Shown: positions 1 through 32,000 of the stretch, one piece after another
Layout of the letters: the number at the start of each line of letters is the position of its first letter
Position numbering within the stretch: the stretch's first letter is position 1
Source: an uncultured Pseudomonadota bacterium
GTDB lineage: Bacteria > Pseudomonadota > Alphaproteobacteria > Rhizobiales > Xanthobacteraceae
Reading direction: 5' to 3'
DNA: 32,000 bases
Assembly (NCBI GenBank): GCA_963773305.1
Contig: CAVZAR010000002.1
Coordinates: 20,334 to 52,333, forward strand
Position numbers and translations under genes: made by a program
The notes under the pieces: generated by a model
Seen by the model: only the letters and a program-made list of their open reading frames with translations
Told to the model about the DNA's origin: nothing
Databases searched by the model: none

Positions 1-2
1 CG

Positions 3-1520
3 GTGTCGCCCCTACGTTTCTATTGCCACACTCGCCACATTTATCTTGGCATGGCCTATCTGATCGGCTCCGGATTTCGGGCCGATCTTGGTCCGATTAC
101 CGTTGAGCTGCAAAAGGAATTGTACGGCCGTGTCCGACCCGAAGAGGCCGTGCGTCACAAGCACGACCTCGCCGCCAGTGATGCCTATGTGCGTCCGGGG
201 TTCGGATTGCGGCTTCTCTACGACGTCGTTTCCATTCTTGGCCGTGTTTGGCGGTACGTTCCGGGAGCCGCGTCGCTTCGCCGTCATGCGCTCGATGCCT
301 GCCTAACGCGCATTTTGTTCGAGCAACGTGCAACGGCTTATCAAGGGCTGTCGCCGGTTAACGGGGTGCTCAATACACTGGCGCTCTACGCCCGCGCCCC
401 GATGTCCGAGGACACGCTGGCCAGCTTCGATGGCGTAGAGACCTGGCGCTGGGACGATGAGACGCACGGTACGCGTTATGCCGGCGCCCGCTCGACGACC
501 TGGGACACGAGCTTTGCAATCCAGGCCTTGCTCGCAGGCGGCCCCGAGGCGGCGCTGCGGGAGGCGGGTGGGCTGCGGCGCGCCTACCGCAAGCTTGCCG
601 ACATGCAGATGATCTCCGAGCTCGACGAGGGGGCTGCTCAAGGGCGCGACCCAATCGTAGGCGGTTGGTGTTTCAGCAACGGGGAGCATCGGTGGCCGGT
701 GAGCGACTGTGCGGCTGAAGCCGTGATCGCTCTGCTTGATTGTCACGATGTCCCCGGATTGATTCCACAGAAAGAGCGACTGTCAAAGCCCCGGCTCGTC
801 GACGCCATGGGCTTTATTCTGAGCCGCCAGAACGCCGACGGCGGTTTTGGCACCTACGAACGACGTCGGGGCCAGCGCTTTCTCGAACATTTCAATCCAT
901 CCGAGATGTTCGGTCAATGCATGACCGAGCTTTCCTATCTGGAATGCACGGCTTCGTCGATACGCGCGCTCGGCCGTCTTAAGCGTAATGGCGACTCTGC
1001 TCAGCAGACAAATGCACAAGCCGCGATAGACCGAGGCGTGGCATTCATCTTGGGCCAGCAGAGGGCCGACGGGAGTTGGCCTGGTTTCTGGGGCATCAAC
1101 TTCATCTACGGCACATATTTCGCCCTTGCCGGACTGTTCGAAGCGGGATTGGCATCCGACCATCCGGCCTTCGCGAAAGCGCGTCGATGGCTGCAAAGCA
1201 TCCAGCATGCCGACGGAGGTTGGGGAGAGCACTTCTCTGGCTGCTTGACCGGCACATATTCGGATAATTCGTCAAGTTTGATTATCGGTACGGCCTGGGC
1301 ATGCCTGGGGCTCATGTACGCGCACGACGTTTCGTCGAATGCGCTTGATCGTGGCATCGATTACCTCCGAACGCGGCAGATGCGCGACGGCGGCTGGCCG
1401 CGAGAAGGCGTCAACGGCGTCTTCTTCGGCACGGCGATGCTCGAGTATGCGCTTTACAACAGCTACTTCCCGACAATGGCTTTGGCACTGTTTGGCAGTC
1501 GTCGTCATGGCCGGCATTGA
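3..1520 (+). CDS. Oxidosqualene cyclase (lanosterol/cycloartenol synthase type), 5'-truncated by window edge
   Basis: QW-type repeats are present (RQNADGGFG, QQRADGSWPGFWG, IQHADGGWGEH, RQMRDGGWPREG). The catalytic motif is VSDCAAE, the OSC-type VxDCTAE pattern rather than the DxDDTA of squalene-hopene cyclases. The first residues (..CHTRHIYLGMAYL..) align to the interior of cyclases, so the N-terminus lies upstream of the window. Confidence 0.9.
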   Translation: MSPLRFYCHTRHIYLGMAYLIGSGFRADLGPITVELQKELYGRVRPEEAVRHKHDLAASDAYVRPGFGLRLLYDVVSILGRVWRYVPGAASLRRHALDACLTRILFEQRATAYQGLSPVNGVLNTLALYARAPMSEDTLASFDGVETWRWDDETHGTRYAGARSTTWDTSFAIQALLAGGPEAALREAGGLRRAYRKLADMQMISELDEGAAQGRDPIVGGWCFSNGEHRWPVSDCAAEAVIALLDCHDVPGLIPQKERLSKPRLVDAMGFILSRQNADGGFGTYERRRGQRFLEHFNPSEMFGQCMTELSYLECTASSIRALGRLKRNGDSAQQTNAQAAIDRGVAFILGQQRADGSWPGFWGINFIYGTYFALAGLFEAGLASDHPAFAKARRWLQSIQHADGGWGEHFSGCLTGTYSDNSSSLIIGTAWACLGLMYAHDVSSNALDRGIDYLRTRQMRDGGWPREGVNGVFFGTAMLEYALYNSYFPTMALALFGSRRHGRH

Positions 1521-2841
1521 TTATGACGCGGTCATCGCGGGGGCCGGCGTGGCCGGAGTCGCCGCCGCCGCGGCGTTAAAGGAGCTCGGATGGTCGGTCC
1601 TCGTCATCGAACCTGGTCAACACGATGAGCGGCGCCTTGGCGGCGAATTGATTCATCCGACCGGGGTGATGGCGCTGCGTGAGCTCGGCCTGTTCTCGGA
1701 AGTCGCCTCCGAAGGAGCCGCCTCGATCGCGGGGTTCATTGCATTGCCCGGACGAGACGAAGGCTGGGCAAACATTGCACTTCCTTATTCGCAGCGAGGG
1801 GCGTATGGAACTGCGATCGCCCTCGCTCACGCACGCATCCGCGCAAGCCTGCAGAGGGCCGCTGCCCGGCTCGGCCATGCCGAAATGCTCAAGGGTGGCC
1901 GCGTGGTCGGAGTCGAAGCCGGCCGGATGCCGACGCGAGTTCGCATCCAGCACGCCGGCAGCATCTTAACGGTCAATTGCCGATTGGTCGTCGGCGCCGA
2001 CGGCGCCTCGAGTGCTGTGCGCGCTTTGGCCGGCATTTCGCACTGGCGTCGGCCGGTCTCCGCGGTCACAGGATATGTAATTAGCGACGCAAACCTGCCG
2101 GCCCGCGGATTCGGTCACGTCTTCATCGGCGGCAGCGCGCCATTGCTGGTATATGAAATTGGGGGCGGCCGCGCTCGCGTCCTTTTCGATCAGCCGATTT
2201 CGCAGTCGAACATTCCCCCCGAACAACATCGTAGCAAAGTCATCTCTGCCATTGCCTATCCCAGGCTACGCACCGAGATCGAGGCGGCGGTGGCGGAGCA
2301 GCGGGGTTTGCGATTTGTCAGCGCCGATGTGGTCGTTGAAACCGCCGCGCGCAATGGCGTCGTGCTGGTGGGCGACGCCGGAGGCAGCTGTCATCCGCTC
2401 ACCGCGACCGGAATGACCATCAGCGTGAACGATGCTCTGCGACTTCGCAACGCTTTGCGCGCGGCTGGCGACAACATCGGCGCGGCATTGTCGCGATATG
2501 GACGAGGCCGGAGACTTCCGCAGCGTACGCGTCTGCTGGTGGCATCCGCGCTGCACGATGCCTTCAGCGGGACAAGGCCTGAGCATCAGCTGATACGTGC
2601 GGGGCTCATCCGATATTGGCTGCGTGACGCGCGCGGCCGGCGGGCTTCGATGGACATCTTGGCTATGAGCGACGTTCGCCTGCTCTCCGCGTTGCGCGAA
2701 ATCCTCGTCGTCGTTCGGCATGGTATCGCGGCGAAGTCGGCTGGCTGGTCAATCGGCCGCGTCGGCGCCGGCTTGCGGCTGATGGCGGGTGTTACCGGCG
2801 TTGTCATGCGCCAGCTCAGTTTCGCGATGCGCGCCAAGTAG
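1507..2841 (+). CDS. Squalene monooxygenase (squalene epoxidase), FAD-dependent
   Basis: The ATG at 1507 gives MAGIDYDAVIAGAGVAGVAAAAAL, a GxGxxG dinucleotide fold. A GDAGGSCHPLTATGMT motif typical of the squalene epoxidase family is present. The track start at 1339 lies inside the cyclase gene and was rejected. The chosen start overlaps the cyclase stop by 14 nt. Confidence 0.85.
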   Translation: MAGIDYDAVIAGAGVAGVAAAAALKELGWSVLVIEPGQHDERRLGGELIHPTGVMALRELGLFSEVASEGAASIAGFIALPGRDEGWANIALPYSQRGAYGTAIALAHARIRASLQRAAARLGHAEMLKGGRVVGVEAGRMPTRVRIQHAGSILTVNCRLVVGADGASSAVRALAGISHWRRPVSAVTGYVISDANLPARGFGHVFIGGSAPLLVYEIGGGRARVLFDQPISQSNIPPEQHRSKVISAIAYPRLRTEIEAAVAEQRGLRFVSADVVVETAARNGVVLVGDAGGSCHPLTATGMTISVNDALRLRNALRAAGDNIGAALSRYGRGRRLPQRTRLLVASALHDAFSGTRPEHQLIRAGLIRYWLRDARGRRASMDILAMSDVRLLSALREILVVVRHGIAAKSAGWSIGRVGAGLRLMAGVTGVVMRQLSFAMRAK

Positions 2842-2852
2842 GGCACACCACC

Positions 2853-3881
2853 ATGATCCTGGTCACCGGCGCTGGCGGACATCTTGGTGCGAACCTGCTG
2901 CGAAGGCTGTTGGCCGACGGCCAGCAGGTGCGGGCCATGTTGCATACCGAGCGAGACCGGCCGAGCGTGGAAGGGCTTGTCGTCGATGTCTTCGTGGGCG
3001 ACCTGCGCGACCCGAGAGCGGCCGAAACGGCCGCGCGCGGCTGCCGGCAGATCTATCATTGCGCTGCCAAGGTATCGACGACCTATGCGAACCGCGACGA
3101 TATTTTCGACGCAAACGTGATCGCGACGCGCAACGTCCTGCGCGCCGCAAAAGCGAGCGGGGTCGAAAAGGTCGTAGTCACGGGCTCGTTCAGCGCTGTA
3201 GGCGTCCGCGACGACGGTCCGAGCGACGAAAATGACCCGTTCAACCCGCTGCAGCCTCACTTGCCGTACGGCTTCACCAAGGCTGCCGTCGAACACGAGT
3301 GTCTGAAGGCTTTCGCCGATGGGGTCCCCGTCGTGGTCGCGGTGTCGACCGCGATTGTCGGGCCCAACGATTTCAAGCCGTCGCGCATGGGGCAGGTGCT
3401 GATCCGCTTCGCTTCAGGGCGGCTGCACGCCTATGTGCCGGGCGGTTTCCCCTTCGTTGCCGCCGAGGACATTGTGCAAGGTCACTTGCTTGCCATGACC
3501 AAGGGTCGGCCTGGACAGAAATACATTTTCGCAACTTCGTTCATGAGTTTCGACGATCTGATGCAAATGTTTTCCCAGGTTACCGGGCGTCCGGCTCCGC
3601 GGCTGCGCATTCCGCCGGAGTTGATGGGTGCCCTCGCGCAGGTCGCCGGTGCGCTGCTGCCGTATCTCAAGCCGAACAGCGAGCAATTGTTGACGCCCGC
3701 GGCCATACGCATTCTACGCATGAATCGGAAGGCCGACATCAGCAAAGCACAGAGCGAGTTGGGTTTCCGGCCCACGAGCATCGAGCGCGCCATTCGCCAG
3801 GCCCATGACTGGTTCGTGGCCCGGGGAGTGATCGCCGCCCCGGTCGGTTCGGCGGCCCGGTTAGTGGAAGCGTCGCGATGA
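2853..3881 (+). CDS. NAD(P)-dependent epimerase/dehydratase (3beta-HSD / sterol C-4 decarboxylase-reductase type; SdmB-like)
   Basis: N-terminal Rossmann motif ILVTGAGGHLGANL and a YxxxK catalytic dyad (YGFTK). It sits between squalene epoxidase and CYP51, and its stop overlaps the CYP51 start by 4 nt. Confidence 0.7.
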   Translation: MILVTGAGGHLGANLLRRLLADGQQVRAMLHTERDRPSVEGLVVDVFVGDLRDPRAAETAARGCRQIYHCAAKVSTTYANRDDIFDANVIATRNVLRAAKASGVEKVVVTGSFSAVGVRDDGPSDENDPFNPLQPHLPYGFTKAAVEHECLKAFADGVPVVVAVSTAIVGPNDFKPSRMGQVLIRFASGRLHAYVPGGFPFVAAEDIVQGHLLAMTKGRPGQKYIFATSFMSFDDLMQMFSQVTGRPAPRLRIPPELMGALAQVAGALLPYLKPNSEQLLTPAAIRILRMNRKADISKAQSELGFRPTSIERAIRQAHDWFVARGVIAAPVGSAARLVEASR

Positions 3882-5227
3882 AAACGGTTCCGATGGTCGC
3901 CGGCGGCTTGCCTTATATCGGCCACGCGCTGGCCTTTAACCGGAATCCCGTAGAATTCTTGCAAAACGGCAAGGCGCTGCACGGCGACCTGTTTCGTTTC
4001 CGGCTGCTGGGGAACACCGTCTATGCACTGATGTCGAGTCGGGGCAACGAAGCGGTGTTTCGCGCCTCCGATGGCGTACTCGATTTCCGCGAAGCTTACC
4101 GCTTCACAATCCCGATTTTCGGCAAGGGTGTCGCCTATGATGTTGCGCCCGAGCTGATGGATCAGCAACTCGAGTTAATCCATCCCGGCCTGCGCGACGA
4201 GGCGATGCAGAATTATGCCGGGATCATGGCCGATGAAGTCGAGCGCTTCGCCACACGTCTTGGCGGCGGAGGCGAGATTGATCTCTTGACCGCGCTCAAT
4301 GAGCTCACGACCTTTATCGCCGGCCGTTGCCTCCTCGGCGAAGAGTTCAGAAGCCGTTTGTCGGCGGAATTCGCAGGGCTTTACCGCGATCTCGAGGGCG
4401 GCATCAATCTCGTCGCGTTTGTTGCGCCGTATTTCCCTACCGCCAAAAACCGACGCCGCGACCGGGCTCGGCGCGAGGTCGCCGCGATAATCGCCGATCT
4501 CATCGCAGGCCGTCGCCGCAGTGAAAAGGGGGAAGACGACTTCCTTTCCGTCCTGATGGCGGCGCGCTACGCCGACGGCACATCGTTGACGGACGATGCC
4601 ATCGCCGGCCTGCTGCTCACCCTGCTGTTTGCCGGCCAGCACACCAGCGCCGTCATGGCATCATGGTTGGGCGTGATGCTATCCAAGCATCGTGATCATG
4701 GAGCGGCCGTCGCCCGCGAAGCATCCGACATGCTCGGCAGTGAAGTTCGTCTGGCCAAGCTGAAGCGGATGCGGTTGATGGAATATTGCCTGAAAGAAGT
4801 GGAGCGGCTTTACCCGCCCCTCGTCATGCTGATGCGGAAGACGGTGCAGCCATTCTCGGTCGGCGACATCGTCATACCGCCGGGCAATCTGGTCATGGTA
4901 TCGCCCGGCGTGAGCCATCGCCAGCGCGAGGTCTTTCGAAATCCCGATGTTTTCGATCCAGCCCGTTTTGCGCCGCCGCGCGAAGAGGATCGCAAAACGC
5001 CTTATTCGCTGATCGGGTTCGGTGGAGGCAAGCATCGGTGCATCGGCATGGCGTTCGCCCATCAGCAGATCAAGGTCATCTGGGGCATTCTCCTGCAGCG
5101 TTTCGAATTCGAGCTGGTCGAGCCACAGGTCGAGCCCGACTATGCGACCTTTGTGGTGGGTCCGCGGCAGCCATGCCGCGTACGTTACCGCCGCCGGCAG
5201 TCCGAATCCTTGGCTGAGGCAAGCTGA
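3878..5227 (+). CDS. cyp51: Cytochrome P450 sterol 14-alpha-demethylase (CYP51)
   Basis: Heme-thiolate motif FGGGKHRCIGMAFA, CYP51-specific I-helix signature AGQHTS (LLFAGQHTSAV), and B'-helix signature YRFTIPIFGKGVAYDV. Confidence 0.9.
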   Translation: MKTVPMVAGGLPYIGHALAFNRNPVEFLQNGKALHGDLFRFRLLGNTVYALMSSRGNEAVFRASDGVLDFREAYRFTIPIFGKGVAYDVAPELMDQQLELIHPGLRDEAMQNYAGIMADEVERFATRLGGGGEIDLLTALNELTTFIAGRCLLGEEFRSRLSAEFAGLYRDLEGGINLVAFVAPYFPTAKNRRRDRARREVAAIIADLIAGRRRSEKGEDDFLSVLMAARYADGTSLTDDAIAGLLLTLLFAGQHTSAVMASWLGVMLSKHRDHGAAVAREASDMLGSEVRLAKLKRMRLMEYCLKEVERLYPPLVMLMRKTVQPFSVGDIVIPPGNLVMVSPGVSHRQREVFRNPDVFDPARFAPPREEDRKTPYSLIGFGGGKHRCIGMAFAHQQIKVIWGILLQRFEFELVEPQVEPDYATFVVGPRQPCRVRYRRRQSESLAEAS

Positions 5228-6840
5228 TGCGCACGCCCCGACCGATCGACTGGTTTCTCATTGGGCTCGTGGTGTTCTTCATTGCGTTCAACGCTACGGT
5301 TGATCGCTATTGGGTGACGCATGCGCACGAATTGCCGGCGCTGACCAAGACCGACCTTTTCGCGCGCATGTTCCAACATTATGCAGCCGCCGACCGAGGC
5401 TATTTCGACGAGGTCACCCAGGCCGAACTTGCGCTGGAAACGATCAACAGCACAATCACGCAAGCCTTCAACATCTGGCTGCTGATCGCGCTGTTCGCGC
5501 GCTGGCCGGTGCGCGTGCCGTTGCAGATCGCGATCGGCTCCTGGGTATCGTATTCGGTCTTGTTCAACTGGTGGTGCGCCCTGATCGCCGGTTTTCCCGG
5601 CATGGATCACAAGACGCCATGGAACTTCATCGTTTTGGTTGGAGCCAATCTGCCGTGGCTGGCTGGCCATCTCTACATCGCTTTCGCTGGCGCCCGCGAA
5701 TTCTTAAAGGTCGAGCCGCTCCCCGCCCCCGCCATGCGGAAGACCGCGCCGCTACCTCCCGATTTCTCCACGGCGCGCAATCTTCGCCAGAAAGCCCGCG
5801 CCGCGGGGCTTGACCCCGACCATTGGTACGCCTTCACGCGCGCCAAAGATCTCAAGCCGGGACAGGTGGTGGCTTCGAGCTTCCAAGGCGAAGCGATCGC
5901 GATCTATCGCGCTGCCGATGGCAAAGTTCGCGCCATGACCGACCGCTGCCTGCATCGCGGCATTCGGCTGTCGTTGGGCGAGGTGAGGGACTGCGGGCTC
6001 GTCTGCGCCTACCACGGTTGGGCCTATGGTGAAGATGGTAAGCTCGTCGATGTTGCGCACGAAAGGTTTGGCCGACCGCTGCCGGACGTCGGCGTCAGGG
6101 TATTCCCCGTGCGCGAGCGCTACGGCTTGATCTGGGTCTTTCCCGGCGATGCGGTGCGCGCCGAATCTGTGCCCATGCCCGAAATTCCGGAGATCGAGGG
6201 CCCGGATGCGTGGGCCTTCACGGCAATTGAATATACCTGGGATGCGCACCACTCGATCATCATCGATAACCTCAGTGATCTCACGCACGCCTATCTTCAC
6301 CGCCGCTACCGGCCGTTCCACGATCCCGTCCTGACGAAAAACGAGCCCAGCGATAACTCGGTGTACTGCATCTACGAATTGTCATTGCTAGACGGTCCGA
6401 TGAAGCGTCTGATCGACCGCGGCGCCAAGATGGACCTGATGGAGTTGTGCCTCGAGTACCCCTACCAGTGGGGCAATACCGGCGGTCGTGTAAAGCATTG
6501 GGTTTTTCTGACGCCGTTAAACGACCATCAAACGCGCGTCTACTTTATCTTCTATTTCAATCAGGTACAGGTGCCTTTCACGCCCTTTCATTTTCCGCAG
6601 CGGGTGATGGGCTGGGTGATCGGCATCTTCAACCCGATCTTCATCAAGCCGGTGACGAGTCAGGACGGCGATGCCGTCGCATGGGAACAGGAGGGCTACG
6701 ACACCGAGTTGGGCCGTCCCGTCATCGAACTCAATCCGGCGGTCGCCCAGTTCCAGCAGTTGATCGTGCGCAAGTGGCAGAACTATCTCGACCGCGTCTC
6801 CGGCGGGTCGGCTGCGAAGCATGAAAGCGCATTGACATGA
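5227..6840 (+). CDS. Fusion protein: N-terminal EBP/EXPERA-like 4-TM domain plus C-terminal Rieske [2Fe-2S] non-heme iron oxygenase (SdmA-like candidate sterol C-4 methyl oxidase)
   Basis: Rieske motif CLHRG...(17)...CAYHGW and a downstream DNLSDLTHAYLH metal-binding-like motif. The first ~165 aa are hydrophobic and paralogous to the next gene (shared ADRGYFDEV, RWP, YSV, NLPWL). The start overlaps the CYP51 stop (TGATG). Confidence 0.75.
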   Translation: MRTPRPIDWFLIGLVVFFIAFNATVDRYWVTHAHELPALTKTDLFARMFQHYAAADRGYFDEVTQAELALETINSTITQAFNIWLLIALFARWPVRVPLQIAIGSWVSYSVLFNWWCALIAGFPGMDHKTPWNFIVLVGANLPWLAGHLYIAFAGAREFLKVEPLPAPAMRKTAPLPPDFSTARNLRQKARAAGLDPDHWYAFTRAKDLKPGQVVASSFQGEAIAIYRAADGKVRAMTDRCLHRGIRLSLGEVRDCGLVCAYHGWAYGEDGKLVDVAHERFGRPLPDVGVRVFPVRERYGLIWVFPGDAVRAESVPMPEIPEIEGPDAWAFTAIEYTWDAHHSIIIDNLSDLTHAYLHRRYRPFHDPVLTKNEPSDNSVYCIYELSLLDGPMKRLIDRGAKMDLMELCLEYPYQWGNTGGRVKHWVFLTPLNDHQTRVYFIFYFNQVQVPFTPFHFPQRVMGWVIGIFNPIFIKPVTSQDGDAVAWEQEGYDTELGRPVIELNPAVAQFQQLIVRKWQNYLDRVSGGSAAKHESALT

Positions 6841-7334
6841 TGCGCACCGACAAAATAGCGCTCTCGTTAATCGCCTTCTTTGTCGTCGTGGCGCTGACGA
6901 TCGAACTGTATTGGCTTGTCCATGCCTTCGATTTGGCGAGCAGCAATAGTTGGCTCGCCCGCGGCTTCGCATTTTACGGCCGAGGCGACCGCGGCTACTT
7001 CGACGAGGTGAGCTGGTTCGAGGTCGGGCTCGAAAGCTTCAACATCATTTTCACGGTTCCGGTGTATCTCGTGTTGGGATATGCGATCGTCGCCGGGCGC
7101 GGGTTCCGCTGGCCCTTGCAGCTTTGTCTGGGTGCTTACACGACTTATTCCGTCGTGCTCTACCTGACGGCAAAGCATGTCACCGGCTATGTCGAGATGC
7201 CGAAACACGACCTCGCGTCGTTTCTAATTCTGTACGTTCCCAACCTTCCTTGGCTCTTTGGAAACGGGTATCTGACGCTCGATGCGGCAAGGGTCATCCT
7301 CCGCGCTGTGCGATTGCGCGAAAGGGGGGCGTGA
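6837..7334 (+). CDS. EBP-like (emopamil-binding-protein / sterol Delta8-Delta7 isomerase family) small membrane protein
   Basis: 165 aa with about 4 hydrophobic helices. YGRGDRGYFDEV resembles the EBP Y-x-K-G-D-S-R-Y segment. LESFN, RWPLQLCLGAYTTYSVVLYL and NLPWLFGNGYLTLDA align, from memory, to EBP METIT, ...LQLVVSVGQIYGDVLYF and NALWLVLPGVLVLDA. ATGA overlap with the upstream gene and TGATG overlap with the downstream gene. Confidence 0.65.
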   Translation: MMRTDKIALSLIAFFVVVALTIELYWLVHAFDLASSNSWLARGFAFYGRGDRGYFDEVSWFEVGLESFNIIFTVPVYLVLGYAIVAGRGFRWPLQLCLGAYTTYSVVLYLTAKHVTGYVEMPKHDLASFLILYVPNLPWLFGNGYLTLDAARVILRAVRLRERGA

Positions 7335-8401
7335 TGCAGTTCGCGCCGGTGACCTTGCAATCTGTCGGCCTTTCGGTACTCGGCATCGCGGGTTTTATTG
7401 TTGCCTTATTCGTATCGTCGCTCGTGGTGCCGGGTCCGGAATACGAGGTGACGGCCCGCGGCGGCGAGCGCATTCGCTACCGGCTCAATGGCTTGGCGCT
7501 GCTCGCAATAACGATCGCGATAGCGGCGCTCGCGCAATGGCGTGGACCCGGTCTGGCGCCGCTGGCGCGAGACATCTGGTCGCTTTTTATCGCGGCGAAC
7601 TTGTTGGCTTGGCCGGCGGCCTTCCTGCTGGTCGCCCGCGCGGGAGCGTGGCGGAAGAGCAGCGTCGCCGATTATTTCTACGGGGTCGAGAGGAACCCGC
7701 AGCTCTTCGGCATCGATTTGAAAATGTTCTCCTATCGTCCGTCGTTGATCGGGCTCGCGCTCGTCAACGCCTCTTTTGCGGCGTGGCAGTGGCAGGTCGC
7801 CGGGACGCTCAGCCTGGCGATGACCTGCTATCAGGTTTTCACGCTGCTCTATATCGTGAACTATTTCCAGTTCGAGAGCGGCATGCTTTTCACCTGGGAC
7901 ATCATCGAAGAAAAGTTCGGCTGGATGCTGGTTTGGGGCGACTATGTGCTGGTGCCCTTTTTCTACGCTTTGCCGGCCGCGTTCGTGCTTTCGCGGCCGG
8001 GTGATGTGACCTTCGCCGGAGCGGCGGCGCTCGCGGTGCTTTACCTGCTGGGTTTTTGGATTTTCCGCGGCGCCAATTCCCAGAAGCATCGCTTCAAGCG
8101 CCAGCCGGGCGCGCCGGTGTGGGGGCGTTCGCCCAGCGTCATCGGGGGCAAATTGCTCGCTTCGGGCTTTTGGGGCATCGGCCGCAAGCTCAACTACACC
8201 GGCGAATTCCTGATGTACCTGAGCTGGACGCTGCTGGCGGGCTTCCGGTCCGTTGTGCCGTATCTGCTGCTGCTGTGGCTGCTGCTGCTGCTTATGCAGC
8301 GCGCCAGCCGCGACGACCGCCGCTGCCGCGAAAAATATGGCCAGCTTTGGGATGAGTACTGCCGCAAGGCGCGGTTTCGAATGTTTCCGTACATCTATTG
8401 A
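7334..8401 (+). CDS. Sterol reductase, ERG4/ERG24 family (C-14 reductase most likely; DHCR7 or C-24(28) reductase not excluded)
   Basis: Family signatures LLASGFWGIGRKLNYTGEFLMYLSW and the C-terminal RDDRRCREKYGQLWDEYCRKARFRMFPYIY. The chosen start is the ATG at 7334 (MQFAPVTLQ...). The track's 6950 start would overlap the whole EBP-like gene. Confidence 0.85.
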   Translation: MQFAPVTLQSVGLSVLGIAGFIVALFVSSLVVPGPEYEVTARGGERIRYRLNGLALLAITIAIAALAQWRGPGLAPLARDIWSLFIAANLLAWPAAFLLVARAGAWRKSSVADYFYGVERNPQLFGIDLKMFSYRPSLIGLALVNASFAAWQWQVAGTLSLAMTCYQVFTLLYIVNYFQFESGMLFTWDIIEEKFGWMLVWGDYVLVPFFYALPAAFVLSRPGDVTFAGAAALAVLYLLGFWIFRGANSQKHRFKRQPGAPVWGRSPSVIGGKLLASGFWGIGRKLNYTGEFLMYLSWTLLAGFRSVVPYLLLLWLLLLLMQRASRDDRRCREKYGQLWDEYCRKARFRMFPYIY

Positions 8402-8404
8402 GGC

Positions 8405-9661
8405 GTGACGATGAACCGTGATCGAATTTACGACGTATGCATCGTCGGTGCCGGACCGGCCGGAGCCACGTGCGCCTTCTACCTCGCCAGCCATGGGCAC
8501 GATGTCGCGCTCCTGGAACGCAAGCGATTCCCGCGCGACAAGATTTGTGGCGACGCGATCTGTGCGCAGGCACAGCTGCATCTGAAACGCATGGGCGTCT
8601 TGCAGCAGATCATCGATAACGACGAGGGGCACTTTGCAGCTGTTGGCGGCATGGTCAGCCCGCGCGGCTACAGCTACATCGCCAGCTCTGCCGAACATCT
8701 TAAATCGAGCCAAGTTATCGCTATTAAACGTATGTTTCTTGACGTGCGTATCGCGTACGCAGCTAGGTCGGCCGGCGCAAATTTGGTAGAGGATGTCGCG
8801 GTTGCCGGGGCTGATTTCGACAAAACGAGCGGAACTTGGACCGTCACAACGGAAAATGGACAGCCGCCGATTCGCGCCCGCGTGCTTGTGGCAGCCGATG
8901 GCGCGCTCTCTCGTCTTGCGCGCCGCCTCGGCTATCTCGCATCGCCGCCGGATGCGGTATGCAGCCGCGCCTATGTGCGTGCCGACTCGACGAATTTCGA
9001 TGCCGACGGCGTGGTCTATTATCCAAAGCGCCTGCTCCCGGGATATTGCGCGATCTTTCGAGAAGCGCGCGGGGAGTTGAATTTCTGCGTCTATATTATC
9101 CCGGGCGGTAAGACCGGGATCGACGATCTGCGCACTGTACATCACGAGATCTTGCACAAGGATCCGCACGTCAGCCGTGCCATTGGCCCAAAAGCCGAAA
9201 TCGATCCGATGAAAGGTGCACCATTGCGGCTCGGCGGTATTGCGCGCAGCTACGGTGACCACTTTCTTATCGTCGGTGACGCCGCCGGACATATCGACCC
9301 GCTCACCGGCGAAGGTATTCAATTCGGTATGGACGCCGCGGAATATGCCGCCGACACGCTCCATGCTGCGCTGGCGGTCGGCGACCTCAGCGCAAGTGCT
9401 TTGAAAATCTACCAGGACCGCTGGATGAAAGCTTTCGGGCGTGACTTTTCCTGGTCATCGGCGATTGCGCGCTTTTATGCGCGGTTCCCCGGTTTTCTCG
9501 ACGCCGGTGCCTTGACCTTGCAGCGGCTGGGCCCACCTTTTCTGGCCGAATGGGCGCAGATCATGACCGGAGCTAGGCCAAAGACGGATTTCTTCAAGCC
9601 GGGAGTGTTCGCGCCGATCATGCGCGATTTTGTGTCCTTGCACTTGAGATCCGCGGCATGA
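8405..9661 (+). CDS. Geranylgeranyl-reductase-family FAD-dependent oxidoreductase
   Basis: YDVCIVGAGPAGATCAFYLASHGHDVALLERKRFPRDKICGDAI is the classic GGR-family N-terminus, and GDAAGHIDPLTGEGI is the second FAD motif. Start is GTG 8405 or ATG 8411. Confidence 0.7.
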   Translation: MTMNRDRIYDVCIVGAGPAGATCAFYLASHGHDVALLERKRFPRDKICGDAICAQAQLHLKRMGVLQQIIDNDEGHFAAVGGMVSPRGYSYIASSAEHLKSSQVIAIKRMFLDVRIAYAARSAGANLVEDVAVAGADFDKTSGTWTVTTENGQPPIRARVLVAADGALSRLARRLGYLASPPDAVCSRAYVRADSTNFDADGVVYYPKRLLPGYCAIFREARGELNFCVYIIPGGKTGIDDLRTVHHEILHKDPHVSRAIGPKAEIDPMKGAPLRLGGIARSYGDHFLIVGDAAGHIDPLTGEGIQFGMDAAEYAADTLHAALAVGDLSASALKIYQDRWMKAFGRDFSWSSAIARFYARFPGFLDAGALTLQRLGPPFLAEWAQIMTGARPKTDFFKPGVFAPIMRDFVSLHLRSAA

Positions 9662-10686
9662 ACGCGCAAGACAAACGCGGCAACCCGGGCATTGCGCAAT
9701 TGCTATCGTCGAATTCTGATCGCAACGGCGTCGAGGCGGCGGTTACCGACTATCTGGCGCATTACCACGGCACGCTCGCCGACCGCCAGTCGGCCTATGC
9801 GGACGTGGTGAACGGCTACTTCGACCTTGCGACCGACTTTTATGAGTATGGTTGGGGCCAATCGTTTCACTTCGCGCAAATAGCCGCGGGCGAATCGTTC
9901 GCGCAAGCAATCATCCGCCACGAGCGTCAGCTTTTTCATAGGCTCGGAGCGCAATCGAACATGACCGTGCTTGATGTCGGGTGCGGAGTAGGCGGCCCGA
10001 TGCGGAATCTCGCGCGCCTCGCGGGGTGCAAAGTTGTTGGCATCAACAACAATGCCTATCAGGTTTGGCGTGCAAAGCAGCTGAACGCCGAGGCCGGTAT
10101 TGACGAGCAATGTCGCGTCGTGCCCGGTGATTTCATGGCCATGCCGCTCTCGGACGGCACGATGGACGGAGCATACGCGATTGAGGCAACAGTGCACGCG
10201 CCGAACTGGGGTCGCGTGTTTCGCGAGGTCTGGCGGGTGCTCAGGCCCGGCGCCTCCTTTGCACTTTACGACTGGTGTCTGACCGATGTTTTCGATGTTG
10301 GAAATCCGCACCATCAGGAAATTAAGCGACGAATTGTTGCGGGCAACGGGTTGATCGACATAGGGACGTCTAGGCAATTGCTAGAGGCGCTGGGTGGGGC
10401 TGGATTCGATCTGCTTGAACATTATGACGCTGCTGCACGAGGCGGCGCGCCGTGGTTCGAGCCGCTGGCGCCGCGCAGCGTCTCGCTCGCGGGGTTCCGC
10501 AGCTCGGCCGTCGGTCGGAAAGTGACAAACTGGTCGCTGAAGGCGCTAGAGCTGTTGCGCATCGCGCCAAAGGGTACATTCAACGTGGCAGTCTTCCTCG
10601 ATAAAGCCGCGGTTGCGCTGGTAGAGGGAGGAAGGAGTGGGATTTTTACGCCGATGTATTTCGTGCATGCCCGTAAGCCCGGTTGA
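9658..10686 (+). CDS. Sterol 24-C-methyltransferase (SMT / ERG6 family)
   Basis: SMT region-I signature YEYGWGQSFHF, SAM motif VLDVGCGVGGPMRNL, and an SMT-type C-terminus GIFTPMYFVHARKP. ATGA overlap with the upstream gene. Confidence 0.9.
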   Translation: MNAQDKRGNPGIAQLLSSNSDRNGVEAAVTDYLAHYHGTLADRQSAYADVVNGYFDLATDFYEYGWGQSFHFAQIAAGESFAQAIIRHERQLFHRLGAQSNMTVLDVGCGVGGPMRNLARLAGCKVVGINNNAYQVWRAKQLNAEAGIDEQCRVVPGDFMAMPLSDGTMDGAYAIEATVHAPNWGRVFREVWRVLRPGASFALYDWCLTDVFDVGNPHHQEIKRRIVAGNGLIDIGTSRQLLEALGGAGFDLLEHYDAAARGGAPWFEPLAPRSVSLAGFRSSAVGRKVTNWSLKALELLRIAPKGTFNVAVFLDKAAVALVEGGRSGIFTPMYFVHARKPG

Positions 10687-10689
10687 GCC

Positions 10690-11937
10690 ATGCGGGTGGC
10701 GGTCGTTGGCGGAGGTGTTGCAGGTCTCACAACGGCATGGCTACTGGCGGAAACTTGCGATGTAACGCTTTTCGAACGCGGTCCGAGGCTGGGCGGCCAC
10801 GCCCACACTGTCGACATCATGGAAGATGGAAAGCAAATTGCGATCGATGTCGGCGCGGAATTTTTCGGCAATCGGCAGACTTATCCGCGATTTCATCGTC
10901 TGCTTGACCTTCTTTCGGTGCCGACCCGTTCCTTTTCGGCGACCGCGACGGTCTATTGTCCCGAGAACGGAGACAAATTGGTACTGCCGCCGTGGCGTGC
11001 CGGCGTGGTCGACTGGTCGGCGCTGAACCTTCGTGGGCTTTTGAATCTTTTGCGCTTCGCCGAATTTTCCGCAGCGGTCGGCTTCTCGAACGAAAACGCG
11101 CTTCGGCGAGAGACGATTAAGCAGTTTCTTGAACGGAAGTCGGCGCCAGATTTTAGAGACCGTTTACTGGTGCCGTTTCTGCTTGGACAGTTCGGAATGC
11201 CGCGCGACGCATTCAACGATTGTCTTGCCTACGACACGCTTAAATACTGCATGCAGGCTGGCGCCCTTCGACTAACTGCGCCGCGAATGACGGAAGTCGT
11301 GGGTGGGACGCGGAGTTATGTCGAGGCGCTGGAGGGCGAACTGCCGCGAGAGTGTGTGGTCCGGGACGCGTTGGTCACGCGCATTGAGTCGTCCCGTGAA
11401 GGACTCTTTCTCTGCCTTGACGACGGGGAACGGTATGCGGCGGATCACGTTGTGATAACCGCGGGCGCCAAGGACGCTGCTCGCTTATGCAAGACGAGTG
11501 GGCTCGCAAATGAAGCCCGCATTTTCGGCGGTGTCGATACGTTCGAAGCTGAATTGGTAGTTCACGGTGATGCTTCGGTCATGCCTGCCGAACCGAAAAG
11601 CTGGTCGGTCGCCAATTTTCGCGCGTCCGGCGATAGCGCAGCGTTGACGGTCTGGAAGCCTTGGAAAAGTAAGACCGTGTTCCGGAGTTGGACGACCGGA
11701 AAGGGGCATACTTACCGGAGCGAACACGGCAGATTCTGCTTTCGCCATCCAGTCGGCAATTCAAAATATTATTGGGTTCAGGATGCAATCCGCGTGCTGC
11801 AAGGCACAAAGAGTATCTGGTTTGCGGGAGCTTGCGTGCAAGACAATGACTGTCACGAAAGCGCTGTTATGTCGGCGCTCGCCGTGGCGCGCAGGCTTGC
11901 ACCGGGCAGCGGTCGAATTGTACAGCTCGGTCAGTAA
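10690..11937 (+). CDS. NAD(P)/FAD-dependent oxidoreductase (amine-oxidase/CrtI superfamily, COG2907-like), function unknown
   Basis: N-terminus MRVAVVGGGVAGLTTAWLLAETCDVTLFERGPRLGGHAHTV is a dinucleotide fold plus the GGH motif typical of this family. It is the last gene of the sterol operon and starts 3 nt after the SMT stop. Confidence 0.65.
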   Translation: MRVAVVGGGVAGLTTAWLLAETCDVTLFERGPRLGGHAHTVDIMEDGKQIAIDVGAEFFGNRQTYPRFHRLLDLLSVPTRSFSATATVYCPENGDKLVLPPWRAGVVDWSALNLRGLLNLLRFAEFSAAVGFSNENALRRETIKQFLERKSAPDFRDRLLVPFLLGQFGMPRDAFNDCLAYDTLKYCMQAGALRLTAPRMTEVVGGTRSYVEALEGELPRECVVRDALVTRIESSREGLFLCLDDGERYAADHVVITAGAKDAARLCKTSGLANEARIFGGVDTFEAELVVHGDASVMPAEPKSWSVANFRASGDSAALTVWKPWKSKTVFRSWTTGKGHTYRSEHGRFCFRHPVGNSKYYWVQDAIRVLQGTKSIWFAGACVQDNDCHESAVMSALAVARRLAPGSGRIVQLGQ

Positions 11938-11979
11938 TCTCGGCTTGCGAACCGCGGGTGTACAGCAATTGAAGGGCTA

Positions 11980-13296
11980 TTATGGTTGGTCCGCCGCGGG
12001 CGAGCCGCCGGTCTTTTGCATTGGCAGAGCGGTACCCGCCTCGCAGGATGCGAGTCGGACGCCGGCTAGATAATAATGGATGGCGGCCCAAAAAGAGATG
12101 CACTGCACGACCACAAGGCTATAACGCAATGCATCCGCGCCGTGGGACGCGAAGATAAACTGGCTTAGTGCGCCGGCCATGAGGGGGCCGAGACCAAGCC
12201 CGATAAGGTTGAGGACGAGCAGAAACACCGACGACGCTACCGGCCGCAATTCGGCGCGCATGTAATTGTGCAGCACCGCCAGCGACGGCCCTACATATAT
12301 CGCCGAGCAAATGCCGGGAATGAGAAACAGCAGGAGCGCGGACAGGGTAGGTTGCACGAGCAAAGCGCCGAAATACAGCGGACGTGTTGCGACCAGGACG
12401 GCCGCCACGAGCCAAAGTGACCAGCGGAGATCGCGGCGGCGGAGCCAGTCGCACGCCACGCCGCCGAACCAGGTGCCGAAGGCGCCGCCTATTCCAATGG
12501 TGAGCGCGAGGTAGGTGCCCGCGCTGGCAATTGTCATACCATGCGAGCGCACAAAAAATGACGGCAGCCAGGTGAGTGAAGCGTAACCGGAGATGCTGGC
12601 GAGGGTAGAGGCTATGGTGACGTGGCGCAAAATGGAGCTGCGCGTCATGATGCGCAGCGTATCCCCGAAGGGCCGCGGCGAGACATTTTCGTGCGCTTGC
12701 TGCGGAGGCATGCGGCGTGCAGGCTCGCGCACGGTGAGGCGTAATAGCGCCGCTATCGCTAGGGTCATGGCGCCGGCTGCCACGAAGGCAATGCGCCAGC
12801 CATAGACTTGGCCAATAATTCCACCAAACAGGAACGCCCCGAATACCCCGACATTGACGCCAGCCGCCCAGGTGGAAAGGGCCATCGCGCGGTCGTCCGG
12901 GCCATAAAGGTCGGAGATGATGGCGTGGGAGGCGGGCATTCCGCCGGCCTCGCCGATGCCCACGCCGAAGCGCGTGAGGAAGAGTTGCGAATAGGATACG
13001 GCAAAGCCACACGCCGTGGTCATTGCACCCCAGATCAGCGCCGAGACGGTCAGTAGGCCTGTGCGATTGCCGCGGACGGCATAGAGCGCCGCCGGAATGC
13101 TCAATGCTGTATAGATGAGAGCAAATGCAAGCCCCACGAGCGCGCCGATCTGGGTATCGCCAAGCGAGAATTCATGGCGGATAGGTTCGATCAGGATGTT
13201 CATGATCTGCCTGTCGAGCTGGTTCATCGCCGACAAGCAAGCCAGGACGAAAAGCACATAATGACGCGCGGCCGGCGAACGTGCTGGCGCGGTCAT
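11980..13296 (-). CDS. MFS transporter (Spinster-like subfamily pattern)
   Basis: 438 aa with about 12 hydrophobic segments. The N-terminal LACLSAMNQLDRQIMNILIEPIRHEFSLGDTQIGALVGLAFA pattern is typical of this MFS group. The start overlaps the LysR stop (ATGA). Confidence 0.8.
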   Translation of the reverse strand: MTAPARSPAARHYVLFVLACLSAMNQLDRQIMNILIEPIRHEFSLGDTQIGALVGLAFALIYTALSIPAALYAVRGNRTGLLTVSALIWGAMTTACGFAVSYSQLFLTRFGVGIGEAGGMPASHAIISDLYGPDDRAMALSTWAAGVNVGVFGAFLFGGIIGQVYGWRIAFVAAGAMTLAIAALLRLTVREPARRMPPQQAHENVSPRPFGDTLRIMTRSSILRHVTIASTLASISGYASLTWLPSFFVRSHGMTIASAGTYLALTIGIGGAFGTWFGGVACDWLRRRDLRWSLWLVAAVLVATRPLYFGALLVQPTLSALLLFLIPGICSAIYVGPSLAVLHNYMRAELRPVASSVFLLVLNLIGLGLGPLMAGALSQFIFASHGADALRYSLVVVQCISFWAAIHYYLAGVRLASCEAGTALPMQKTGGSPAADQP

Positions 13297-14273
13297 GAGG
13301 TCGCCGTCAATCCGTGTGATTTACCGGCCGCTTCAATGCCACCGGAGGGCACGCTGCCGGTCGCATCCCACATGGCCTTTAGCATAGTTTCACGCAGCCA
13401 TTTGTGGCCGGGATCGTCGGTGTTCTTTTCGTGCCACATCATATGGTATTCGTGAGGTGAAATCGGTACCGGCAACTCGTGAATGTCCAATTGAAAAGGT
13501 TCGGCCCAACGATGGGCGAAATGGCGGGGGAGGAACGAAACCAAGTCGGTCGTCGCGACGATCGCTGGGATCGACCAGATCTTGTGGACGCTGTACACGA
13601 GCCGACGTGGTCCACCGCGCGTCGTCATGTCGCGATCGATGGTAATCTGATTCCGAAGCTCGGGGATCAAACCGACGTGCCCGAGCTTAAGAAAGGTTTC
13701 CGCGTCGAGCTTCTTCCCGATCCCGGGATGTCCGCGGCGGCACACGACGACATAGTCGATCGCGCAAATCGGAATGATGACGATTCCGGAAAGACTTGCG
13801 ATAAACGGATAACACGCCAGGTCAAGCGTCCCCGACTTGAGGTCGTCGAGGATCGTGGTCAGCGCTGCGGGTCGCGATTCGATAGTAATGCCCGGTGCTT
13901 TTTGCTCGATGATCTGCAATGCAGGGGACAACATGTGCGATTCGAGCGTGTCGACAATCACGATACGAAAATCTCGCTTGTAGGTGGCGAGATCGAGCTT
14001 GGATGGGCCTTCGATCTGGCTGCGGATCAGTTTGAGCGCGTTGCGTACGGGCTCGATCATCTGCTGCGAACGGCTGGTAGGCTTGACCCCACGGCCGGAG
14101 CGCACAAACAGGAGGTCATCGAAGTGCTCGCGCAACCGCGAGATGGCATTCGAAACCGCCGGTTGCGTCAAAGATAGCTGCTTTGCGGCGTGACTGATGT
14201 TCCCAGTGGCGTAGACCGTATCAAATACAACCAAAAGGTTAAGATCAACATTTCTTACACTTTTGATTGTCAC
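13293..14273 (-). CDS. LysR-family transcriptional regulator
   Basis: HTH region VDLNLLVVFDTVYATGNISHAAKQLSLTQPAVSNAISRLREHF followed by a LysR substrate-binding-type C-terminus. The preferred start is GTG at 14273, preceded by GGAGGA. The track's TTG start at 14345 is an alternative. Confidence 0.85.
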   Translation of the reverse strand: MTIKSVRNVDLNLLVVFDTVYATGNISHAAKQLSLTQPAVSNAISRLREHFDDLLFVRSGRGVKPTSRSQQMIEPVRNALKLIRSQIEGPSKLDLATYKRDFRIVIVDTLESHMLSPALQIIEQKAPGITIESRPAALTTILDDLKSGTLDLACYPFIASLSGIVIIPICAIDYVVVCRRGHPGIGKKLDAETFLKLGHVGLIPELRNQITIDRDMTTRGGPRRLVYSVHKIWSIPAIVATTDLVSFLPRHFAHRWAEPFQLDIHELPVPISPHEYHMMWHEKNTDDPGHKWLRETMLKAMWDATGSVPSGGIEAAGKSHGLTATS

Positions 14274-14453
14274 CGTATCCTCCACCCCAAAGTCCGAAAT
14301 ATTCAGCCGATAAATACTTTGGCGCTTTGGCGACGCAATTTTCAAGAGCCTTGCGCGCTAGGAGCGAGGCAGCGCAATCGGGGTCTGATTGCCGCGGTCC
14401 TCCGCCAGCCTCTGGCTTGCGCAAGTCTTCAATAGGACGCGCCGCGGCTGACG

Positions 14454-14816
14454 CTACTTGGCGGCGATCCAGACGCGCGCCTTGGCCGCGTCGGCGCGCG
14501 CGAAGGTGCGCATATCGCCTGGCATCAGGAAGCTGAAGAACTTCATGGTGTGCTTGATCCAGTCGACGTCGGTGACCACCGCCATGCGTTCCCAGCGCGT
14601 CAAGTGCTCCATGCCGACCTTGAAATCCTCCCAAACCGCGCCGGGCTCGATGCCGAAATCGTCACCGGTCTCGTAATAGATGCGCAGCTTGTGGCCGCTC
14701 TTGAGCGCGTCGTTCACCGCCGGCACCAGCACATTGTCGTAGTCCGCCTTGGTCACTTTGCCGCGGCAAGCGAAGGCCAGTACGTTGGCGGGAAAATCCT
14801 TCAGACGCTCGATCAT
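14454..14816 (-). CDS. STAS/SpoIIAA-like small protein (DUF3478-type)
   Basis: MIERLKDFPANVLAFACRGKVTKADYDNVLVPAV...WERMAVVTDVDWIKH matches my memory of this family. The ATG at 14816 was chosen because the upstream 85 codons of the track ORF look non-coding. Confidence 0.6.
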   Translation of the reverse strand: MIERLKDFPANVLAFACRGKVTKADYDNVLVPAVNDALKSGHKLRIYYETGDDFGIEPGAVWEDFKVGMEHLTRWERMAVVTDVDWIKHTMKFFSFLMPGDMRTFARADAAKARVWIAAK

Positions 14817-15015
14817 GATCCTCTCCGTCGAAAAAGCGGCCGGCCTGGCGGTTGAATGCCTGACCCTAGCCGCGTAAGGCGGCGAGACATTGATCGAGCT
14901 CAAAGAATTACGGCAAAAAGCCGGGATTCCCAGGGGCCCAAGCACGAGCCCCGTCGCCTTCACATACCGCGGCTTTGGGTTAGGATGCGCGCCCGCCAAC
15001 CGAAAGAAGCGCCGC

Positions 15016-15438
15016 ATGCCAGCTCCGTTTCCGCTGCCCGCCAAGCTCAGTGCCGACCTCGCCGGCGTCAAGGCCTACTGGGAGGACCTCAAGCGTGCCG
15101 GCAACGAGATGCCGTTCTGGGACGACGTCAAGCCGTCGGCGCTCGGCGAGCGGGCCGACACCATCGTGCTGATCGACGTTTTCGATAGGCCGGAGCGCTT
15201 CCGTTTCAACGCGCTGGGCAAGGCGCTGGCGCGGCGCTATGGCGAGCCGCTCGCCAGCAAGTTCCTGGAGGAACTGACCTTGCGCGATCCGTTCGACTAT
15301 CTGCTGGCGCAGTGCAGCGCGACGGTCGAGGCGCGCGCGCCGACCTATTATGAGAGCGGCGGGGTTGCGCGCCTGCTGCTGCCGATGTGGGGCGACGGCC
15401 GCATCGGCATGCTGCTGGGCGCGGTGGAGTGGGCGTGA
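15016..15438 (+). CDS. Small PAS-like protein (PAS_5/DUF1457-type)
   Basis: The YWEDLKRAGNEMPFWDDVKPSALGERADTIVLIDV...RFRFNALGKAL pattern is typical of the alphaproteobacterial single PAS_5 proteins. ATG at 15016 chosen (MPAPFPLPAKL). Confidence 0.5.
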   Translation: MPAPFPLPAKLSADLAGVKAYWEDLKRAGNEMPFWDDVKPSALGERADTIVLIDVFDRPERFRFNALGKALARRYGEPLASKFLEELTLRDPFDYLLAQCSATVEARAPTYYESGGVARLLLPMWGDGRIGMLLGAVEWA

Positions 15439-15441
15439 GGC

Positions 15442-16344
15442 TTACGCCATCAATGCGCGCGCGCCCCTCGGCCAGGAGCCCGCTGACATCGATCCCGTTG
15501 GTTTCGTGCGCGATTGAGTTGGTGGTGACGACGCGGGCGGCGCCGGCTGCCCTCATTTCCGCAAGCGCGTTGCCGGCGAAGATGCCGTGCACGCCGATGC
15601 ACACCGGCGGAGCCAGACTTTTATCTTTCAGGTGTTTCAGCGTCTCGACCATGGTCTGCCCGCTGGAGATGATGTCGTCGACCAGTACCGGCGTGCGCCC
15701 GCACCACTGTGCAAGGTCGGGCATCGCCACCTCGACATCGCGGTCGCCGCGGCGGACTCTTGCGCAGCACGATGTGCGCCGCACCTGCGCCACGCGCCAC
15801 GGCTGCCACCCATTGCTCGCTTTCCCGGTCCGGCCCGATCAGCAGCGGGCTTGTCGACGTTGTCGCTGATCCATTGCGCGATCAGCGGCGCCGCATGCAG
15901 CGCGCGCGTCGGCACGCTGTAGATCTCGTCGAGCGAGGCGCGTCGGTGCAGATGCGGATCGACGGTGATCAGCCAATCGACTTCGCCCGACACGATGCGG
16001 GCGAAAGTGGCGGAGGAAATCGCCTCGCCCGGCTGGAAGCGGTGGTCCTGCCGCATATAGGCGAGATAAGGCGCAATGAGACCGACGCGGCGCGCCTGCA
16101 AGTCGCGCGCGGCCGCGGCGGCGAACAGCAGCGCCGGCAGCTTGTCGTCCGGCCGGTCGAGCGTGCACAGCAGCGCGACGTCGCGGCCGGCAACCGGCGT
16201 GTCATAGCGCCAATAGGTTTCGCCGTCGGGAAAGCGGCGCATCGTGGCCTTACCGGCTTCGGCGCGCAGCAGCGGCACGAGCAACGACGCCATTTGCTCA
16301 TTGCCGGGCAAGGCGAATAGCAAGGGCGTCATGGAAGCCGTCAT
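15442..16344 (-). pseudogene. Ribose-phosphate pyrophosphokinase (Prs)-like gene interrupted by 2 clear and 1 probable +1 frameshifts
   Basis: The coherent Prs-like sequence must be read across three frames. Frame 1 runs MTASMTPLLFALPGNE...AQWISDNVDKP. Frame 2 runs LLIGPDRESEQWVAAVARGAGAAHIVLRKS. Frame 3 runs RRGDRDVEVAMPDLAQWCGRTPVLVDDIISSGQTMVE...TNGIDVSGLLAE. Returning to the first frame then gives a stop TAA at 15442-15444. The switch points lie in G/C runs near 15847-15849, 15751-15756 and 15455-15467. Confidence 0.7.
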
Positions 16345-17885
16345 GGCGCGGTCACGATATAGATGTCGGGATTGGCCAGCGCGTATTCCAGCGCATAGTC
16401 CAGTTCGCCCGGCGTCTCGGCGTGGATGGTATAAAGCGGATGGCCCGGCTCGATCTCCTCGCCCAGCGTCACATGCAGTTCAACGCCCGCCGCCTTGTCG
16501 TCGGGCGCGCCGGCAAGCTTGGCGACGCGGGCAAGCCGCCGATTGTCGACCGCGGCGACGAGACCGGCGTGGCTGGCCTGGATGAGGTGACGGTGGTGCG
16601 AAACCGGCGGCGTGCGCAGGCCGCCTTGCGCTTCGCATATACGGCGGAATTTGGTGGCGGCCGCACCGCTGCTCAGCGTCTTCTCCGCGAGCGCAAGGCC
16701 TTCGCCCGCCGGCGACTTGTCGGCCAACTCCAGCAGCGTGCCGGCGAGCAGCACGGCGCGCTCGCGCAGGTCGTGCGGCGCGTCTGCCGCGTTGTCGAGC
16801 ACCGCCAGCACGTCGCGCGCCTCCAGCGCCGGGCCGATGCCGCGGCCGACCGGCTGGGTGCCGTCGGTAAAGACGGGCTTGGCGTGCAGGCCGAAGGCCT
16901 CCGCCACCTCGATCAGCCCTTGAGCGATCGAATGCGCGTCCTCGACGTTGCGCACCTTGGCGGTGGGCCCGACCGGCACGTCGAGCACGACATGGCTGGA
17001 TCCGGCGGCGATCTTCTTCGATAGCACCGAGGCGATCAGTTGCCCCTCGCTGTCGAGATCGAGCGCGCGCTCGACCGAGATCAATATGTCGTCGGCGGGG
17101 CTTAGGCGCACGGCGCCGCCCCAGGCGATGCAGCCGCCTTCGCGCTCGACCACCCGCCGCATGGTGGCAAGATCGAGATCGACCGGCGCCAGCGTCTCCA
17201 TGGTGTCGGCGGTGCCGGCCGGCGATGTAATGGCGCGCGAGGAGGTCTTCGGCATGGTCAGCCCGCAGGCCGTGACGATCGACACCACGATCGGCGTGGT
17301 GCGGTTGCCGGGCAGGCCGCCGACGCAGTGTTTGTCCACCACCGGATGCACGTCCCAGCTCAGCGTTTCGCCCACGTCCACCATGGCGCGGGTGAGCCCG
17401 ATCGCCTCGTTGCGGTCGAGCGGACGCGCCGCGCAGGCGGTGATGAACGATGAGAGTTGAATGCCGGAATAATGCCCGGAGGTGATGTCGGCGATGATGG
17501 TGGAGAGCGATTGCGCGTCCAGCCGGCGCCCGTACACCTTGCCGCGCACCATGCTGAGCGATTCGATCGGCGCCGGATGGCTTACCCGCACCTGGCCGCC
17601 GCCGTCGAGCTTAAGCCGTTTCCAGGCCGCTTCCGACAGGCCGGCCTCGTTGCGGTGCAGGATGTCGGAGCGGACGTGATAGAGCGTGGCAATGATCGAG
17701 TTGTGGCCGTTGGTCACGCGCACGCGCGCATGCGCGGCGAAACCTTCCGCGCGCACGATATGGCTGTCCTCGCGCAGGAAGATGACGGCGTCGTGCCGCG
17801 TGTCGATGCCAAGCCGGCGCGCGACCAGCGGGTTGCGCGGTTCGTCGGCGGTGTCGGTCGCGCTCGTGTCGTCGGTCGCTCTCAT
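16341..17885 (-). CDS. Thymidine-phosphorylase-family protein of the long (~510 aa) AMP-phosphorylase-like type
   Basis: DKHCVGGLPGNRTTPIVVSIVTACGLTMPKTSSRAITSPAGTADTME is the core motif of the putative thymidine phosphorylase / archaeal AMP phosphorylase group. The ATG at 17885 (MRATDD..) overlaps the upstream stop (ATGA), and the stop overlaps the prs-like start (ATGA). Confidence 0.85.
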   Translation of the reverse strand: MRATDDTSATDTADEPRNPLVARRLGIDTRHDAVIFLREDSHIVRAEGFAAHARVRVTNGHNSIIATLYHVRSDILHRNEAGLSEAAWKRLKLDGGGQVRVSHPAPIESLSMVRGKVYGRRLDAQSLSTIIADITSGHYSGIQLSSFITACAARPLDRNEAIGLTRAMVDVGETLSWDVHPVVDKHCVGGLPGNRTTPIVVSIVTACGLTMPKTSSRAITSPAGTADTMETLAPVDLDLATMRRVVEREGGCIAWGGAVRLSPADDILISVERALDLDSEGQLIASVLSKKIAAGSSHVVLDVPVGPTAKVRNVEDAHSIAQGLIEVAEAFGLHAKPVFTDGTQPVGRGIGPALEARDVLAVLDNAADAPHDLRERAVLLAGTLLELADKSPAGEGLALAEKTLSSGAAATKFRRICEAQGGLRTPPVSHHRHLIQASHAGLVAAVDNRRLARVAKLAGAPDDKAAGVELHVTLGEEIEPGHPLYTIHAETPGELDYALEYALANPDIYIVTAP

Positions 17886-19246
17886 GTCAGTTCCGCCGTG
17901 TCGCGATATTCCGGCACCGTGCAGGCCCAGCCGAGCTCTTCTTCGATGCGGTGGCGCAGCGCGTCGGCCGCCTCCGGCTCGCCATGGGTGATGAAGGTCT
18001 TCTTGGGGGCGGTACGGAAGTTGCGCAGCCAACCCATGATCTCGTCGGCGTCGGCATGGGCGGACAGCATGTGCAGATTGTCGACCTCGGCGCGCACGGG
18101 AACGTAGGACCCATGAATTTTGATCGCTTCGGCACCTTTTGTCATGGCGTCGCCGCGCGTGCCGCCGGCCTGGAAGCCGGCGAACAGGATGGTGTTGCGG
18201 GCATCCGGCGCATAGACCTTCAGATGATGCAGCACGCGGCCGCCGGTCGCCATGCCGCTCGCCGAAATGATGACCTTGGGCGTGCGATCGCTGTCGATCG
18301 CCTTGGACTCCTCGACGCTTGTTGTGAAGCGCGCCACCGCGCAGACAGCGCGCGCCTCGCTCTTGCTCAGCTTTTCCTCGTCGGCGTGCTTGACGAACAG
18401 TTCGCTCGCTTCGATCGCCATCGGACTGTCGAGGAAGATCGGGATTTCCGGAATGCGCTTTTGCTGCTTGAGCCGGCGCAGATGGTACATCAAGAGCTGC
18501 GAGCGGCCGACCGCGAAGGAGGGGATCACCACCGTGCCGCCACGCCCGGCGGTCCGGTTGATGATGTCGGCCAGCACCTCTTCCGGGTCCCGCGCCTCGT
18601 GCTTGCGGTTACCGTAGGTCGACTCGATCAGCAGATAGTCGGTCTGCCGGATTGGGGTGGGATCGATCACGATGGCGCTGTGGGGGCGGCCGAGATCGCC
18701 GGAGAACACCACCTTGGTGCCGCCGCAGGTGAGTTCGATCATTGCTGCGCCGAGAATGTGCCCGGCCGGCACGAAGCGGAAGCGGACCTGCGCCGACAAT
18801 TGCTTGTCCTCGTTGAAATCGAACGCGGCGAGGCGCTTGAGCGAGAATTCTGCGTCTTCCAGCGTGTAGAGCGGCAGCGCCGGATGGTGTTTGGAGAAGC
18901 CGTGGCGGTTGGCGAATTCGGCGTCCTTCTCCTGCAGGTGGCCGCTGTCCGGCAGCAGGATGGCGCACAGGTCGCGCGTGCCCGGCGTGCAGTAGATCGG
19001 CCCGCGAAAGCCGTTCTTCACGAGCAGCGGCAGATAGCCGGTATGATCGAGATGTGCATGCGTGAGGATGACGGCATCGACGCTTTTGGGATCGACCGGC
19101 AGCGGCGCCCAGTTGCGCAGGCGCAGCTGCTTGAAGCCCTGGAACAATCCGCAATCCACGAAGAAACGCTTGCCTTCCGCCTCCACCAGATATTTGGAGC
19201 CGGTGACCGTGCCGGCGGCGCCCAGGAAAGTAAGCTGTAAGCCCAT
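17882..19246 (-). CDS. MBL-fold metallo-hydrolase of the beta-CASP (RNA-metabolising) type
   Basis: MGLQLTFLGAAGTVTGSKYLVEA..., the HxHxDH motif (THAHLDHTGYLP), and beta-CASP-type C-terminal motifs (SAHAD). ATG at 19246 chosen. Confidence 0.85.
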   Translation of the reverse strand: MGLQLTFLGAAGTVTGSKYLVEAEGKRFFVDCGLFQGFKQLRLRNWAPLPVDPKSVDAVILTHAHLDHTGYLPLLVKNGFRGPIYCTPGTRDLCAILLPDSGHLQEKDAEFANRHGFSKHHPALPLYTLEDAEFSLKRLAAFDFNEDKQLSAQVRFRFVPAGHILGAAMIELTCGGTKVVFSGDLGRPHSAIVIDPTPIRQTDYLLIESTYGNRKHEARDPEEVLADIINRTAGRGGTVVIPSFAVGRSQLLMYHLRRLKQQKRIPEIPIFLDSPMAIEASELFVKHADEEKLSKSEARAVCAVARFTTSVEESKAIDSDRTPKVIISASGMATGGRVLHHLKVYAPDARNTILFAGFQAGGTRGDAMTKGAEAIKIHGSYVPVRAEVDNLHMLSAHADADEIMGWLRNFRTAPKKTFITHGEPEAADALRHRIEEELGWACTVPEYRDTAELT

Positions 19247-19348
19247 TGTGCCGCTCCGGCCGGTTGACGTTAACCGGCCGGCGCATAGGACCACCGTCGG
19301 GAACCGCGGCGTTTAACCTGGATCAAATTGCCGGGGAAACAAAGCAGC

Positions 19349-19930
19349 CTACTGGGCTTTTTGTGCGCCCGCTTCGCCGGCCGTTTCACCGGCCTCGCCG
19401 CCGGTTTGCGTCTTCTTCTGCTTGATTGCTTTGAATGCGGCCGGCGGGAAGTCGTGCATATGGGTCACGAAGGCCACCAGTGCGCGCTGTTCGTCCGCGT
19501 CGGTGTGGCCGCCGAAGGCCGGCATGCCGGTCATTTTGATGCCGTGCTTGATGACCCAGGCGACTTCGGCTGCTTCCGGCCCGTGCTCATGTCCGTGATG
19601 CTCATGCTCGGCGAGCTCGGGCGGCTTGGGATTCATGCCCTTGGCGAATTTTTTCGGCTCCACGCCGGGGCCGCCGTGGCAATCGACGCAGCCTTCCTCG
19701 ACGAATTCGTGCGCGCCCTTTGCGATCAGCGCCGGGTCGTCGAGTTTGCCGCTGGGCGCCTCGCCCGCGTGCCGCTCGATCGACGAACCGCGGACGGTCT
19801 TCAAAGACCAGTCGATGAAGCCGTTATCCGGCGCGCTGGCGGCGACGTCGTAGAAGCCGCCGTAGAAATATGCGGCGGCGGCGGCACTGGCGAGAATCGC
19901 CAATACGCCGATGGCAGCAAGAATTCGCAT
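19349..19930 (-). CDS. Membrane-anchored/secreted c-type cytochrome
   Basis: N-terminal hydrophobic signal/anchor (MRILAAIGVLAILASAAAAAY), a single CXXCH (CVDCH), and a downstream Met ligand context (IKMTGMPAFGG). Confidence 0.75.
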   Translation of the reverse strand: MRILAAIGVLAILASAAAAAYFYGGFYDVAASAPDNGFIDWSLKTVRGSSIERHAGEAPSGKLDDPALIAKGAHEFVEEGCVDCHGGPGVEPKKFAKGMNPKPPELAEHEHHGHEHGPEAAEVAWVIKHGIKMTGMPAFGGHTDADEQRALVAFVTHMHDFPPAAFKAIKQKKTQTGGEAGETAGEAGAQKAQ

Positions 19931-19971
19931 GATGACCTCGTTCGTGAGAATCTAAAAGTCAACGGCGGTAC

Positions 19972-20454
19972 TTATCGCCGGCTCTCCGAGCGGTCGAGCG
20001 GCGGCGCACGGCCGCCGTGCGTCCACGGCTGCGGCGGCGCGTGTTCGTCGATATAGGCGGCCACCAGAGCGCGCAACTGCGTCGGCATCGTCAAGCCGTC
20101 GACCATGATCGGCTTGCCGGCAGCGGCGTACGCGCGCACGGCCTCCGGCGCCGCCGTCAGCATATGCACGCGCGGCGGTGCGTGCTCCTGTGCCGCAAGT
20201 ACAACGATGACTTGCGGCACCGGCCGGCTGAGGTTCTCGCGATAGGCCGCGACCTCGTCCGGATAAAGCGTCAGCGTGCCGCCGCCGGCGAAGTAGTAGC
20301 CAGTCTCGCCCTCGCGCCACAGCGGGCTGCCGGGCGGCAGCCGCGCCGGGCCGATCGATACGCCCGACGCGCGCCAGAGACGGCTCGGCCCGTGACCGGC
20401 AACGCGACTGCGCTCGACGACGATCCCGAGCGGGATGGACAGACTGCTGTCCAT
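19972..20454 (-). CDS. Hypothetical protein, DUF3305-like
   Basis: The frame has plausible codon usage and lies immediately upstream of the cytochrome c gene on the same strand. The WREGETGYYFAGGGTLTLYPDEVAAYRENL pattern resembles DUF3305 from memory. The overlapping 19952..20557 ORF was rejected. Confidence 0.45.
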   Translation of the reverse strand: MDSSLSIPLGIVVERSRVAGHGPSRLWRASGVSIGPARLPPGSPLWREGETGYYFAGGGTLTLYPDEVAAYRENLSRPVPQVIVVLAAQEHAPPRVHMLTAAPEAVRAYAAAGKPIMVDGLTMPTQLRALVAAYIDEHAPPQPWTHGGRAPPLDRSESRR

Positions 20455-20661
20455 GGCTCAGGCTCCCCCGCGCTGCCGGGCGGCGAGCGCCTCGGCGGGC
20501 CGCGTGCGACGAATGGTATTTTGCGGCGGTATCGACTGACTGAACATGGCCGGTCATCGGAAATAACTTAGCCGGTCAAGCTTGGCCGGCGCGTCGCCTC
20601 TCGATATCAAAGCGCCGTGCGCGCGGATTGTTCCGCCCTACCGCGCTATGCGGCGCATGGT

Positions 20662-20697
20662 GAAAAATGAAAAGCCCCGGGACAGCGGTCCCGGGGC
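20662..20697 (-). terminator. Rho-independent terminator-like hairpin (orphan)
   Basis: Perfect 10-bp stem GCCCCGGGAC / GTCCCGGGGC (20674-20683 and 20688-20697) with a 4-nt loop. On the minus strand it is followed by UUUUCAUUUUUC. On the plus strand there is no U-tract. Confidence 0.6.
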
Positions 20698-20836
20698 AAG
20701 TTTGAATCGAGTCCCCAGGGGAGGGTTAGGGACCCGATACCGGAACAATTCTTAATTGCCGTCCTTGGTTCCCCGGCGCTGCCCGCGCCGGTCTGCGGCT
20801 CACGGCGCAAGGCCGCGGCGCAACGAGATGTGAAGC

Positions 20837-22090
20837 ATGAACTCCCTGTTCGACCTTTTCGCCCTTTTGCTGCTGCTGGCCGCGGCCTTCGGCTGGATCA
20901 ACACGCGCTTCCTCAAGCTGCCGAGCAATATCGGCCTGCTGCTGATGGGCGTCCTGGCCTCGGTTGCGCTTTTGGGGTTCGACCTGGTCTTTCCCGGCGC
21001 CGCGCTGGTAGCCGAGGTCGGCGATATCCTGCGGCGGATCGACTTCTACGACGCGGTGATGAACGGCATGCTTGCCTTCCTGCTCTTCGCCGGCGGCCTG
21101 CATGTCGACTGGCGGGCGCTGAAGAAGCGCGTCGGCACCGTGGCGACGCTGGCGACCGTCGGCGTGGCGATCTCCACCATCATCATCGGCTTCGGCTTCT
21201 GGGGGCTGGCGCATCTGCTGGGGCTTGGCCTTTCGCTTCCCTGGGCGCTGGTGTTCGGCGCCCTGATCAGCCCGACCGACCCGGTTGCCGTGCTCAGCCT
21301 GCTCAAGTCGGCGCGGGTGCCGCAGCTCCTTGAAATCGAGATGGCGGGCGAATCGCTGTTCAACGACGGCGTCGGCGTCGTGCTGTTCACCATCCTGTTG
21401 GCGGTGGCGGCGAGCGGCGATCACATTTCCGTGCCCGGCGCCGTCGGCGCGTTCCTGCTGGAAGCCGTCGGCGGCGGCGTCATCGGGCTCGCGGCCGGCA
21501 CCGCCGCCTTTTATGCCATGCGCGCCATCGACGACTATGTGGTCGAGGTGTTCATCACGCTCGCGCTCGTCACCGTCACTTATGCGCTGGCGGGGCGCCT
21601 GCACACCAGCGGGCCGATCGCGGTGGTGGTGGCGGGGCTTCTGATCGGCGAGCGCGGCCAGACGCACGCCATGAGCGAGACGACGCAGCGCTATCTGTTC
21701 GGTTTCTGGACGATGATCGACGAATTGCTCAACGCCGTGCTGTTCCTGCTGATCGGGCTGGAACTGCTCGTGATCGACTACGACCTGCGCTATTCCTGGC
21801 TCGCGGTTGCCGTAATCCCTCTTTCGCTGGCGGCCCGCTTCATCTCCATCGCCGCGCCCTTGATGGTGCTGCGCGTCCGCACGCGCTTCATCAAGGGCTC
21901 CATCCCCGTGCTGGTGTGGGGCGGCGTGCGCGGCGGTATTTCCATCGCGCTCGCGCTGTCGCTGCCTTACGGTACGGAGCGGCCGGTCATTTTGACCGCG
22001 ACCTATGCGGTGGTCCTGTTCACCATCGTAGTGCAGGGCCTGACCATGCCGCGCCTGATCCGGCTGACCGTGCCGTCGGCGAAGGGGTGA
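20837..22090 (+). CDS. Na+/H+ (cation:proton) antiporter, CPA1/NhaP type
   Basis: 417 aa and polytopic. FGALISPTDPVAV and ESLFNDGVGVVLF are classic Na_H_Exchanger motifs. Confidence 0.85.
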   Translation: MNSLFDLFALLLLLAAAFGWINTRFLKLPSNIGLLLMGVLASVALLGFDLVFPGAALVAEVGDILRRIDFYDAVMNGMLAFLLFAGGLHVDWRALKKRVGTVATLATVGVAISTIIIGFGFWGLAHLLGLGLSLPWALVFGALISPTDPVAVLSLLKSARVPQLLEIEMAGESLFNDGVGVVLFTILLAVAASGDHISVPGAVGAFLLEAVGGGVIGLAAGTAAFYAMRAIDDYVVEVFITLALVTVTYALAGRLHTSGPIAVVVAGLLIGERGQTHAMSETTQRYLFGFWTMIDELLNAVLFLLIGLELLVIDYDLRYSWLAVAVIPLSLAARFISIAAPLMVLRVRTRFIKGSIPVLVWGGVRGGISIALALSLPYGTERPVILTATYAVVLFTIVVQGLTMPRLIRLTVPSAKG

Positions 22091-22094
22091 GGCG

Positions 22095-23216
22095 TCACGC
22101 CACGTCGCGGGCGGGCGCGGCGATCCGGTGGCGGCGCAGGCGCTGCTCGTCGACGGCGATGCCGAGGCCGGGGCGCTCCAGGCATTCCACCTGCCCGCGC
22201 TTCGACGCGAGCGGTTCGGCGGTCACGTCGGCGGCTAACCCTGTATGCGTGAGCGTCAGTCCCCAGGCGAGCTCCGGCATGACACAGGCCGCGTGCAGCG
22301 CGGCCGCGCAGGCGACGCTCGACTCGCCGGTCTTGCAGGACACGTTCACGGCCATGCCGAGCTCGGCGCACAGGCGCCCGGCCTCGACCAGCGCGCTTGC
22401 ACCCCCGAGCTTGATCGCCTTCAGGCTGACGCCGCGCGCGGCCTTTGCGGCGTGGTGGCGCCGGATATCGTCGAGCGAATGGATGCCTTCGTCGGCGCCG
22501 ATGGCGATCGAAGTGGCGGCTTGCACTTGCGCCATGCCGGCAAGATCGGCGGCCTCGACCGGCTGCTCGAAGAAGGCGAGTCCGGCGCCTTCCACCGCGC
22601 GCACATAACGCAGGGCCTCGTCGACGCTGTAACCCTGGTTGGCGTCGGCGGAGATGACCATTCCGGGCCCCAGCCGCTCGCAGATGGCGCGCGTGCGCGC
22701 GGCGTCCTTTTCCGGCGTGTCGATGCCGACCTTGATTTTGTAGATCGTGAAACCTTCCGCCTTCTTCTTTTCGGCATCGTGCAAATCGCCGTCGAGATCG
22801 CCGCCACCGATCACGCCGAGCAGCGGGAGCTGCGCGTGCCTGCGTTCGCCCAGCAGCGCATGCACCGGCTTGCCCGCGGCCAGCCCGGCCAGATCGTAGA
22901 GCGCGATCTCGATCGCCGCCTTGGCGCCGTGATTGCCGTAAAGGCGCCGGTCCATGGCGGCCCGCGCGCCGTCGATATCGGCGGCGTCGCGGTCGGAAAG
23001 TGCCGGCGCCATATGATCGATTGCCGCCACCATGCTGGCGAGCGTCTCGCCGGTCATCAGCGGGGCCGAGGCCGCCTCGCCCCAGCCGACGATGCCGTTA
23101 TCGGCGATGATCTTGACCAGCACATTGTCGGCGCGGCGCACTTGCTCGCCCGCCATGATCACCGGCTTGCGCATGGGCAGGCCGACGGCGATCGGCTCGA
23201 TGCTCTTTATATTCAT
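22095..23216 (-). CDS. Enolase-superfamily enzyme (mandelate racemase / muconate lactonizing enzyme family)
   Basis: N-terminal capping-domain pattern (VLVKIIADNGIVGWGEA) and barrel-domain KxK-like FTIYKIKVG. Metal-ligand contexts are ISADANQGY, FFEQPV and AIGADEG. Confidence 0.8.
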   Translation of the reverse strand: MNIKSIEPIAVGLPMRKPVIMAGEQVRRADNVLVKIIADNGIVGWGEAASAPLMTGETLASMVAAIDHMAPALSDRDAADIDGARAAMDRRLYGNHGAKAAIEIALYDLAGLAAGKPVHALLGERRHAQLPLLGVIGGGDLDGDLHDAEKKKAEGFTIYKIKVGIDTPEKDAARTRAICERLGPGMVISADANQGYSVDEALRYVRAVEGAGLAFFEQPVEAADLAGMAQVQAATSIAIGADEGIHSLDDIRRHHAAKAARGVSLKAIKLGGASALVEAGRLCAELGMAVNVSCKTGESSVACAAALHAACVMPELAWGLTLTHTGLAADVTAEPLASKRGQVECLERPGLGIAVDEQRLRRHRIAAPARDVA

Positions 23217-23286
23217 CGCCGCCTCGGATCATTTGCGCTGTGCGCCTGGCTCACAATTAGGGTAAGCTATTGCGATTATTGGAGCA

Positions 23287-23838
23287 ATGCCGCCGGTCGC
23301 CATGAACGATACGACCATACGCCAAGGCCTCTGGCACCAGACCGTGCTGGACTGCCTCAAGGCCAACGACGTCAAGCTCACGGTCTATGTGCCCGACCGC
23401 GTGCTGACGCCGCTGATCGAGGCGCTGCACGCCGATCCGTTCTTCACTTGCTTTGCCTGCACGCGCGAGGAGGAAGCGCTCGGCATCGTCTCCGGCGCCT
23501 GGATGGGGGGATTACGCGGCGCGGTGCTGATGCAGACGTCCGGCTTCGCCACCATCCCCAACGCGCTCGCTTCGCTGGTGGTGCCGAGCCAGATCCCGGC
23601 GCTGATCTTCGTGTCGGAGCGCGGCACGCTCGGCGAGTTCAATCTCGGCCAGGCTATGGTGCTGAAGACCATGCGGCCGGTGCTCGAAGCGCTTGCCGTC
23701 GATCATCACACCATCACGCGCCAGGACGAGCTCGCCTTCATCCTCGACCGCTCGATCAAGCAGGCCGTCGCGATCCAGGCGCCGGTCACCTTCATCCTGT
23801 CGCCGCTGCTGACCGGCGGCAAAGTGTTCGGAGCGTGA
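23287..23838 (+). CDS. TPP-dependent decarboxylase, alpha subunit (sulfopyruvate/phosphonopyruvate decarboxylase ComD-like)
   Basis: TPP-enzyme N-terminal pyrimidine-binding domain pattern: VYVPDRVLTPLIEAL...TREEEALGIVSGAWMGGLRGAVLMQTSGFATIPNAL. Confidence 0.75.
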   Translation: MPPVAMNDTTIRQGLWHQTVLDCLKANDVKLTVYVPDRVLTPLIEALHADPFFTCFACTREEEALGIVSGAWMGGLRGAVLMQTSGFATIPNALASLVVPSQIPALIFVSERGTLGEFNLGQAMVLKTMRPVLEALAVDHHTITRQDELAFILDRSIKQAVAIQAPVTFILSPLLTGGKVFGA

Positions 23839-23935
23839 GCCATGGCGCAGCGCATAAACGCACCCGGCGCCGGAGGCGCCCATAATGCAAAGGTCATGAA
23901 CCGCTTCGAATCTGACCAAGCGGCTGGTCGGCCAT

Positions 23936-24463
23936 TTGCACCATGACGAGGCGATGATCGGCGGCATCGGCAATTCCAATTTCGATCTGTGGTGCGCCGG
24001 CCAGCGCCCGCAGAATTTCTACATGCTCGGCAGCATGGGGCTCGCCATCCCGATCGCGCTCGGCGTCGCCATCGCGCAGCCCAAGCGCCACGTGGTCGCG
24101 CTGGAAGGCGACGGCTCGCTGCTGATGCAGCTCGGCTGCCTGACCACGGTGGCGTCGCGGGCGCCGAAGAATTTGACGATCGTGGTGTGGGACAACGGCA
24201 TCTACCAGATCACCGGCGGACAGAAGACGGCGAGCGCCGAGACCGCCGACCTGGTGGCGATCGCGCGCGCCGCCGGCATCGCCGAAAGCGCCTGGGCGGC
24301 CGACGAGGACGAGTTCGAGCGGCAGTTCGACGCGGCGCTCAAGCGCGGCGGTCCCAGCCTGATCGCCGCGCGCATCGACGGCAAGCCCGGCGTCGGCGCC
24401 ACCGACCGCGATCCGGTGCAGATCCGCGAGCGCTTCATGCGCGGGTTGGGGGTGAGGGGCTGA
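23936..24463 (+). CDS. TPP-dependent decarboxylase, beta subunit (ComE-like); start uncertain
   Basis: TPP-binding motif LEGDGSLLMQLGCLTTV...VVWDNG. The open frame begins at 23900 and contains only CTG/TTG starts before ATG 23954. A well-placed ATG at 23896 is in another frame (see findings). Confidence 0.7.
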   Translation: MHHDEAMIGGIGNSNFDLWCAGQRPQNFYMLGSMGLAIPIALGVAIAQPKRHVVALEGDGSLLMQLGCLTTVASRAPKNLTIVVWDNGIYQITGGQKTASAETADLVAIARAAGIAESAWAADEDEFERQFDAALKRGGPSLIAARIDGKPGVGATDRDPVQIRERFMRGLGVRG

Positions 24464-24478
24464 CGCGGACTCTCCGTT

Positions 24479-24592
24479 CCCTCCCCCTGAAAGGGGGAGG
24501 GTCAGGGAGGGGGTCATTGAGCCCTCGATTGACCCCCACCCGCCCGCCTTCGCTTCGCTCAGCCGGGCGACCTCCCCCTTTCAGGGGGAGGT
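24479..24592. repeat. REP-like intergenic element made of three GC-rich hairpins
   Basis: Hairpin 1 is 24479-24501 (CCCTCCCCC-TGAAA-GGGGGAGGG). Hairpin 2 is 24509-24537 (GGGGGTCA-13 nt-TGACCCCC). Hairpin 3 is 24570-24592 (ACCTCCCCC-TTTCA-GGGGGAGGT), which is the near reverse complement of hairpin 1. Confidence 0.8.
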
Positions 24593-24612
24593 AAGAAGCC
24601 GAGGCGCTGGCG

Positions 24613-24759
24613 TCACAATCGCCTCACATGCGCAATCAGCGCGCGCTTGTCGGCATCCGGCAGGCCGGTGCCGAACAGATGGCCGCTCTCATAATTCCGG
24701 TTCTGTGAGCGCGCCCAGCCCCTGTCCGCTTCGCTCTGAAAGCGGCCGAATTGCTGCAT
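24613..24759 (-). pseudogene. Relic 3' fragment of a paralog of the 742-aa heme protein gene (48-codon remnant ORF)
   Basis: The minus-strand translation ends ...NYESGHLFGTGLPDADKRALIAHVRRL*. The 27145..29373 product ends ...VEDRGHLFGTNLPDADKHALIAFVKRL*. By hand alignment, 63 of 78 nt are identical between 24613-24690 and 27145-27222. Similarity is lost upstream, where the sequence becomes AT-rich. Confidence 0.6.
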
Positions 24760-25072
24760 TGCCGCGAGGGGCCAATAGCTGACGTAAGAACTTTGCGACG
24801 GCAGCCATCAAGGAAAGTTAAGTTACAATAGAAAACTGAACAGCGGCTCTGCGCATCTTTATGCAATTGATAATATTATAGATTCGGCGGTCCTTGATTG
24901 AGTTGCGAAAATAAGGCCGCCCTAGGCGCACGCAACCTTTCCTTGTATCATTTCGCTCACTAACCGGATCCAGTAACCGCGTCGGAATTTGTGGGTGGCC
25001 ACAGGTTAGCACGACGTTCTCTGCGCGCAGACTTGCAAAAATAAAAACTCCGCATCGCAAGGAAGTGAAGTA

Positions 25073-25744
25073 ATGAAGGGCTCTACGACAACACATCAGG
25101 GGGCGGAACAGCCGCACTCGATCAAAGTGGCAGTTAAGTTCTTCCTTTTTGCACTAGCCGCATTGATCGCTTCGACACACGCATATAGCGCGGAGTGCGG
25201 CGGCTCGAAGCCCTCCCCTCCTTTTTCTGAAGTGGCAAAAGGAGGCTTCGAAGTCCGAATAGCCGACATTGCCTGGAGTACGAACATCATTAATTTATGT
25301 CCGCGTAACCGCCTTTCGGGAACCATTGACACGCCCAATCGACTTTATCTCTGGATGCGTCTCCAGGGCGGCGACGCGGCAATCAACAAGCTTAAGCGGG
25401 AGGGCCGATATCCGCTTAAACACGTATGGGAGGTGAGTTTAGGCGGGACCATTCTGCCGGATCCTGGAGACGAGGAGGACATCAAAACAGTCTTTCAGCA
25501 GACGGATAACATCAATGTAACTCGAAAGCTTCCAATGCAAACGAAAGCTTTGAAAGGAGAGGCCAAATCCAAAGGCACGTTTGATTGGCGCACATGGAGT
25601 GGCAAGAAGAACCTATACCCTGGAGGACTTTACGAAGTGAAGATCCTCGATCAACAGAATAGGCCCGTACCTTGTTCACAACAGTTGCATTGCGATCCTT
25701 GTGAAGGCGGAATTCGATGCGCCGTTTTTATCAAACTGCAGTAG
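25073..25744 (+). CDS. Hypothetical secreted protein (possible DUF2914-like C-terminal domain)
   Basis: AAGGAAG Shine-Dalgarno about 8 nt upstream of the ATG. A signal-peptide-like segment is present (VKFFLFALAALIASTHAYSA/EC). FDWRTWSGKKNLYPGGLYEVKILDQQNRPV resembles the DUF2914 core from memory. The C-terminus is Cys-rich, and GC is markedly lower than the surroundings. Confidence 0.6.
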   Translation: MKGSTTTHQGAEQPHSIKVAVKFFLFALAALIASTHAYSAECGGSKPSPPFSEVAKGGFEVRIADIAWSTNIINLCPRNRLSGTIDTPNRLYLWMRLQGGDAAINKLKREGRYPLKHVWEVSLGGTILPDPGDEEDIKTVFQQTDNINVTRKLPMQTKALKGEAKSKGTFDWRTWSGKKNLYPGGLYEVKILDQQNRPVPCSQQLHCDPCEGGIRCAVFIKLQ

Positions 25745-25753
25745 GTACATACT

Positions 25754-26761
25754 GTGGGACCAAGAAGCATGGATGGAAGCATTGACAATTCAAATGAGCA
25801 ACAAACCACAAGTGGCTTACGTCTCAAGGAAGCGATTGAAGATTTTCTGATTCTTTTAGACTACCTTGCAAGGCGCGGGGATGATGTTGGCCATTCGACT
25901 ATTGACGCGGTCATCAGTGCAGAGAGGGCCGACCAAAGCAACGGCTTTGATGCCAGCAAGGAAGCGGCATTGTGGGTTGCTCTAAATCAATTGAGCAAAG
26001 CGGCGGCCCCCGCTACTCCAGAAACAATACGATTTAGTCAAAGACGTGCCGGTGAGGGGCCGAGCGAAGGGGCAAACCGAAAGATTACGCACGCCGTAGC
26101 AAGCAAGTATCGTTCAGTAACATTTGTTTTCTTCGTATTATTTGTGATTCTCAGTGCTTATTGGTCGGCAGTTACAGCCTCGCTTGGAACCCTCACCGAG
26201 GCAACGGAAAAGTTGGAATCAAAAACAACAACGTCAATCGAAAAACAAAATGCCGCGGTAGACATTGCCTCGTCGATGAGGGCGTTAAAGGTTTTGTCGC
26301 TCGGGAGCACATCCTTCTTCGATCACTCCTCTTCGGATAACCACTCTTCTGATAATTCCTCATTGGATAAGCCCGAAACGAAAACCCATATCGTTCAGTC
26401 TACGACAAGTGATAGGTTTATACGAAACCTCATGAAAGGAGTTGTGGATGCGATATATCTTTTCATATTGCCGCTCGTCGCGGGTGGGTTAGGGGCGGGC
26501 GTTTACGTTGTAAGGTTGATTTCAAAAGAGATTGAACGTGAAGCATTCTCCCCGAAGCTCACAATTCGGTTTGATTTAAGAATTTATCTTGGATCGATTG
26601 CGGGTTTGATAATATGTCGTCTTTTCTTAACAGAGGCTTCCAATTTCGGGAATACACTCACGCCGATCGGCATTGCCTTTATTGTTGGCTATAGCATAGA
26701 AGTATTTTTCTCGCTCCTAGACAGAATAGTCGGCGCCTTTTCAACAGAGACGCGCCGCTAA
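25754..26761 (+). CDS. Hypothetical membrane protein (about 4 TM), no recognised domain
   Basis: Long open frame in the low-GC island, starting 10 nt after the upstream stop (GTG 25754 or ATG 25769). Hydrophobic helices are VTFVFFVLFVILSAYWSAV, AIYLFILPLVAGGLGAGVYVV, IYLGSIAGLIICRLF and IGIAFIVGYSIEVFFSLL. A Ser/Asp-rich repeat DHSSSDNHSSDNSSLD is present. Confidence 0.6.
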   Translation: MGPRSMDGSIDNSNEQQTTSGLRLKEAIEDFLILLDYLARRGDDVGHSTIDAVISAERADQSNGFDASKEAALWVALNQLSKAAAPATPETIRFSQRRAGEGPSEGANRKITHAVASKYRSVTFVFFVLFVILSAYWSAVTASLGTLTEATEKLESKTTTSIEKQNAAVDIASSMRALKVLSLGSTSFFDHSSSDNHSSDNSSLDKPETKTHIVQSTTSDRFIRNLMKGVVDAIYLFILPLVAGGLGAGVYVVRLISKEIEREAFSPKLTIRFDLRIYLGSIAGLIICRLFLTEASNFGNTLTPIGIAFIVGYSIEVFFSLLDRIVGAFSTETRR

Positions 26762-27003
26762 ATTTTTTGCGGGAAATGGATCTCGACTATGTGTAACATC
26801 CGCTCCGGGTCATTTTCGACTGGGACGCGGCCGGCAGCACGTCCCGCCATGTCGGCTTTGCCCCGAAAGCCGAAGTGAAACGAAGATGTTGGCATCTATC
26901 GTGACCGGTCATGGCGCGTTGATGATGCCGCCCGACGCATGATTCAGCCTCCCAAACTGGAGCTTCGATTCATGCGCGGGCTCGGCGTGCGGGAGTAGGA
27001 GCG

Positions 27004-27137
27004 CCGTCACCCTGAGGTGCTCGGCCCAACGGGCCCGCGCGAAGCGCGGCCCGATGGTAAACTCCGGCCGAGCCTCAAAGGGTGGAGGCCGATATCCTTC
27101 GAGGCTCGCGCTTCGCGCTCGCACCTCAGGATGACGG
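27004..27137. repeat. ~134-bp imperfect palindromic (REP/MITE-like) element
   Basis: Outer arms CCGTCACCCTGAGGTGC (27004-27020) and GCACCTCAGGATGACGG (27121-27137) are complementary at 16 of 17 positions. Inner GC-rich self-complementary blocks are GCGCGAAGCGCG and CGCGCTTCGCGC. The element lies 8 nt beyond the stop of the minus-strand 742-aa gene. Confidence 0.75.
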
Positions 27138-27144
27138 ATAAGGT

Positions 27145-29373
27145 CTACAACCTCTTCACAAACGCAATCAGCGCATGCTTGTCGGCGTCCGGCAGGTTGG
27201 TGCCGAACAGGTGCCCGCGGTCCTCGACGAAATCCGGGCACTTGCTCAGCTTCAGCAGCGCCGGCCCGACTTGCTTGAGCCGCGCCGTGGATGCCGCCTC
27301 GTCAAGCTTGTCCTTCACGATGTCGTCGAGCGCCGCGTTCACCTTCAGCAAGGCGTCGCCGAAATCCAGGAGCTTGATCGGGTCGAGCGCCAATTCGAGG
27401 TCGATATTGGCGATGAGATTGACCGGCGTGCCCTTGGGGATCGGCCCGATGCGCAGCACGTTCGGGTCGCCGGGCATGCCCAGTCCCTTCGTCTTGAGCG
27501 CCAGGAACAAGAGCTTGGGCAGATAGGACTTTTCGATATAGAGCCAGCTCGTCTGCGTGGTGCGGTGGATGAAGTCGGCCCGTACGCGCTGCGCCGACAG
27601 CAGCGCTTGCATCCCCTTCTCGAACGCCCGCATGCGGCCGGCCACCGATGGGTCGCCGGTGAACGGCCCGACCGCATTGTTGTGCAGATAGGGCGCCGAG
27701 GCCCAGATGCTGATCAGCGAGGGCGCGCGCTCGTAGCCGCGCCCGCCGGCCGGCAGCGTGTAGCGGTCGGTCTCGCCGGTAAATGGATTGAGCACGCCGA
27801 TGACGCCGGCCGGCTTGCGATGCTTGTAGGTATCGGAGCTGAAATTATCCCAGATGTGCCCGGCCAGCGCGTTGCTCGCCACCGCGGCGCAGGCATTGGT
27901 ACCGATCAGACCGTCCGGGTAGGGCTGGTCGGTGGAAAGGTAATTGTCGCGCAGGAAGCCGGGCGCCTCGATCAGCACCTTCATCTTGCTTTTGAAATCC
28001 GCGCCGCGCGTCCATTTGAACCATTGCGGCGAATAGCGCGCAACGCCCGCCGGCGGGGCCGGCATCTTGTTCGGGCTGACATGGCAACCCGCGCAATTCT
28101 CCGCGAAAACTTCAGCGCCGCGCGCAACGACCGCCGGATCGTCCTTGAGATAGGCCGCGGCGCCCGGTGCGCGCGCCAAGGACTGCGGCTTTGCCGCCGC
28201 GATGAAAAACTTCGCCACATTGTCGAGCCGGTCGAGCGTGGCGCGGAAATAAGGAGAGTTTTTGCGCAGCGCGGCGATGCGGATCGGCGTCTGCTTCTTG
28301 CCGCCGACCAGCAGATTGAAATGCTTGATCCATTCCTCGTAATCGGTGCCGATGCTGATATAGACGCGCGCCAGCGCTCCCTCGATGCCGATCGAATCGG
28401 CGCCGTCTTTCAAGACGTGCGGCACCGGCATCGTCGCCTTGCCGCCCGGCATGTCGAGATTGCCGCCGGCGAGCCGCTCGCGCGCGGCGATGGCGATGCG
28501 CGTGCCGACGTCGTAGATCGCGTTCATGTTGCGCGGATTGTTGAGATTGTCGGGCGCCAGCGCGGAGGTGTCGATGGTGCCGGGCTCCATCGCGTGCACG
28601 ACCTGATAGAGGAAATTGTCTTCGTTGCCCGGCAGCACGAACACCGCGTCGGGTTTGAGATACTGGTTGCCGATATTGCTCGACAGATTGCGCCAGCCCG
28701 GATGTTCCGGATCGGCCGGCGGGTGCAGCGGGTGCGGCGCGACATGGCAGAAGCCGCAGGCCATGCCGACGCGATAGGGGCGCACCAGCTTGGGGTCGCT
28801 GTAATAGCTGCGGTCGTTGTAGAAGCGCCGGGCGTCCCAACGCGCCTGCGCCTTGGCGTCGAAGGCGGGATTGGGAAACAGCCTTAAACCCACGATGCCG
28901 GAAGCGTAGCCGTAAGCGCGCAGGAAATCCGCGCGCGCAAAGCTCTCGCGGTAGTCGTCGGTATATGAGCCGTCGCGCGTGCCGTCCGGCACGTCGAACC
29001 ACAGCCCGTATTTGTCGGGCGCTTGGGCCTGTTTGAAGCCGGGCTCGTTCATCAGCCCGAAGCGGGTGAAGCGCGTTGGGCGGTGGCGGCTGTCCAGCAC
29101 CTTCAGGAGGTCGAACGTGCCGTAGCTGCGCCGCGCCAGATAGTCCCAGAACGCCTGGTTGCCGCCGGTCCACATCACCCAGGTGTTGCGCCCGCGAACC
29201 TCGTCCGGGGTCAGCGTCACCCCGTCGTCCATGGCGGCGAAATAGTCGACCGCGGCCTGCGGGAAGTCGGCGCCGGCCGCGCGTGGCAGCAGGGCGGCAG
29301 CCACCACCACCAGAACGAGTAGAACGGCTGCCATCCCGAGCGCCAGAAACAGCTGCGATACGGGCCTTGCCAT
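27145..29373 (-). CDS. Large (742 aa) membrane-anchored/secreted protein with two CXXCH heme-binding motifs, distantly di-heme cytochrome c peroxidase (CCP/MauG)-like
   Basis: N-terminal hydrophobic anchor (LFLALGMAAVLLVLVVVAAALL) and heme motifs CGFCH and CAGCH. RAPSLISIWASAPYLHNNAV resembles the CCP-family PSLRN...APYxHDG block. The C-terminus LPDADKHALIAFVKRL is a cytochrome-c-type terminal helix. Confidence 0.75.
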   Translation of the reverse strand: MARPVSQLFLALGMAAVLLVLVVVAAALLPRAAGADFPQAAVDYFAAMDDGVTLTPDEVRGRNTWVMWTGGNQAFWDYLARRSYGTFDLLKVLDSRHRPTRFTRFGLMNEPGFKQAQAPDKYGLWFDVPDGTRDGSYTDDYRESFARADFLRAYGYASGIVGLRLFPNPAFDAKAQARWDARRFYNDRSYYSDPKLVRPYRVGMACGFCHVAPHPLHPPADPEHPGWRNLSSNIGNQYLKPDAVFVLPGNEDNFLYQVVHAMEPGTIDTSALAPDNLNNPRNMNAIYDVGTRIAIAARERLAGGNLDMPGGKATMPVPHVLKDGADSIGIEGALARVYISIGTDYEEWIKHFNLLVGGKKQTPIRIAALRKNSPYFRATLDRLDNVAKFFIAAAKPQSLARAPGAAAYLKDDPAVVARGAEVFAENCAGCHVSPNKMPAPPAGVARYSPQWFKWTRGADFKSKMKVLIEAPGFLRDNYLSTDQPYPDGLIGTNACAAVASNALAGHIWDNFSSDTYKHRKPAGVIGVLNPFTGETDRYTLPAGGRGYERAPSLISIWASAPYLHNNAVGPFTGDPSVAGRMRAFEKGMQALLSAQRVRADFIHRTTQTSWLYIEKSYLPKLLFLALKTKGLGMPGDPNVLRIGPIPKGTPVNLIANIDLELALDPIKLLDFGDALLKVNAALDDIVKDKLDEAASTARLKQVGPALLKLSKCPDFVEDRGHLFGTNLPDADKHALIAFVKRL

Positions 29374-29522
29374 GGGGTCCGCCCTTTGCCGTCACAAAAC
29401 GCGCGTTTTCCGATCAACGAAAGGTTGAATTTTATATGCAACCGTAGGATGATTATATCACAAAATACTACCGACAAAACCGGAGGCGGCGCCGAGCCGT
29501 GCCGGGCAAGCGGGAGGGGGTC

Positions 29523-32000
29523 GTGGGGGTCTTATCCGTCGAGCAGATTCTGGCCGAGGAAGCCGAGAAGATTCACGGCGCCACGCGCGAAGGAAGCGTA
29601 GCCGACCTGAAGCGACTTCAGACCCGGCAGGCGTTCGAGAGCGATCGCGCCAATAAAGACGCGGACACGCGCAGCGGCAAGGACGAGGATCCCGACTGGT
29701 CGGCCCGTCGCAAGGACTTTTACTGCGAGCTCAACACCATCGGCCGCGCCGCGCTGTGCTGCTCGGGCGGCGGCATCCGCAGCGCCACCTTTTGCCTGGG
29801 CGTGATCCAGGCGCTCGCCATGATCGCCAGGCCGGGCTCGCCGAGCGCGACGTCTTCGTCCGGCGCGGCCGGGTCGCAAGGTGGAGAAGGCGATAGCGCC
29901 AAAGCCGCCAAAGCCGCCAAACCCGCCAAGGCGCTCCGGCCGGAAGACTCGCTGCTGAGCTGCTTTCATTATCTTTCGACCGTTTCCGGCGGCGGCTATA
30001 TCGGTTCCTGGCTGTCGGCGTGGCGCCACCGCAACGATTTCGAGACGGTCTGGAAATACCTGGCCGGCCGGCCGGAAGGTCCGGACGTAGAGCCGCCCGA
30101 GCTTTCCTGGCTGCGCTCCTACAGCAACTATCTCACGCCCAAAGTCGGCCTCGCCTCCGCCGACACCTGGAGCGGCATCGCGATCTATCTGCGCAATCTA
30201 ATTCTCAACTGGCTGGTGATCGTTCCGGCGCTGGCGGTGGTGATTCTGGCGTTGAAGATCGTCGTCACCTTGTCGATCGGCGAAGCGCGCATCGAGAGCG
30301 TCTGGTGGCCGCAATTTCTGACCGCGCTGATCGGTGTTACCTGCCTGGTCGTCGCGCAGGCCTATACGACCACGCACCGCCCGACGCGCCGGCTGATGCC
30401 CGGCGGAAACCCTTGCTACGACCCAGAAAATATCGATCAGCTGCAATTCATATTGCACGATCTCGCCTGGAGCGTGCTGTCCTCAATTCTGCTGACCAGC
30501 GCGCTGACGTCCTCTATCGGCACGGAACTGGCCGGCGGTTTCGGCGCGTTCGGCGCGATCGGCATCGGCGCCGTGCTGGGCGTGCTGATCTATGCGGCCG
30601 GCTGGATTGCCGGCAATCCTTTGAACGTCAGTTGCAAAGATTTCGGCTGCTGGTCGGTCTCCGGCCTGATCTATGGCGGTCTGGTCGGTTTCGGCGCGTA
30701 CCTCTATGCCAGTCTGACGCCCTATGCGGGTGGCACCGAGCACAAGATCTGGATGATCTTGCTGCCCGTGATCTTCGGCGTGCCGTGGGTACTGCTTTCG
30801 CAGCTGTTCGCCGACATGGTGTTCGTCGGCCTGGTCAGCTACGAGTTCAATTCGGATGCCGACCGCGAATGGCTTGGCCGCGCCGCCGGCTGGGTCATGG
30901 CGGCCGGCGTTGCCTGGATCCTCACGACCTTCATCACCTTCGCCGGCGGTTATCTGCTGATCGATGTGGCGCAGGAGGCCGGCAAATACGTGGCCGGGGC
31001 CGGCGGCATATCGGGCGTCATTACGGCCTGGCTCGGCCACAGCGCCAAGACGCCGGCCAAAGCGAACAACTCTGACAAGGGCTTCGGCGCGATTGCTTAC
31101 CAGATCGGGCTCGCCATCGCGGGCCCGGTCTTCGCCGCCATTCTCGTCGTCGGCATATCGGTCGGACTCGATTTGCTGCTGCTCGGCGATTCGCTGATCA
31201 AGGGCCTGGCCACGAATAGCCTCGAGACCTGGCCGGTCATCGGCTGGCTCGTGCTCGGCTTGGTCATCGCGTTCACCATTGCCGGCATTGCATCGCGCCG
31301 CGTCAACATCAACCGCTTCTCGATCCACGCGCTCTATCGCAATCGGCTGGTGCGCGCCTATCTCGGCGCCTCGCGCCAGGAGCGTTGTCCCGACCGTTTC
31401 ACGGGGTTCGACCGCGACGACAATCTTCCCGCCCACAAACTGTGGCCGCCGCTGGCGCCGAAGGACGGGTCCAATACGTACTCCCTTTTCCATGTGGTCA
31501 ACATCACGCTCAACGTCGTGAAGACCACGCGGCTCGCCTGGCAGCAGCGCAAGGCCGAATCTTTCACGGTCAGTCCGCTGCATTGCGGCGCGGCCTTCAA
31601 GGGCTATCGGCCCAGCATCGAATATGGCGGCGGCGCGCCGTATGGCATCTCGCTTGCCACCGCCATGGCGATCTCCGGCGCGGCGGCAAGTCCGAACATG
31701 GGCTACAACTCGTCGCCGTCGATCACGCTGCTGCTGGCACTTTTTAACGTCAGGTTGGGGTGGTGGCTCGGCAACCCCGGCAAGGAAGGCGACAAAACCT
31801 ATAATAAAGAGGGGCCCGCCACCGCCATCCGTCCGCTGGTGGAGGAAAGCTTCGGACTGACCACCGACAGCAAACCCTGGGTCTATCTTTCCGACGGCGG
31901 GCACTTCGAAAATCTCGGCATCTACGAGATGGTGCGGCGGCGCTGCCGCTTCATCGTGGCGATCGATGCCGGCTGCGATCCCGACTTCGCCTTCGCCGAC
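29523..32000 (+). CDS. Patatin-like phospholipase with a large internal polytopic membrane insertion; 3' end beyond window (ORF absent from supplied track)
   Basis: I translated the frame by hand from 29448 to 32000 and found no stop. It has the oxyanion motif CSGGGIRSATF, the nucleophile motif YLSTVSGGGYIGSW, and the catalytic Asp motif VYLSDGGHFENLGIYE at 31881-31928. About 8 hydrophobic helices lie between them, and family blocks NRFSIHALYRNRLVRAYLGA and AISGAAASPNMGY are present. The likely start is GTG 29523, preceded by GGAGG at 29513-29517. Confidence 0.85.
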   Translation, partial: MGVLSVEQILAEEAEKIHGATREGSVADLKRLQTRQAFESDRANKDADTRSGKDEDPDWSARRKDFYCELNTIGRAALCCSGGGIRSATFCLGVIQALAMIARPGSPSATSSSGAAGSQGGEGDSAKAAKAAKPAKALRPEDSLLSCFHYLSTVSGGGYIGSWLSAWRHRNDFETVWKYLAGRPEGPDVEPPELSWLRSYSNYLTPKVGLASADTWSGIAIYLRNLILNWLVIVPALAVVILALKIVVTLSIGEARIESVWWPQFLTALIGVTCLVVAQAYTTTHRPTRRLMPGGNPCYDPENIDQLQFILHDLAWSVLSSILLTSALTSSIGTELAGGFGAFGAIGIGAVLGVLIYAAGWIAGNPLNVSCKDFGCWSVSGLIYGGLVGFGAYLYASLTPYAGGTEHKIWMILLPVIFGVPWVLLSQLFADMVFVGLVSYEFNSDADREWLGRAAGWVMAAGVAWILTTFITFAGGYLLIDVAQEAGKYVAGAGGISGVITAWLGHSAKTPAKANNSDKGFGAIAYQIGLAIAGPVFAAILVVGISVGLDLLLLGDSLIKGLATNSLETWPVIGWLVLGLVIAFTIAGIASRRVNINRFSIHALYRNRLVRAYLGASRQERCPDRFTGFDRDDNLPAHKLWPPLAPKDGSNTYSLFHVVNITLNVVKTTRLAWQQRKAESFTVSPLHCGAAFKGYRPSIEYGGGAPYGISLATAMAISGAAASPNMGYNSSPSITLLLALFNVRLGWWLGNPGKEGDKTYNKEGPATAIRPLVEESFGLTTDSKPWVYLSDGGHFENLGIYEMVRRRCRFIVAIDAGCDPDFAFAD

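Follow-up and report, generated by a model that had tools for sequence, protein, structure and literature searches.

We found that the 32,000-nucleotide stretch of DNA analyzed here (the window) very likely carries a translationally coupled de novo sterol operon, following the route proposed below, from an uncultured, probably alphaproteobacterial organism. Clusters of this type are already known from metagenomes; this one stands out for two flavoproteins of an atypical kind and for a pair of isomerase-like EXPERA membrane domains, one of them joined to a demethylase. A preliminary description of this DNA had proposed ten same-strand genes with tight or overlapping junctions. Ten plus-strand open reading frames lie between positions 3 and 11937 (Table 1); a Pfam search recovered all of the families claimed earlier, and Pfam, NCBIfam and PDB searches upheld the family assignments of all ten genes. 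The junctions from G1 to G10, read off the sequence, were −14, +11, −4 (ATGA), −1 (TGATG), −4, −4 (or −1), +3, −4 and +3 nt, bearing out the close spacing (−14 to +11 nt). For G2, the start was set at the ATG giving a 14-nt overlap with the end of G1, and G7 starts at either GTG 7331 or ATG 7334. No promoter-like sites were found inside the ten-gene block, and terminator-like matches within it occurred at the chance level (18 versus 15.3 ± 5.2 in shuffles).

Table 1. Genes and domains discussed in the text, with their positions in the window and the basis of each assignment.
Feature	Positions	Strand	Basis
G1, oxidosqualene cyclase, C-terminal 505 codons, predicted lanosterol type	1..1520 (ORF from 3)	+	TIGR03463
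G2, squalene monooxygenase (epoxidase)	1507..2841	+	Pfam SE PF08491 and FAD_binding_3
G3, SdmB-like NAD(P)-dependent SDR (C-4 decarboxylase/3-ketoreductase)	2853..3881	+	SdmB NF052578
G4, CYP51 sterol 14alpha-demethylase, without ferredoxin fusion	3878..5227	+	p450 9e-61; PDB matches
G5, EXPERA/EBP-like and SdmA-type Rieske fusion	5227..6840	+	Pfam EBP, Rieske, VanA_C
G5 N-terminal EXPERA/EBP-like domain, 4-TM	residues 1 to about 160-165 (nt 5227-5706)	+	Pfam EBP; flexible linker, then Rieske part
G6, free 165-aa 4-TM EXPERA protein	6837..7334	+	Pfam EBP 8.7e-8
G7, sterol Δ14-reductase (ERG24/MaSR1 type)	7331..8401	+	Pfam ERG4_ERG24 3.2e-69
G8, GGR-family FAD enzyme, putative sterol side-chain C=C reductase	8405..9661	+	TIGR02032
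G9, sterol C-24 methyltransferase (ERG6/SMT type)	9658..10686	+	Sterol_MT_C and SAM-methyltransferase domains
G10, amine-oxidase/PPO/CrtI-fold flavoprotein	10690..11937	+	Pfam Amino_oxidase 1.3e-20
MFS transporter, convergent with operon	11980-13296	−	MFS_1 3e-42
LysR regulator, convergent with operon	13293-14345	−	LysR HTH and substrate domain

Matching gene order was found in one Alphaproteobacteria MAG and one JGI contig. The MAG locus (L005) contains nine of the operon genes in this order with 59-79% amino acid identity, plus an upstream sdmA, and L006 contains all ten genes with 58-80% identity. This conservation far exceeds chance, and because the order recurs in the MAG and the JGI contig we consider the operon to be real and conserved. 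Its core also recurs in L002, L004 and L017. G1 is cut by the window edge, with its 5′ end outside, and in the relatives one extra gene, a standalone canonical sdmA, precedes the cyclase gene, so the operon probably begins beyond the window. Thus, the ten genes described previously are present, and the operon judged from its relatives probably contains eleven, the additional one being the canonical sdmA upstream. The earlier description of an alphaproteobacterium-like organism was too firm; the host is probably alphaproteobacterial, judged only from the taxonomy given for the closest GTDB locus (~71% identity), and the GC3 of the operon (0.61-0.80) is unlike that of confidently assigned genes further right (0.82-0.90). 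Because of this difference, the operon may have been acquired horizontally. The adjacent MFS and LysR genes have GC3 values of 0.67-0.72 and may belong to one acquired block with the operon; they are not kept beside related operons. Pfam searches revealed no squalene synthase in the window, and no ferredoxin or reductase for the CYP51 or Rieske enzyme.

The early steps of the pathway were assigned from profile and structure searches. G1 matched SQHop_cyclase_C (6e-55) and the NCBIfam oxidosqualene cyclase model TIGR03463 osq_cycl over model positions 146-633 (4.7e-174, 580 bits, versus 157 bits for hopene cyclase), and its best PDB match was human lanosterol synthase 1W6K (1.8e-79, versus 1e-34 for SHC); the proposed oxidosqualene cyclase therefore withstood comparison with hopene cyclases. 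All of the motifs quoted in the preliminary description were present in the translations, including VSDCAAE of G1, which carries the catalytic Asp. Val occupies the G1 position that corresponds to human V453, with Ala at position 381 and His at position 449. Val at the 453 equivalent is a mark of lanosterol synthases among the bacteria tested (Wei 2016). G2 matched the SE domain with 75 bits (5.9e-21, cutoff 20.1) and is 65-66% identical to the same-position genes of L005 and L006. The top PDB match of G4 was Methylococcus capsulatus CYP51 6MCW (3.3e-105), followed by Mycobacterium tuberculosis and eukaryotic CYP51, and CYP51 accounted for most of the best-scoring matches; AGQHTS and FGGGKHRCIG are both present. 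In contrast to the ferredoxin-fused methanotroph CYP51 of 551 aa, G4 has 449 aa. The best match of G7 was the Δ14-sterol reductase 4QUV (3.3e-63), and the second was also a Δ14-reductase. G9 contains Sterol_MT_C (6.8e-24, 84 bits, cutoff 21.7) and the sterol-binding motif YEYGWGQSFHF.

G3 contains Epimerase (2e-32) and 3Beta_HSD (4e-16) domains, and its top NCBIfam model was SdmB (2.5e-85, 287 bits), with HpnA second at 250 bits. The C-terminal part of G5 (residues ~186-537) contains Rieske (6.8e-20) and VanA_C domains and matched SdmA NF052579 (5.8e-92, 308 bits). The SdmA and SdmB models were thus top-scoring for G5 and G3, yet both scores are about half of the NCBIfam equivalog cutoffs (600 bits in each case), which counts against the assignment. 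The fused catalytic domain of G5 shares 47-55% identity with canonical SdmAs, compared with 56-69% between the canonical SdmAs; by these values it is a divergent paralogue. Of the two EBP-like domains described previously, both were found, one of them being the N-terminus of the Rieske protein rather than a separate protein (EBP 2e-6, 28.6 bits, cutoff 25.7). In the AlphaFold2 model of G5, four helices at residues 9-160 (block pLDDT mostly 81-94) are followed by a linker at 164-172 (below 50) and a Rieske fold resembling alpha3-type oxygenases. About 24 orthologue clusters of this fusion type were found, all metagenomic.

HMM and PDB searches supported the epoxidation, cyclization, C-14 demethylation, Δ14 reduction, SdmAB-type C-4 demethylation and C-24 methylation steps of the pathway proposed earlier. 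The remaining step, Δ8-Δ7 isomerization, is insecure because both EXPERA domains lack the His76 of human EBP, which is essential there, the H76A protein being dead. The sole meaningful PDB match of G6 was human EBP 6OHT (2.9e-4). G6 keeps the equivalents of EBP E80, E122, N193 and W196, with Ala in place of His76. None of the EXPERA members examined has this His: the G6 type carries Ala there, and the type of the G5 N-terminus carries Asn, Ser, Ala or Pro. The G6 family is rare (70 matches among 1.84 billion representatives). Of 22 informative metagenome loci, 20 have an ERG24 gene directly downstream of the G6 type. The G5N and G6 types are distinct paralogues, and of the 20 metagenome loci in which the sequence upstream of G6 is visible, 19 carry both. 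EXPERA domains are also paired in human EBP, which forms a homodimer, and in TM6SF2, which contains two EXPERA repeats. Elsewhere, EXPERA domains occur in tandem G5N-G6 fusion proteins and in ERG24-EXPERA and EXPERA-P450 architectures. We propose that G6 pairs with the N-terminal domain of G5 and is a putative Δ8-Δ7 isomerase subunit. The carbocation-binding pocket is consistent with catalysis, as the E80, E122, N193 and W196 equivalents are almost invariant in the G6 type; in addition, polar pocket residues D26, E71, N74, W144 and H148 are invariant across 21 G5 fusion orthologues.

It is possible, though somewhat unlikely, that the EXPERA pair instead has no catalytic function and acts as a membrane anchor or as a scaffold presenting sterols, in which case the Δ8 bond would be kept and the substrate of G10 would not be the sterol of this operon. 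The consistent loss of His76 fits such a role, and tandem or separate G5N-like copies (P0366, P0368 and L029) have lost the acidic residues too, as a structural partner would. Moreover, EXPERA domains are fused to soluble enzymes that require membrane access, namely a Rieske enzyme and a P450, and the Calothrix sterol cluster has an ERG2-type isomerase gene besides an EXPERA gene. On the other hand, ERG24 is another fusion partner of EXPERA, and this integral membrane enzyme, which acts one step before isomerization, requires no anchor; the operon in the window contains no other isomerase of the ERG2 or EBP families (Pfam). The Δ8 bond is retained in many bacterial sterols. Since both domains lack His76, the pathway may have no isomerase step, leaving a Δ8 product.

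The preliminary description left two enzymes without a role. For one of these, G8, a relevant activity is known, as Bsr, a member of the GGR family, is a characterized sterol C-24 reductase (Lee & Welander 2025); G8 itself falls in a different subfamily. It matched FAD_binding_3 (9e-18) and TIGR02032 GG-red-SF (171.5 bits, cutoff 158.8), with MenJ second. The Cys of its KICGD motif lines up with the active-site Cys of GGR, and YCAIFR stands where YxWxFP is expected. The latter motif is said to be kept in Bsr homologues (Lee & Welander 2025), and its absence counts against a Bsr-like role. GYCA[LIV]FR was present in 84 of the 120 G8 homologues listed (at least 55% identity), with close variants in most others, placing G8 by its motif in a Calothrix-type YCAxFR subfamily; a protein recorded as only 24% identical to the tested Bsr is probably the Calothrix relative of G8. 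The G8 gene adjoins the SMT gene in the window, L005, L006 and L002, and a methyltransferase gene is its neighbor in five loci including Calothrix.

G10 is a putative FAD-dependent sterol dehydrogenase (desaturase). Its AlphaFold2 model (pLDDT 92.7) was closest to LkcE (TM 0.83), followed by PPO (0.70). Homology searches placed it in a tight clade of ~40 metagenomic proteins (E ≤ 1e-68), separated by a gap from COG2907-type proteins at 27-30% identity, one of which is encoded in a ufaD-like AO-DUF1365-CMAS operon. Genes of this clade lie in the sterol-gene surroundings of six other loci (L006, L002, L007, L011, L017 and L027); counting against a sterol role, they sometimes lie away from any sterol genes (L008 and the P0148 locus). 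By sequence, then, G10 is a member of a clade associated with sterol clusters, and the fatty-acid desaturase UfaD is a distant relative of this clade. We consider it improbable that G10 is an HpnE-like squalene-forming enzyme, or that it serves the Rieske and P450 enzymes in electron transfer or as a redox partner. HpnE (hydroxysqualene dehydroxylase) was its top NCBIfam match (5.6e-16) and PPO also matched, but both matches were weak and far under the cutoffs (59 versus 283 bits for HpnE), and no hpnC or hpnD lies nearby. The operon has no reductase gene for its Rieske and P450 enzymes, and KshA-type Rieske genes lie beside G10-clade genes in L002, L007 and L017; a redox partner is nevertheless disfavored by the amine oxidase/PPO-type fold with one dinucleotide-binding motif, as the nearest structures are substrate oxidases (LkcE, PPO and MAO) rather than ferredoxin reductases. 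By context, the nearest characterized family is the C-C desaturase UfaD.

The HpnA score of G3 and the weak HpnE match of G10, as well as acyl-CoA dehydrogenase, enoyl-CoA hydratase and KshA-like genes around the G10-clade gene of L011, suggestive of steroid catabolism, could point to a cluster for hopanoids or other triterpenoids, or for modification or catabolism of exogenous steroids. Such a function is very improbable, given that the cyclase is of the oxidosqualene type by score and contains DCAAE, not DxDD, that the SE-domain epoxidase, CYP51, Δ14-reductase and Sterol_MT_C methyltransferase are all biosynthetic, and that the operon contains no KshA, KstD or beta-oxidation genes. That the stretch is mis-binned eukaryotic DNA, through contamination or a transfer in the very recent past, is extremely improbable despite the classically eukaryotic CYP51, ERG24, SMT and EBP-like enzymes, as the genes lack introns and overlap by 1-14 nt, SdmA/SdmB is a bacterial C-4 demethylation system, the flanking genes are typically bacterial (LysR, MFS, beta-CASP and enolase-superfamily), the best-matching CYP51 and Δ14-reductase structures are bacterial, and the operon proteins are located on a 438,935-bp contig.

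From the families, motifs and conserved gene order of this sterol operon, we infer the following route. Squalene produced elsewhere in the genome would be epoxidized by G2 and cyclized by G1 to lanosterol, as predicted by the Val at the 453 equivalent. G4 would remove the 14-methyl group and G7 would reduce the Δ14 bond, while the C-4 methyls would be removed by the divergent fused G5 and the canonical SdmA expected upstream, together with SdmB-like G3. The EXPERA domains of G5 and G6 would form a membrane heterodimer that holds the Rieske enzyme, which would otherwise be soluble, at the sterol-containing membrane and probably shifts Δ8 to Δ7, using a Glu/Glu/Asn/Trp pocket without the His76 of EBP. 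G9 would then methylate C-24, G8 would reduce a side-chain double bond, and G10, a UfaD/CrtI-like flavoprotein, would probably add another C=C bond. The expected product is a 4,14-demethylated 24-methyl(ene) Δ7- or Δ8-sterol.

The earlier view of the operon as an undescribed system did not hold, since published bacterial clusters already combine SMT, sdmAB and erg homologues (Brown 2023), a 21 kb Calothrix sterol cluster has been published (Lee 2023), and three uncharacterized genes have been noted as accompanying SMT (Hoshino & Gaucher 2021). In the Calothrix cluster, the GGR is 57% identical to G8, with an SMT-like gene directly after it, the SdmB-position gene is 59% identical to G3, and the SdmA-position gene is 49% identical to the G5 C-terminal domain; the Calothrix SdmAB pair strips both C-4 methyls in E. 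coli (Lee 2023). What is new here, as judged from sequence comparisons, is the pair of EXPERA paralogues without His76 just upstream of the reductase gene, the divergent fused SdmA, the YCAxFR subfamily of GGR proteins and the G10 clade distantly related to UfaD.

Ten plus-strand ORFs occupy the left end of the window and bear out the ten-gene, same-strand operon of the preliminary description. Reading the sequence from the oxidosqualene cyclase (OSC) gene (G1) to the gene for a flavoprotein with an amine-oxidase fold (G10), we found that the nine successive junctions measured -14, +11, -4, -1, -4, -4, +3, -4 and +3 nt. Promoter and terminator scans told us little: no sigma-70-like site was detected inside the ten-gene block, and terminator-like hairpins within the block occurred at chance level. 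Scanning the window for Rfam families and tRNAs gave no match. Pfam searches recovered the family that had been named for each of the ten products. Neither redox partners nor a squalene synthase are encoded within the window.

Features of the window and of related loci, with the Pfam matches of the ten operon products
Feature	Sequence	Coordinates (strand)	Match or remark
Ten-gene sterol operon	window	1-11937 (+)	ten ORFs
G1, oxidosqualene cyclase	window		SQHop_cyclase_C, 6e-55; 5' end cut by window edge
G2, squalene epoxidase	window		SE, 6e-21
G3, SdmB-like SDR	window		Epimerase / 3Beta_HSD
G4, CYP51	window		p450, 9e-61
G5, EXPERA-SdmA fusion	window		Rieske, VanA_C and EBP together in a single 537-aa protein
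G6, free EXPERA protein	window		EBP; 165 aa
G7, predicted delta14-reductase	window		ERG4_ERG24, 3.2e-69
G8, GGR-family flavoprotein	window		FAD_binding_3 (GGR type)
G9, sterol methyltransferase	window		Sterol_MT_C, 7e-24
G10, amine-oxidase-fold flavoprotein	window		Amino_oxidase, 1.3e-20
MFS transporter and LysR regulator	window	11980-14345 (-)	convergent with operon
Enolase-superfamily gene	window	22095-23216 (-)	muconate cycloisomerase-like
546-aa ORF	window	22245-23885 (+)	
Two adjoining low-GC ORFs	window	25073-26761 (+)	223 and 335 aa
Tripartite efflux genes	L001	1-84	
Tripartite efflux genes	L002	1-2791	
Tripartite efflux genes	L004	750-2968; 13270-15997	
Tripartite efflux genes	L017	11571-17613	
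Second ERG4_ERG24 paralogue	L002	18019-19326 (+)	435 aa
KshA_C-type Rieske gene	L002	14465-15481 (-)	
KshA_C-type Rieske gene	L007	11269-12273	
KshA_C-type Rieske gene	L017	18682-19851 (-)	
KshA_C-type Rieske gene	L009 (Calothrix)	7834-8850	
Second amine-oxidase-fold gene	L007	12288-13871	
Second amine-oxidase-fold gene	L011	11263-12819	
ERG2/sigma-1-type isomerase gene	L009 (Calothrix)	7220-7837	
Short EXPERA gene	L009 (Calothrix)	8952-9362	

The exact proteins of the window belong to a single NCBI/ENA contig of 438,935 bp, and the gene order was conserved in related loci. L005, a MAG of the uncultured Alphaproteobacteria bacterium MFD04752.bin.2.14 and the sole relative found in a scan of GTDB-representative contigs, carried the nine genes from the cyclase to the sterol methyltransferase (SMT) in identical order at 59-79% identity and lacked G10. 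The order of all ten genes was kept in L006, a JGI contig (58-80% identity), and the operon core was present but rearranged in the loci L002, L004 and L017. A standalone Rieske gene was located directly 5' of the cyclase gene in L005, where it was the first gene of the operon, and in L002; in L004 it followed the SdmB and CYP51 genes. Its position 5' of the cyclase in relatives indicates that an eleventh gene probably lies just beyond the left edge of the window. GC3 ranged from 0.61 to 0.80 for the operon genes versus 0.82 to 0.90 for genes with a confident assignment between 14 and 29 kb, and the L004 operon has PSCyt2, PSD1 and DUF1501 neighbours, which we take to be planctomycete-type. The GC3 difference together with these neighbours suggests horizontal spread, so that an alphaproteobacterial origin of the operon's host is only tentative.

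Inspection of the surrounding DNA revealed an MFS transporter gene and a LysR regulator gene that converge with the operon and have an operon-like GC3 (0.67-0.72), unlike the genes further right. This pair may belong, as exporter or regulator, to the same acquired block as the operon; it was not conserved beside the related operons. Two adjoining ORFs with a GC content of 0.47-0.51, against a window mean of about 0.63, had no Pfam, NCBIfam or PADLOC match and look like a small foreign island. An ORF of 546 aa (GC3 0.61) was without a family match, the true gene at that position being the enolase-superfamily gene on the minus strand. Finally, MacB/FtsX-type ABC, HlyD-like and OEP genes, which constitute a tripartite efflux system, repeatedly flanked related sterol clusters and were absent from the window. 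Such a flanking system might serve to export sterols to the outer membrane.

Assignment of the core enzymes to subfamilies, here and throughout, was based on pairwise identities and motifs. The preliminary description had taken G1 for an OSC and not a squalene-hopene cyclase (SHC), and the scores agree: the NCBIfam OSC model TIGR03463 gave 580 bits (this partial gene lacks model positions 1-145, and the curated full-length cutoff is 851 bits) versus 157 bits for hopene cyclase. Similarly, in the PDB G1 matched human lanosterol synthase at 1.8e-79 versus 1e-34 for SHC. Its VSDCAAE motif aligned with human VSDCTAE (D455), which is of the V-x-D-C-T/A-A-E type and not the DxDD type of SHC, and several Q-x-x-D-G-G/S-W (QW) repeats were present. 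The residue aligned to human V453 was Val; in every bacterium tested, Val was correlated with lanosterol and Ile with cycloartenol (Wei 2016). A hopanoid cluster, to which HpnA and HpnE matches could have pointed, was rejected in view of the OSC and SHC scores and the presence of squalene epoxidase (SQMO), CYP51 and SMT.

Most of the top-scoring PDB matches of G4 were CYP51s, the best being the Methylococcus capsulatus enzyme (6MCW, 3.3e-105), whereas non-CYP51 P450s scored 1e-35 or weaker. G4 contained the CYP51 signature, consisting of AGQHTS in helix I and the heme-Cys loop, and unlike methanotroph CYP51 it had no ferredoxin fusion. The best PDB match of G7 was the delta14-sterol reductase 4QUV (3.3e-63), and the second match was likewise a delta14-reductase. 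G9 gave 84 bits with Sterol_MT_C (cutoff 21.7), also contained Methyltransf_11/25 domains, and carried the sterol-binding motif YEYGWGQSFHF (YEYGWG-x-SFHF type). As predictions from sequence, epoxidation by G2, cyclisation by G1, C-14 demethylation by G4, delta14 reduction by G7, C-4 demethylation with SdmA/SdmB chemistry by G5 and G3, and C-24 methylation by G9 are all well supported. We also observed that L002 encodes a second ERG4_ERG24 paralogue, 30% identical to G7, after its SMT and GGR genes, which reveals a split of this family among relatives. Because this extra paralogue is a candidate delta7- or delta24(28)-reductase, the L002 sterol may be more fully tailored than that of the window organism.

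SdmA and SdmB were the top NCBIfam models for the Rieske domain of G5 (308 bits) and for its SDR partner G3 (287 bits), which is encoded two genes upstream; these scores are about half of the equivalog cutoffs (600 bits each) and do not reach them. The Rieske motif CLHRG...CAYHGW and the mononuclear-iron His motif DNLSDLTHAYLH of G5 were both invariant in 21 orthologues. The SdmA domain of G5 and G3 were 49% and 59% identical, respectively, to the products of the SdmA- and SdmB-position genes of the Calothrix sterol cluster (L009), whose SdmAB pair strips both C-4 methyls in E. coli (Lee, Wei & Welander 2023, PMC10202945). By pairwise identity the fused SdmA catalytic domains formed a group of their own, being 59-73% identical among themselves and 47-55% identical to canonical SdmAs, which were 56-69% identical to one another. 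The standalone copy of the relatives was a canonical SdmA, 56-66% identical to Calothrix SdmA. Two SdmA paralogues and one SdmB would represent a fourth way in which bacteria arrange C-4 demethylation. As a separate observation, the canonical SdmA that stands alone in L005 shared 65% identity with a 374-aa Rieske protein of Bradyrhizobium diazoefficiens (P0035), a surprising match because this bacterium produces hopanoids and tetrahymanol and is not known to produce sterols.

The remaining domain of G5, an N-terminal EXPERA (EBP-like, 4-TM) domain (G5N), and the free EXPERA protein G6 scored 28.6 and 32.9 bits, respectively, with the Pfam EBP model (cutoff 25.7), and human EBP was the sole meaningful PDB match of G6. 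Alignment with human EBP showed that the equivalents of E80, E122, N193 and W196 are E/E/N/W in G6 and D/E/N/W in G5N, and these carbocation-pocket residues were nearly invariant in family alignments. The equivalent of His76 was Ala in G6 and its orthologues and Asn in G5N, with Asn, Ser, Ala or Pro across G5N-type domains; His76 is the proposed proton donor of EBP, and the H76A variant is dead (Long et al.). With four TM helices each, the bacterial EXPERA domains do without TM1 of EBP. The predicted structure of G5 comprised four confident helices that a disordered linker connects to an alpha3-type Rieske fold.

An exhaustive HMMER search yielded only 70 relatives of G6 among 1.84 billion representatives. 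Some proteins contained tandem EXPERA domains, with an N-half that was G5N-like (33-56% identity) and a C-half that was G6-like (45-53%). In addition, one protein (P0382, 573 aa) carried EXPERA at the C-terminus of an ERG4_ERG24 reductase and another (P0394, 676 aa) at the N-terminus of a P450 with the CYP51-like heme loop FGGGKHRCLG. Thus, this rare bacterial domain is joined to at least three different sterol enzymes: SdmA, ERG24 and P450. In a metagenome scan for the context of G6 that comprised 27 loci, the ERG24 gene was directly 3' of G6 in 20 of the 22 informative loci. The 5' neighbour was the EXPERA-SdmA fusion in 14 loci, while five had CYP51 followed by a separate G5N-like EXPERA gene. 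In some of these separate-copy loci, as in some of the tandem proteins, the G5N-like copy no longer had its acidic residues.

Human EBP forms a homodimer, and two EXPERA repeats are present in TM6SF2. In our model the two EXPERA paralogues would pair as a heterodimer in which the G6 type would be the conserved subunit bearing the pocket, and the pair would be physically placed between CYP51/SdmA and ERG24. An alpha3 trimer carrying three EXPERA domains incapable of symmetric self-pairing would explain the ever-present co-encoded partner. On balance we lean toward the pair being a putative His76-independent delta8->delta7 isomerase; a function solely as a sterol anchor or presenting scaffold is the less probable alternative and a tentative one. 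A third idea, that one EXPERA domain is a cyclopropyl-isomerase analogue on a cycloartenol route, was dropped because residue 453 of the cyclase is Val, the bacterial lanosterol indicator.

The GGR-family protein G8 scored 171.5 bits with TIGR02032 (cutoff 158.8), and MenJ was the next model. The Cys of its KICGD motif aligned with the active-site Cys of the archaeal GGR 3OZ2. In G8, YCAIFR replaces YxWxFP, a substrate-positioning motif reported to be retained in homologues of Bsr (Lee & Welander 2025, PMC12004948). Among the 120 listed homologues with 55% identity or more, 84 had GYCA[LIV]FR and the majority of the others a close variant of it. G8 was 57% identical to the GGR of the Calothrix sterol cluster, which is most likely the Calothrix entry of Table S2 that is only 24% identical to the tested Bsr (PMC12004948). 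The preliminary description had left the role of G8 unassigned. That is outdated for the family, which includes the demonstrated GGR-type sterol C-24 reductase Bsr of S. amylolyticus. Even so, G8 is not simply Bsr: the motif difference and the 24% identity, inferred via the Calothrix protein, made a plain Bsr orthologue less likely. In five clusters (the window, L005, L006, L002 and Calothrix) the GGR gene adjoined a gene for an SMT or an SMT-like protein, which suggests that G8 reduces a double bond in the methylated side chain. Its putative substrate may be the 24(28) or the 24(25) bond.

The AF2 model of G10 (pLDDT 92.7) gave TM scores of 0.83 to LkcE and 0.70 to PPO, and a PDB fold search returned only generic amine-oxidase-fold enzymes. 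About 40 metagenomic proteins formed the G10 clade (E <= 1e-68), separated by a score gap that extended to 1e-40; beyond it were generic predicted NAD/FAD-binding proteins 27-30% identical to G10. One such non-clade relative (27% identity) is encoded in an AO-DUF1365-CMAS operon (L010) whose layout matches ufaD-ufaO; there is no DUF1365 gene in the window. G10-clade members were found in sterol-gene neighbourhoods of six other loci. The gene followed the SMT gene in L006, was close to genes for SMT and GGR in L002, L017 and L027, and was beside a KshA-type Rieske gene in L002, L007 and L017. In L007 and L011 it was near ERG2/EBP genes and 3beta-HSD-like or short-chain dehydrogenase genes. Sterol genes were not found near two further clade members. 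We propose that G10 is a putative FAD-dependent sterol dehydrogenase (desaturase), which might act at C-22, at C-5 or at another position. An HpnE-like or reductase-partner role is less likely, and a reductase serving the Rieske and P450 enzymes is unlikely on fold.

Two other gene types of these neighbourhoods are worth recording. KshA_C-type Rieske genes, distinct from SdmA, recurred in sterol clusters and none was present in the window operon; their products may be candidate sterol desaturases or hydroxylases. A second, larger amine-oxidase-fold gene (518-527 aa) overlapped the G10-type gene directly on its 3' side in two loci, which suggests a two-flavoprotein module in some relatives.

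The kind of system described here is already known from SMT-containing metagenomic clusters, the Calothrix cluster and cholesterol-making myxobacteria, and three uncharacterised genes have been noted to accompany SMT (Hoshino & Gaucher 2021). The part of the literature that was searched contained no report of the EXPERA-SdmA fusion, of the obligate His76-less EXPERA pair and its other fusions, of the divergent second SdmA, of the YCAxFR GGR subfamily or of the G10 clade. There are essentially no reports of sterol tailoring from Alphaproteobacteria: sterol genes were described as 'nearly absent in Alphaproteobacteria' (Hoshino & Gaucher 2021), the sole characterised alphaproteobacterial producer, Methyloceanibacter, makes cycloartenol only, and one alphaproteobacterial Bsr homologue, from Lichenifustis, appears in a supplementary table. 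With a complete tailoring pathway in this class, the range over which the pathway is known would grow, and additional horizontal spread would be evident. Moreover, side-chain-alkylated steranes are taken as eukaryote biomarkers, and de novo synthesis of side-chain-alkylated sterols has so far been shown in no cultured bacterium (Brown 2023, PMC10070321). The compact, colinear operon of 10-11 genes is a directly testable route to bacterial 24-methyl, 4,14-demethylated sterols, and it offers candidates for bacterial steps without an assigned enzyme: the EXPERA module as C-8 isomerase or scaffold and the G10 clade as a flavin-dependent sterol desaturase.

Combining these elements leads to a speculative reading that, judged as a whole, we consider improbable: soil bacteria of this lineage would synthesise 24-methyl sterols resembling ergosterol or brassicasterol de novo, with at least four non-eukaryotic steps. 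These would be (i) a His76-independent delta8-delta7 isomerase formed by an EXPERA heterodimer that nucleates a membrane metabolon through its fusion or gene adjacency to SdmA, CYP51 or ERG24, (ii) a second, neofunctionalised SdmA for the second C-4 methyl of delta7 sterols, in plant-like order, (iii) a GGR of the YCAxFR type for reducing the methylated side chain, and (iv) a UfaD-like flavoprotein that desaturates sterols (at C-22 or C-5) in an oxygenase-independent manner, an activity unknown until now. If this were true, GGR, SMT and the flavoprotein would be the bacterial analogue of ERG4, ERG6 and ERG5.

Among known systems, the metagenomic and MAG clusters with functional bacterial SMTs combine SMT with sdmA, sdmB and erg homologues, implying de novo synthesis of side-chain-alkylated sterols in uncultured bacteria (Brown et al. 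2023, PMC10070321). The sources listed in that publication include a hot-spring sediment metagenome, MAGs of Chlamydiae, Nitrospira, Sandaracinus and Spirochaetes, and sponge symbionts; the text and supplements consulted name neither Alphaproteobacteria nor EBP, Rieske fusions, GGR or amine oxidases. Methylococcus capsulatus, like the window, has a Rieske oxygenase and an SDR for C-4, and its CYP51 (6MCW) is the closest solved structure to G4. However, M. capsulatus takes off just one of the C-4 methyls, has its CYP51 fused to a ferredoxin and relies on an NTF2-family 8,14-reductase (8,14-Bsr) instead of ERG24, whereas in the window CYP51 is unfused, the reductase is of the ERG24 type, and EXPERA, SMT and GGR genes are present in addition.

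The 21-kb cluster of Calothrix sp. NIES-4105/4071 (L009; PMC10202945), of which the SdmAB pair and the OSC have been experimentally tested, shares SQMO, OSC, SdmB-like, CYP51, SdmA and EXPERA genes with the window, and its GGR gene, too, lies immediately ahead of a methyltransferase gene, here an SMT-like one. Amino acid identities between the two were 57% for GGR, 59% for SdmB, 54% for CYP51, 49% for the SdmA domain, 41% for OSC and 31% for the methyltransferase. The Calothrix cluster is looser, with another order and other spacing, and it contains a squalene synthase, an ERG2-type isomerase, two KshA-type Rieske genes and an FAD_binding_4/ALO oxidoreductase. It lacks an EXPERA-SdmA fusion and a second EXPERA partner beside ERG24, and no G10-type flavoprotein is encoded within 10 kb. 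We also noted that its ERG2/sigma-1-type isomerase gene occurs together with a short EXPERA gene, so that both isomerase families coexist in one bacterial cluster.

At the level of single enzymes, G8 and Bsr of Sandaracinus amylolyticus (PMC12004948) are both GGR-family FAD enzymes of sterol clusters with the active-site Cys and MenJ as the nearest named relative; they differ in that the G8 subfamily has YCA[LIV]FR and Bsr homologues reportedly retain YxWxFP, and in the coupling of G8 to an SMT gene. In the furan fatty-acid pathway, UfaM is a SAM-dependent lipid C-methylase and UfaD a phytoene-desaturase-like NAD/FAD flavoprotein that desaturates beside the new methyl-branched olefin produced by the methylase (Lemke et al. 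2020, PMC7380195). G10 resembles UfaD in its amine-oxidase/CrtI-like FAD fold but shows only about 27% identity, belongs to a separate clade, lacks a DUF1365 partner and has sterol rather than fatty-acid neighbours. Lastly, G5N and G6 share with human EBP and its EXPERA superfamily (TM6SF2, sigma-2/TMEM97) the EXPERA domain and the residues E80 (Asp in G5N), E122, N193 and W196, and the G5N/G6 pair, like the tandem proteins of bacteria, has a parallel in the EBP dimer and the TM6SF2 double repeat. In contrast to EBP, the bacterial domains have neither TM1 nor His76 and constitute a rare subfamily with fusions to SdmA, ERG24 or P450.

Follow-up and report, generated by a model that had tools for sequence, protein, structure and literature searches.

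Why should a bacterial sterol operon carry two copies of an EBP-like membrane domain, one fused to a Rieske oxygenase and the other encoded by the very next gene? The question is raised by a 32,000-nucleotide stretch of DNA from an uncultured Pseudomonadota bacterium (the window). Its first-pass annotation proposed that the fusion would tether the oxygenase to the membrane and could channel sterol between isomerisation and C-4 oxidation. Our analysis suggests that the paired copies probably build, around the oxygenase, a membrane complex for late steps in making the sterol core; the reading that we favour, with modest confidence, is an EXPERA heterodimer that would keep a second C-4-type sterol oxygenase membrane-bound.

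The visible sterol operon opens with the cyclase-like and squalene epoxidase genes (3..2841, + strand) and continues through the features listed in Table 1. Stop and start codons overlap at the junctions around the fusion: the P450 stop and the fusion ATG have one base in common (TGATG), the fusion stop overlaps the start of the 165-aa protein (ATGA), and the start of the reductase (GTG 7331 or ATG 7334) overlaps the stop codon of the 165-aa EXPERA gene. These overlaps suggest translational coupling. A tblastn search found no third EXPERA copy inside the window, and no other isomerase candidate was seen in the window or in related sterol clusters.

Table 1. Genes and domains of the sterol operon, with positions counted along the window
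Feature	Position	Strand	Remarks
Oxidosqualene-cyclase-like gene	3..1520	+	5' part cut off by window start
Squalene epoxidase	1339..2841 (longest ORF)	+	
NAD-dependent epimerase / 3-beta-HSD family protein	2853..3881	+	SdmB-like C-4 decarboxylase/reductase candidate
Cytochrome P450	3878..5227	+	CYP51-like sterol 14-demethylase candidate; directly 5' of fusion gene
Fusion gene, 537 aa	5227..6840	+	Partner-type EXPERA domain, linker, SdmA-family Rieske non-heme-iron oxygenase
Partner ('D-type') EXPERA domain, aa 1-161 of fusion	5227..5709	+	
Pro-rich, positively charged linker, aa 162-185 of fusion	5710..5781	+	
Rieske oxygenase part, aa 186-537 of fusion	5782..6837	+	
Standalone 'E-type' EXPERA protein, 165 aa	6837..7334	+	
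ERG4/ERG24-family sterol reductase	7331..8401	+	Candidate C-14 reductase
Geranylgeranyl-reductase-like flavoprotein	8405..9661	+	Downstream operon gene
Sterol C-24 methyltransferase	9658..10686	+	Downstream operon gene
Amine-oxidase-like flavoprotein	10690..11937	+	Downstream operon gene

The partner domain of the fusion (aa 1-161) and the 165-aa protein had been called paralogs, and they are: BLASTP aligns residues 1-196 of the fusion with the 165-aa protein, colinearly from residue 1, at 55 identities over 161 positions (34%, E 2e-27), a similarity far past chance. Their assignment to the EXPERA/EBP family, made earlier by comparison with the human sequence, was borne out by Pfam PF05241 (gathering cut-off 25.7 bits), which aa 44-152 of the fusion and aa 43-149 of the standalone protein pass with 28.6 and 32.9 bits. 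The blocks of human EBP named in that comparison proved real, as phmmer aligns the 165-aa protein with human EBP (PDB 6OHT) at E 2.9e-4 with KGDSRY, METIT and NALWL of the human protein placed, in order, over RGDRGY, LESFN and NLPWL. A profile of the standalone-type family matches 6OHT at E 1.2e-15 (profile positions 12-165) and one of the fused type at E 1.9e-8 (positions 32-173, the first helix lying outside the alignment). For both profiles human EBP was the only match among PDB structures, and the TMEM97 (sigma-2 receptor) chains in the PDB gave no match at E <= 1 with either. Compared profile against profile, the fused and standalone types are related with a probability of 100% (E 1.9e-57). 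Judged by these scores, both copies are EXPERA/EBP-family domains.

Residues N22, D26, D56, E71, N141 and W144 of the fused copy correspond to H76, E80, D108, E122, N193 and W196 of human EBP, and E67 and H148 are also invariant; the signature of the standalone copy is A19, E23, D51, E66, N136 and W139. Both copies keep the equivalents of Glu80, Asp108, Glu122, Asn193 and Trp196, the cavity-lining residues of EBP, with Asp for Glu80 in the fused one. The Glu/Asp difference that had been noticed between TIELYW (standalone) and TVDRYW (fused) falls on this Glu80 position and is a fixed subfamily signature: all 23 fused copies have Asp there, and all 63 aligned standalone relatives have Glu. E-type proteins retain each of the five equivalents in 62-64 of 64 relatives. 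In the partner cavity, D26, D56, E67, E71, W144 and H148 are invariant across 14 aligned fused copies, which speaks against a role as passive anchor only.

The earlier description of the two copies as isomerase domains stands as to the EBP family but not as to the full active site. His76 of human EBP is the proposed proton donor, and the His76Ala protein is inactive; no His occupies this position in the 23 fused and 63 standalone relatives, where partner-type domains have N, A, S or P and E-type ones A, G or S, whereas canonical EBPs of 210-290 aa from the same search read H-E-D-E-N-W. Because neither copy has His76, isomerase activity is something we can only infer. Nor does an acidic pair in an EXPERA fold prove the activity, for the sigma-2 receptor has both and is no isomerase. 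In the literature searched we found no biochemical test of bacterial EBP homologs, which surveys list by homology only. We regard the E-type copy as a probable subunit of a sterol Delta8-to-Delta7 isomerase.

An AlphaFold prediction of the fusion, one of the checks proposed at the outset, gave a four-helix partner domain, with predicted transmembrane (TM) helices at 9-32, 65-91, 96-120 and 131-161. Block-averaged pLDDT is mostly ~87-97 in the EXPERA part, with 78 in the 121-130 loop, and it lies below 50 at 166-170 in the linker. The full-length model (pTM 0.65) has a disordered linker and does not fix the orientation of the domains; a chimeric single-sequence run for EXPERA pairing had a pLDDT of 41. 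A tally of Lys and Arg residues indicates that N-terminus, loop 2 and linker all face the cytoplasm, an N-in/C-in topology for the partner domain, and these counts thus put its C-terminal side in the cytoplasm, as a Rieske Fe-S domain requires. Bacterial EXPERA proteins begin to align at about human EBP residue 67-75, and for that reason human TM1, a component of the membrane gate of EBP, has no bacterial counterpart.

A survey of domain architectures established that the fusion is genuine. Relatives drawn from NCBI, ENA, JGI and Logan assemblies retain it in about 23 sequence clusters (47-100% identity), with the aligned N-terminal domain in a single uninterrupted frame of 513-549 aa, and the survey also recovered tandem and split forms. 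It is therefore extremely improbable that two genes were joined through a wrong start call, a frameshift or chimeric assembly. Damaged relatives do exist (with frameshifts in P0007 and P0355 and a fragmented L164), but the intact frame recurs across four assembly sources, a conservation on which we reject a mis-joined ORF. Moreover, L171 and L172 encode the module as three genes, in the order partner, Rieske, E-type and then ERG24, with clean stop and start codons at the place expected from the fusion; the junctions are 4-bp overlaps in L171 and overlap or abut in L172. We found no description of an architecture of EBP-like domain plus Rieske oxygenase in the searchable literature, in agreement with the annotation, which knew of none.

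Where the annotation had seen two copies, and correctly so, it missed that their pairing is conserved. In all 12 contigs that extend downstream of the fusion, the E-type gene comes next, followed by an ERG24-type sterol reductase; in related loci an ERG4/ERG24-family reductase is always next after the E-type copy, and none of 14 loci examined has a partner domain without an adjoining E-type gene. A neighbour-joining (NJ) tree splits the EXPERA domains into two clades. The partner clade takes in the domains fused to a Rieske protein, tandem-protein N-halves and some standalone proteins; the E-type clade takes in the copies encoded by the next gene, tandem-protein C-halves and one ERG24-EBP fusion. 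On this tree the two copies are members of separate, old bacterial clades. The tandem EBP-EBP proteins, found elsewhere and 337-375 aa long, join a partner N-half and an E-type C-half in one chain, and in L169 (also L170) such a protein stands after CYP51 and before ERG24. Their presence at the same operon position suggests that the two copies probably form a heterodimer, to which the split form of L171 and L172 also points. In tandem proteins the partner-clade half is degenerate and the Glu-type half intact, and in other bacteria a partner-like, non-E-type and degenerate EXPERA domain lies N-terminal to a CYP51-like P450 (P0213); both observations strengthen the proposal that the Glu copy is likely catalytic, with the Asp copy serving for delivery or anchoring.

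The oxygenase part combines a Rieske and a VanA_C-type catalytic domain and is about 50% identical to SdmA-like proteins; a structure search with the model returned alpha3 Rieske oxygenases as best matches, and JGI labels a 90%-cluster mate '4beta-methylsterol monooxygenase'. The [2Fe-2S] ligands C241, H243, C260 and H263 are invariant in 26 aligned sequences, as are H354 and H358 of the iron motif AHHSIIIDNLSDLTH. Ordinary SdmA-like proteins first align at about aa 175 of the fusion, and no TM segment was found in them. They read DNVSDFTH where the fused clade reads DNLSDLTH, which sets L349 and L352 beside the iron ligands. In an NJ tree built without the characterised SdmA (MCA1016) as anchor, fused and sandwiched Rieske proteins, to which DNLSDLTH is common, are monophyletic (95/100 bootstraps), and the unfused copies encoded in those clusters lie among ordinary SdmA-like proteins of many phyla. 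By this topology the fused Rieske belongs to a separate SdmA paralog clade and is not an ortholog of ordinary SdmA.

All related loci, like the operon of the window, have an SdmB-like gene, and every related cluster with enough upstream sequence has an ordinary unfused SdmA-like gene. The latter copy is known from related loci and not from the window, which opens inside the cyclase gene and for that reason contains none. Since the ordinary gene is also there in related clusters, the substrate or the timing of the fused oxygenase is probably different. The identification of the fused protein as the C-4 methyl oxidase of the pathway is thus right about the family and wrong in overlooking a distinct paralog beside ordinary SdmA; most likely, to judge from the sequence comparisons, it performs a second, later C-4 methyl oxidation. 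Related loci also contain a separate KshA-like Rieske protein adjoining a second ERG4/ERG24 reductase, a better candidate for a desaturase/reductase pair. One tandem EBP-EBP cluster, L168, has a single Rieske gene and, adjoining the EBP gene, a gene of the fatty-acid-hydroxylase family, to which ERG3 and ERG25 belong; this pattern is absent from L169 and L170, and no gene of that family was seen in fusion-bearing clusters.

In the heterodimer reading, the E-type and partner copies would associate within the membrane as the bacterial equivalent of the EBP homodimer, encoded between CYP51 and the ERG24-type reductase. The E-type subunit would carry out Delta8-to-Delta7 isomerisation. The partner subunit, with its conserved polar cavity, would bear the cytoplasmic oxygenase on its C-terminus via a flexible linker of ~20 residues, keeping an otherwise soluble enzyme at the membrane, where the C-14-reduced, isomerised sterol would appear. 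C-4 methyl oxidation would then be divided between the cluster's ordinary, unfused SdmA and the fused oxygenase, acting later. Plants divide C-4 oxidation in the same way, SMO1 acting before and SMO2 after the isomerase step. Known EXPERA proteins act as pairs, which supports paired copies here: human EBP is a homodimer via TM3-5 whose interface mutants are impaired, and the sigma-2 receptor and TM6SF2 are further cases. Against the heterodimer we count that alpha3-type Rieske oxygenases are trimers, whereas the EXPERA module would be dimeric. We count against it, too, the missing His76 and the four TM helices without the human first helix.

It is possible, if rather doubtful, that the Rieske paralog acts on the Delta7 product with a different chemistry, such as C-5(6)/C-7 desaturation or ring hydroxylation, and not at C-4. 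Neverland/DAF-36 and KshA are Rieske enzymes with other sterol oxidations, and the separate clade with its two leucines at the iron site, the ordinary SdmA-like copy already present in the clusters and the gene content of L168 would all suit such a role. Yet the protein keeps every ligand and its level of identity to SdmA-like proteins, the pattern of L168 has no parallel in the tandem loci L169 and L170, and the KshA-like gene with its reductase is the better placed for desaturation.

Two further alternatives concern the EXPERA domains. The fused one could be a plain tether, comparable to the N-terminal helix that anchors eukaryotic P450s in the membrane, with the E-type protein working alone, for instance as a homodimer, and adjacency reflecting pathway order. 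The lack of TM segments in ordinary SdmA-like relatives, the degenerate domain before the P450 of P0213 and a model in which the two fused parts make no fixed contact agree with this, but we consider it unlikely, as the invariance of six partner cavity residues is unexpected for a mere anchor, partner and E-type domains are joined in tandem proteins that occupy the same place in the operon, and the partner always lies beside an E-type gene in the loci examined. Slightly less likely still is that both copies bind sterol and hand it over to the oxygenase and reductase with no isomerisation, after the models of the sigma-2 receptor (TMEM97) and TM6SF2. Although it has the acidic pair, the sigma-2 receptor is a cholesterol binder and no isomerase; it has four TM helices, as the bacterial proteins do, and both clades lack the histidine without which human EBP is inactive. 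However, the cavity residues that the E-type nearly always keeps are those of EBP and not the sigma-2 pattern, the PDB profile matches are to EBP, Streptomyces eurocidicus has an E-type domain fused to a sterol reductase of the ERG24 family, whose step presumably comes just before, and no other isomerase candidate is seen in the clusters.

Among known systems, the closest is human EBP (6OHT), which is of the same family and shares the equivalents of Asp108, Glu122, Asn193 and Trp196 and, with Asp in the fused copy, of Glu80; the window genes would resemble it also in its dimeric state and its place in the pathway, directly after C-14 reduction. They differ in lacking His76, in having four TM helices instead of five and in that, unlike the human homodimer, two diverged paralogs, one bearing a 350-aa oxygenase, would take part. 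Four-helix EXPERA bundles of similar size, with cytosolic termini and an acidic cavity pair, are also represented by the sigma-2 receptor / TMEM97, a homodimer with both termini cytosolic that binds sterol. Unlike it, the bacterial proteins have the EBP-type N..W motif; TMEM97 gave no profile match and belongs to no biosynthetic operon. Two EXPERA units acting as one module are found in eukaryotic TM6SF2/TM6SF1, which have two EXPERA repeats in tandem. The tandem EBP-EBP protein of Aliidongia sp. (MEA2754343.1), a partner-clade N-half with an E-type C-half, corresponds to the pair of the window, where the units are on separate polypeptides with the oxygenase inserted between them and where the partner domain, unlike degenerate tandem N-halves, retains its polar cavity residues.

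SdmA/SdmB is the Rieske-type sterol C-4 demethylation system of Methylococcus capsulatus, since extended to Calothrix and Enhygromyxa (PMC10202945). The window resembles it in the domain make-up and sequence of the oxygenase and in the SdmB-like gene of the operon, and differs in that members of its Rieske clade invariably have a partner EXPERA domain, either fused or encoded alongside, and another motif around the iron ligands. Natural fusions in sterol synthesis include the CYP51-ferredoxin of M. capsulatus (cited in PMC13277303) and the ERG24-EBP and EBP-P450 proteins. Like these, the fusion of the window joins enzymes or helpers of adjacent sterol steps. It differs in that they combine an enzyme with a redox partner, or two membrane enzymes, whereas here a membrane sterol-binding fold is joined to a soluble oxygenase and would need a second paralog alongside.

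The fusion and the 165-aa protein are encoded among ten co-directional genes (3..11937) whose stop and start codons overlap or nearly abut, a complete-looking bacterial sterol-biosynthesis operon. The P450 stop and the fusion ATG have one base in common (TGATG), the 165-aa gene starts within the stop of the fusion (ATGA), and its own stop is overlapped by the reductase start. Cholesterol production by Myxococcota was recently reported to need a geranylgeranyl-reductase homolog of the kind encoded here. Among the matches listed, the genome closest to the window operon is an uncultured alphaproteobacterial MAG, and the operon, with its C-24 methyltransferase, appears to be one of uncultured Alphaproteobacteria; a 2023 survey of sterol genes in bacteria included neither Alphaproteobacteria nor an EXPERA-Rieske fusion. 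Outside the operon, the G+C content of 25001..27000 is 49-50% versus 58-70% elsewhere in the window, and this stretch may be a recently acquired island.

Features of the window and of related loci (L numbers)
Sequence	Feature	Position	Strand	Remark
Window	Oxidosqualene-cyclase-like	3..1520	+	cut by window start
Window	Squalene epoxidase	1339..2841	+	
Window	SdmB-like NAD-dependent epimerase / 3-beta-HSD	2853..3881	+	
Window	Cytochrome P450 (CYP51-like)	3878..5227	+	
Window	537-aa EXPERA-Rieske fusion	5227..6840	+	
Window	165-aa EXPERA protein	6837..7334	+	
Window	ERG4/ERG24 sterol reductase	7331..8401	+	
Window	Geranylgeranyl-reductase-like flavoprotein	8405..9661	+	
Window	Sterol C-24 methyltransferase	9658..10686	+	Sterol_MT_C domain
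Window	Amine-oxidase-like flavoprotein	10690..11937	+	
Window	ORF	25073..25744		no Pfam match
Window	ORF	25754..26761		no Pfam match
Window	742-aa ORF	27145..29373	-	sole Pfam match a short RoxA-like cytochrome-c motif (28.7 bits, cut-off 26.7); overlaps long opposite-strand ORF 27175..28887, either strand may be coding
L168	PF04116 gene beside the tandem EBP-EBP gene	4798-7109		
L001	MacB-like ABC system	1-2791		
L003	MacB-like ABC system	750-2968		
L166	MacB-like ABC system	694-2960		
L167	MacB-like ABC system	1-3010		
L170	MacB-like ABC system	453-5105		
L171	MacB-like ABC system	5053-10001		
L172	MacB-like ABC system	3609-8642		
L001	KshA_C-type Rieske / second reductase set	14465-15481	-	
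L001	KshA_C-type Rieske / second reductase set	18019-19326		
L172	KshA_C-type Rieske / second reductase set	115-3598	-	
L170	KshA_C-type Rieske / second reductase set	13483-14421		
L164	KshA_C-type Rieske / second reductase set	14856-15761		

The first-pass annotation had described the N-terminus of the fusion and the 165-aa protein as EBP-like paralogs, and this is borne out: they share 34% identity over 161 residues (E 2e-27), both score above the PF05241 gathering threshold, and the human EBP sequence blocks named there fall in register when the 165-aa protein is aligned to the human EBP structure 6OHT (E 2.9e-4 against all PDB sequences). The window holds no third EXPERA copy. Profiles built from 61 standalone relatives and from 14 fused N-domains both retrieve human EBP from the PDB (E 1.2e-15 and 1.9e-8, respectively) as the sole credible match, neither matching the sigma-2 receptor among PDB sequences, and the two profiles match each other with a probability of 100% (E 1.9e-57). 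On sequence, membership of both copies in the EXPERA superfamily is established.

The description of these domains as an EBP-like isomerase stands for the EXPERA/EBP family and does not extend to the catalytic EBP group, membership of which is not established because two defining features, His76 and the fifth helix, are missing. In human EBP, His76, Glu80 and Glu122 form the catalytic triad, Trp196 stabilises the carbocation and Asn193 also matters. At the positions of human H76, E80, D108, E122, N193 and W196, canonical EBPs of 210-290 aa read H-E-D-E-N-W, the standalone type A-E-D-E-N-W and the fused type (N/A/S)-D-D-E-(N/S)-W. His76 is thus absent from both bacterial clades, and the bacterial proteins have no counterpart of human EBP TM1. 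The Glu/Asp difference noticed between the two copies is fixed, with Asp in 23/23 fused and Glu in 63/63 standalone proteins; below we call the clade of the fused copy "partner" and that of the standalone copy "E-type". With the His76Ala exchange human EBP is inactive, and the sigma-2 receptor is no isomerase although it shares the acidic pair.

The fusion itself is genuine rather than a mis-joined ORF: in a homolog search, about 23 clusters carry the N-terminal domain, in proteins of 513-549 aa with 47-100% identity, whereas ordinary relatives, which number in the hundreds, are of about 376 aa and begin to align near fusion residue 175. Among the matches listed in genome and metagenome scans with a full-length fusion alignment, most were unfused SdmA-like loci and the fusion was carried only by L004, L092, L101 and L102, the last three being fusion fragments, a sample that understates the taxonomic range. 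L004, from an uncultured alphaproteobacterial MAG (71% identity), was the only species-representative genome among these matches with the full fusion. No EBP-like ORF was found within 10 kb of the unfused SdmA-like loci listed by these scans (L005-L083, and L084-L163 except L092, L101 and L102). Text searches of the searchable literature returned no description of the EXPERA-Rieske architecture, and neither it nor the three-gene module seems to have been described before. SdmA-like Rieske matches of about 52% identity (P0035, P0048, L005) are annotated from Bradyrhizobium and Rhodoplanes, genera in which sterol-type genes were not expected.

The AlphaFold model of the full fusion (pLDDT 87.5, pTM 0.65) comprises an N-domain of four long helices, a linker (residues ~162-185) that is disordered, and the Rieske oxygenase; it leaves the orientation of the N-domain relative to the oxygenase unfixed. 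By Lys/Arg counts, the N-terminus, the linker and the short loop at 92-96 are all cytoplasmic, a predicted topology that places the Fe-S domain in the cytoplasm, where such a domain has to be. Structurally, the oxygenase part is best matched by dicamba monooxygenase, SxtT/GxtA, carbazole dioxygenase and KshA. These Rieske oxygenases are trimers, which weakens the model proposed below, in which the EXPERA unit is dimeric.

The oxygenase had been proposed as a candidate C-4 methyl oxidase. Its place in the SdmA family holds; orthology to SdmA does not, as judged by phylogeny, and it is a paralog with a clade of its own. The same parts occur unfused in locus L171, where the genes for a 168-aa partner EXPERA protein, a 363-aa Rieske protein, a 173-aa E-type EXPERA protein and ERG24 follow one another with 4-bp overlaps, and again, in unchanged order, in L172, where the junctions overlap by 1 or 4 bp. 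The "sandwiched" Rieske proteins of these two loci are sister to the fused ones, with neighbour-joining bootstraps of 86/100 for the fused clade (counting as fused P0026, a 5'-truncated fragment of a fusion) and 95/100 for the joint clade. Both groups read DNLSDLTH around the iron ligands versus DNVSDFTH in ordinary SdmA-like proteins. Further, an ordinary unfused SdmA-like gene adjoins the cyclase or P450 gene in every related cluster with enough upstream sequence (L001, L003, L004, L164 as fragments, L165 in part, L166, L167 and L171), a position that corresponds to just before window base 1, outside the window, and these copies fall among the mainstream SdmA-like proteins of many different phyla. 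Since the Rieske and iron ligands are invariant across the fused clade, the fused oxygenase should be active.

Only about 300 EXPERA family members emerged when 1.84 billion representative proteins were searched by profile, and the top matches were proteins of 337-375 aa with two EXPERA domains. In these tandem EBP-EBP proteins, the C-half is always A-E-D-E-N-W and the N-half is degenerate (N-G-D-V-G-W, for instance). In a neighbour-joining tree, the domains fused to Rieske cluster with the N-halves of tandem proteins and with a few standalone proteins in the partner clade; the E-type clade takes in the copies encoded by the next gene, the C-halves of the tandems and an ERG24-EBP fusion. The tandem proteins, one of them annotated from the alphaproteobacterium Aliidongia sp., fill the operon slot of the window's pair elsewhere, as in L169 (OSC, SQMO, SdmB, CYP51, [EBP-EBP], ERG24); L168 and L170 are further examples. 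The E-type gene directly follows the fusion in 12/12 contigs with downstream sequence, and the parts are always co-encoded, partner first and then Rieske, E-type and ERG24, through junctions that overlap. Different lineages have joined parts pairwise, partner with E-type in the tandem proteins and partner with Rieske in the window. Rather than a casual duplication, the two copies are a pair that has been conserved. A chimera of fusion residues 1-178 and the 165-aa protein, modelled without an alignment, gave a low-confidence model (pLDDT 41).

We propose that the partner and E-type domains would form a heterodimer in the inner membrane, in which the E-type subunit would act as a Delta8-Delta7 isomerase on the ERG24 product and the partner subunit would keep the Rieske paralog at the site of E-type action. 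The polar cavity of the partner (D26, D56, E67, E71, W144, H148) is invariant in 14 aligned fused copies, whereas the partner half is degenerate in the tandem proteins, with which no Rieske is associated; because of this contrast, the partner is probably more than an anchor and binds the sterol substrate of the oxygenase. His148, invariant in the partner type and, at the same position, common in some E-types, is one helical turn away from Trp144 and shares the face of the EBP cavity residues, and one may speculate that it replaces the missing His76.

As for the oxygenase chemistry, C-4 methyl oxidation would be the most economical assignment, because of the ~50% identity to SdmA-like proteins, the presence of SdmB in the operon and the JGI name of a near-identical protein. 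With two paralogs sharing the work, the fused oxygenase would most likely perform a second C-4 step; published work describes complete C-4 demethylation as being achieved differently among bacteria. A C-5-desaturase reading of the Rieske paralog ranks below C-4 oxidation, the gene pattern in its favour occurring in one locus only. The L168 cluster, with its tandem EBP-EBP protein and single Rieske gene, has beside the EBP gene a divergent gene of the fatty-acid-hydroxylase family (PF04116, to which ERG3 and ERG25 belong); in this single case, that gene may fill the role of the second Rieske of fusion-bearing clusters. Going beyond C-4 oxidation on its own, we regard as tentative and rather unlikely a membrane sterol machine of a new kind, in which the heterodimer isomerises while the partner cavity extracts or orients the sterol for the tethered Rieske, so that ERG24 reduction, isomerisation and a late oxidation (perhaps the second C-4 demethylation, perhaps a new ring desaturation) form one metabolon. 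If true, uncultured soil Alphaproteobacteria would reach fully processed sterols with a methylated side chain by a route that is not eukaryotic.

Other systems accompany the related clusters. A MacB-like ABC system, a candidate for sterol export, flanks the sterol cluster in seven loci and was not seen inside the window; it comprises an ABC ATPase, an FtsX permease and a membrane-fusion protein, joined in several loci by an outer-membrane factor, with not every component visible in each of the seven. The ATPase carries GAF domains in L003, L166, L171 and L172, and a cNMP-binding domain in L170. Also absent from the window is a KshA_C-type Rieske gene whose neighbours in related clusters encode an amine-oxidase-like flavoprotein and a second ERG4/ERG24 reductase, longer than the first; this Rieske and the second reductase may act together, as desaturase and reductase, in further changes to ring double bonds.

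Bacterial sterol pathways feed arguments on the origin of eukaryotic sterol synthesis and on the reading of sterane biomarkers. In one published analysis, EBP is taken to have arisen within eukaryotes, and the bacterial "C-8 isomerases" are listed in published surveys as single homologs only. Our results add an EXPERA family of bacteria that is old and small (about 300 representatives in 1.8 billion proteins), has two paired subtypes and is repeatedly fused to sterol enzymes (Rieske, CYP51-like P450, ERG24) or to itself. An ERG24-family reductase is joined to an E-type domain in Streptomyces eurocidicus (P0194, WP_102917479.1, 573 aa), a gene that the 2023 survey apparently gives simply as a C-14 reductase (1707-bp locus), and a degenerate EXPERA domain precedes a CYP51-like P450 in two metagenomic proteins of 676-691 aa (P0213, P0354). 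Bacterial EBP relatives lacking His76 are, whether active or not, a natural experiment that bears on the mechanism proposed for human EBP, and the fusion suggests, as a testable hypothesis, how a soluble Rieske oxygenase reaches a membrane-buried sterol. Homodimers that look obligate are known for EBP and for the sigma-2 receptor, and TM6SF2 contains a pair of EXPERA repeats; in its mode of working, the pair in the window would resemble the tandem EXPERA arrangement of TM6SF proteins and the EBP homodimer. Of the bacterial sterol enzymes, CYP51-ferredoxin and similar natural fusions come closest.

What the first reader, a model, noticed from the sequence alone, without database searches (positions are those of the whole stretch)
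8405..9661. Geranylgeranyl-reductase-family flavoprotein embedded between sterol reductase and SMT: candidate non-canonical sterol side-chain reductase
**Seen directly:** the N-terminus and the GDAAGHIDPLTGEGI motif are typical GGR-family features. The gene starts 3 nt after the ERG4/ERG24 reductase stop and overlaps the SMT start (ATGA).

**Established knowledge:** GGR-family enzymes saturate isoprenoid C=C bonds. Eukaryotes reduce the sterol side chain with DHCR24 (FAD-linked oxidase family) or ERG4. No DHCR24-type gene is present in this operon.

**Inference:** the terminal isoprene unit of the sterol side chain, either Delta24(25) or the Delta24(28) left after methylation, is a chemically analogous substrate. 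This enzyme may therefore be a bacterial analog of DHCR24/ERG4.
Basis: inference. Interest (0 to 1): 0.7.

Follow-up and report, generated by a model that had tools for sequence, protein, structure and literature searches.

The report
GGR-type sterol side-chain reductase, variant clade
This gene encodes a flavoprotein of the geranylgeranyl-reductase family that sits inside a bacterial sterol-synthesis operon and most likely saturates the sterol side chain; that idea was shown for a distant relative in 2025, but this gene belongs to a separate, untested branch that is usually next to a sterol methyltransferase gene and also occurs in green algae and other eukaryotes.

Summary
Window 8405-9661 (+) is a real gene. 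Its likelier start is ATG 8411, and it shares an ATGA overlap with the SMT gene. It passes the NCBIfam geranylgeranyl-reductase superfamily model, and its predicted fold (pLDDT 94.8) best matches archaeal GGRs. It is the eighth gene of a tightly packed ten-gene sterol operon.

Lee & Welander 2025 showed that a GGR-family protein, Bsr from Sandaracinus amylolyticus, reduces sterol C-24.

The window protein is not a close Bsr relative. It is 55-57% identical to Calothrix BAZ57897, which that paper lists at only 24% identity to Bsr and did not assay. Its clade replaces the GGR substrate-positioning motif YxWxFP with Y[C/A]AxF[R/K]. The clade separates from canonical bacterial GGRs with bootstrap 97.

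Orthologs at 54% identity or more lie in sterol clusters in about seven phyla. A true SMT is the immediate neighbour in 12 loci. Some clusters lack CYP51 and ERG24, which leaves the side chain as the only plausible target.

The clade also contains Asgard archaeal members and membrane-anchored eukaryotic members ('CMFR1-like', widespread in green algae), plus fusions to a CPR-type reductase.

Which double bond is reduced remains untested.

The parts
8411..9661 (+). GGR-family flavoprotein, the finding. 416 aa from ATG 8411, or 418 aa from the alternative GTG 8405. Carries Rossmann VGAGPAG, Cys48 (FPRDKICGD), PGYCAIFRE in place of YxWxFP, and GDAAGHIDPLTGEGI.
9658..10686 (+). Sterol C-24 methyltransferase (SMT; Methyltransf_11 plus Sterol_MT_C). 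Its start overlaps the GGR stop codon by 4 nt (ATGA).
7337..8401 (+). ERG4/ERG24-family sterol reductase, 354 aa. Probably the Delta14 reductase: best PDB match is MaSR1 4quv, E 2.6e-63.
10690..11937 (+). Amine-oxidase/phytoene-desaturase-type flavoprotein, the last gene of the operon. Role unknown. Conserved only in the closest relatives (L001, L082, L083).
3..1520 (+). Oxidosqualene cyclase, with its 5' end cut by the window edge.
1507..2841 (+). Squalene epoxidase, 444 aa. Start inferred from L082 synteny; 14-nt overlap with the OSC gene.
2853..3881 (+). NAD-dependent epimerase/3beta-HSD-type reductase. SdmB-like C-4 demethylation partner, 59% identical to the Calothrix homolog.
3878..5227 (+). 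Cytochrome P450, presumed CYP51 (C-14 demethylase).
5227..6840 (+). Rieske oxygenase (SdmA-like) with an N-terminal EXPERA/EBP-like membrane domain.
6837..7334 (+). Small EXPERA/EBP-family protein, presumed Delta8-Delta7 isomerase.

Best explanation
The gene encodes an FAD-dependent enzyme that saturates a C=C bond in the sterol side chain. It is made from the same transcript as the other sterol enzymes and is translationally coupled to the SMT gene.

Proposed mechanism, by analogy with GGRs: reduced FAD transfers hydride to the side-chain double bond. The conserved Cys48 lies next to the flavin, and Tyr214/Phe218 of the altered PGYCAIFRE motif position the substrate.

My committed reading is that it works as a pair with the SMT. 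It reduces the olefin the SMT leaves, which is Delta24(28), Delta25(27) or 24-methyl-Delta24(25), and so gives a saturated 24-methyl side chain. It probably retains activity on the plain Delta24(25) bond, which would be its role in lineages without an SMT.

Electrons probably reach its FAD from a separate flavodoxin-, ferredoxin- or CPR-like partner rather than from a built-in NADPH site.

Shown: family membership, fold, operon structure, and conserved neighbourhood. Inferred: substrate, regiochemistry and electron donor.

Sub-probabilities: any sterol side-chain reductase, about 0.75. Within that, acting mainly on SMT products about 0.45, and acting mainly on Delta24(25) about 0.30.
For: Family and fold:
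- TIGR02032 score is above its cut-off.
- GGR structures are the best PDB fold matches.
- Cys48 and the GDAAG...TGEGI motif are invariant across 68 family members.

Operon structure: ten genes with gaps or overlaps of 14 nt or less, and no promoter or terminator signal above chance around the gene.

Conserved context:
- Every locus whose GGR is at least 54% identical carries sterol genes (OSC, SQE, SdmA/B-like, CYP51, ERG24), across about seven phyla.
- A bona fide SMT is the immediate neighbour in 12 loci, in three different arrangements: upstream, downstream and divergent. In Myxococcota loci L007, L012 and L023 no other window-type sterol gene was found beside the pair.
- Three further loci have an adjacent SMT-like methyltransferase.

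Chemistry by elimination: the minimal clusters Rieske-OSC-SQE-SDR-GGR-SMT lack CYP51 and ERG24 (L004, L008, L010, L020, L081). They leave only the nuclear Delta8 bond and the side chain as possible targets.

Precedent: a GGR-family enzyme, Bsr, reduces sterol C-24 in vitro (PMC12004948).

Electron supply: some clade members are natural fusions to Flavodoxin_1 + FAD_binding_1 + NAD_binding_1.

No competing enzyme: no DHCR24-type protein was found among the window ORFs scanned.
Against: - No member of this subfamily has been assayed.
- The assayed Bsr is only about 24% identical to the Calothrix ortholog (Table S2). I could not obtain the Bsr sequence for a direct comparison.
- The substrate-positioning motif differs from that of proven GGRs: W is replaced by A, and P by R.
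- Rokubacteria-type clusters (L009, L011, L085) keep the GGR with no SMT within 10 kb. Calothrix was reported, inconclusively, to make C27 sterols. Both argue that SMT products cannot be the only substrate.
- Clade members at 53% identity or less mostly show no sterol genes nearby (L023 and L093, which sit beside an SMT, are exceptions). These members come from Asgard archaea, Spirochaetota, Polyangiales and Coxiellaceae.
- A second flavoprotein in the operon (10690-11937) could in principle be the side-chain enzyme.
Confidence: 0.75

Rival explanations
1. It is a strict Delta24(25) reductase, a functional equivalent of Bsr/DHCR24. It would compete with the SMT for the same Delta24 substrate and create a branch between C27 and 24-alkyl sterols, as SSR2 does against SMT1 in Solanaceae.
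For: The Delta24(25) terminal prenyl unit is the closest chemical match to GGR substrates. Bsr acts on desmosterol and zymosterol. Rokubacteria-type clusters have the GGR but no SMT nearby. The Calothrix adjacent methyltransferase lacks Sterol_MT_C, and Calothrix was reported, inconclusively, to make cholesterol.
Against: Competing enzymes have no obvious reason to stay adjacent. Yet SMT-GGR adjacency survives three gene arrangements in several phyla and also occurs as an isolated pair. Translational coupling (ATGA) suggests the two are made in matched amounts for consecutive steps.
Confidence: 0.3
2. It reduces a nuclear double bond (Delta7, Delta8, Delta5 or Delta14) rather than the side chain.
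For: The operon has no DHCR7 or ERG3 homolog, so the final ring chemistry is not accounted for.
Against: An ERG24-type Delta14 reductase is already present. The GGR persists in clusters without CYP51 and ERG24. GGR enzymes act on acyclic prenyl olefins. The gene is linked to the SMT, which is a side-chain enzyme.
Confidence: 0.06
3. It acts before cyclisation. It would saturate the terminal double bond of squalene or 2,3-oxidosqualene, so that the cyclase makes 24,25-dihydro sterols directly.
For: GGRs prefer linear isoprenoids. In Acetobacteraceae-type clusters the GGR follows the squalene epoxidase gene directly.
Against: The SMT needs a Delta24 sterol, so saturation before cyclisation would make the conserved SMT partner useless. 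Bsr accepts cyclised sterols.
Confidence: 0.05
4. It is not a reductase here. It would be a flavin monooxygenase, epoxidase or desaturase acting on the sterol (for example C-25 hydroxylation or Delta22 formation), since the fold is shared with flavin hydroxylases and halogenases.
For: Halogenases and hydroxylases are near-equal fold matches. The GGR-defining Trp and Pro of YxWxFP are lost. 25-hydroxycholesterol was reported in Calothrix extracts.
Against: The GGR superfamily model is passed, while halogenase and hydroxylase family models score far below their cut-offs. The GGR catalytic Cys in FPRDKxCGD is invariant. The halogenase Lys and WxWxIP features were not observed.
Confidence: 0.07
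5. It serves a non-sterol isoprenoid, such as a quinone tail (as MenJ does) or a polyprenol, and sits in the sterol operon by accident.
For: JGI annotates many homologs as 'menaquinone-9 beta-reductase'. More distant clade members lie outside sterol clusters.
Against: The MenJ model scores 120 bits against a cut-off of 700. About 25 of 25 close orthologs are beside sterol genes in seven phyla. None of the 70 canonical-type metagenome loci has sterol genes nearby.
Confidence: 0.04

Closest known systems
Bsr, bacterial C-24 sterol reductase of Sandaracinus amylolyticus (AKF09143; Lee & Welander 2025, PMC12004948)
   Same: It is a GGR-superfamily flavoprotein encoded in a bacterial sterol gene cluster with no DHCR24. 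The predicted role is the same: saturation of the sterol side chain. The catalytic Cys is conserved.
   Different: The window protein's Calothrix ortholog is only 24% identical to Bsr (E 9e-17). Bsr-clade proteins are about 365-385 aa, against 412-445 aa here. Bsr homologs are reported to keep YxWxFP, whereas this clade has Y[C/A]AxF[R/K]. Bsr is described from cholesterol producers, whereas this clade is usually next to an SMT. Bsr is reported absent from eukaryotes, whereas this clade has many eukaryotic members.
Calothrix sp. NIES-4105 BAZ57897 (= P0094), in the 21-kb Calothrix sterol cluster
   Same: It is a true ortholog: 55-57% identical over the full length, with the same motifs (PGYCSIFREA) and the same position inside a sterol cluster. 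It is listed as a Bsr homolog in Table S2 of the 2025 paper.
   Different: It has never been assayed. Its adjacent methyltransferase lacks the Sterol_MT_C domain. The Calothrix cluster also carries a FAD_binding_4/ALO protein that the window lacks.
Archaeal geranylgeranyl reductases (T. acidophilum Ta0516, 3oz2; S. acidocaldarius GGR, 3atq)
   Same: These are the best structural matches (TM 0.70-0.75). They share the FAD Rossmann fold, the catalytic Cys, and the GDAAG..P.TG.GI motif.
   Different: Identity is 17-21%. The substrates are linear C20 prenyl lipids. The canonical YxWxFP motif is present in them and altered here.
MenJ (menaquinone reductase, Mycobacteriales)
   Same: It is a bacterial GGR-family enzyme that saturates one isoprene unit of a larger lipid. 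Among the named equivalog models in NCBIfam, its model gives the best hit.
   Different: The score is 120 bits against a cut-off of 700. The genomic context here is sterol synthesis, not menaquinone synthesis.
DHCR24/DWF1/SSR and ERG4 (eukaryotic side-chain reductases)
   Same: They are functional analogs: they saturate Delta24(25) or Delta24(28) of sterols.
   Different: They are unrelated folds: an FAD-linked oxidase (PF01565) and a polytopic membrane ERG4/ERG24 reductase, respectively.
Eukaryotic 'conditioned medium factor receptor 1 (CMFR1)-like' proteins (Chlorophyta, Amoebozoa, Vitrella, some invertebrates)
   Same: They are 44-50% identical to the window protein. They have the same altered motif (PGY[ACS]A[IL]F[RK]H[PA]), the same Cys, and the same GDAAG motif.
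   Different: They carry an N-terminal transmembrane anchor of about 50 aa, and some are fused to a CPR-like diflavin reductase. They are named as a receptor by annotation transfer. No enzymatic role has been reported in the literature I could search.

Membership tests
Geranylgeranyl reductase superfamily (NCBIfam TIGR02032) | Whole-protein HMM score above the curated cut-off | tested here: met
   171.5 bits against a cut-off of 158.8, covering residues 9-318
Geranylgeranyl reductase superfamily (NCBIfam TIGR02032) | FAD-binding Rossmann fold, GxGxxG motif, and a GGR-like three-dimensional fold | tested here: met
   VGAGPAG at residues 14-20. AF2 pLDDT 94.8. Top Foldseek PDB hit is 3oz2 (E 4e-24); SaGGR TM 0.73-0.75
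Geranylgeranyl reductase superfamily (NCBIfam TIGR02032) | Catalytic cysteine (Cys47 of S. acidocaldarius GGR) in the R..K.CG motif | tested here: met
   Cys48 in FPRDKICGDA is invariant in the 68-sequence alignment
Geranylgeranyl reductase superfamily (NCBIfam TIGR02032) | Substrate-positioning motif YxWxFP | tested here: not met
   It aligns to Y214-C-A-I-F218-R219: Tyr and Phe are kept, Trp becomes Ala, and Pro becomes Arg. All clade members share this change. All canonical relatives at 32% identity or less keep PGYxWIFP
Bsr (bacterial C-24 sterol reductase, Lee & Welander 2025) | GGR-family gene co-localised with sterol biosynthesis genes in a sterol-producing bacterium | tested here: met
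   It is the eighth gene of a ten-gene sterol operon, and orthologs lie in sterol clusters in about 25 loci
Bsr (bacterial C-24 sterol reductase, Lee & Welander 2025) | Close sequence relationship to the assayed S. amylolyticus enzyme (core clade 41-62% identical) | tested here: inconclusive
   I could not retrieve the Bsr sequence. Indirect evidence: the window protein is 55-57% identical to BAZ57897, which Table S2 gives as 24% identical to Bsr. This points to a different subfamily.
Bsr (bacterial C-24 sterol reductase, Lee & Welander 2025) | Demonstrated reduction of the sterol Delta24 bond | not testable with these tools
   This needs an enzyme assay. No member of the window's subfamily has been assayed.
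MenJ menaquinone reductase (NF045655) | Equivalog HMM score above the cut-off | tested here: not met
   119.9 bits against a cut-off of 700
BchP/ChlP geranylgeranyl-(bacterio)chlorophyll reductase (TIGR02023) | Subfamily HMM score above the cut-off | tested here: not met
   94.2 bits against a cut-off of 343.3
DHCR24 / ERG4 sterol side-chain reductases | FAD_binding_4 (PF01565) domain or ERG4_ERG24 (PF01222) domain | tested here: not met
   Pfam hits are FAD_binding_3/DAO-type only. The protein can be an analog of these enzymes, not a homolog.

The most novel reading that the evidence does not exclude
The window protein represents a third, previously unrecognised lineage of sterol side-chain reductase. 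This lineage, the 'CMFR1-like' GGR subfamily with motif Y[C/A]AxF[R/K], would be shared by bacteria, Asgard archaea and many eukaryotes.

In this reading, its eukaryotic members are the still-unassigned reductase that finishes the Delta25(27)-olefin (24-beta-alkyl) pathway. Those members are ER-anchored proteins in green algae and amoebozoans, and CPR-fused proteins in thraustochytrids. The Dictyostelium-derived 'conditioned medium factor receptor' annotation would then be a misnomer.

This would contradict the published statement that GGR-type sterol reductases are confined to bacteria. It would also add a new gene to the debate on bacterial versus eukaryotic origins of sterol tailoring.
Probability: 0.3. 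Interest if true: 0.8.

Novelty: new variant of a known kind. Interest (0 to 1): 0.45.

Why it matters
Side-chain alkylated steranes are read as eukaryote and sponge biomarkers, and bacterial SMTs already complicate that reading. A dedicated bacterial reductase conserved next to the SMT would show that several uncultured phyla carry a complete module for making saturated 24-alkyl sterols.

The gene also gives a second, sequence-distinct GGR lineage for sterol reduction. That sharpens bioinformatic searches, because Bsr-based BLAST at strict cut-offs misses this lineage.

Its eukaryotic and Asgard relatives offer a directly testable candidate for an unassigned step of algal and amoebal sterol synthesis. 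They also provide a new marker for tracing how sterol tailoring moved between the domains of life.

Tried and rejected
(1) Retrieving the S. amylolyticus Bsr sequence for a direct alignment.
- I derived the protein termini from the published cloning primers: MAEKIDAN... and ...RLMAQM. None of the 271 fetched proteins has these termini.
- I therefore rely on the published 24% figure together with an exact accession match.

(2) Looking for a second, Bsr-type GGR in the fetched loci. The HMM search found only squalene epoxidases as secondary hits.

(3) Looking for sterol genes around canonical (YxWxFP) GGRs from metagenomes, loci L094-L163. None were found.

(4) Checking whether '8,14-Bsr' (PMC13277303) is related. 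It belongs to the NTF2 family and is unrelated.

(5) Contexts of more distant clade members.
- Heimdallarchaeota contexts (L016, L021) showed a Dus protein, a P-type ATPase and unknowns, which is uninformative.
- Polyangiales and Coxiellaceae contexts showed a conserved upstream Sacchrp_dh_NADP gene and no sterol genes.

(6) The Foldseek afdb50 library was unavailable.

(7) The promoter/terminator scan around the gene found nothing above chance.

(8) Literature searches linking CMFR1 to sterols, or naming an algal Delta25(27)-reductase gene, found nothing in the held library.
Full report
**Observation**

The ORF at 8405-9661 (+) exists. The upstream ERG4/ERG24 gene ends with TGA at 8399-8401. 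However, a GAGG Shine-Dalgarno at 8400-8403 is correctly spaced (7 nt) for ATG 8411, and the 81%-identical syntenic homolog is called at 416 aa (L082). The true start is therefore probably 8411. The ATGA overlap with the SMT gene (ATG 9658-9660, TGA 9659-9661) is real.

The window carries a ten-gene + strand operon with gaps or overlaps of 14 nt or less. The genes, in order, are:
- OSC, cut at the window edge
- squalene epoxidase
- an SdmB-like SDR
- a P450 (CYP51-like)
- an EXPERA-Rieske protein (SdmA-like)
- a small EBP
- an ERG4/ERG24 reductase
- the GGR-family gene
- the SMT
- an amine-oxidase-type flavoprotein

No FAD_binding_4 (DHCR24-type) domain was found in these proteins or in ten further large ORFs of the window. 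The ERG4/ERG24 protein best matches the Delta14-sterol reductase MaSR1 (4quv, E 2.6e-63).

**What the protein is**

- It passes the NCBIfam GGR superfamily model (TIGR02032, 171.5 bits against 158.8).
- It fails the named equivalog or subfamily models by wide margins: MenJ 120 against 700, BchP/ChlP 94 against 343, and archaeal DGGGPL reductases.
- An AlphaFold model built on 68 homologs is confident (pLDDT 94.8, pTM 0.93).
- The best PDB match is the T. acidophilum GGR 3oz2. The S. acidocaldarius GGR scores TM 0.73-0.75. Flavin halogenases and hydroxylases follow closely.
- The Rossmann motif, the GGR catalytic cysteine (Cys48 in FPRDKICGD) and GDAAGHIDPLTGEGI are invariant in the family.

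**Prior knowledge**

Lee & Welander (J Bacteriol 2025, PMC12004948) found a GGR-family gene in the S. amylolyticus sterol cluster and named it Bsr.

Their Table S2 lists Bsr homologs. The core clade is 41-62% identical to Bsr and comprises myxobacteria, Lichenifustis and Nonomuraea. A second group is 32-36% identical. Calothrix sp. NIES-4105 BAZ57897 is listed at only 24% identity (E 9e-17).

An exact-sequence look-up shows that my hit P0094 is BAZ57897 (and also BAZ11752). P0094 is 55-57% identical to the window protein over its full length. The window protein is therefore an ortholog of the Calothrix protein. That paper lists the Calothrix protein as a homolog but never assayed it, and it is only distantly related to the assayed enzyme. 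I could not obtain the Bsr sequence itself, so the 24% figure is taken from the paper.

**A distinct subfamily**

In the alignment to 3oz2, the GGR substrate-positioning motif YxWxFP (GYIWVFP) aligns with GYCALFR in this family.

Across 156 aligned sequences, every relative at about 32% identity or less keeps PGYxWIFP. This includes archaeal GGRs and canonical bacterial, MenJ-like proteins. Nearly every relative from about 38% identity upward has PGY[C/A/S]A[I/L]F[R/K][E/H] instead, with Trp replaced by Ala and Pro by Arg or Lys. The 2025 paper states that Bsr homologs retain YxWxFP.

A neighbour-joining tree (415 columns, 100 bootstraps) separates the altered-motif clade from canonical bacterial GGRs with 97% support. 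It places the window protein with alphaproteobacterial sterol-cluster sequences at 99%. Deeper branching inside the clade is poorly supported, and NJ is a crude method.

Proteins of this clade are 412-445 aa. From the coordinates in Table S2, Bsr-clade proteins are about 365-385 aa.

**Genomic context**

I searched 163 fetched loci with the window's ten proteins and examined gene calls for the closest homologs. All loci with a GGR at least 54% identical carry sterol-pathway genes beside it. They come from these groups:
- Alphaproteobacteria: Acetobacteraceae, Acidisphaera, Aliidongia, Rhodopila
- Rokubacteria/Methylomirabilia
- Gemmataceae
- Acidobacteriota
- an Alcaligenaceae MAG
- Calothrix
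- Myxococcota

L082 (JGI metagenome 3300051094) is fully syntenic with the window.

The position of the SMT relative to the GGR breaks down as follows:
- A bona fide SMT is the immediate neighbour in 12 loci: the window, L001, L007, L012, L013, L023, L081-L084, L086 and L093. The arrangement is co-directional upstream, co-directional downstream or divergent.
- In Myxococcota loci L007, L012 and L023, no other window-type sterol gene was found in the flank beside the SMT-GGR pair.
- Four Acetobacteraceae-type clusters hold the SMT a few kb away.
- Three loci (L005, L006 Calothrix, L091) have an adjacent 292-aa class-I methyltransferase that lacks Sterol_MT_C.
- Three Rokubacteria-type clusters (L009, L011, L085) have no SMT within 10 kb.

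Clusters L004, L008, L010, L020 and L081 contain Rieske, OSC, SQE, SDR, SMT and GGR but no CYP51 or ERG24. In those organisms the only double bonds available are the nuclear Delta8 bond and the side-chain olefin. None of the 70 canonical-type GGR loci from metagenomes has a sterol gene nearby.

**Mechanism**

The best-supported reading is an FAD-dependent saturation of the sterol side chain. The recurrent, rearrangement-proof adjacency to the SMT and the ATGA coupling suggest consecutive steps. Bacterial SMTs yield Delta24(28), Delta25(27) and 24-methyl-Delta24(25) products (PMC10070321), any of which could be the substrate.

The SMT-less Rokubacteria clusters and the (inconclusive) C27 sterols reported for Calothrix (PMC10202945) indicate that plain Delta24(25) is probably also accepted. 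I cannot resolve this computationally.

Several clade members are natural fusions of the GGR domain to Flavodoxin_1 + FAD_binding_1 + NAD_binding_1. One such fusion is from the thraustochytrid Mucochytrium quahogii. This Rosetta-stone pattern suggests that the stand-alone enzymes receive electrons from a flavodoxin- or CPR-like partner.

**Beyond the finding**

More distant clade members (45-53% identity) occur without nearby sterol genes in several groups:
- at least eight Heimdallarchaeota, Promethearchaeati or unclassified archaeal MAGs
- Spirochaetota
- Polyangiales and a Coxiellaceae MAG, where a Sacchrp_dh_NADP gene precedes the GGR

The exhaustive representative search and a follow-up search found eukaryotic members 44-53% identical to the window protein:
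- Many Chlorophyta: Chlamydomonas, Volvox, Chlorella, Coccomyxa, Trebouxia, Tetraselmis, Bryopsis and Haematococcus. These proteins carry an N-terminal transmembrane anchor of about 50 aa.
- Other protists: the amoebozoan Clastostelium, Vitrella, a gregarine and a cercozoan.
- A few invertebrates.

Several of these proteins carry the name 'conditioned medium factor receptor 1'. No land plant appeared among the 120 best hits to the Tetraselmis protein.

Green algae and Acanthamoeba use the Delta25(27)-olefin route to 24-beta-alkyl sterols (PMC6278499 and PMC6495176). I found no paper that assigns a gene to the required reductase or links CMFR1 to sterols. This is a lead, not a result.

**Verdict**

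- The specific gene is a member of a sequence-distinct, unassayed GGR subfamily whose Calothrix ortholog has been listed, without a test, as a Bsr homolog. I class it as a new variant of a known kind.
- Confidence that it is a sterol side-chain reductase is about 0.75. The exact double bond is open.

Noticed in passing
P0124-P0126, P0137, P0284-P0345, P0388-P0393 (relatives of window 8411-9661): Eukaryotic proteins 44-53% identical to the window GGR are widespread in Chlorophyta. They also occur in Amoebozoa, Vitrella, a gregarine, a cercozoan and some invertebrates. They carry an N-terminal TM anchor of about 50 aa. Several are annotated 'conditioned medium factor receptor 1'. No land plant appeared in the top 120 hits. 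The 2025 Bsr paper states that GGR-type sterol reductases are absent from eukaryotes.
   Followed up: partly
P0132, P0133, P0138/P0278 (Mucochytrium quahogii), P0147: These proteins, about 1050 aa long, fuse the same GGR domain to a C-terminal flavodoxin + FAD + NADPH (CPR/sulfite-reductase-alpha-like) module. This implies a self-sufficient, NADPH-driven version of the enzyme.
   Followed up: partly
L014, L015, L016, L018, L021, L022, L026, L027, L038 (match at about 10001-11250 in the long loci): Heimdallarchaeota, Promethearchaeati and unclassified archaeal MAGs encode clade members 45-53% identical to the window protein (motif FPRRKICGDA / PGYxAxFKEA). In the NJ tree they nest beside Spirochaetota sequences. 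No sterol genes lie within the flanks. The same MAG groups also have canonical GGRs (L064, L080).
   Followed up: partly
window 10690-11937 (+): An amine-oxidase/phytoene-desaturase-type flavoprotein is the last gene of the operon, 3 nt after the SMT gene. It is conserved only in the nearest relatives (L001, L082, L083). Its best PDB relative is LkcE (E 6e-20), and it has weak HpnE/PPO similarity. It could be a sterol desaturase or a second reductase.
   Followed up: partly
window 5227-6840 (+) and 6837-7334 (+): The SdmA-like Rieske oxygenase carries an N-terminal EXPERA/EBP-like membrane domain (residues 44-152). It is followed by a separate 165-aa EBP-family gene, so the operon has two EBP-type modules.
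   Followed up: no
L004, L008, L010, L020, L081: Alphaproteobacterial 'minimal' sterol clusters contain Rieske, SDR, SMT, OSC, SQE and GGR but lack CYP51 and ERG24. This predicts C-14-methylated, C-4-demethylated, side-chain-modified sterols.
   Followed up: no
L005 11328-12209, L006 11311-12189, L091 about 792 onward: In Calothrix, an Alcaligenaceae MAG and one metagenome contig, the gene after the GGR is a 292-aa class-I methyltransferase. It is 31-40% identical to the SMT core but lacks the Sterol_MT_C domain. It may be a different kind of sterol methyltransferase.
   Followed up: partly
L006 16383-17849 (+): The Calothrix sterol cluster also encodes a FAD_binding_4 + ALO-domain oxidoreductase. 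This is a second candidate for a sterol redox step, and the window has no equivalent.
   Followed up: no
L028 1177-2520 and L032 8763-10004: In a Coxiellaceae MAG and in Polyangiales MAGs, the clade member (motif PGYAAIFRHP, the same as in green algae) is preceded, with overlap, by a saccharopine-dehydrogenase-like NADP-binding protein. This is a conserved pair of unknown function.
   Followed up: no
L039 6116-7410: In a Rhodopila MAG, the GGR next to OSC and SQE is split into two overlapping ORFs. This is either a frameshift or pseudogene, or an assembly error.
   Followed up: no

Follow-up and report, generated by a model that had tools for sequence, protein, structure and literature searches.

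Ergostane, stigmastane and 24-isopropylcholestane, the C-24 alkylated steranes, are read as eukaryotic fossils, and to our knowledge production of C-24 alkylated sterols has so far not been demonstrated for any bacterium. The stretch of DNA analysed here (32,000 nucleotides, in the following called the window) originates from an uncultured alphaproteobacterium and contains a gene for a predicted sterol C-24 methyltransferase (SMT) amid other sterol genes. It raises the question of whether such an organism could make and alkylate sterols by itself. Sterol clusters with SMTs have been described for uncultured bacteria, from MAGs and metagenomes, by Brown, Olagunju, Giner and Welander (2023, Nat Commun, PMC10070321). 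In that study, desmosterol was methylated in vitro by 20 of the 24 SMTs taken from bacterial metagenomes, several of which are encoded in clusters with ERG1, ERG7, ERG11, ERG24 and sdmA/B. As active SMTs from such MAG clusters had thereby already been reported, the novelty implied in a preliminary description of this stretch was over-rated, and the locus is a good further example of the operon type described in 2023, not a new discovery. Our main reading, to which we assign a probability of about 0.82, is that the SMT would be a functional SAM-dependent sterol C-24 methyltransferase in a ten-gene de novo sterol operon of this probably Hyphomicrobiales-like alphaproteobacterium. It draws on gene identities by sequence, the operon layout and its conservation in relatives, and a residue signature, from which we infer all activities, the order of the steps and the final product. 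The ten predicted genes, in their order, are:

3..1520, + strand: oxidosqualene cyclase, C-terminal 505 aa, 5′ end cut by the window start
1507..2841, + strand: squalene epoxidase, 444 aa (Pfam SE and FAD_binding_3), overlapping the cyclase end by 14 nt
2853..3881, + strand: SdmB-like NAD(P)-dependent sterol C-4 demethylation protein, 342 aa (Pfam Epimerase, 3Beta_HSD)
3878..5227, + strand: CYP51-type sterol 14alpha-demethylase, 449 aa (Pfam p450, E=8.7e-61), ATGA overlap with sdmB
5227..6840, + strand: SdmA-like Rieske 4-methylsterol monooxygenase with an N-terminal EXPERA (EBP-like) membrane domain, 537 aa
6837..7334, + strand: separate EBP/EXPERA protein of 165 aa, a candidate for the delta8-delta7 isomerization of sterols (32.9 bits with Pfam EBP, cutoff 25.7)
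7334..8401, + strand: ERG4/ERG24-family sterol reductase, 355 aa (Pfam ERG4_ERG24, E=3e-69), in agreement with the database gene call
8411..9661, + strand: flavoprotein of the geranylgeranyl reductase (GGR) family, Bsr-like candidate sterol side-chain reductase, 416 aa, its stop overlapping the SMT start
9658..10686, + strand: predicted SMT, 342 aa, ATG start, operon gene nine
10690..11937, + strand: amine-oxidase-fold NAD/FAD-binding flavoprotein, 415 aa (Pfam Amino_oxidase, NAD_binding_8), last operon gene

The identity of the SMT is supported by domains and motifs at the following places of the gene:

9841-9873 (aa 62-72), + strand: Region I, YEYGWGQSFHF
9970-9999 (aa 105-114), + strand: SAM motif (Region II), LDVGCGVGGP
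10345-10347, + strand: Asn230, equivalent to yeast position 249
10492-10680 (aa 279-341), + strand: Sterol_MT_C domain (PF08498)
10645-10680 (aa 330-341), + strand: C-terminal FTPMYFVHARKP

In Pfam, the protein matches Sterol_MT_C with 84.2 bits (E=6.8e-24, curated cutoff 21.7) and, over aa 105-202, the class-I SAM methyltransferase domain Methyltransf_11 with 66.7 bits (E=3e-18); both matches far exceed chance level. Region I fits the pattern (Y/F)E(Y/F)GWGxxFHF and Region II the pattern DxGxGxxGP. The three motifs quoted in the preliminary description were all found in this ORF, and its identification of the gene as an SMT is borne out by the two domains above their cutoffs together with the intact substrate and SAM motifs. 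Homologs number 3167 at E<=1e-3. Plant cycloartenol C-24 methyltransferases match over the full length (E~1e-98), and identity amounts to 48-50% full-length with plant SMT1 and to 42% with yeast ERG6. Domain architecture and length are those of these two enzymes, and YEYGWG and LDVGCGVGGP are identical in ERG6; in contrast to both, the window gene is bacterial, intron-less and operonic and encodes Phe at position 74. Among the non-sterol methyltransferase models of NCBIfam, none came near its cutoff (best 77.5 bits against 550). A search of solved structures for an SMT to compare found none.

The ten co-directional genes follow each other closely, the junctions ranging from -14 to +11 nt; at five of them, start and stop overlap by 1, 4 or 14 nt (ATGA and TGATG among them). 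The start codon of the SMT (ATG at 9658) and the end of the gene before it share 4 nt (ATGA), and the downstream gene starts 3 nt past the SMT stop, a layout that agrees with the translational coupling claimed earlier and from which we infer the coupling itself. Promoter or terminator signals above chance were not detected in the operon. The combination of oxidosqualene cyclase, squalene epoxidase and demethylation genes in one co-directional array is that by which a bacterial de novo sterol cluster is recognized. The pathway had been called full, which holds for the core genes; genes for squalene synthase, C-5 desaturase and delta7-reductase are absent from the window. Bacterial MFS and LysR genes flank the operon, and all products are encoded on one contig of 438,935 bp, probably from a MAG. 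Scanning the window against Rfam and for tRNAs gave no hits, and the ORFs of a low-GC island in it gave no PADLOC or Pfam match.

For the genes upstream of the reductase/SMT pair, the assignments can be given in more or less detail. The cyclase matches TIGR03463 osq_cycl with 580 bits over profile positions 146-633 and human lanosterol synthase 1w6k with E=1.8e-79, including the equivalent of the catalytic Asp455. Its positions 381/449/453 read A/H/V (nt 486-488, 687-689 and 699-701), a combination that is ambiguous as to the product type; lanosterol is slightly favoured over cycloartenol as the putative protosterol, and the setting differs from that of plant SMT1 in that the linked cyclase is not clearly of the cycloartenol type. 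The 444-aa squalene epoxidase from ATG 1507 corresponds to the database gene call, and the 90% cluster is named squalene monooxygenase (JGI). The representative of the 90% cluster of the CYP51-type protein is likewise named sterol 14alpha-demethylase (JGI). The best NCBIfam match of the SdmB-like protein is NF052578 SdmB (287 bits, below the equivalog cutoff of 600), and residues 186-522 of the SdmA-like protein cover the whole 351-position profile NF052579 SdmA (308 bits, again below the equivalog cutoff of 600); a member of the 90% cluster of the latter (P0124) is named 4beta-methylsterol monooxygenase (JGI). With regard to the SdmA/SdmB system of Methylococcus capsulatus (MCA1016/MCA1017, cited in PMC10070321), the two window proteins have these models as their best NCBIfam matches and cover the whole profiles; scores under the equivalog cutoffs mark them as distant homologs. 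Outside the SdmA model, the window protein carries an extra N-terminal part of about 185 aa, the EXPERA domain, which matches Pfam EBP with 31 bits (cutoff 25.7) and is 34% identical (E=1.6e-27) to the stand-alone EBP protein encoded next to it. The 165-aa EBP gene is also called in three related loci (L081-L083). A single 483-aa ORF at 6950..8401 was rejected as over-extended, since gene calls in relatives show the 165-aa EBP gene and a 355-aa reductase. Among solved structures, this reductase comes closest to 4quv, a bacterial delta(14)-sterol reductase (E=2.9e-63), and it is most likely a delta14-reductase. It is probably not a delta24(28) reductase, because CYP51 needs a delta14-reductase partner, and its best solved relatives are delta14-reductases in a comparison that did not include ERG4.

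From these assignments a pathway can be proposed. Squalene epoxidase and oxidosqualene cyclase would form the protosterol, CYP51 and the ERG24-like reductase would remove the 14-methyl group, SdmA and SdmB would remove the C-4 methyl group(s), and EBP would shift the delta8 bond to delta7. The SMT would then use SAM to methylate the side chain at its delta24(25) bond, giving a C-25 cation that may be resolved to a 24-methylene, a delta25(27) or a 24-methyl-delta24 sterol. Most likely, the Bsr-like flavoprotein would subsequently saturate the remaining side-chain double bond, and the end product would be a 24-methyl sterol with an ergostane or campestane skeleton.

The preliminary description did not mention that the gene overlapping the SMT encodes a Bsr-like candidate sterol side-chain reductase, which bears directly on the expected product. 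The characterized Bsr (bacterial sterol C-24 reductase), a GGR-family enzyme, reduces the delta24 bond of desmosterol and zymosterol (Lee and Welander 2025, J Bacteriol, PMC12004948). The window protein matches TIGR02032 GG-red-SF with 171.5 bits (cutoff 158.8), followed by MenJ NF045655 with 119.9 bits, and the Bsr clade has been found to cluster with MenJ (PMC12004948). It retains the catalytic Cys in KICGDA (nt 8540-8557; Cys47 of S. acidocaldarius GGR). Like Bsr, it is a GGR-family protein with MenJ as next-best match and the catalytic Cys, encoded in a sterol cluster; unlike Bsr, whose reported members are chiefly from Myxococcota and Cyanobacteriota and were studied in connection with cholesterol (PMC12004948), its gene is alphaproteobacterial and overlaps an SMT. 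The Bsr paper makes no mention of methyltransferases; its Table S2 contains a Hyphomicrobiales isolate, Lichenifustis flavocetrariae, with 51% identity to Bsr (PMC12004948). The window protein shares 55-60% identity with homologs from Calothrix, Nostoc, Myxococcales and Gemmataceae (58% with that of a Myxococcales MAG). At the YxWxFP site of GGR it reads GYCAIFR (nt 9041-9061), aligned with GYIWVFP of 3oz2. The resulting YxAxFR, with Tyr and Phe retained, Trp changed to Ala and Pro to Arg, recurs in every clade member examined and counts against the proposed reductase step. The assayed Bsr is that of S. amylolyticus (AKF09143).

In the proteobacterial clade of this SMT, nine of ten loci, in addition to the window, have a Bsr-like gene no more than 10 kb away from the SMT, and none was seen in about 70 loci from the remaining SMT clades. 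Elsewhere, published bacterial clusters have homologs of ERG4 or DHCR24 next to the SMT instead (PMC10070321), and the Bsr-like gene looks like a non-orthologous replacement for the same step. The specificity of the pairing for this clade suggests saturated 24-methyl sterols as products. Tentatively, and at somewhat less than even odds, we propose that the overlapping genes form a dedicated side-chain module, in which the SMT methylates C-24 and the YxAxFR reductase saturates the side chain, and that free-living soil or freshwater Alphaproteobacteria may in this way make saturated 24-methyl (C28, ergostane-skeleton) sterols de novo. The YxAxFR reductase of this proposal is a GGR-family enzyme unrelated to ERG4, DWF1 or DHCR24.

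A different outcome would result if the SMT were active and the reductase competed with it. The cell would then contain mainly cholestane-type (C27) sterols. Methylated ones, as 24-methylene or 24-methyl-unsaturated compounds, would come from a side branch, and the saturated 24-methyl type would be missing. The sole characterized Bsr acts on unmethylated delta24(25) substrates (PMC12004948), the bond it removes is the very substrate of the SMT, and both proteins are probably co-produced, as their genes overlap. Against such competition speak the restriction of the linkage to the clade of this SMT and the pairing of SMTs with ERG4- or DHCR24-type side-chain reductases elsewhere in bacteria; a stable pairing of mutually antagonistic enzymes also seems less likely. 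Furthermore, all SMT-using eukaryotes known to us require a post-methylation reductase as well. We regard competition as rather unlikely. Sequential action of the two enzymes, as in the proposed side-chain module, is the reading we prefer.

The SMT might also be an intact gene whose product is catalytically dead or silent, a recent passenger in a horizontally transferred cluster. GC3 values of 0.61-0.80 in the operon (0.68 in the SMT) lie well under those of the flanking chromosomal genes (0.78-0.90), which suggests horizontal acquisition. In addition, in vitro inactivity was frequent among cloned bacterial SMTs (preprint 10.64898/2025.12.19.695621): four of ten further bacterial SMTs tested there were active, and since some of the inactive ones had all conserved residues, sequence alone is no guarantee of activity. 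The same preprint lists 25 residues conserved across all in vitro-active SMTs, of which the window SMT has 24; the exception, Y74F in yeast numbering, departs from the residues of functional enzymes. The numbering follows a yeast ERG6 sequence that agrees with all 28 residue/number pairs in the preprint. However, Y74F is common to 11 of 12 relatives at >=61% identity (P0002-P0013; only P0011 has Tyr), and it is not a decay mutation because it is fixed across nearly the whole subclade, which implies purifying selection. The reading frame is complete and lines up from end to end with homologs of 340-342 aa. The ten-gene order is identical in two uncultured Alphaproteobacteria (L082, L083), the first nine genes occur in the same order with 64-79% identity in a third (L001), which is without the flavoprotein, and the order is kept among relatives that are only 58-80% identical. 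A dead or silent passenger is therefore improbable.

At least 211 bacterial species representatives carry relatives of the SMT; the closest locus in the scan of these representatives shows 68% identity, and no identical locus was seen. In a rough NJ tree, from which SMT2, sponge SMTs and the assayed bacterial SMTs were left out, the SMT belongs to a clade with MAG SMTs (100% bootstrap) that is nested in a proteobacterial clade (99% support), and it branches with bacterial sequences apart from the sampled eukaryotes (98% bootstrap). All top matches carry PF08498, named cycloartenol C-24 methyltransferases among them. By these matches, the NCBIfam scores and the tree, the protein groups among SMTs, apart from methyltransferases that act on other small molecules.

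The least probable alternative is an SMT-family enzyme of other regiochemistry or substrate (a C-4 methylase of the STRM type, a C-26 or C-28 methylase, or one acting on a non-sterol isoprenoid): SMT-family C-4 methylases of 3-ketosteroids that share conserved SMT regions do exist (PMC9136925), and four of the 24 bacterial SMTs of Brown et al. failed to methylate the two substrates offered (PMC10070321), but the reported sources of STRM-type enzymes are nematodes, alveolates and haptophytes, and bacteria are not among them (PMC9136925), the window SMT keeps the full Region I GWGxxFHF and the residues of functional C-24 SMTs with the one exception given, and a C-4 methylase would oppose the C-4 demethylation genes sdmA and sdmB of its own operon.

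With C-24 as the predicted site, the number of methylations can be approached through residues with known effects. Gly249 is required for C30 products, and Phe81 and Phe83 are enhancing (preprint 10.64898/2025.12.19.695621). In the window SMT, Asn230, Tyr62 and Tyr64 align to yeast positions 249, 81 and 83. Asn249, Tyr81 and Tyr83 are also the residues of plant SMT1 (P0041) and differ from the propylating signature (Gly249 with Phe81 and/or Phe83), which is why 24-isopropyl products are disfavoured. A single methylation is most likely, a second one (24-ethyl) is possible and a third (24-isopropyl) is unlikely; one and two methylations are not separated by sequence alone.

The last gene of the operon is less readily placed. 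Its product shows a weak match to protoporphyrinogen oxidase, with LkcE as best solved relative (6e-20), and an assignment as HpnE was rejected (58.9 bits against a cutoff of 283). The subfamily to which it belongs is small and has members that adjoin the SMT in L082 and L083. By analogy with UfaM/UfaD, the methylase-desaturase pair of furan fatty acids, it was considered as a desaturase partner of the SMT. This idea is weakened by homologs with 37-40% identity in L085 and L086, which are accompanied by EBP, an SDR and a Rieske gene of the KshA type and not by an SMT.

Compared with the clusters of Brown et al. (PMC10070321), the locus likewise unites the SMT with homologs of ERG1, ERG7, ERG11 and ERG24 and with sdmA/sdmB on one bacterial contig of an uncultured host, and its SMT likewise groups apart from eukaryotic SMTs. 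The hosts differ, in that those clusters belong to sponge symbionts and to MAGs of Chromatiales, Nitrospira, Sandaracinus and Spirochaetes (PMC10070321) and the window to an alphaproteobacterium. Its operon adds an EBP gene, an EXPERA-SdmA fusion and the flavoprotein, contains one SMT copy, and has the Bsr-like GGR-family reductase in place of ERG4/DHCR24.

The locus alone leaves the present picture unchanged. It nevertheless represents a compact, complete-looking ten-gene alphaproteobacterial operon, and if the pairing of an SMT with a Bsr-type reductase gives saturated 24-methyl sterols, a bacterial input to C28 steranes would become more plausible. Should the proposed side-chain module be real, steranes of a class that is read as eukaryotic could arise by an entirely bacterial route, and the Bsr family would gain a new class of substrates.

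The open reading frame at 9658..10686 encodes a sterol C-24 methyltransferase (SMT) of 342 amino acids and lies in a ten-gene sterol operon. Gene boundaries were set from the gene calls of relatives and confirmed by exact protein look-ups.

Genes of the sterol operon and selected neighboring features (window positions)
..1520, + strand: oxidosqualene cyclase, cut by the window start (gene 1)
1507..2841, + strand: squalene epoxidase (gene 2)
2853..3881, + strand: SdmB-like protein (gene 3)
3878..5227, + strand: CYP51 (gene 4)
5227..6840, + strand: SdmA-like Rieske oxygenase carrying an additional EXPERA domain at its N terminus (gene 5)
6837..7334, + strand: EBP (gene 6)
7334..8401, + strand: ERG24-like reductase; best solved relative delta14-reductase 4quv, E=2.9e-63
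8411..9661, + strand: geranylgeranyl-reductase-family flavoprotein, Bsr-like (gene 8)
9658..10686, + strand: SMT, 342 aa, ATG start, Sterol_MT_C and class-I methyltransferase domains
10690..11937, + strand: amine-oxidase-fold flavoprotein (gene 10)
11980..14345, - strand: MFS transporter and LysR regulator genes, convergent on the operon end; GC3 0.67-0.72, operon-like
27145..29373, - strand: 742-aa ORF with a weak RoxA-like cytochrome c motif (28.7 bits), otherwise unannotated

The three motifs named in the preliminary description are present in this frame, namely YEYGWGQSFHF (aa 62-72), LDVGCGVGGP (aa 105-114) and FTPMYFVHARKP (aa 330-341). The Pfam search backs the assigned identity with a Sterol_MT_C match of 84.2 bits (curated cutoff 21.7, E=6.8e-24) in addition to class-I methyltransferase domains, and no non-sterol methyltransferase model of NCBIfam came near its own cutoff. 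Searching 5.8 billion proteins yielded 3167 homologs, of which the closest are metagenomic with 61-70% identity; plant cycloartenol C-24 methyltransferases (SMT1) share 48-50% identity over about 98% of the length, and yeast ERG6 shares 42%. Membership in the SMT family is thus confirmed far beyond chance. Residues are numbered here after yeast ERG6, whose sequence agreed with all 28 residue/number pairs in a 2025 preprint (10.64898/2025.12.19.695621). Of 25 residues shared by all SMTs with in vitro activity (10.64898/2025.12.19.695621), 24 are retained, the exception being Tyr74, which is replaced by Phe. Since 11 of the 12 relatives in the subclade, at identities as low as 61%, have this replacement (the matched protein P0011 retains Tyr), it represents a lineage trait and not damage.

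All ten genes are co-directional with junctions of -14 to +11 nt, four of which are ATGA/TGATG-type overlaps, including that between the reductase and the SMT gene. Together with domains and homologs, this arrangement supports the earlier interpretation of the frame as an SMT within a bacterial sterol operon. The gene order is identical in a JGI metagenome locus (L082) and a Logan assembly (L083), genes 1-9 occur in the same order with 64-79% identity in an uncultured alphaproteobacterium (L001), and partial versions were found in about a dozen further MAG loci. Promoter-like and terminator-like sites were no commoner than in shuffled sequence, and searches of the window for RNA genes gave none. 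A functional link of the convergent MFS/LysR genes to the operon is doubtful; they are missing beside the operon in L082, where hemerythrin, NnrS and nitrate reductase genes are found. The remainder of the window shows ordinary gene content.

Of the remaining operon products, the cyclase can be aligned with human lanosterol synthase and has the catalytic Asp. At positions 381/449/453 of the human enzyme, lanosterol synthases carry T/C/V and cycloartenol synthases Y/H/I. The window cyclase has Ala/His/Val (486..488, 687..689, 699..701) and matches neither pattern, so that its product appears ambiguous, with lanosterol slightly preferred. The additional EXPERA (EBP-like) membrane domain of the SdmA homolog (about 185 aa, 5227..5781) is a paralog of the downstream EBP (34% identity over 161 aa, E=1.6e-27). 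This fusion and the EBP are kept as a pair in five relatives' loci (L001, L035, L081-L083), only where the same operon occurs, and the fusion is absent from the remaining SdmA homologs examined. The subfamily of gene 10, labeled “predicted NAD/FAD-binding protein” by JGI, comprises about 38 clusters at >=35% identity, beyond which there is a steep fall-off, and seems to be steroid-associated. In two distant contigs, L085 (10001..13871) and L086 (8166..12051), the genes after the homolog (37-40% identity) encode a KshA-type Rieske oxygenase (Rieske/KshA_C) and another flavoprotein; SDR and EBP genes are close by, and there is no SMT. This arrangement appears to be a distinct, as yet undescribed cluster for steroid modification.

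The GC3 content of operon genes is 0.61-0.80, compared with 0.78-0.90 for flanking chromosomal genes (1..14345 vs 14454..24000), and the Bsr-like, SMT and flavoprotein genes have the lowest values (0.61-0.68); horizontal acquisition of the operon is suggested. When one genome per bacterial species was scanned, the closest relatives of the host were uncultured Alphaproteobacteria and a Rhodoplanes MAG. Elsewhere in the window, a low-GC island (25073..26761; GC 0.47-0.51, GC3 0.47-0.55) has two ORFs side by side (223 and 335 aa) that lack Pfam and PADLOC matches, and may be foreign DNA.

SMTs in bacterial sterol clusters are already known, so the finding is correct and its kind is not new; its novelty had been overestimated. 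Desmosterol was methylated by 20 of 24 metagenomic bacterial SMTs. Several of the 24 were encoded in clusters that also carry homologs of ERG1, ERG7, ERG11, ERG24 and sdmA/sdmB, the sources being sponge metagenomes and MAGs assigned to Chromatiales, Nitrospira, Sandaracinus and Spirochaetes (PMC10070321). Scanning one genome per bacterial species revealed at least 211 loci encoding relatives of the window SMT. The 80 listed are all MAGs, with hosts from Dehalococcoidia, Chloroflexota, Myxococcota, Alphaproteobacteria, Binatia, Latescibacterota, Nitrospirales and others. The authors of the assays stress that bacterial SMT activity awaits confirmation in an isolate (PMC10070321), and no paper describing production of side-chain-alkylated sterols by a cultured bacterium was found in the literature searched.

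In a rough neighbor-joining tree (52 sequences, 100 bootstraps), all 43 bacterial SMTs split from yeast ERG6 and plant/algal SMT1 with 98% bootstrap. The window SMT groups with L001, L002 (the Rhodoplanes MAG) and L082 (100%), nested in a proteobacterial clade (99%). The proposed phylogenetic check hence gave a bacterial placement apart from SMT1/ERG6, in a tree built without SMT2, sponge or assayed bacterial SMTs. Regarding multiple methylation, Gly249 is necessary for 24-isopropyl products, mutants G249N, G249A, G249S and G249T still make C29 sterols and lose C30, and Phe at position 81 or 83 raises the C30 yield (10.64898/2025.12.19.695621). The combination Asn249, Tyr81 and Tyr83 in the window SMT, identical in the plant SMT1 P0041, makes propylation unlikely; one and two methylations are indistinguishable by sequence.

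The stop of the Bsr-like gene overlaps the SMT start. Its product scores 171.5 bits for the geranylgeranyl reductase (GGR) family (curated cutoff 158.8), with MenJ as second match. Bsr of Sandaracinus amylolyticus, also of this family, reduces delta24 in both desmosterol and zymosterol, and groups with MenJ; it was reported mainly from Myxococcota and Cyanobacteriota, with Lichenifustis flavocetrariae as one Hyphomicrobiales isolate listed, and the paper makes no mention of methyltransferases (PMC12004948). The window protein shares 55-60% identity with Calothrix, Nostoc, Myxococcales and Gemmataceae homologs and keeps the catalytic Cys. Its GGR substrate-positioning motif YxWxFP is changed to YxAxFR (GYCAIFR, 9041..9061, vs GYIWVFP in the solved GGR 3oz2), a variant present in all 13 aligned members of the Bsr-like clade, including cyanobacterial and myxobacterial ones. 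We infer that the window reductase is orthologous to Bsr.

Besides the window, 9 of 10 loci of the 99%-supported SMT clade have a Bsr-like gene no more than 10 kb from the SMT gene, directly adjoining it in seven; among about 70 listed loci of other SMT clades there is none. SMT and Bsr-like homologs repeatedly share contigs. Other bacterial clusters in the literature have ERG4 or DHCR24 homologs flanking the SMT (PMC10070321), and the simplest reading would be a non-orthologous replacement with the Bsr-like enzyme in their role. In a rival reading, the Bsr-like enzyme and the SMT would compete for the delta24 substrate. Under replacement, the Bsr-like enzyme would complete the methylated side chain after the SMT. 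The most interesting outcome is the clade-specific coupling of SMT and Bsr-like genes, together with the predicted formation of saturated 24-methyl sterols.

Follow-up and report, generated by a model that had tools for sequence, protein, structure and literature searches.

The last gene of a ten-gene bacterial sterol biosynthesis operon, here designated T, is a real and conserved member of that operon and not a hitch-hiker, and its 415-aa product, a predicted FAD-dependent oxidoreductase with an amine-oxidase fold, very likely belongs to the sterol pathway. The protein is somewhat more probably a desaturase than a reductase or isomerase, and is tentatively proposed, with substrate and regiochemistry taken from gene neighbourhoods alone, to be an FAD-dependent C-5(6) desaturase of Δ7-sterols.

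Organization of the sterol operon

At the left edge of the window (i.e., the entire 32,000-nucleotide stretch of DNA that was analysed), the plus strand encoded the C-terminal part of an oxidosqualene cyclase (OSC; 1..1520; Pfam SQHop_cyclase_C, 6.3e-55). This gene was truncated at base 1 by the window edge, which places the 5' end of the operon outside the window; complete 666-aa orthologues were present in loci L001 and L084. OSC was followed on the same strand by squalene monooxygenase (SQMO; 1507..2841; Pfam SE, 5.9e-21, and FAD_binding_3), the start of which was placed by reference to the 444-aa L001 orthologue, a gene with a 14-nt overlap with OSC. Next, also on the plus strand, were genes for an SdmB-type SDR of C-4 demethylation (2853..3881; Pfam Epimerase and 3Beta_HSD), which matched NCBIfam SdmB with 287 bits, i.e., below the cutoff of 600, and a CYP51-type sterol 14α-demethylase (3878..5227; Pfam p450, 8.7e-61), the 90% cluster representative of which carries the JGI name sterol 14alpha-demethylase. 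A 537-aa fusion protein (5227..6840, plus strand; Pfam EBP, Rieske and VanA_C) combined an N-terminal EXPERA (EBP-like) domain, with Pfam EBP spanning residues 44-152, and an SdmA-type Rieske sterol C-4 methyl oxidase, for which NCBIfam SdmA scored 308 bits over residues 186-522, again below the equivalog cutoff of 600. This fusion was retained in L001 (546 aa) and L084 (539 aa). The adjoining stand-alone EBP/EXPERA gene (6837..7334, plus strand; Pfam EBP, 8.7e-08, 32.9 bits against a cutoff of 25.7), likewise with orthologues in L001 and L084, encodes a 165-aa probable sterol Δ8→Δ7 isomerase. The remaining plus-strand genes upstream of T were those for an ERG4/ERG24-family sterol reductase (7334..8401; Pfam ERG4_ERG24, 3.4e-69; start inferred from the 354-aa orthologue in L001), which is probably the C-14 reductase that partners CYP51, a geranylgeranyl-reductase-family (GGR) flavoprotein (8405..9661; NCBIfam TIGR02032, GG-red-SF, 171.5 bits against a cutoff of 158.8), a probable Bsr-type sterol C-24 reductase, and a sterol C-24 methyltransferase (SMT; 9658..10686; Pfam Sterol_MT_C, 6.8e-24, plus methyltransferase domains), homologues of which carry the JGI name sterol 24-C-methyltransferase.

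Pfam searches found no ERG3-type (FA_hydroxylase) gene in the window operon and no P450 other than CYP51, CYP710- and CYP61-type enzymes being absent. Similarly, among the genes called within 10 kb of T in L001 and L084, there was no FA_hydroxylase and CYP51 was the sole P450. The original prediction that the operon lacks ERG3-type and CYP710-type genes was thus borne out at the Pfam level for the portion of the operon within the window.

T itself (10690..11937, plus strand) was an intact open reading frame with an ATG start and a TAA stop. The stop codon of SMT (TGA, 10684-10686) was separated by a GCC spacer from the ATG of T at 10690, and this 3-nt junction (10684..10692, plus strand) suggests translational coupling of the two genes. 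The following gene, 42 nt from T, encoded a convergent MFS transporter (11980..13296, minus strand; Pfam MFS_1, 3.1e-42), making T the last cistron; a scan of the gap between T and the MFS gene found no consensus intrinsic terminator. The 3-nt distance between SMT and T, the convergent downstream gene and the terminal position of T were all as first described.

Conservation of T

The gene order OSC-SQMO-SdmB-CYP51-(EXPERA-SdmA)-EBP-ERG24-GGR-SMT-T was identical in the window, L001 and L084. T was terminal in each and was 59% identical to its counterpart in L001 and 58% identical to that in L084 (both metagenomic), while orthologues at the same operon position ranged from 55 to 87% identity. 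The downstream flanks of T in these three operons were unrelated, and the MFS gene was not conserved. The SMT-T junction was also present on contig L087, and a 3-nt spacer between stop and start codons was kept in four of four contigs (TGA-GCC-ATG in the window and L001, TGA-GAT-ATG in L084 and TAA-ACC-ATG in L087). Values of pN between 0.27 and 0.29 versus pS between 0.65 and 0.72 indicated purifying selection on T. The gene was thus co-linear and co-oriented with sterol genes across diverged genomes, as are components of bacterial sterol gene clusters, and the dependence of the original prediction on conservation of T beside sterol genes was satisfied for the close clade, with the SMT-T junction in four contigs and the whole operon in the window, L001 and L084. 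The close clade was rare and, at 50% identity, accounted for one or two clusters in a set of 1.84 billion representatives. Two proteins of an intermediate clade, P0299 and P0301, showed 40-44% identity. A metagenome scan with a single T protein as query found nothing, and a rescan with the close-clade alignment as query found L087 only.

Sequence and structural relatives of T

Pfam profile searches, the check proposed for T at the outset, gave matches well above cutoff to Amino_oxidase (PF01593; 1.3e-20, 74.6 bits against a cutoff of 19.8) and NAD_binding_8 (PF13450; 5.6e-15, 55.8 bits against a cutoff of 21.9). The N-terminus of T (MRVAVVGGGVAGLTTAWLLA...FERGPRLGGHAHTV) contained a Rossmann dinucleotide-binding motif, with GGGVAG at residues 7-12 in agreement with the βαβ GxGxxG pattern of the superfamily and acidic residue E29 at the end of β2. 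This motif, together with NAD_binding_8, confirmed the dinucleotide-binding N-terminus that had been predicted. The AlphaFold2 model of T (mean pLDDT 91.2, pTM 0.91) had the expected two-domain fold, comprising FAD-binding and substrate domains, with binding of FAD being predicted. Foldseek comparison of this model with the PDB gave 958 matches at E<=0.001, the best 50 of which were LkcE, protoporphyrinogen oxidase (PPOX), MAO, nicotine oxidases and related enzymes of the flavin amine-oxidase family. T is therefore a member of the flavin amine-oxidase superfamily, COG2907 branch. The COG2907-like label in the original prediction also fits the JGI name of T homologues ('predicted NAD/FAD-binding protein') and the COG2907 operon of the nearest outgroup. 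As judged from sequence comparisons, the T clade is a distinct, uncharacterised clade within this branch. In a neighbor-joining tree, it formed a monophyletic group apart from the UfaD-like outgroup, and an NCBIfam profile search with T returned zero equivalogs above cutoff.

Several specific identities were rejected. HpnE was the top-scoring NCBIfam model for T, but the match to TIGR03467 (58.9 bits) was far under the cutoff of 283.05, and the gene calls for L001 and L084 included no hpnC/hpnD-type (SQS_PSY-family) genes; both results also argue against T as an HpnE-like supplier of squalene. Matches of T to the CrtI-family phytoene/carotenoid desaturase model (TIGR02734, 23.6 bits against a cutoff of 238.1) and the PPOX model (TIGR00562, 57.7 bits against a cutoff of 97.85) were likewise below cutoff. 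CrtI, CrtN, CrtD and HpnE resemble T in superfamily and as FAD-dependent enzymes with isoprenoid substrates whose desaturations lengthen a conjugated system, but T differs from them in its scores, which are far under the respective cutoffs, and in having neither carotenoid nor hpnCD neighbours.

The best PDB match of T, both by sequence (phmmer, 6e-20; profile, 7e-47 over full length) and by structure (TM 0.81), was LkcE (PDB 6F32), the lankacidin amide oxidase/macrocyclase, in the reaction of which hydride goes to FAD. [quoted passage not shown] The first two correspond to E57 and Y181 of T, whereas R326 is within an insertion that is absent from T, position 57 varies between E and Q across the T clade, identity in the structural alignment was only about 22% and no polyketide synthase genes adjoin T. 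An LkcE-type amide oxidase/cyclase was rejected on the basis of the missing R326 and the lack of adjacent polyketide synthase genes.

The nearest outgroup, P0041 (31% identity to T, 97% coverage, E 1.9e-36), occurred in a locus (L090) with genes for an ECF sigma factor, Cupin_7 (ChrR-like), COG2907, DUF1365 and CMAS, and is called UfaD-type from this synteny, not from comparison with the RSP1091 sequence. UfaD (RSP1091/RPA2571), a fatty-acyl desaturase of furan fatty acid synthesis, specifically accepts the methyl-branched compound made by a CMAS-like methyltransferase and desaturates it at an allylic position, which yields a conjugated diene (PMC7380195). Formation of a conjugated diene from a lipid is the type of chemistry proposed here for T, which shares the superfamily branch of UfaD and has, in common with UfaD-type proteins, GGH 35-37, H292-x-D294, W305, N309, H353 and E390. 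T differs from the latter proteins in the clade-specific residues F58, Y186, W334, D387, S391, R311 and K/R332 and in length, T proteins being approximately 40 residues shorter (415-430 versus about 460 aa), and no DUF1365 or UfaO/CMAS-type partner adjoins T in any locus examined. Thus, homology of T to COG2907/UfaD-type proteins was full length, but the common clade and partners that would mark orthologues were not found.

Related operons that lack T

Related operons without T were noted in L091 and L092, with SMTs 56-61% identical, and on the P0194 contig. The L091 operon was SdmA-OSC-SQMO-SdmB-GGR-SMT, and that of L092 consisted of the same gene set plus CYP51 and ERG24. SMT was present in all three, with neither EBP nor T within 10 kb, and SdmA was unfused (368-370 aa). 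In comparison, each of the three T-bearing operons contained both the EXPERA-SdmA fusion and the stand-alone EBP. L092 and the P0194 contig each contained CYP51 together with ERG24, whereas L091 contained neither, and this presence or absence as a pair indicates that modular logic works in these operons. By the same logic, the occurrence of T follows that of the Δ8→Δ7 isomerase and not that of SMT, since the SMT operons that lack EBP also lack T. As the three T-bearing operons are one clade, a single gain event may underlie the combination of EBP and T, and the genomes without T in the operon could encode EBP or T at another site. The continued presence of SQMO and OSC in the operons without T indicates that squalene supply is independent of T.

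These comparisons bear directly on the view that T desaturates the sterol side chain by the methyl branch formed by SMT, introducing Δ22 conjugated to Δ24(28) or Δ23 conjugated to Δ25(27). This view draws on the gap of only 3 nt between SMT and T in four contigs, on the absence of a CYP710/CYP61-type P450 from the operon and on the counterpart pair of UfaM (a SAM methylase) and UfaD (an FAD desaturase) in furan fatty acid synthesis (PMC7380195), UfaD-type proteins being the nearest outgroup. It was nevertheless considered unlikely. Thus, three related SMT operons had no T within 10 kb, no T homologue beyond the close clade adjoined SMT and the Chloroflexota and Rokubacteria contexts described below were without SMT, while a late addition to the operon would also be expected to insert at its end. 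The P450s ERG5 and CYP710, which catalyse the C-22 desaturation originally suggested for T and in fungi and plants act after C-24 methylation, are not homologous to T, and the operon comparison does not link T with SMT. The broader part of the original prediction, that T introduces or moves a sterol double bond, remains reasonable in view of its oxidative relatives, but the emphasis on SMT and C-22 was not upheld by the EBP-less SMT operons, which lack T.

T homologues in other bacteria

A genome scan, in which ORF calling was crude for high-GC genomes and a GC3 filter was applied, yielded 78 loci with proteins 30-40% identical to T. No universal conserved neighbour was found among these loci. 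Chloroflexota-type homologues (35-40% identity) occurred within 10 kb of EBP in L004, L088, L010 and L062 and within 10 kb of ERG2_Sigma1R in L013, L032 and L089, ERG2 being a sterol isomerase family that is non-homologous to EBP. SMT was found in none of the Chloroflexota-type loci. In a Rokubacteria MAG, the T homologue was 5-10 kb from OSC, SQMO and SdmA, with no EBP within 10 kb and no SMT. Rare sterol-type genes (EBP, ERG2 and OSC) were thus noted near T homologues in three lineages. The Chloroflexota clusters also included F420H2-dependent reductase-family genes.

Chloroflexota-type loci often contained, in addition, KshA-like Rieske oxygenases, 3β-HSD-type SDRs, a P450 and a CrtO-like flavoprotein. 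The Rieske oxygenases and several 3β-HSD-type SDRs are of the enzyme classes of SdmA and SdmB, as might be expected if T were a 3β-hydroxysteroid oxidase or an accessory of C-4 demethylation that acts, alongside SdmA and SdmB, on 3-hydroxy/3-keto intermediates. Such a function appears highly improbable, however, as SdmA and SdmB alone are enough for C-4 demethylation in tested bacteria and occur without T in L091, L092 and the P0194 contig; moreover, the known cholesterol oxidases are in flavoprotein families other than that of T.

Sterol-type neighbours were not found in approximately two-thirds of the wider-clade loci. Those without sterol context included Microbacteriaceae, Chlamydiae, Babeliales and Gammaproteobacteria MAGs, L003, the P0023 contig and L093; the organisms concerned are not known to produce sterols. 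The gene in Microbacteriaceae, flanked by variable and oppositely oriented genes, looked monocistronic. Because of these carriers, the ancestral substrate of the family may not be a sterol, and the generality of the sterol link is further tempered by P0131, a context look-up chosen without bias in which sterol genes were not found. These contexts, together with a family name that says merely 'predicted NAD/FAD-binding protein', would suit a T without a sterol substrate, i.e., a co-transcribed isoprenoid, fatty-acyl or amine oxidase or an HpnE-like squalene supplier. For T of the window operon this is very unlikely, given a last-cistron position and 3-nt junction that were kept across 55-60% divergence and three different flanks, and given the association of homologues with EBP, ERG2 and OSC in three lineages. 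Two protein searches found no T homologue in Calothrix, Myxococcota isolates or methanotrophs, and T therefore does not explain the missing C-5 desaturase of cultured producers.

Proposed role of T

We infer a sterol substrate, an oxidative direction and C-5 regiochemistry for T. As an FAD-dependent sterol dehydrogenase (desaturase) dedicated to the pathway of this operon, T would act after the EBP-type Δ8→Δ7 isomerase and would dehydrogenate a Δ7-sterol at C-5 and C-6, so forming the conjugated Δ5,7-diene. In the proposed mechanism, flavin N5 would accept a hydride from C-6, which is allylic, the proton at C-5 would then be lost, and O2 or a quinone would re-oxidise the reduced flavin. The operon product would be a C-4-demethylated, C-24-alkylated Δ5,7 sterol, or a Δ7 sterol if T acts otherwise. 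A double-bond-forming role is reasonable because the closest characterised relatives of T are oxidative flavoenzymes, of which UfaD desaturates a lipid, and a step in the ring system that follows the Δ8→Δ7 isomerase is favoured because Chloroflexota homologues cluster with EBP or ERG2 and never with SMT. C-5 desaturation also accords with the lack of an ERG3-type gene in the window operon and within 10 kb in L001 and L084. Thus, C-5(6) desaturation, although held with somewhat less than even confidence, was preferred to desaturation at C-22, which is improbable. Against the preferred role is the location of T directly after SMT and not after EBP. Also, since the operon contains just one ERG4/ERG24-family reductase, one more enzyme would be required for the pathway to end in a Δ5 sterol.

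Reductive or isomerising activity like that of RetSat, CrtISO or HpnE would alternatively allow T to shift Δ24(28) to Δ24(25) for Bsr-type saturation or to reduce Δ7/Δ8 and so form a stanol nucleus. The superfamily of T includes saturases and isomerases, HpnE was its top NCBIfam model, though far under cutoff, F420H2-dependent reductase-family genes accompany the Chloroflexota homologues, and the Bsr-like reductase and SMT of the operon would compete for substrates unless a double bond was moved. Such activity is nonetheless distinctly doubtful, as UfaD and LkcE, the closest characterised relatives, are both oxidative, the occurrence of Bsr and SMT without T in L091 and L092 indicates that a helper isomerase is not needed there, and an isomerase would leave the co-occurrence with EBP or ERG2 unexplained.

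As a C-5(6) desaturase, T would match ERG3/SC5D, the eukaryotic sterol C-5 desaturase of the fatty-acid-hydroxylase superfamily, in reaction and in pathway position, i.e., on Δ7-sterols after EBP or ERG2. The two proteins are not homologous, ERG3 being a membrane di-iron enzyme that depends on O2 and cytochrome b5, as opposed to T, a predicted FAD enzyme that is soluble or peripheral. A precedent for the discovery from cluster context of a bacterial flavoprotein that replaces a non-homologous eukaryotic sterol enzyme is Bsr, a GGR-family flavoprotein that replaces the unrelated eukaryotic C-24 reductase (PMC12004948). Unlike T, Bsr is of the GGR family (FAD_binding_3), reductive and experimentally characterised; the second gene upstream of T is Bsr-like. 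Bacterial sterol pathways have repeatedly swapped in unrelated enzymes, as also seen with SdmA/SdmB in C-4 demethylation. Homologues for C-5 desaturation are missing from at least one cholesterol-producing bacterium, and in Calothrix, which lacks ERG3 and DHCR7 homologues, introduction and removal of the ring-B double bond is an open question (bioRxiv 10.1101/2022.10.03.510737, version of PMC10202945). No bacterial flavin sterol desaturase, and no link between COG2907 and sterols, was found in the literature searched.

It is conceivable, though rather doubtful, that T represents a new family of flavin-dependent sterol C-5(6) desaturases, which would replace di-iron ERG3/SC5D without being homologous to it. 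If so, some uncultured bacteria make Δ5,7 (provitamin-D-type) 24-alkyl sterols de novo, the C-5 step might use quinone and not O2 as electron acceptor, and sterols made or taken up by Chloroflexota and by Chlamydiae, Babeliales and Gammaproteobacteria that are associated with amoebae would be remodelled by the related enzymes of these organisms. With a C-5 desaturase of this type, there would be two different kinds of enzyme for a core step of sterol synthesis, such that absence of ERG3 from metagenomes would no longer equal absence of Δ5 or Δ5,7 sterols and the scoring of pathway completeness would change; such an enzyme would also have implications for how much oxygen the pathway requires and for how sterane biomarkers are traced to their sources. 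T is thus a concrete, testable candidate for which the sister operons without T are a natural control set. Also newly exposed by the present comparisons was the Chloroflexota cluster of a T homologue, EBP or ERG2, a KshA-like Rieske oxygenase, a CrtO-like flavoprotein and 3β-HSDs.

Terminal gene of the sterol operon

The gene that ends the sterol operon, here called T, is an intact ORF (10690..11937, + strand) that runs from ATG to TAA and encodes a protein of 415 aa. It starts 3 nt past the TGA stop of the sterol C-24 methyltransferase (SMT) gene and is followed by a convergent MFS transporter gene (11980..13296, minus strand), the end of which lies 42 nt 3' of T. A GxGxxG/E/RLGGH dinucleotide-binding signature is present at the N-terminus of the protein, which matches the Pfam families Amino_oxidase (74.6 bits) and NAD_binding_8. 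An AlphaFold2 model computed with 36 homologues as input was confident (pLDDT 91.2, pTM 0.91) and resembled flavin amine oxidases, the top structural match being the lankacidin enzyme LkcE (TM 0.81).

All genes upstream of T are on the + strand, and neighbours overlap or lie apart by only a few bases. Family profiles identified these, in order, as oxidosqualene cyclase (OSC, cut by the window edge), squalene monooxygenase (SQMO), an SdmB-like SDR, CYP51, an EXPERA(EBP)-SdmA fusion (5227..6840), a stand-alone EBP (6837..7334), an ERG4/ERG24 reductase, a geranylgeranyl-reductase (GGR) family flavoprotein (8405..9661) and SMT (9658..10686; Sterol_MT_C, 6.8e-24). A Pfam search of the window operon revealed no ERG3-type (FA_hydroxylase) gene and no P450 besides CYP51. 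The original prediction, which placed a protein with a dinucleotide-binding N-terminus 3 nt past the SMT stop and ahead of a convergent gene, in an operon without ERG3-type or CYP710-type genes, is thus confirmed by the signature, the Pfam matches and the gene coordinates.

In the fusion protein, an EBP-like EXPERA membrane domain (residues about 44-152) is N-terminal in an SdmA-type Rieske C-4 methyl oxidase, and the gene is overlapped by that of the stand-alone EBP by 4 nt. The same fusion occurs in two metagenomic contigs with the same operon, L001 (546 aa) and L084 (539 aa); we know of no earlier description of an isomerase-like protein fused to a demethylase. The GGR-family gene, two positions upstream of T, matches Bsr, a class of C-24 sterol reductases recently described from bacteria (PMC12004948), and is a putative Bsr-like C-24 reductase. 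It forms with SMT a pair, overlapping by 4 nt, that is kept in five operons (window, L001, L084, L091 and L092). Both a Bsr-like reductase and SMT require a Δ24 bond, and the final side chain may be 24-methyl saturated.

Conservation of T

Homologues of T form a tight group (at least 247 bits, at least 35% identity) clearly apart from generic 'predicted NAD/FAD-binding proteins' (at most 156 bits). The nearest (55-87% identity) are all metagenomic, and the contigs of P0004 (59%) and P0005 (58%) have a ten-gene order identical to that of the window with the T homologue last. The genes after T differ in each case: L001 has hemerythrin/NnrS/nitrate reductase, L084 a histidine kinase/LytTR pair and the window MFS/LysR. 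On a short fourth contig, L087, the C-terminus of SMT is directly upstream of the T homologue, and the SMT-T junction (stop, 3 nt, ATG) is alike in all four contigs. Among the three full operons, T is the fastest-evolving gene yet clearly constrained (pN 0.27-0.29 vs pS 0.65-0.72, rough ratios with dS near saturation). The shared order, differing downstream flanks, common junction and constraint indicate that T is a conserved terminal cistron rather than a passenger. Thus, as expected of a sterol gene, T is kept beside sterol genes throughout its close clade, and its membership in the sterol pathway is strongly supported. Members of the close clade are rare: a single further contig came from two metagenome scans, and a library of 1.84 billion representatives contains them as one or two clusters at 50% identity.

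Association of T with sterol isomerases

Three related operons were located with SMT as probe: L091 (SMT 61% identical; SdmA-OSC-SQMO-SdmB-GGR-SMT), L092 (56%; SdmA-OSC-SQMO-SdmB-CYP51-ERG24-GGR-SMT) and the P0194 contig (55%; ERG24, SQMO, OSC, SdmA, CYP51, SdmB, then SMT). Neither EBP nor T was found within 10 kb in any of these, and SdmA is unfused (368-370 aa) in all three, whereas the three T-bearing operons all contain the EXPERA-SdmA fusion and a separate EBP. CYP51 and ERG24 are present or absent jointly in the compared operons, which fits C-14 demethylation followed by Δ14 reduction, and so are the EBP units and T; such operons are modular. As the three T-bearing operons belong to a single clade, 'EBP + T' may have been acquired just once; EBP or T genes may also lie elsewhere in the T-less genomes, the comparison having covered 10 kb. 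Integrase and transposase fragments directly follow the L092 operon (11806..12811), which suggests that such operons are mobile.

Further evidence came from more distant homologues. At Chloroflexota-type loci, a P450 is directly upstream of the T homologue (L009, L010, L065), a Rieske/KshA_C oxygenase is directly downstream (L004, L016, L020, L088) or nearby (L032, L065, L089), a CrtO-like flavoprotein of 518-531 aa is present (L004, L007, L032, L088, L089; NCBIfam CrtO 311 bits, below cutoff) and 3β-HSD-type SDRs occur in several copies (up to three). An EBP gene lies within 10 kb of T in L004, L088, L010 and L062, and an ERG2_Sigma1R gene in L013, L032 and L089. Although EBP and ERG2 belong to unrelated families, both perform the Δ8→Δ7 sterol isomerisation in eukaryotes. 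Their exchange in otherwise similar clusters argues that sterol-isomerase activity is what these clusters require. Together with the sister-operon contrast, these neighbourhoods indicate that it is the Δ8→Δ7 isomerase, rather than the methyltransferase, that T follows.

The Chloroflexota-type cluster (L089 1426..15155; L032 6391..12832; L088 8166..16550; L004 10001..18242; also L013) additionally holds proteins of the F420H2_quin_red and Polyketide_cyc2 (START-like) families and, at some loci, an FMO or P450. With OSC absent nearby, it resembles a set of enzymes for tailoring sterols or steroids, and no published description of it was found. In a Rokubacteria MAG (L038), the T homologue is 5-10 kb from SdmA, OSC and SQMO, EBP being absent nearby, and adjoins an RND transporter weakly similar to HpnN/BstA. 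This HAE3/HpnN/BstA-like transporter (4771..8058, minus strand, 1095 aa), with a C-terminal stretch that matches cyclic-nucleotide-binding-type families (NCBIfam), and a 575-aa protein without a family match (8089..9816, + strand) lie between those genes and T and may be a sterol export module.

Family placement

T attained no NCBIfam equivalog cut-off and was rejected as HpnE (58.9 vs 283 bits), PPOX (57.7 vs 97.85 bits) and crtI_fam (23.6 vs 238 bits). Its closest solved relative is LkcE (phmmer 6e-20; profile 7e-47, full length). [quoted passage not shown] The first two correspond to E57, a position that is E or Q within the T clade, and Y181 of T, while R326 sits in an insertion that T lacks. 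Because of this missing insertion, the variable E64 position and the absence of the polyketide context of LkcE, T was rejected as an LkcE-type enzyme.

The nearest outgroup (e.g., P0041, 31% identity, E 1.9e-36) is encoded in operons of ECF sigma, ChrR-like Cupin_7, COG2907, DUF1365 and CMAS genes, which we take to be furan-fatty-acid genes as in the Rhodobacter sphaeroides rpoE-chrR/RSP1091-1087 locus; the outgroup is 'UfaD-type', a label resting on synteny. UfaD (RSP1091) has been demonstrated to act as an FAD-type desaturase, forming a conjugated diene from the methyl-branched, allylic compound that the SAM methylase UfaM produces (PMC7380195). In an NJ tree, the T clade was monophyletic with respect to UfaD-like outgroups, the window sub-clade branching first. 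The two groups share the FAD site, H292-x-D294, W305, N309, H353 and E390 but differ at F58, Y186, W334, D387, S391, R311 and K/R332. T can best be regarded as a new variant, tied to sterol operons, within the COG2907 (UfaD/LkcE) branch of the flavin amine oxidases; no published link between this family and sterols was found.

Predicted reaction

The function of T is predicted from gene context and family placement. That T is a desaturase is plausible and somewhat favoured; its action at C-5(6) is a more tentative proposal. C-5 desaturation is the canonical step after Δ7 formation, and this position was proposed since T tracks the isomerase and the operon offers no other candidate. With a Δ7-sterol as substrate, hydride would be transferred from the allylic C-6 to the flavin of T and the C-5 proton would be lost next, giving a conjugated Δ5,7-diene; the type of transformation would be that of UfaD and CrtI-type enzymes. 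Of the two positions originally suggested, C-5 is thus favoured by co-occurrence with EBP or ERG2, and C-22 less so given SMT operons without T. The main rival, desaturation of the side chain (Δ22, or Δ23/Δ25), accords with the location of T directly after SMT and with the analogous UfaM/UfaD pair but is judged less likely than action at C-5. T might also be reductive or isomerising, in the manner of RetSat/CrtISO. As a candidate for a step still open in bacterial sterol biosynthesis, T is specific and cheap to test, with the T-less sister operons as natural controls. Bsr, a flavoprotein recognised by cluster context that replaces a non-homologous eukaryotic sterol enzyme, is a direct precedent (PMC12004948).

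Wider distribution and window composition

When one genome per species was scanned, 78 loci with T homologues at 30-40% identity emerged, from Microbacteriaceae (about 40), Chloroflexota (about 18), Chlamydiae (Parachlamydiales, Waddliaceae), Babeliales/Dependentiae, three Gammaproteobacteria MAGs and single Rokubacteria, Alphaproteobacteria, Myxococcales and Bacillota MAGs. No neighbour gene was universal across these loci. In Microbacteriaceae, T lies between variable genes in opposite orientation with no sterol-type context, and contexts of the metagenomic members L003, the P0023 contig and L093 are unrelated to sterols. The NJ tree grouped homologues from Babeliales (L014, L028, L048, L063, L068), Chlamydiae (L018, L027, L031, L043, L061, L080) and Gammaproteobacteria MAGs (L006, L042, L049), at which loci no sterol-type neighbours were seen. 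The first two groups live as obligate intracellular or amoeba-associated bacteria. Gene exchange between them would be compatible with the grouping, and modification of host sterol by these homologues is conceivable but pure speculation. The occurrence of the wider clade in non-sterol producers indicates that the family reaches beyond de novo sterol synthesis. Protein searches found no homologue in Calothrix or cultured Myxococcota, and T therefore does not solve in general the problem of the missing C-5 desaturase of bacteria, as raised previously (10.1101/2022.10.03.510737, bioRxiv version of PMC10202945).

The GC content of the sterol operon and flank (window 1..14000) is 0.57-0.645 vs 0.63-0.70 downstream (15000..24000), which may reflect horizontal acquisition. 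Window 25001..27000, with GC of about 0.49-0.50 vs 0.62-0.70 around it and two ORFs (25073..25744 and 25754..26761) without a Pfam match, may be a recently acquired island. The ORF at 27145..29373 (minus strand, 742 aa) has a single Pfam match (28.7 bits), to a short RoxA-like cytochrome c motif, and is otherwise unannotated.
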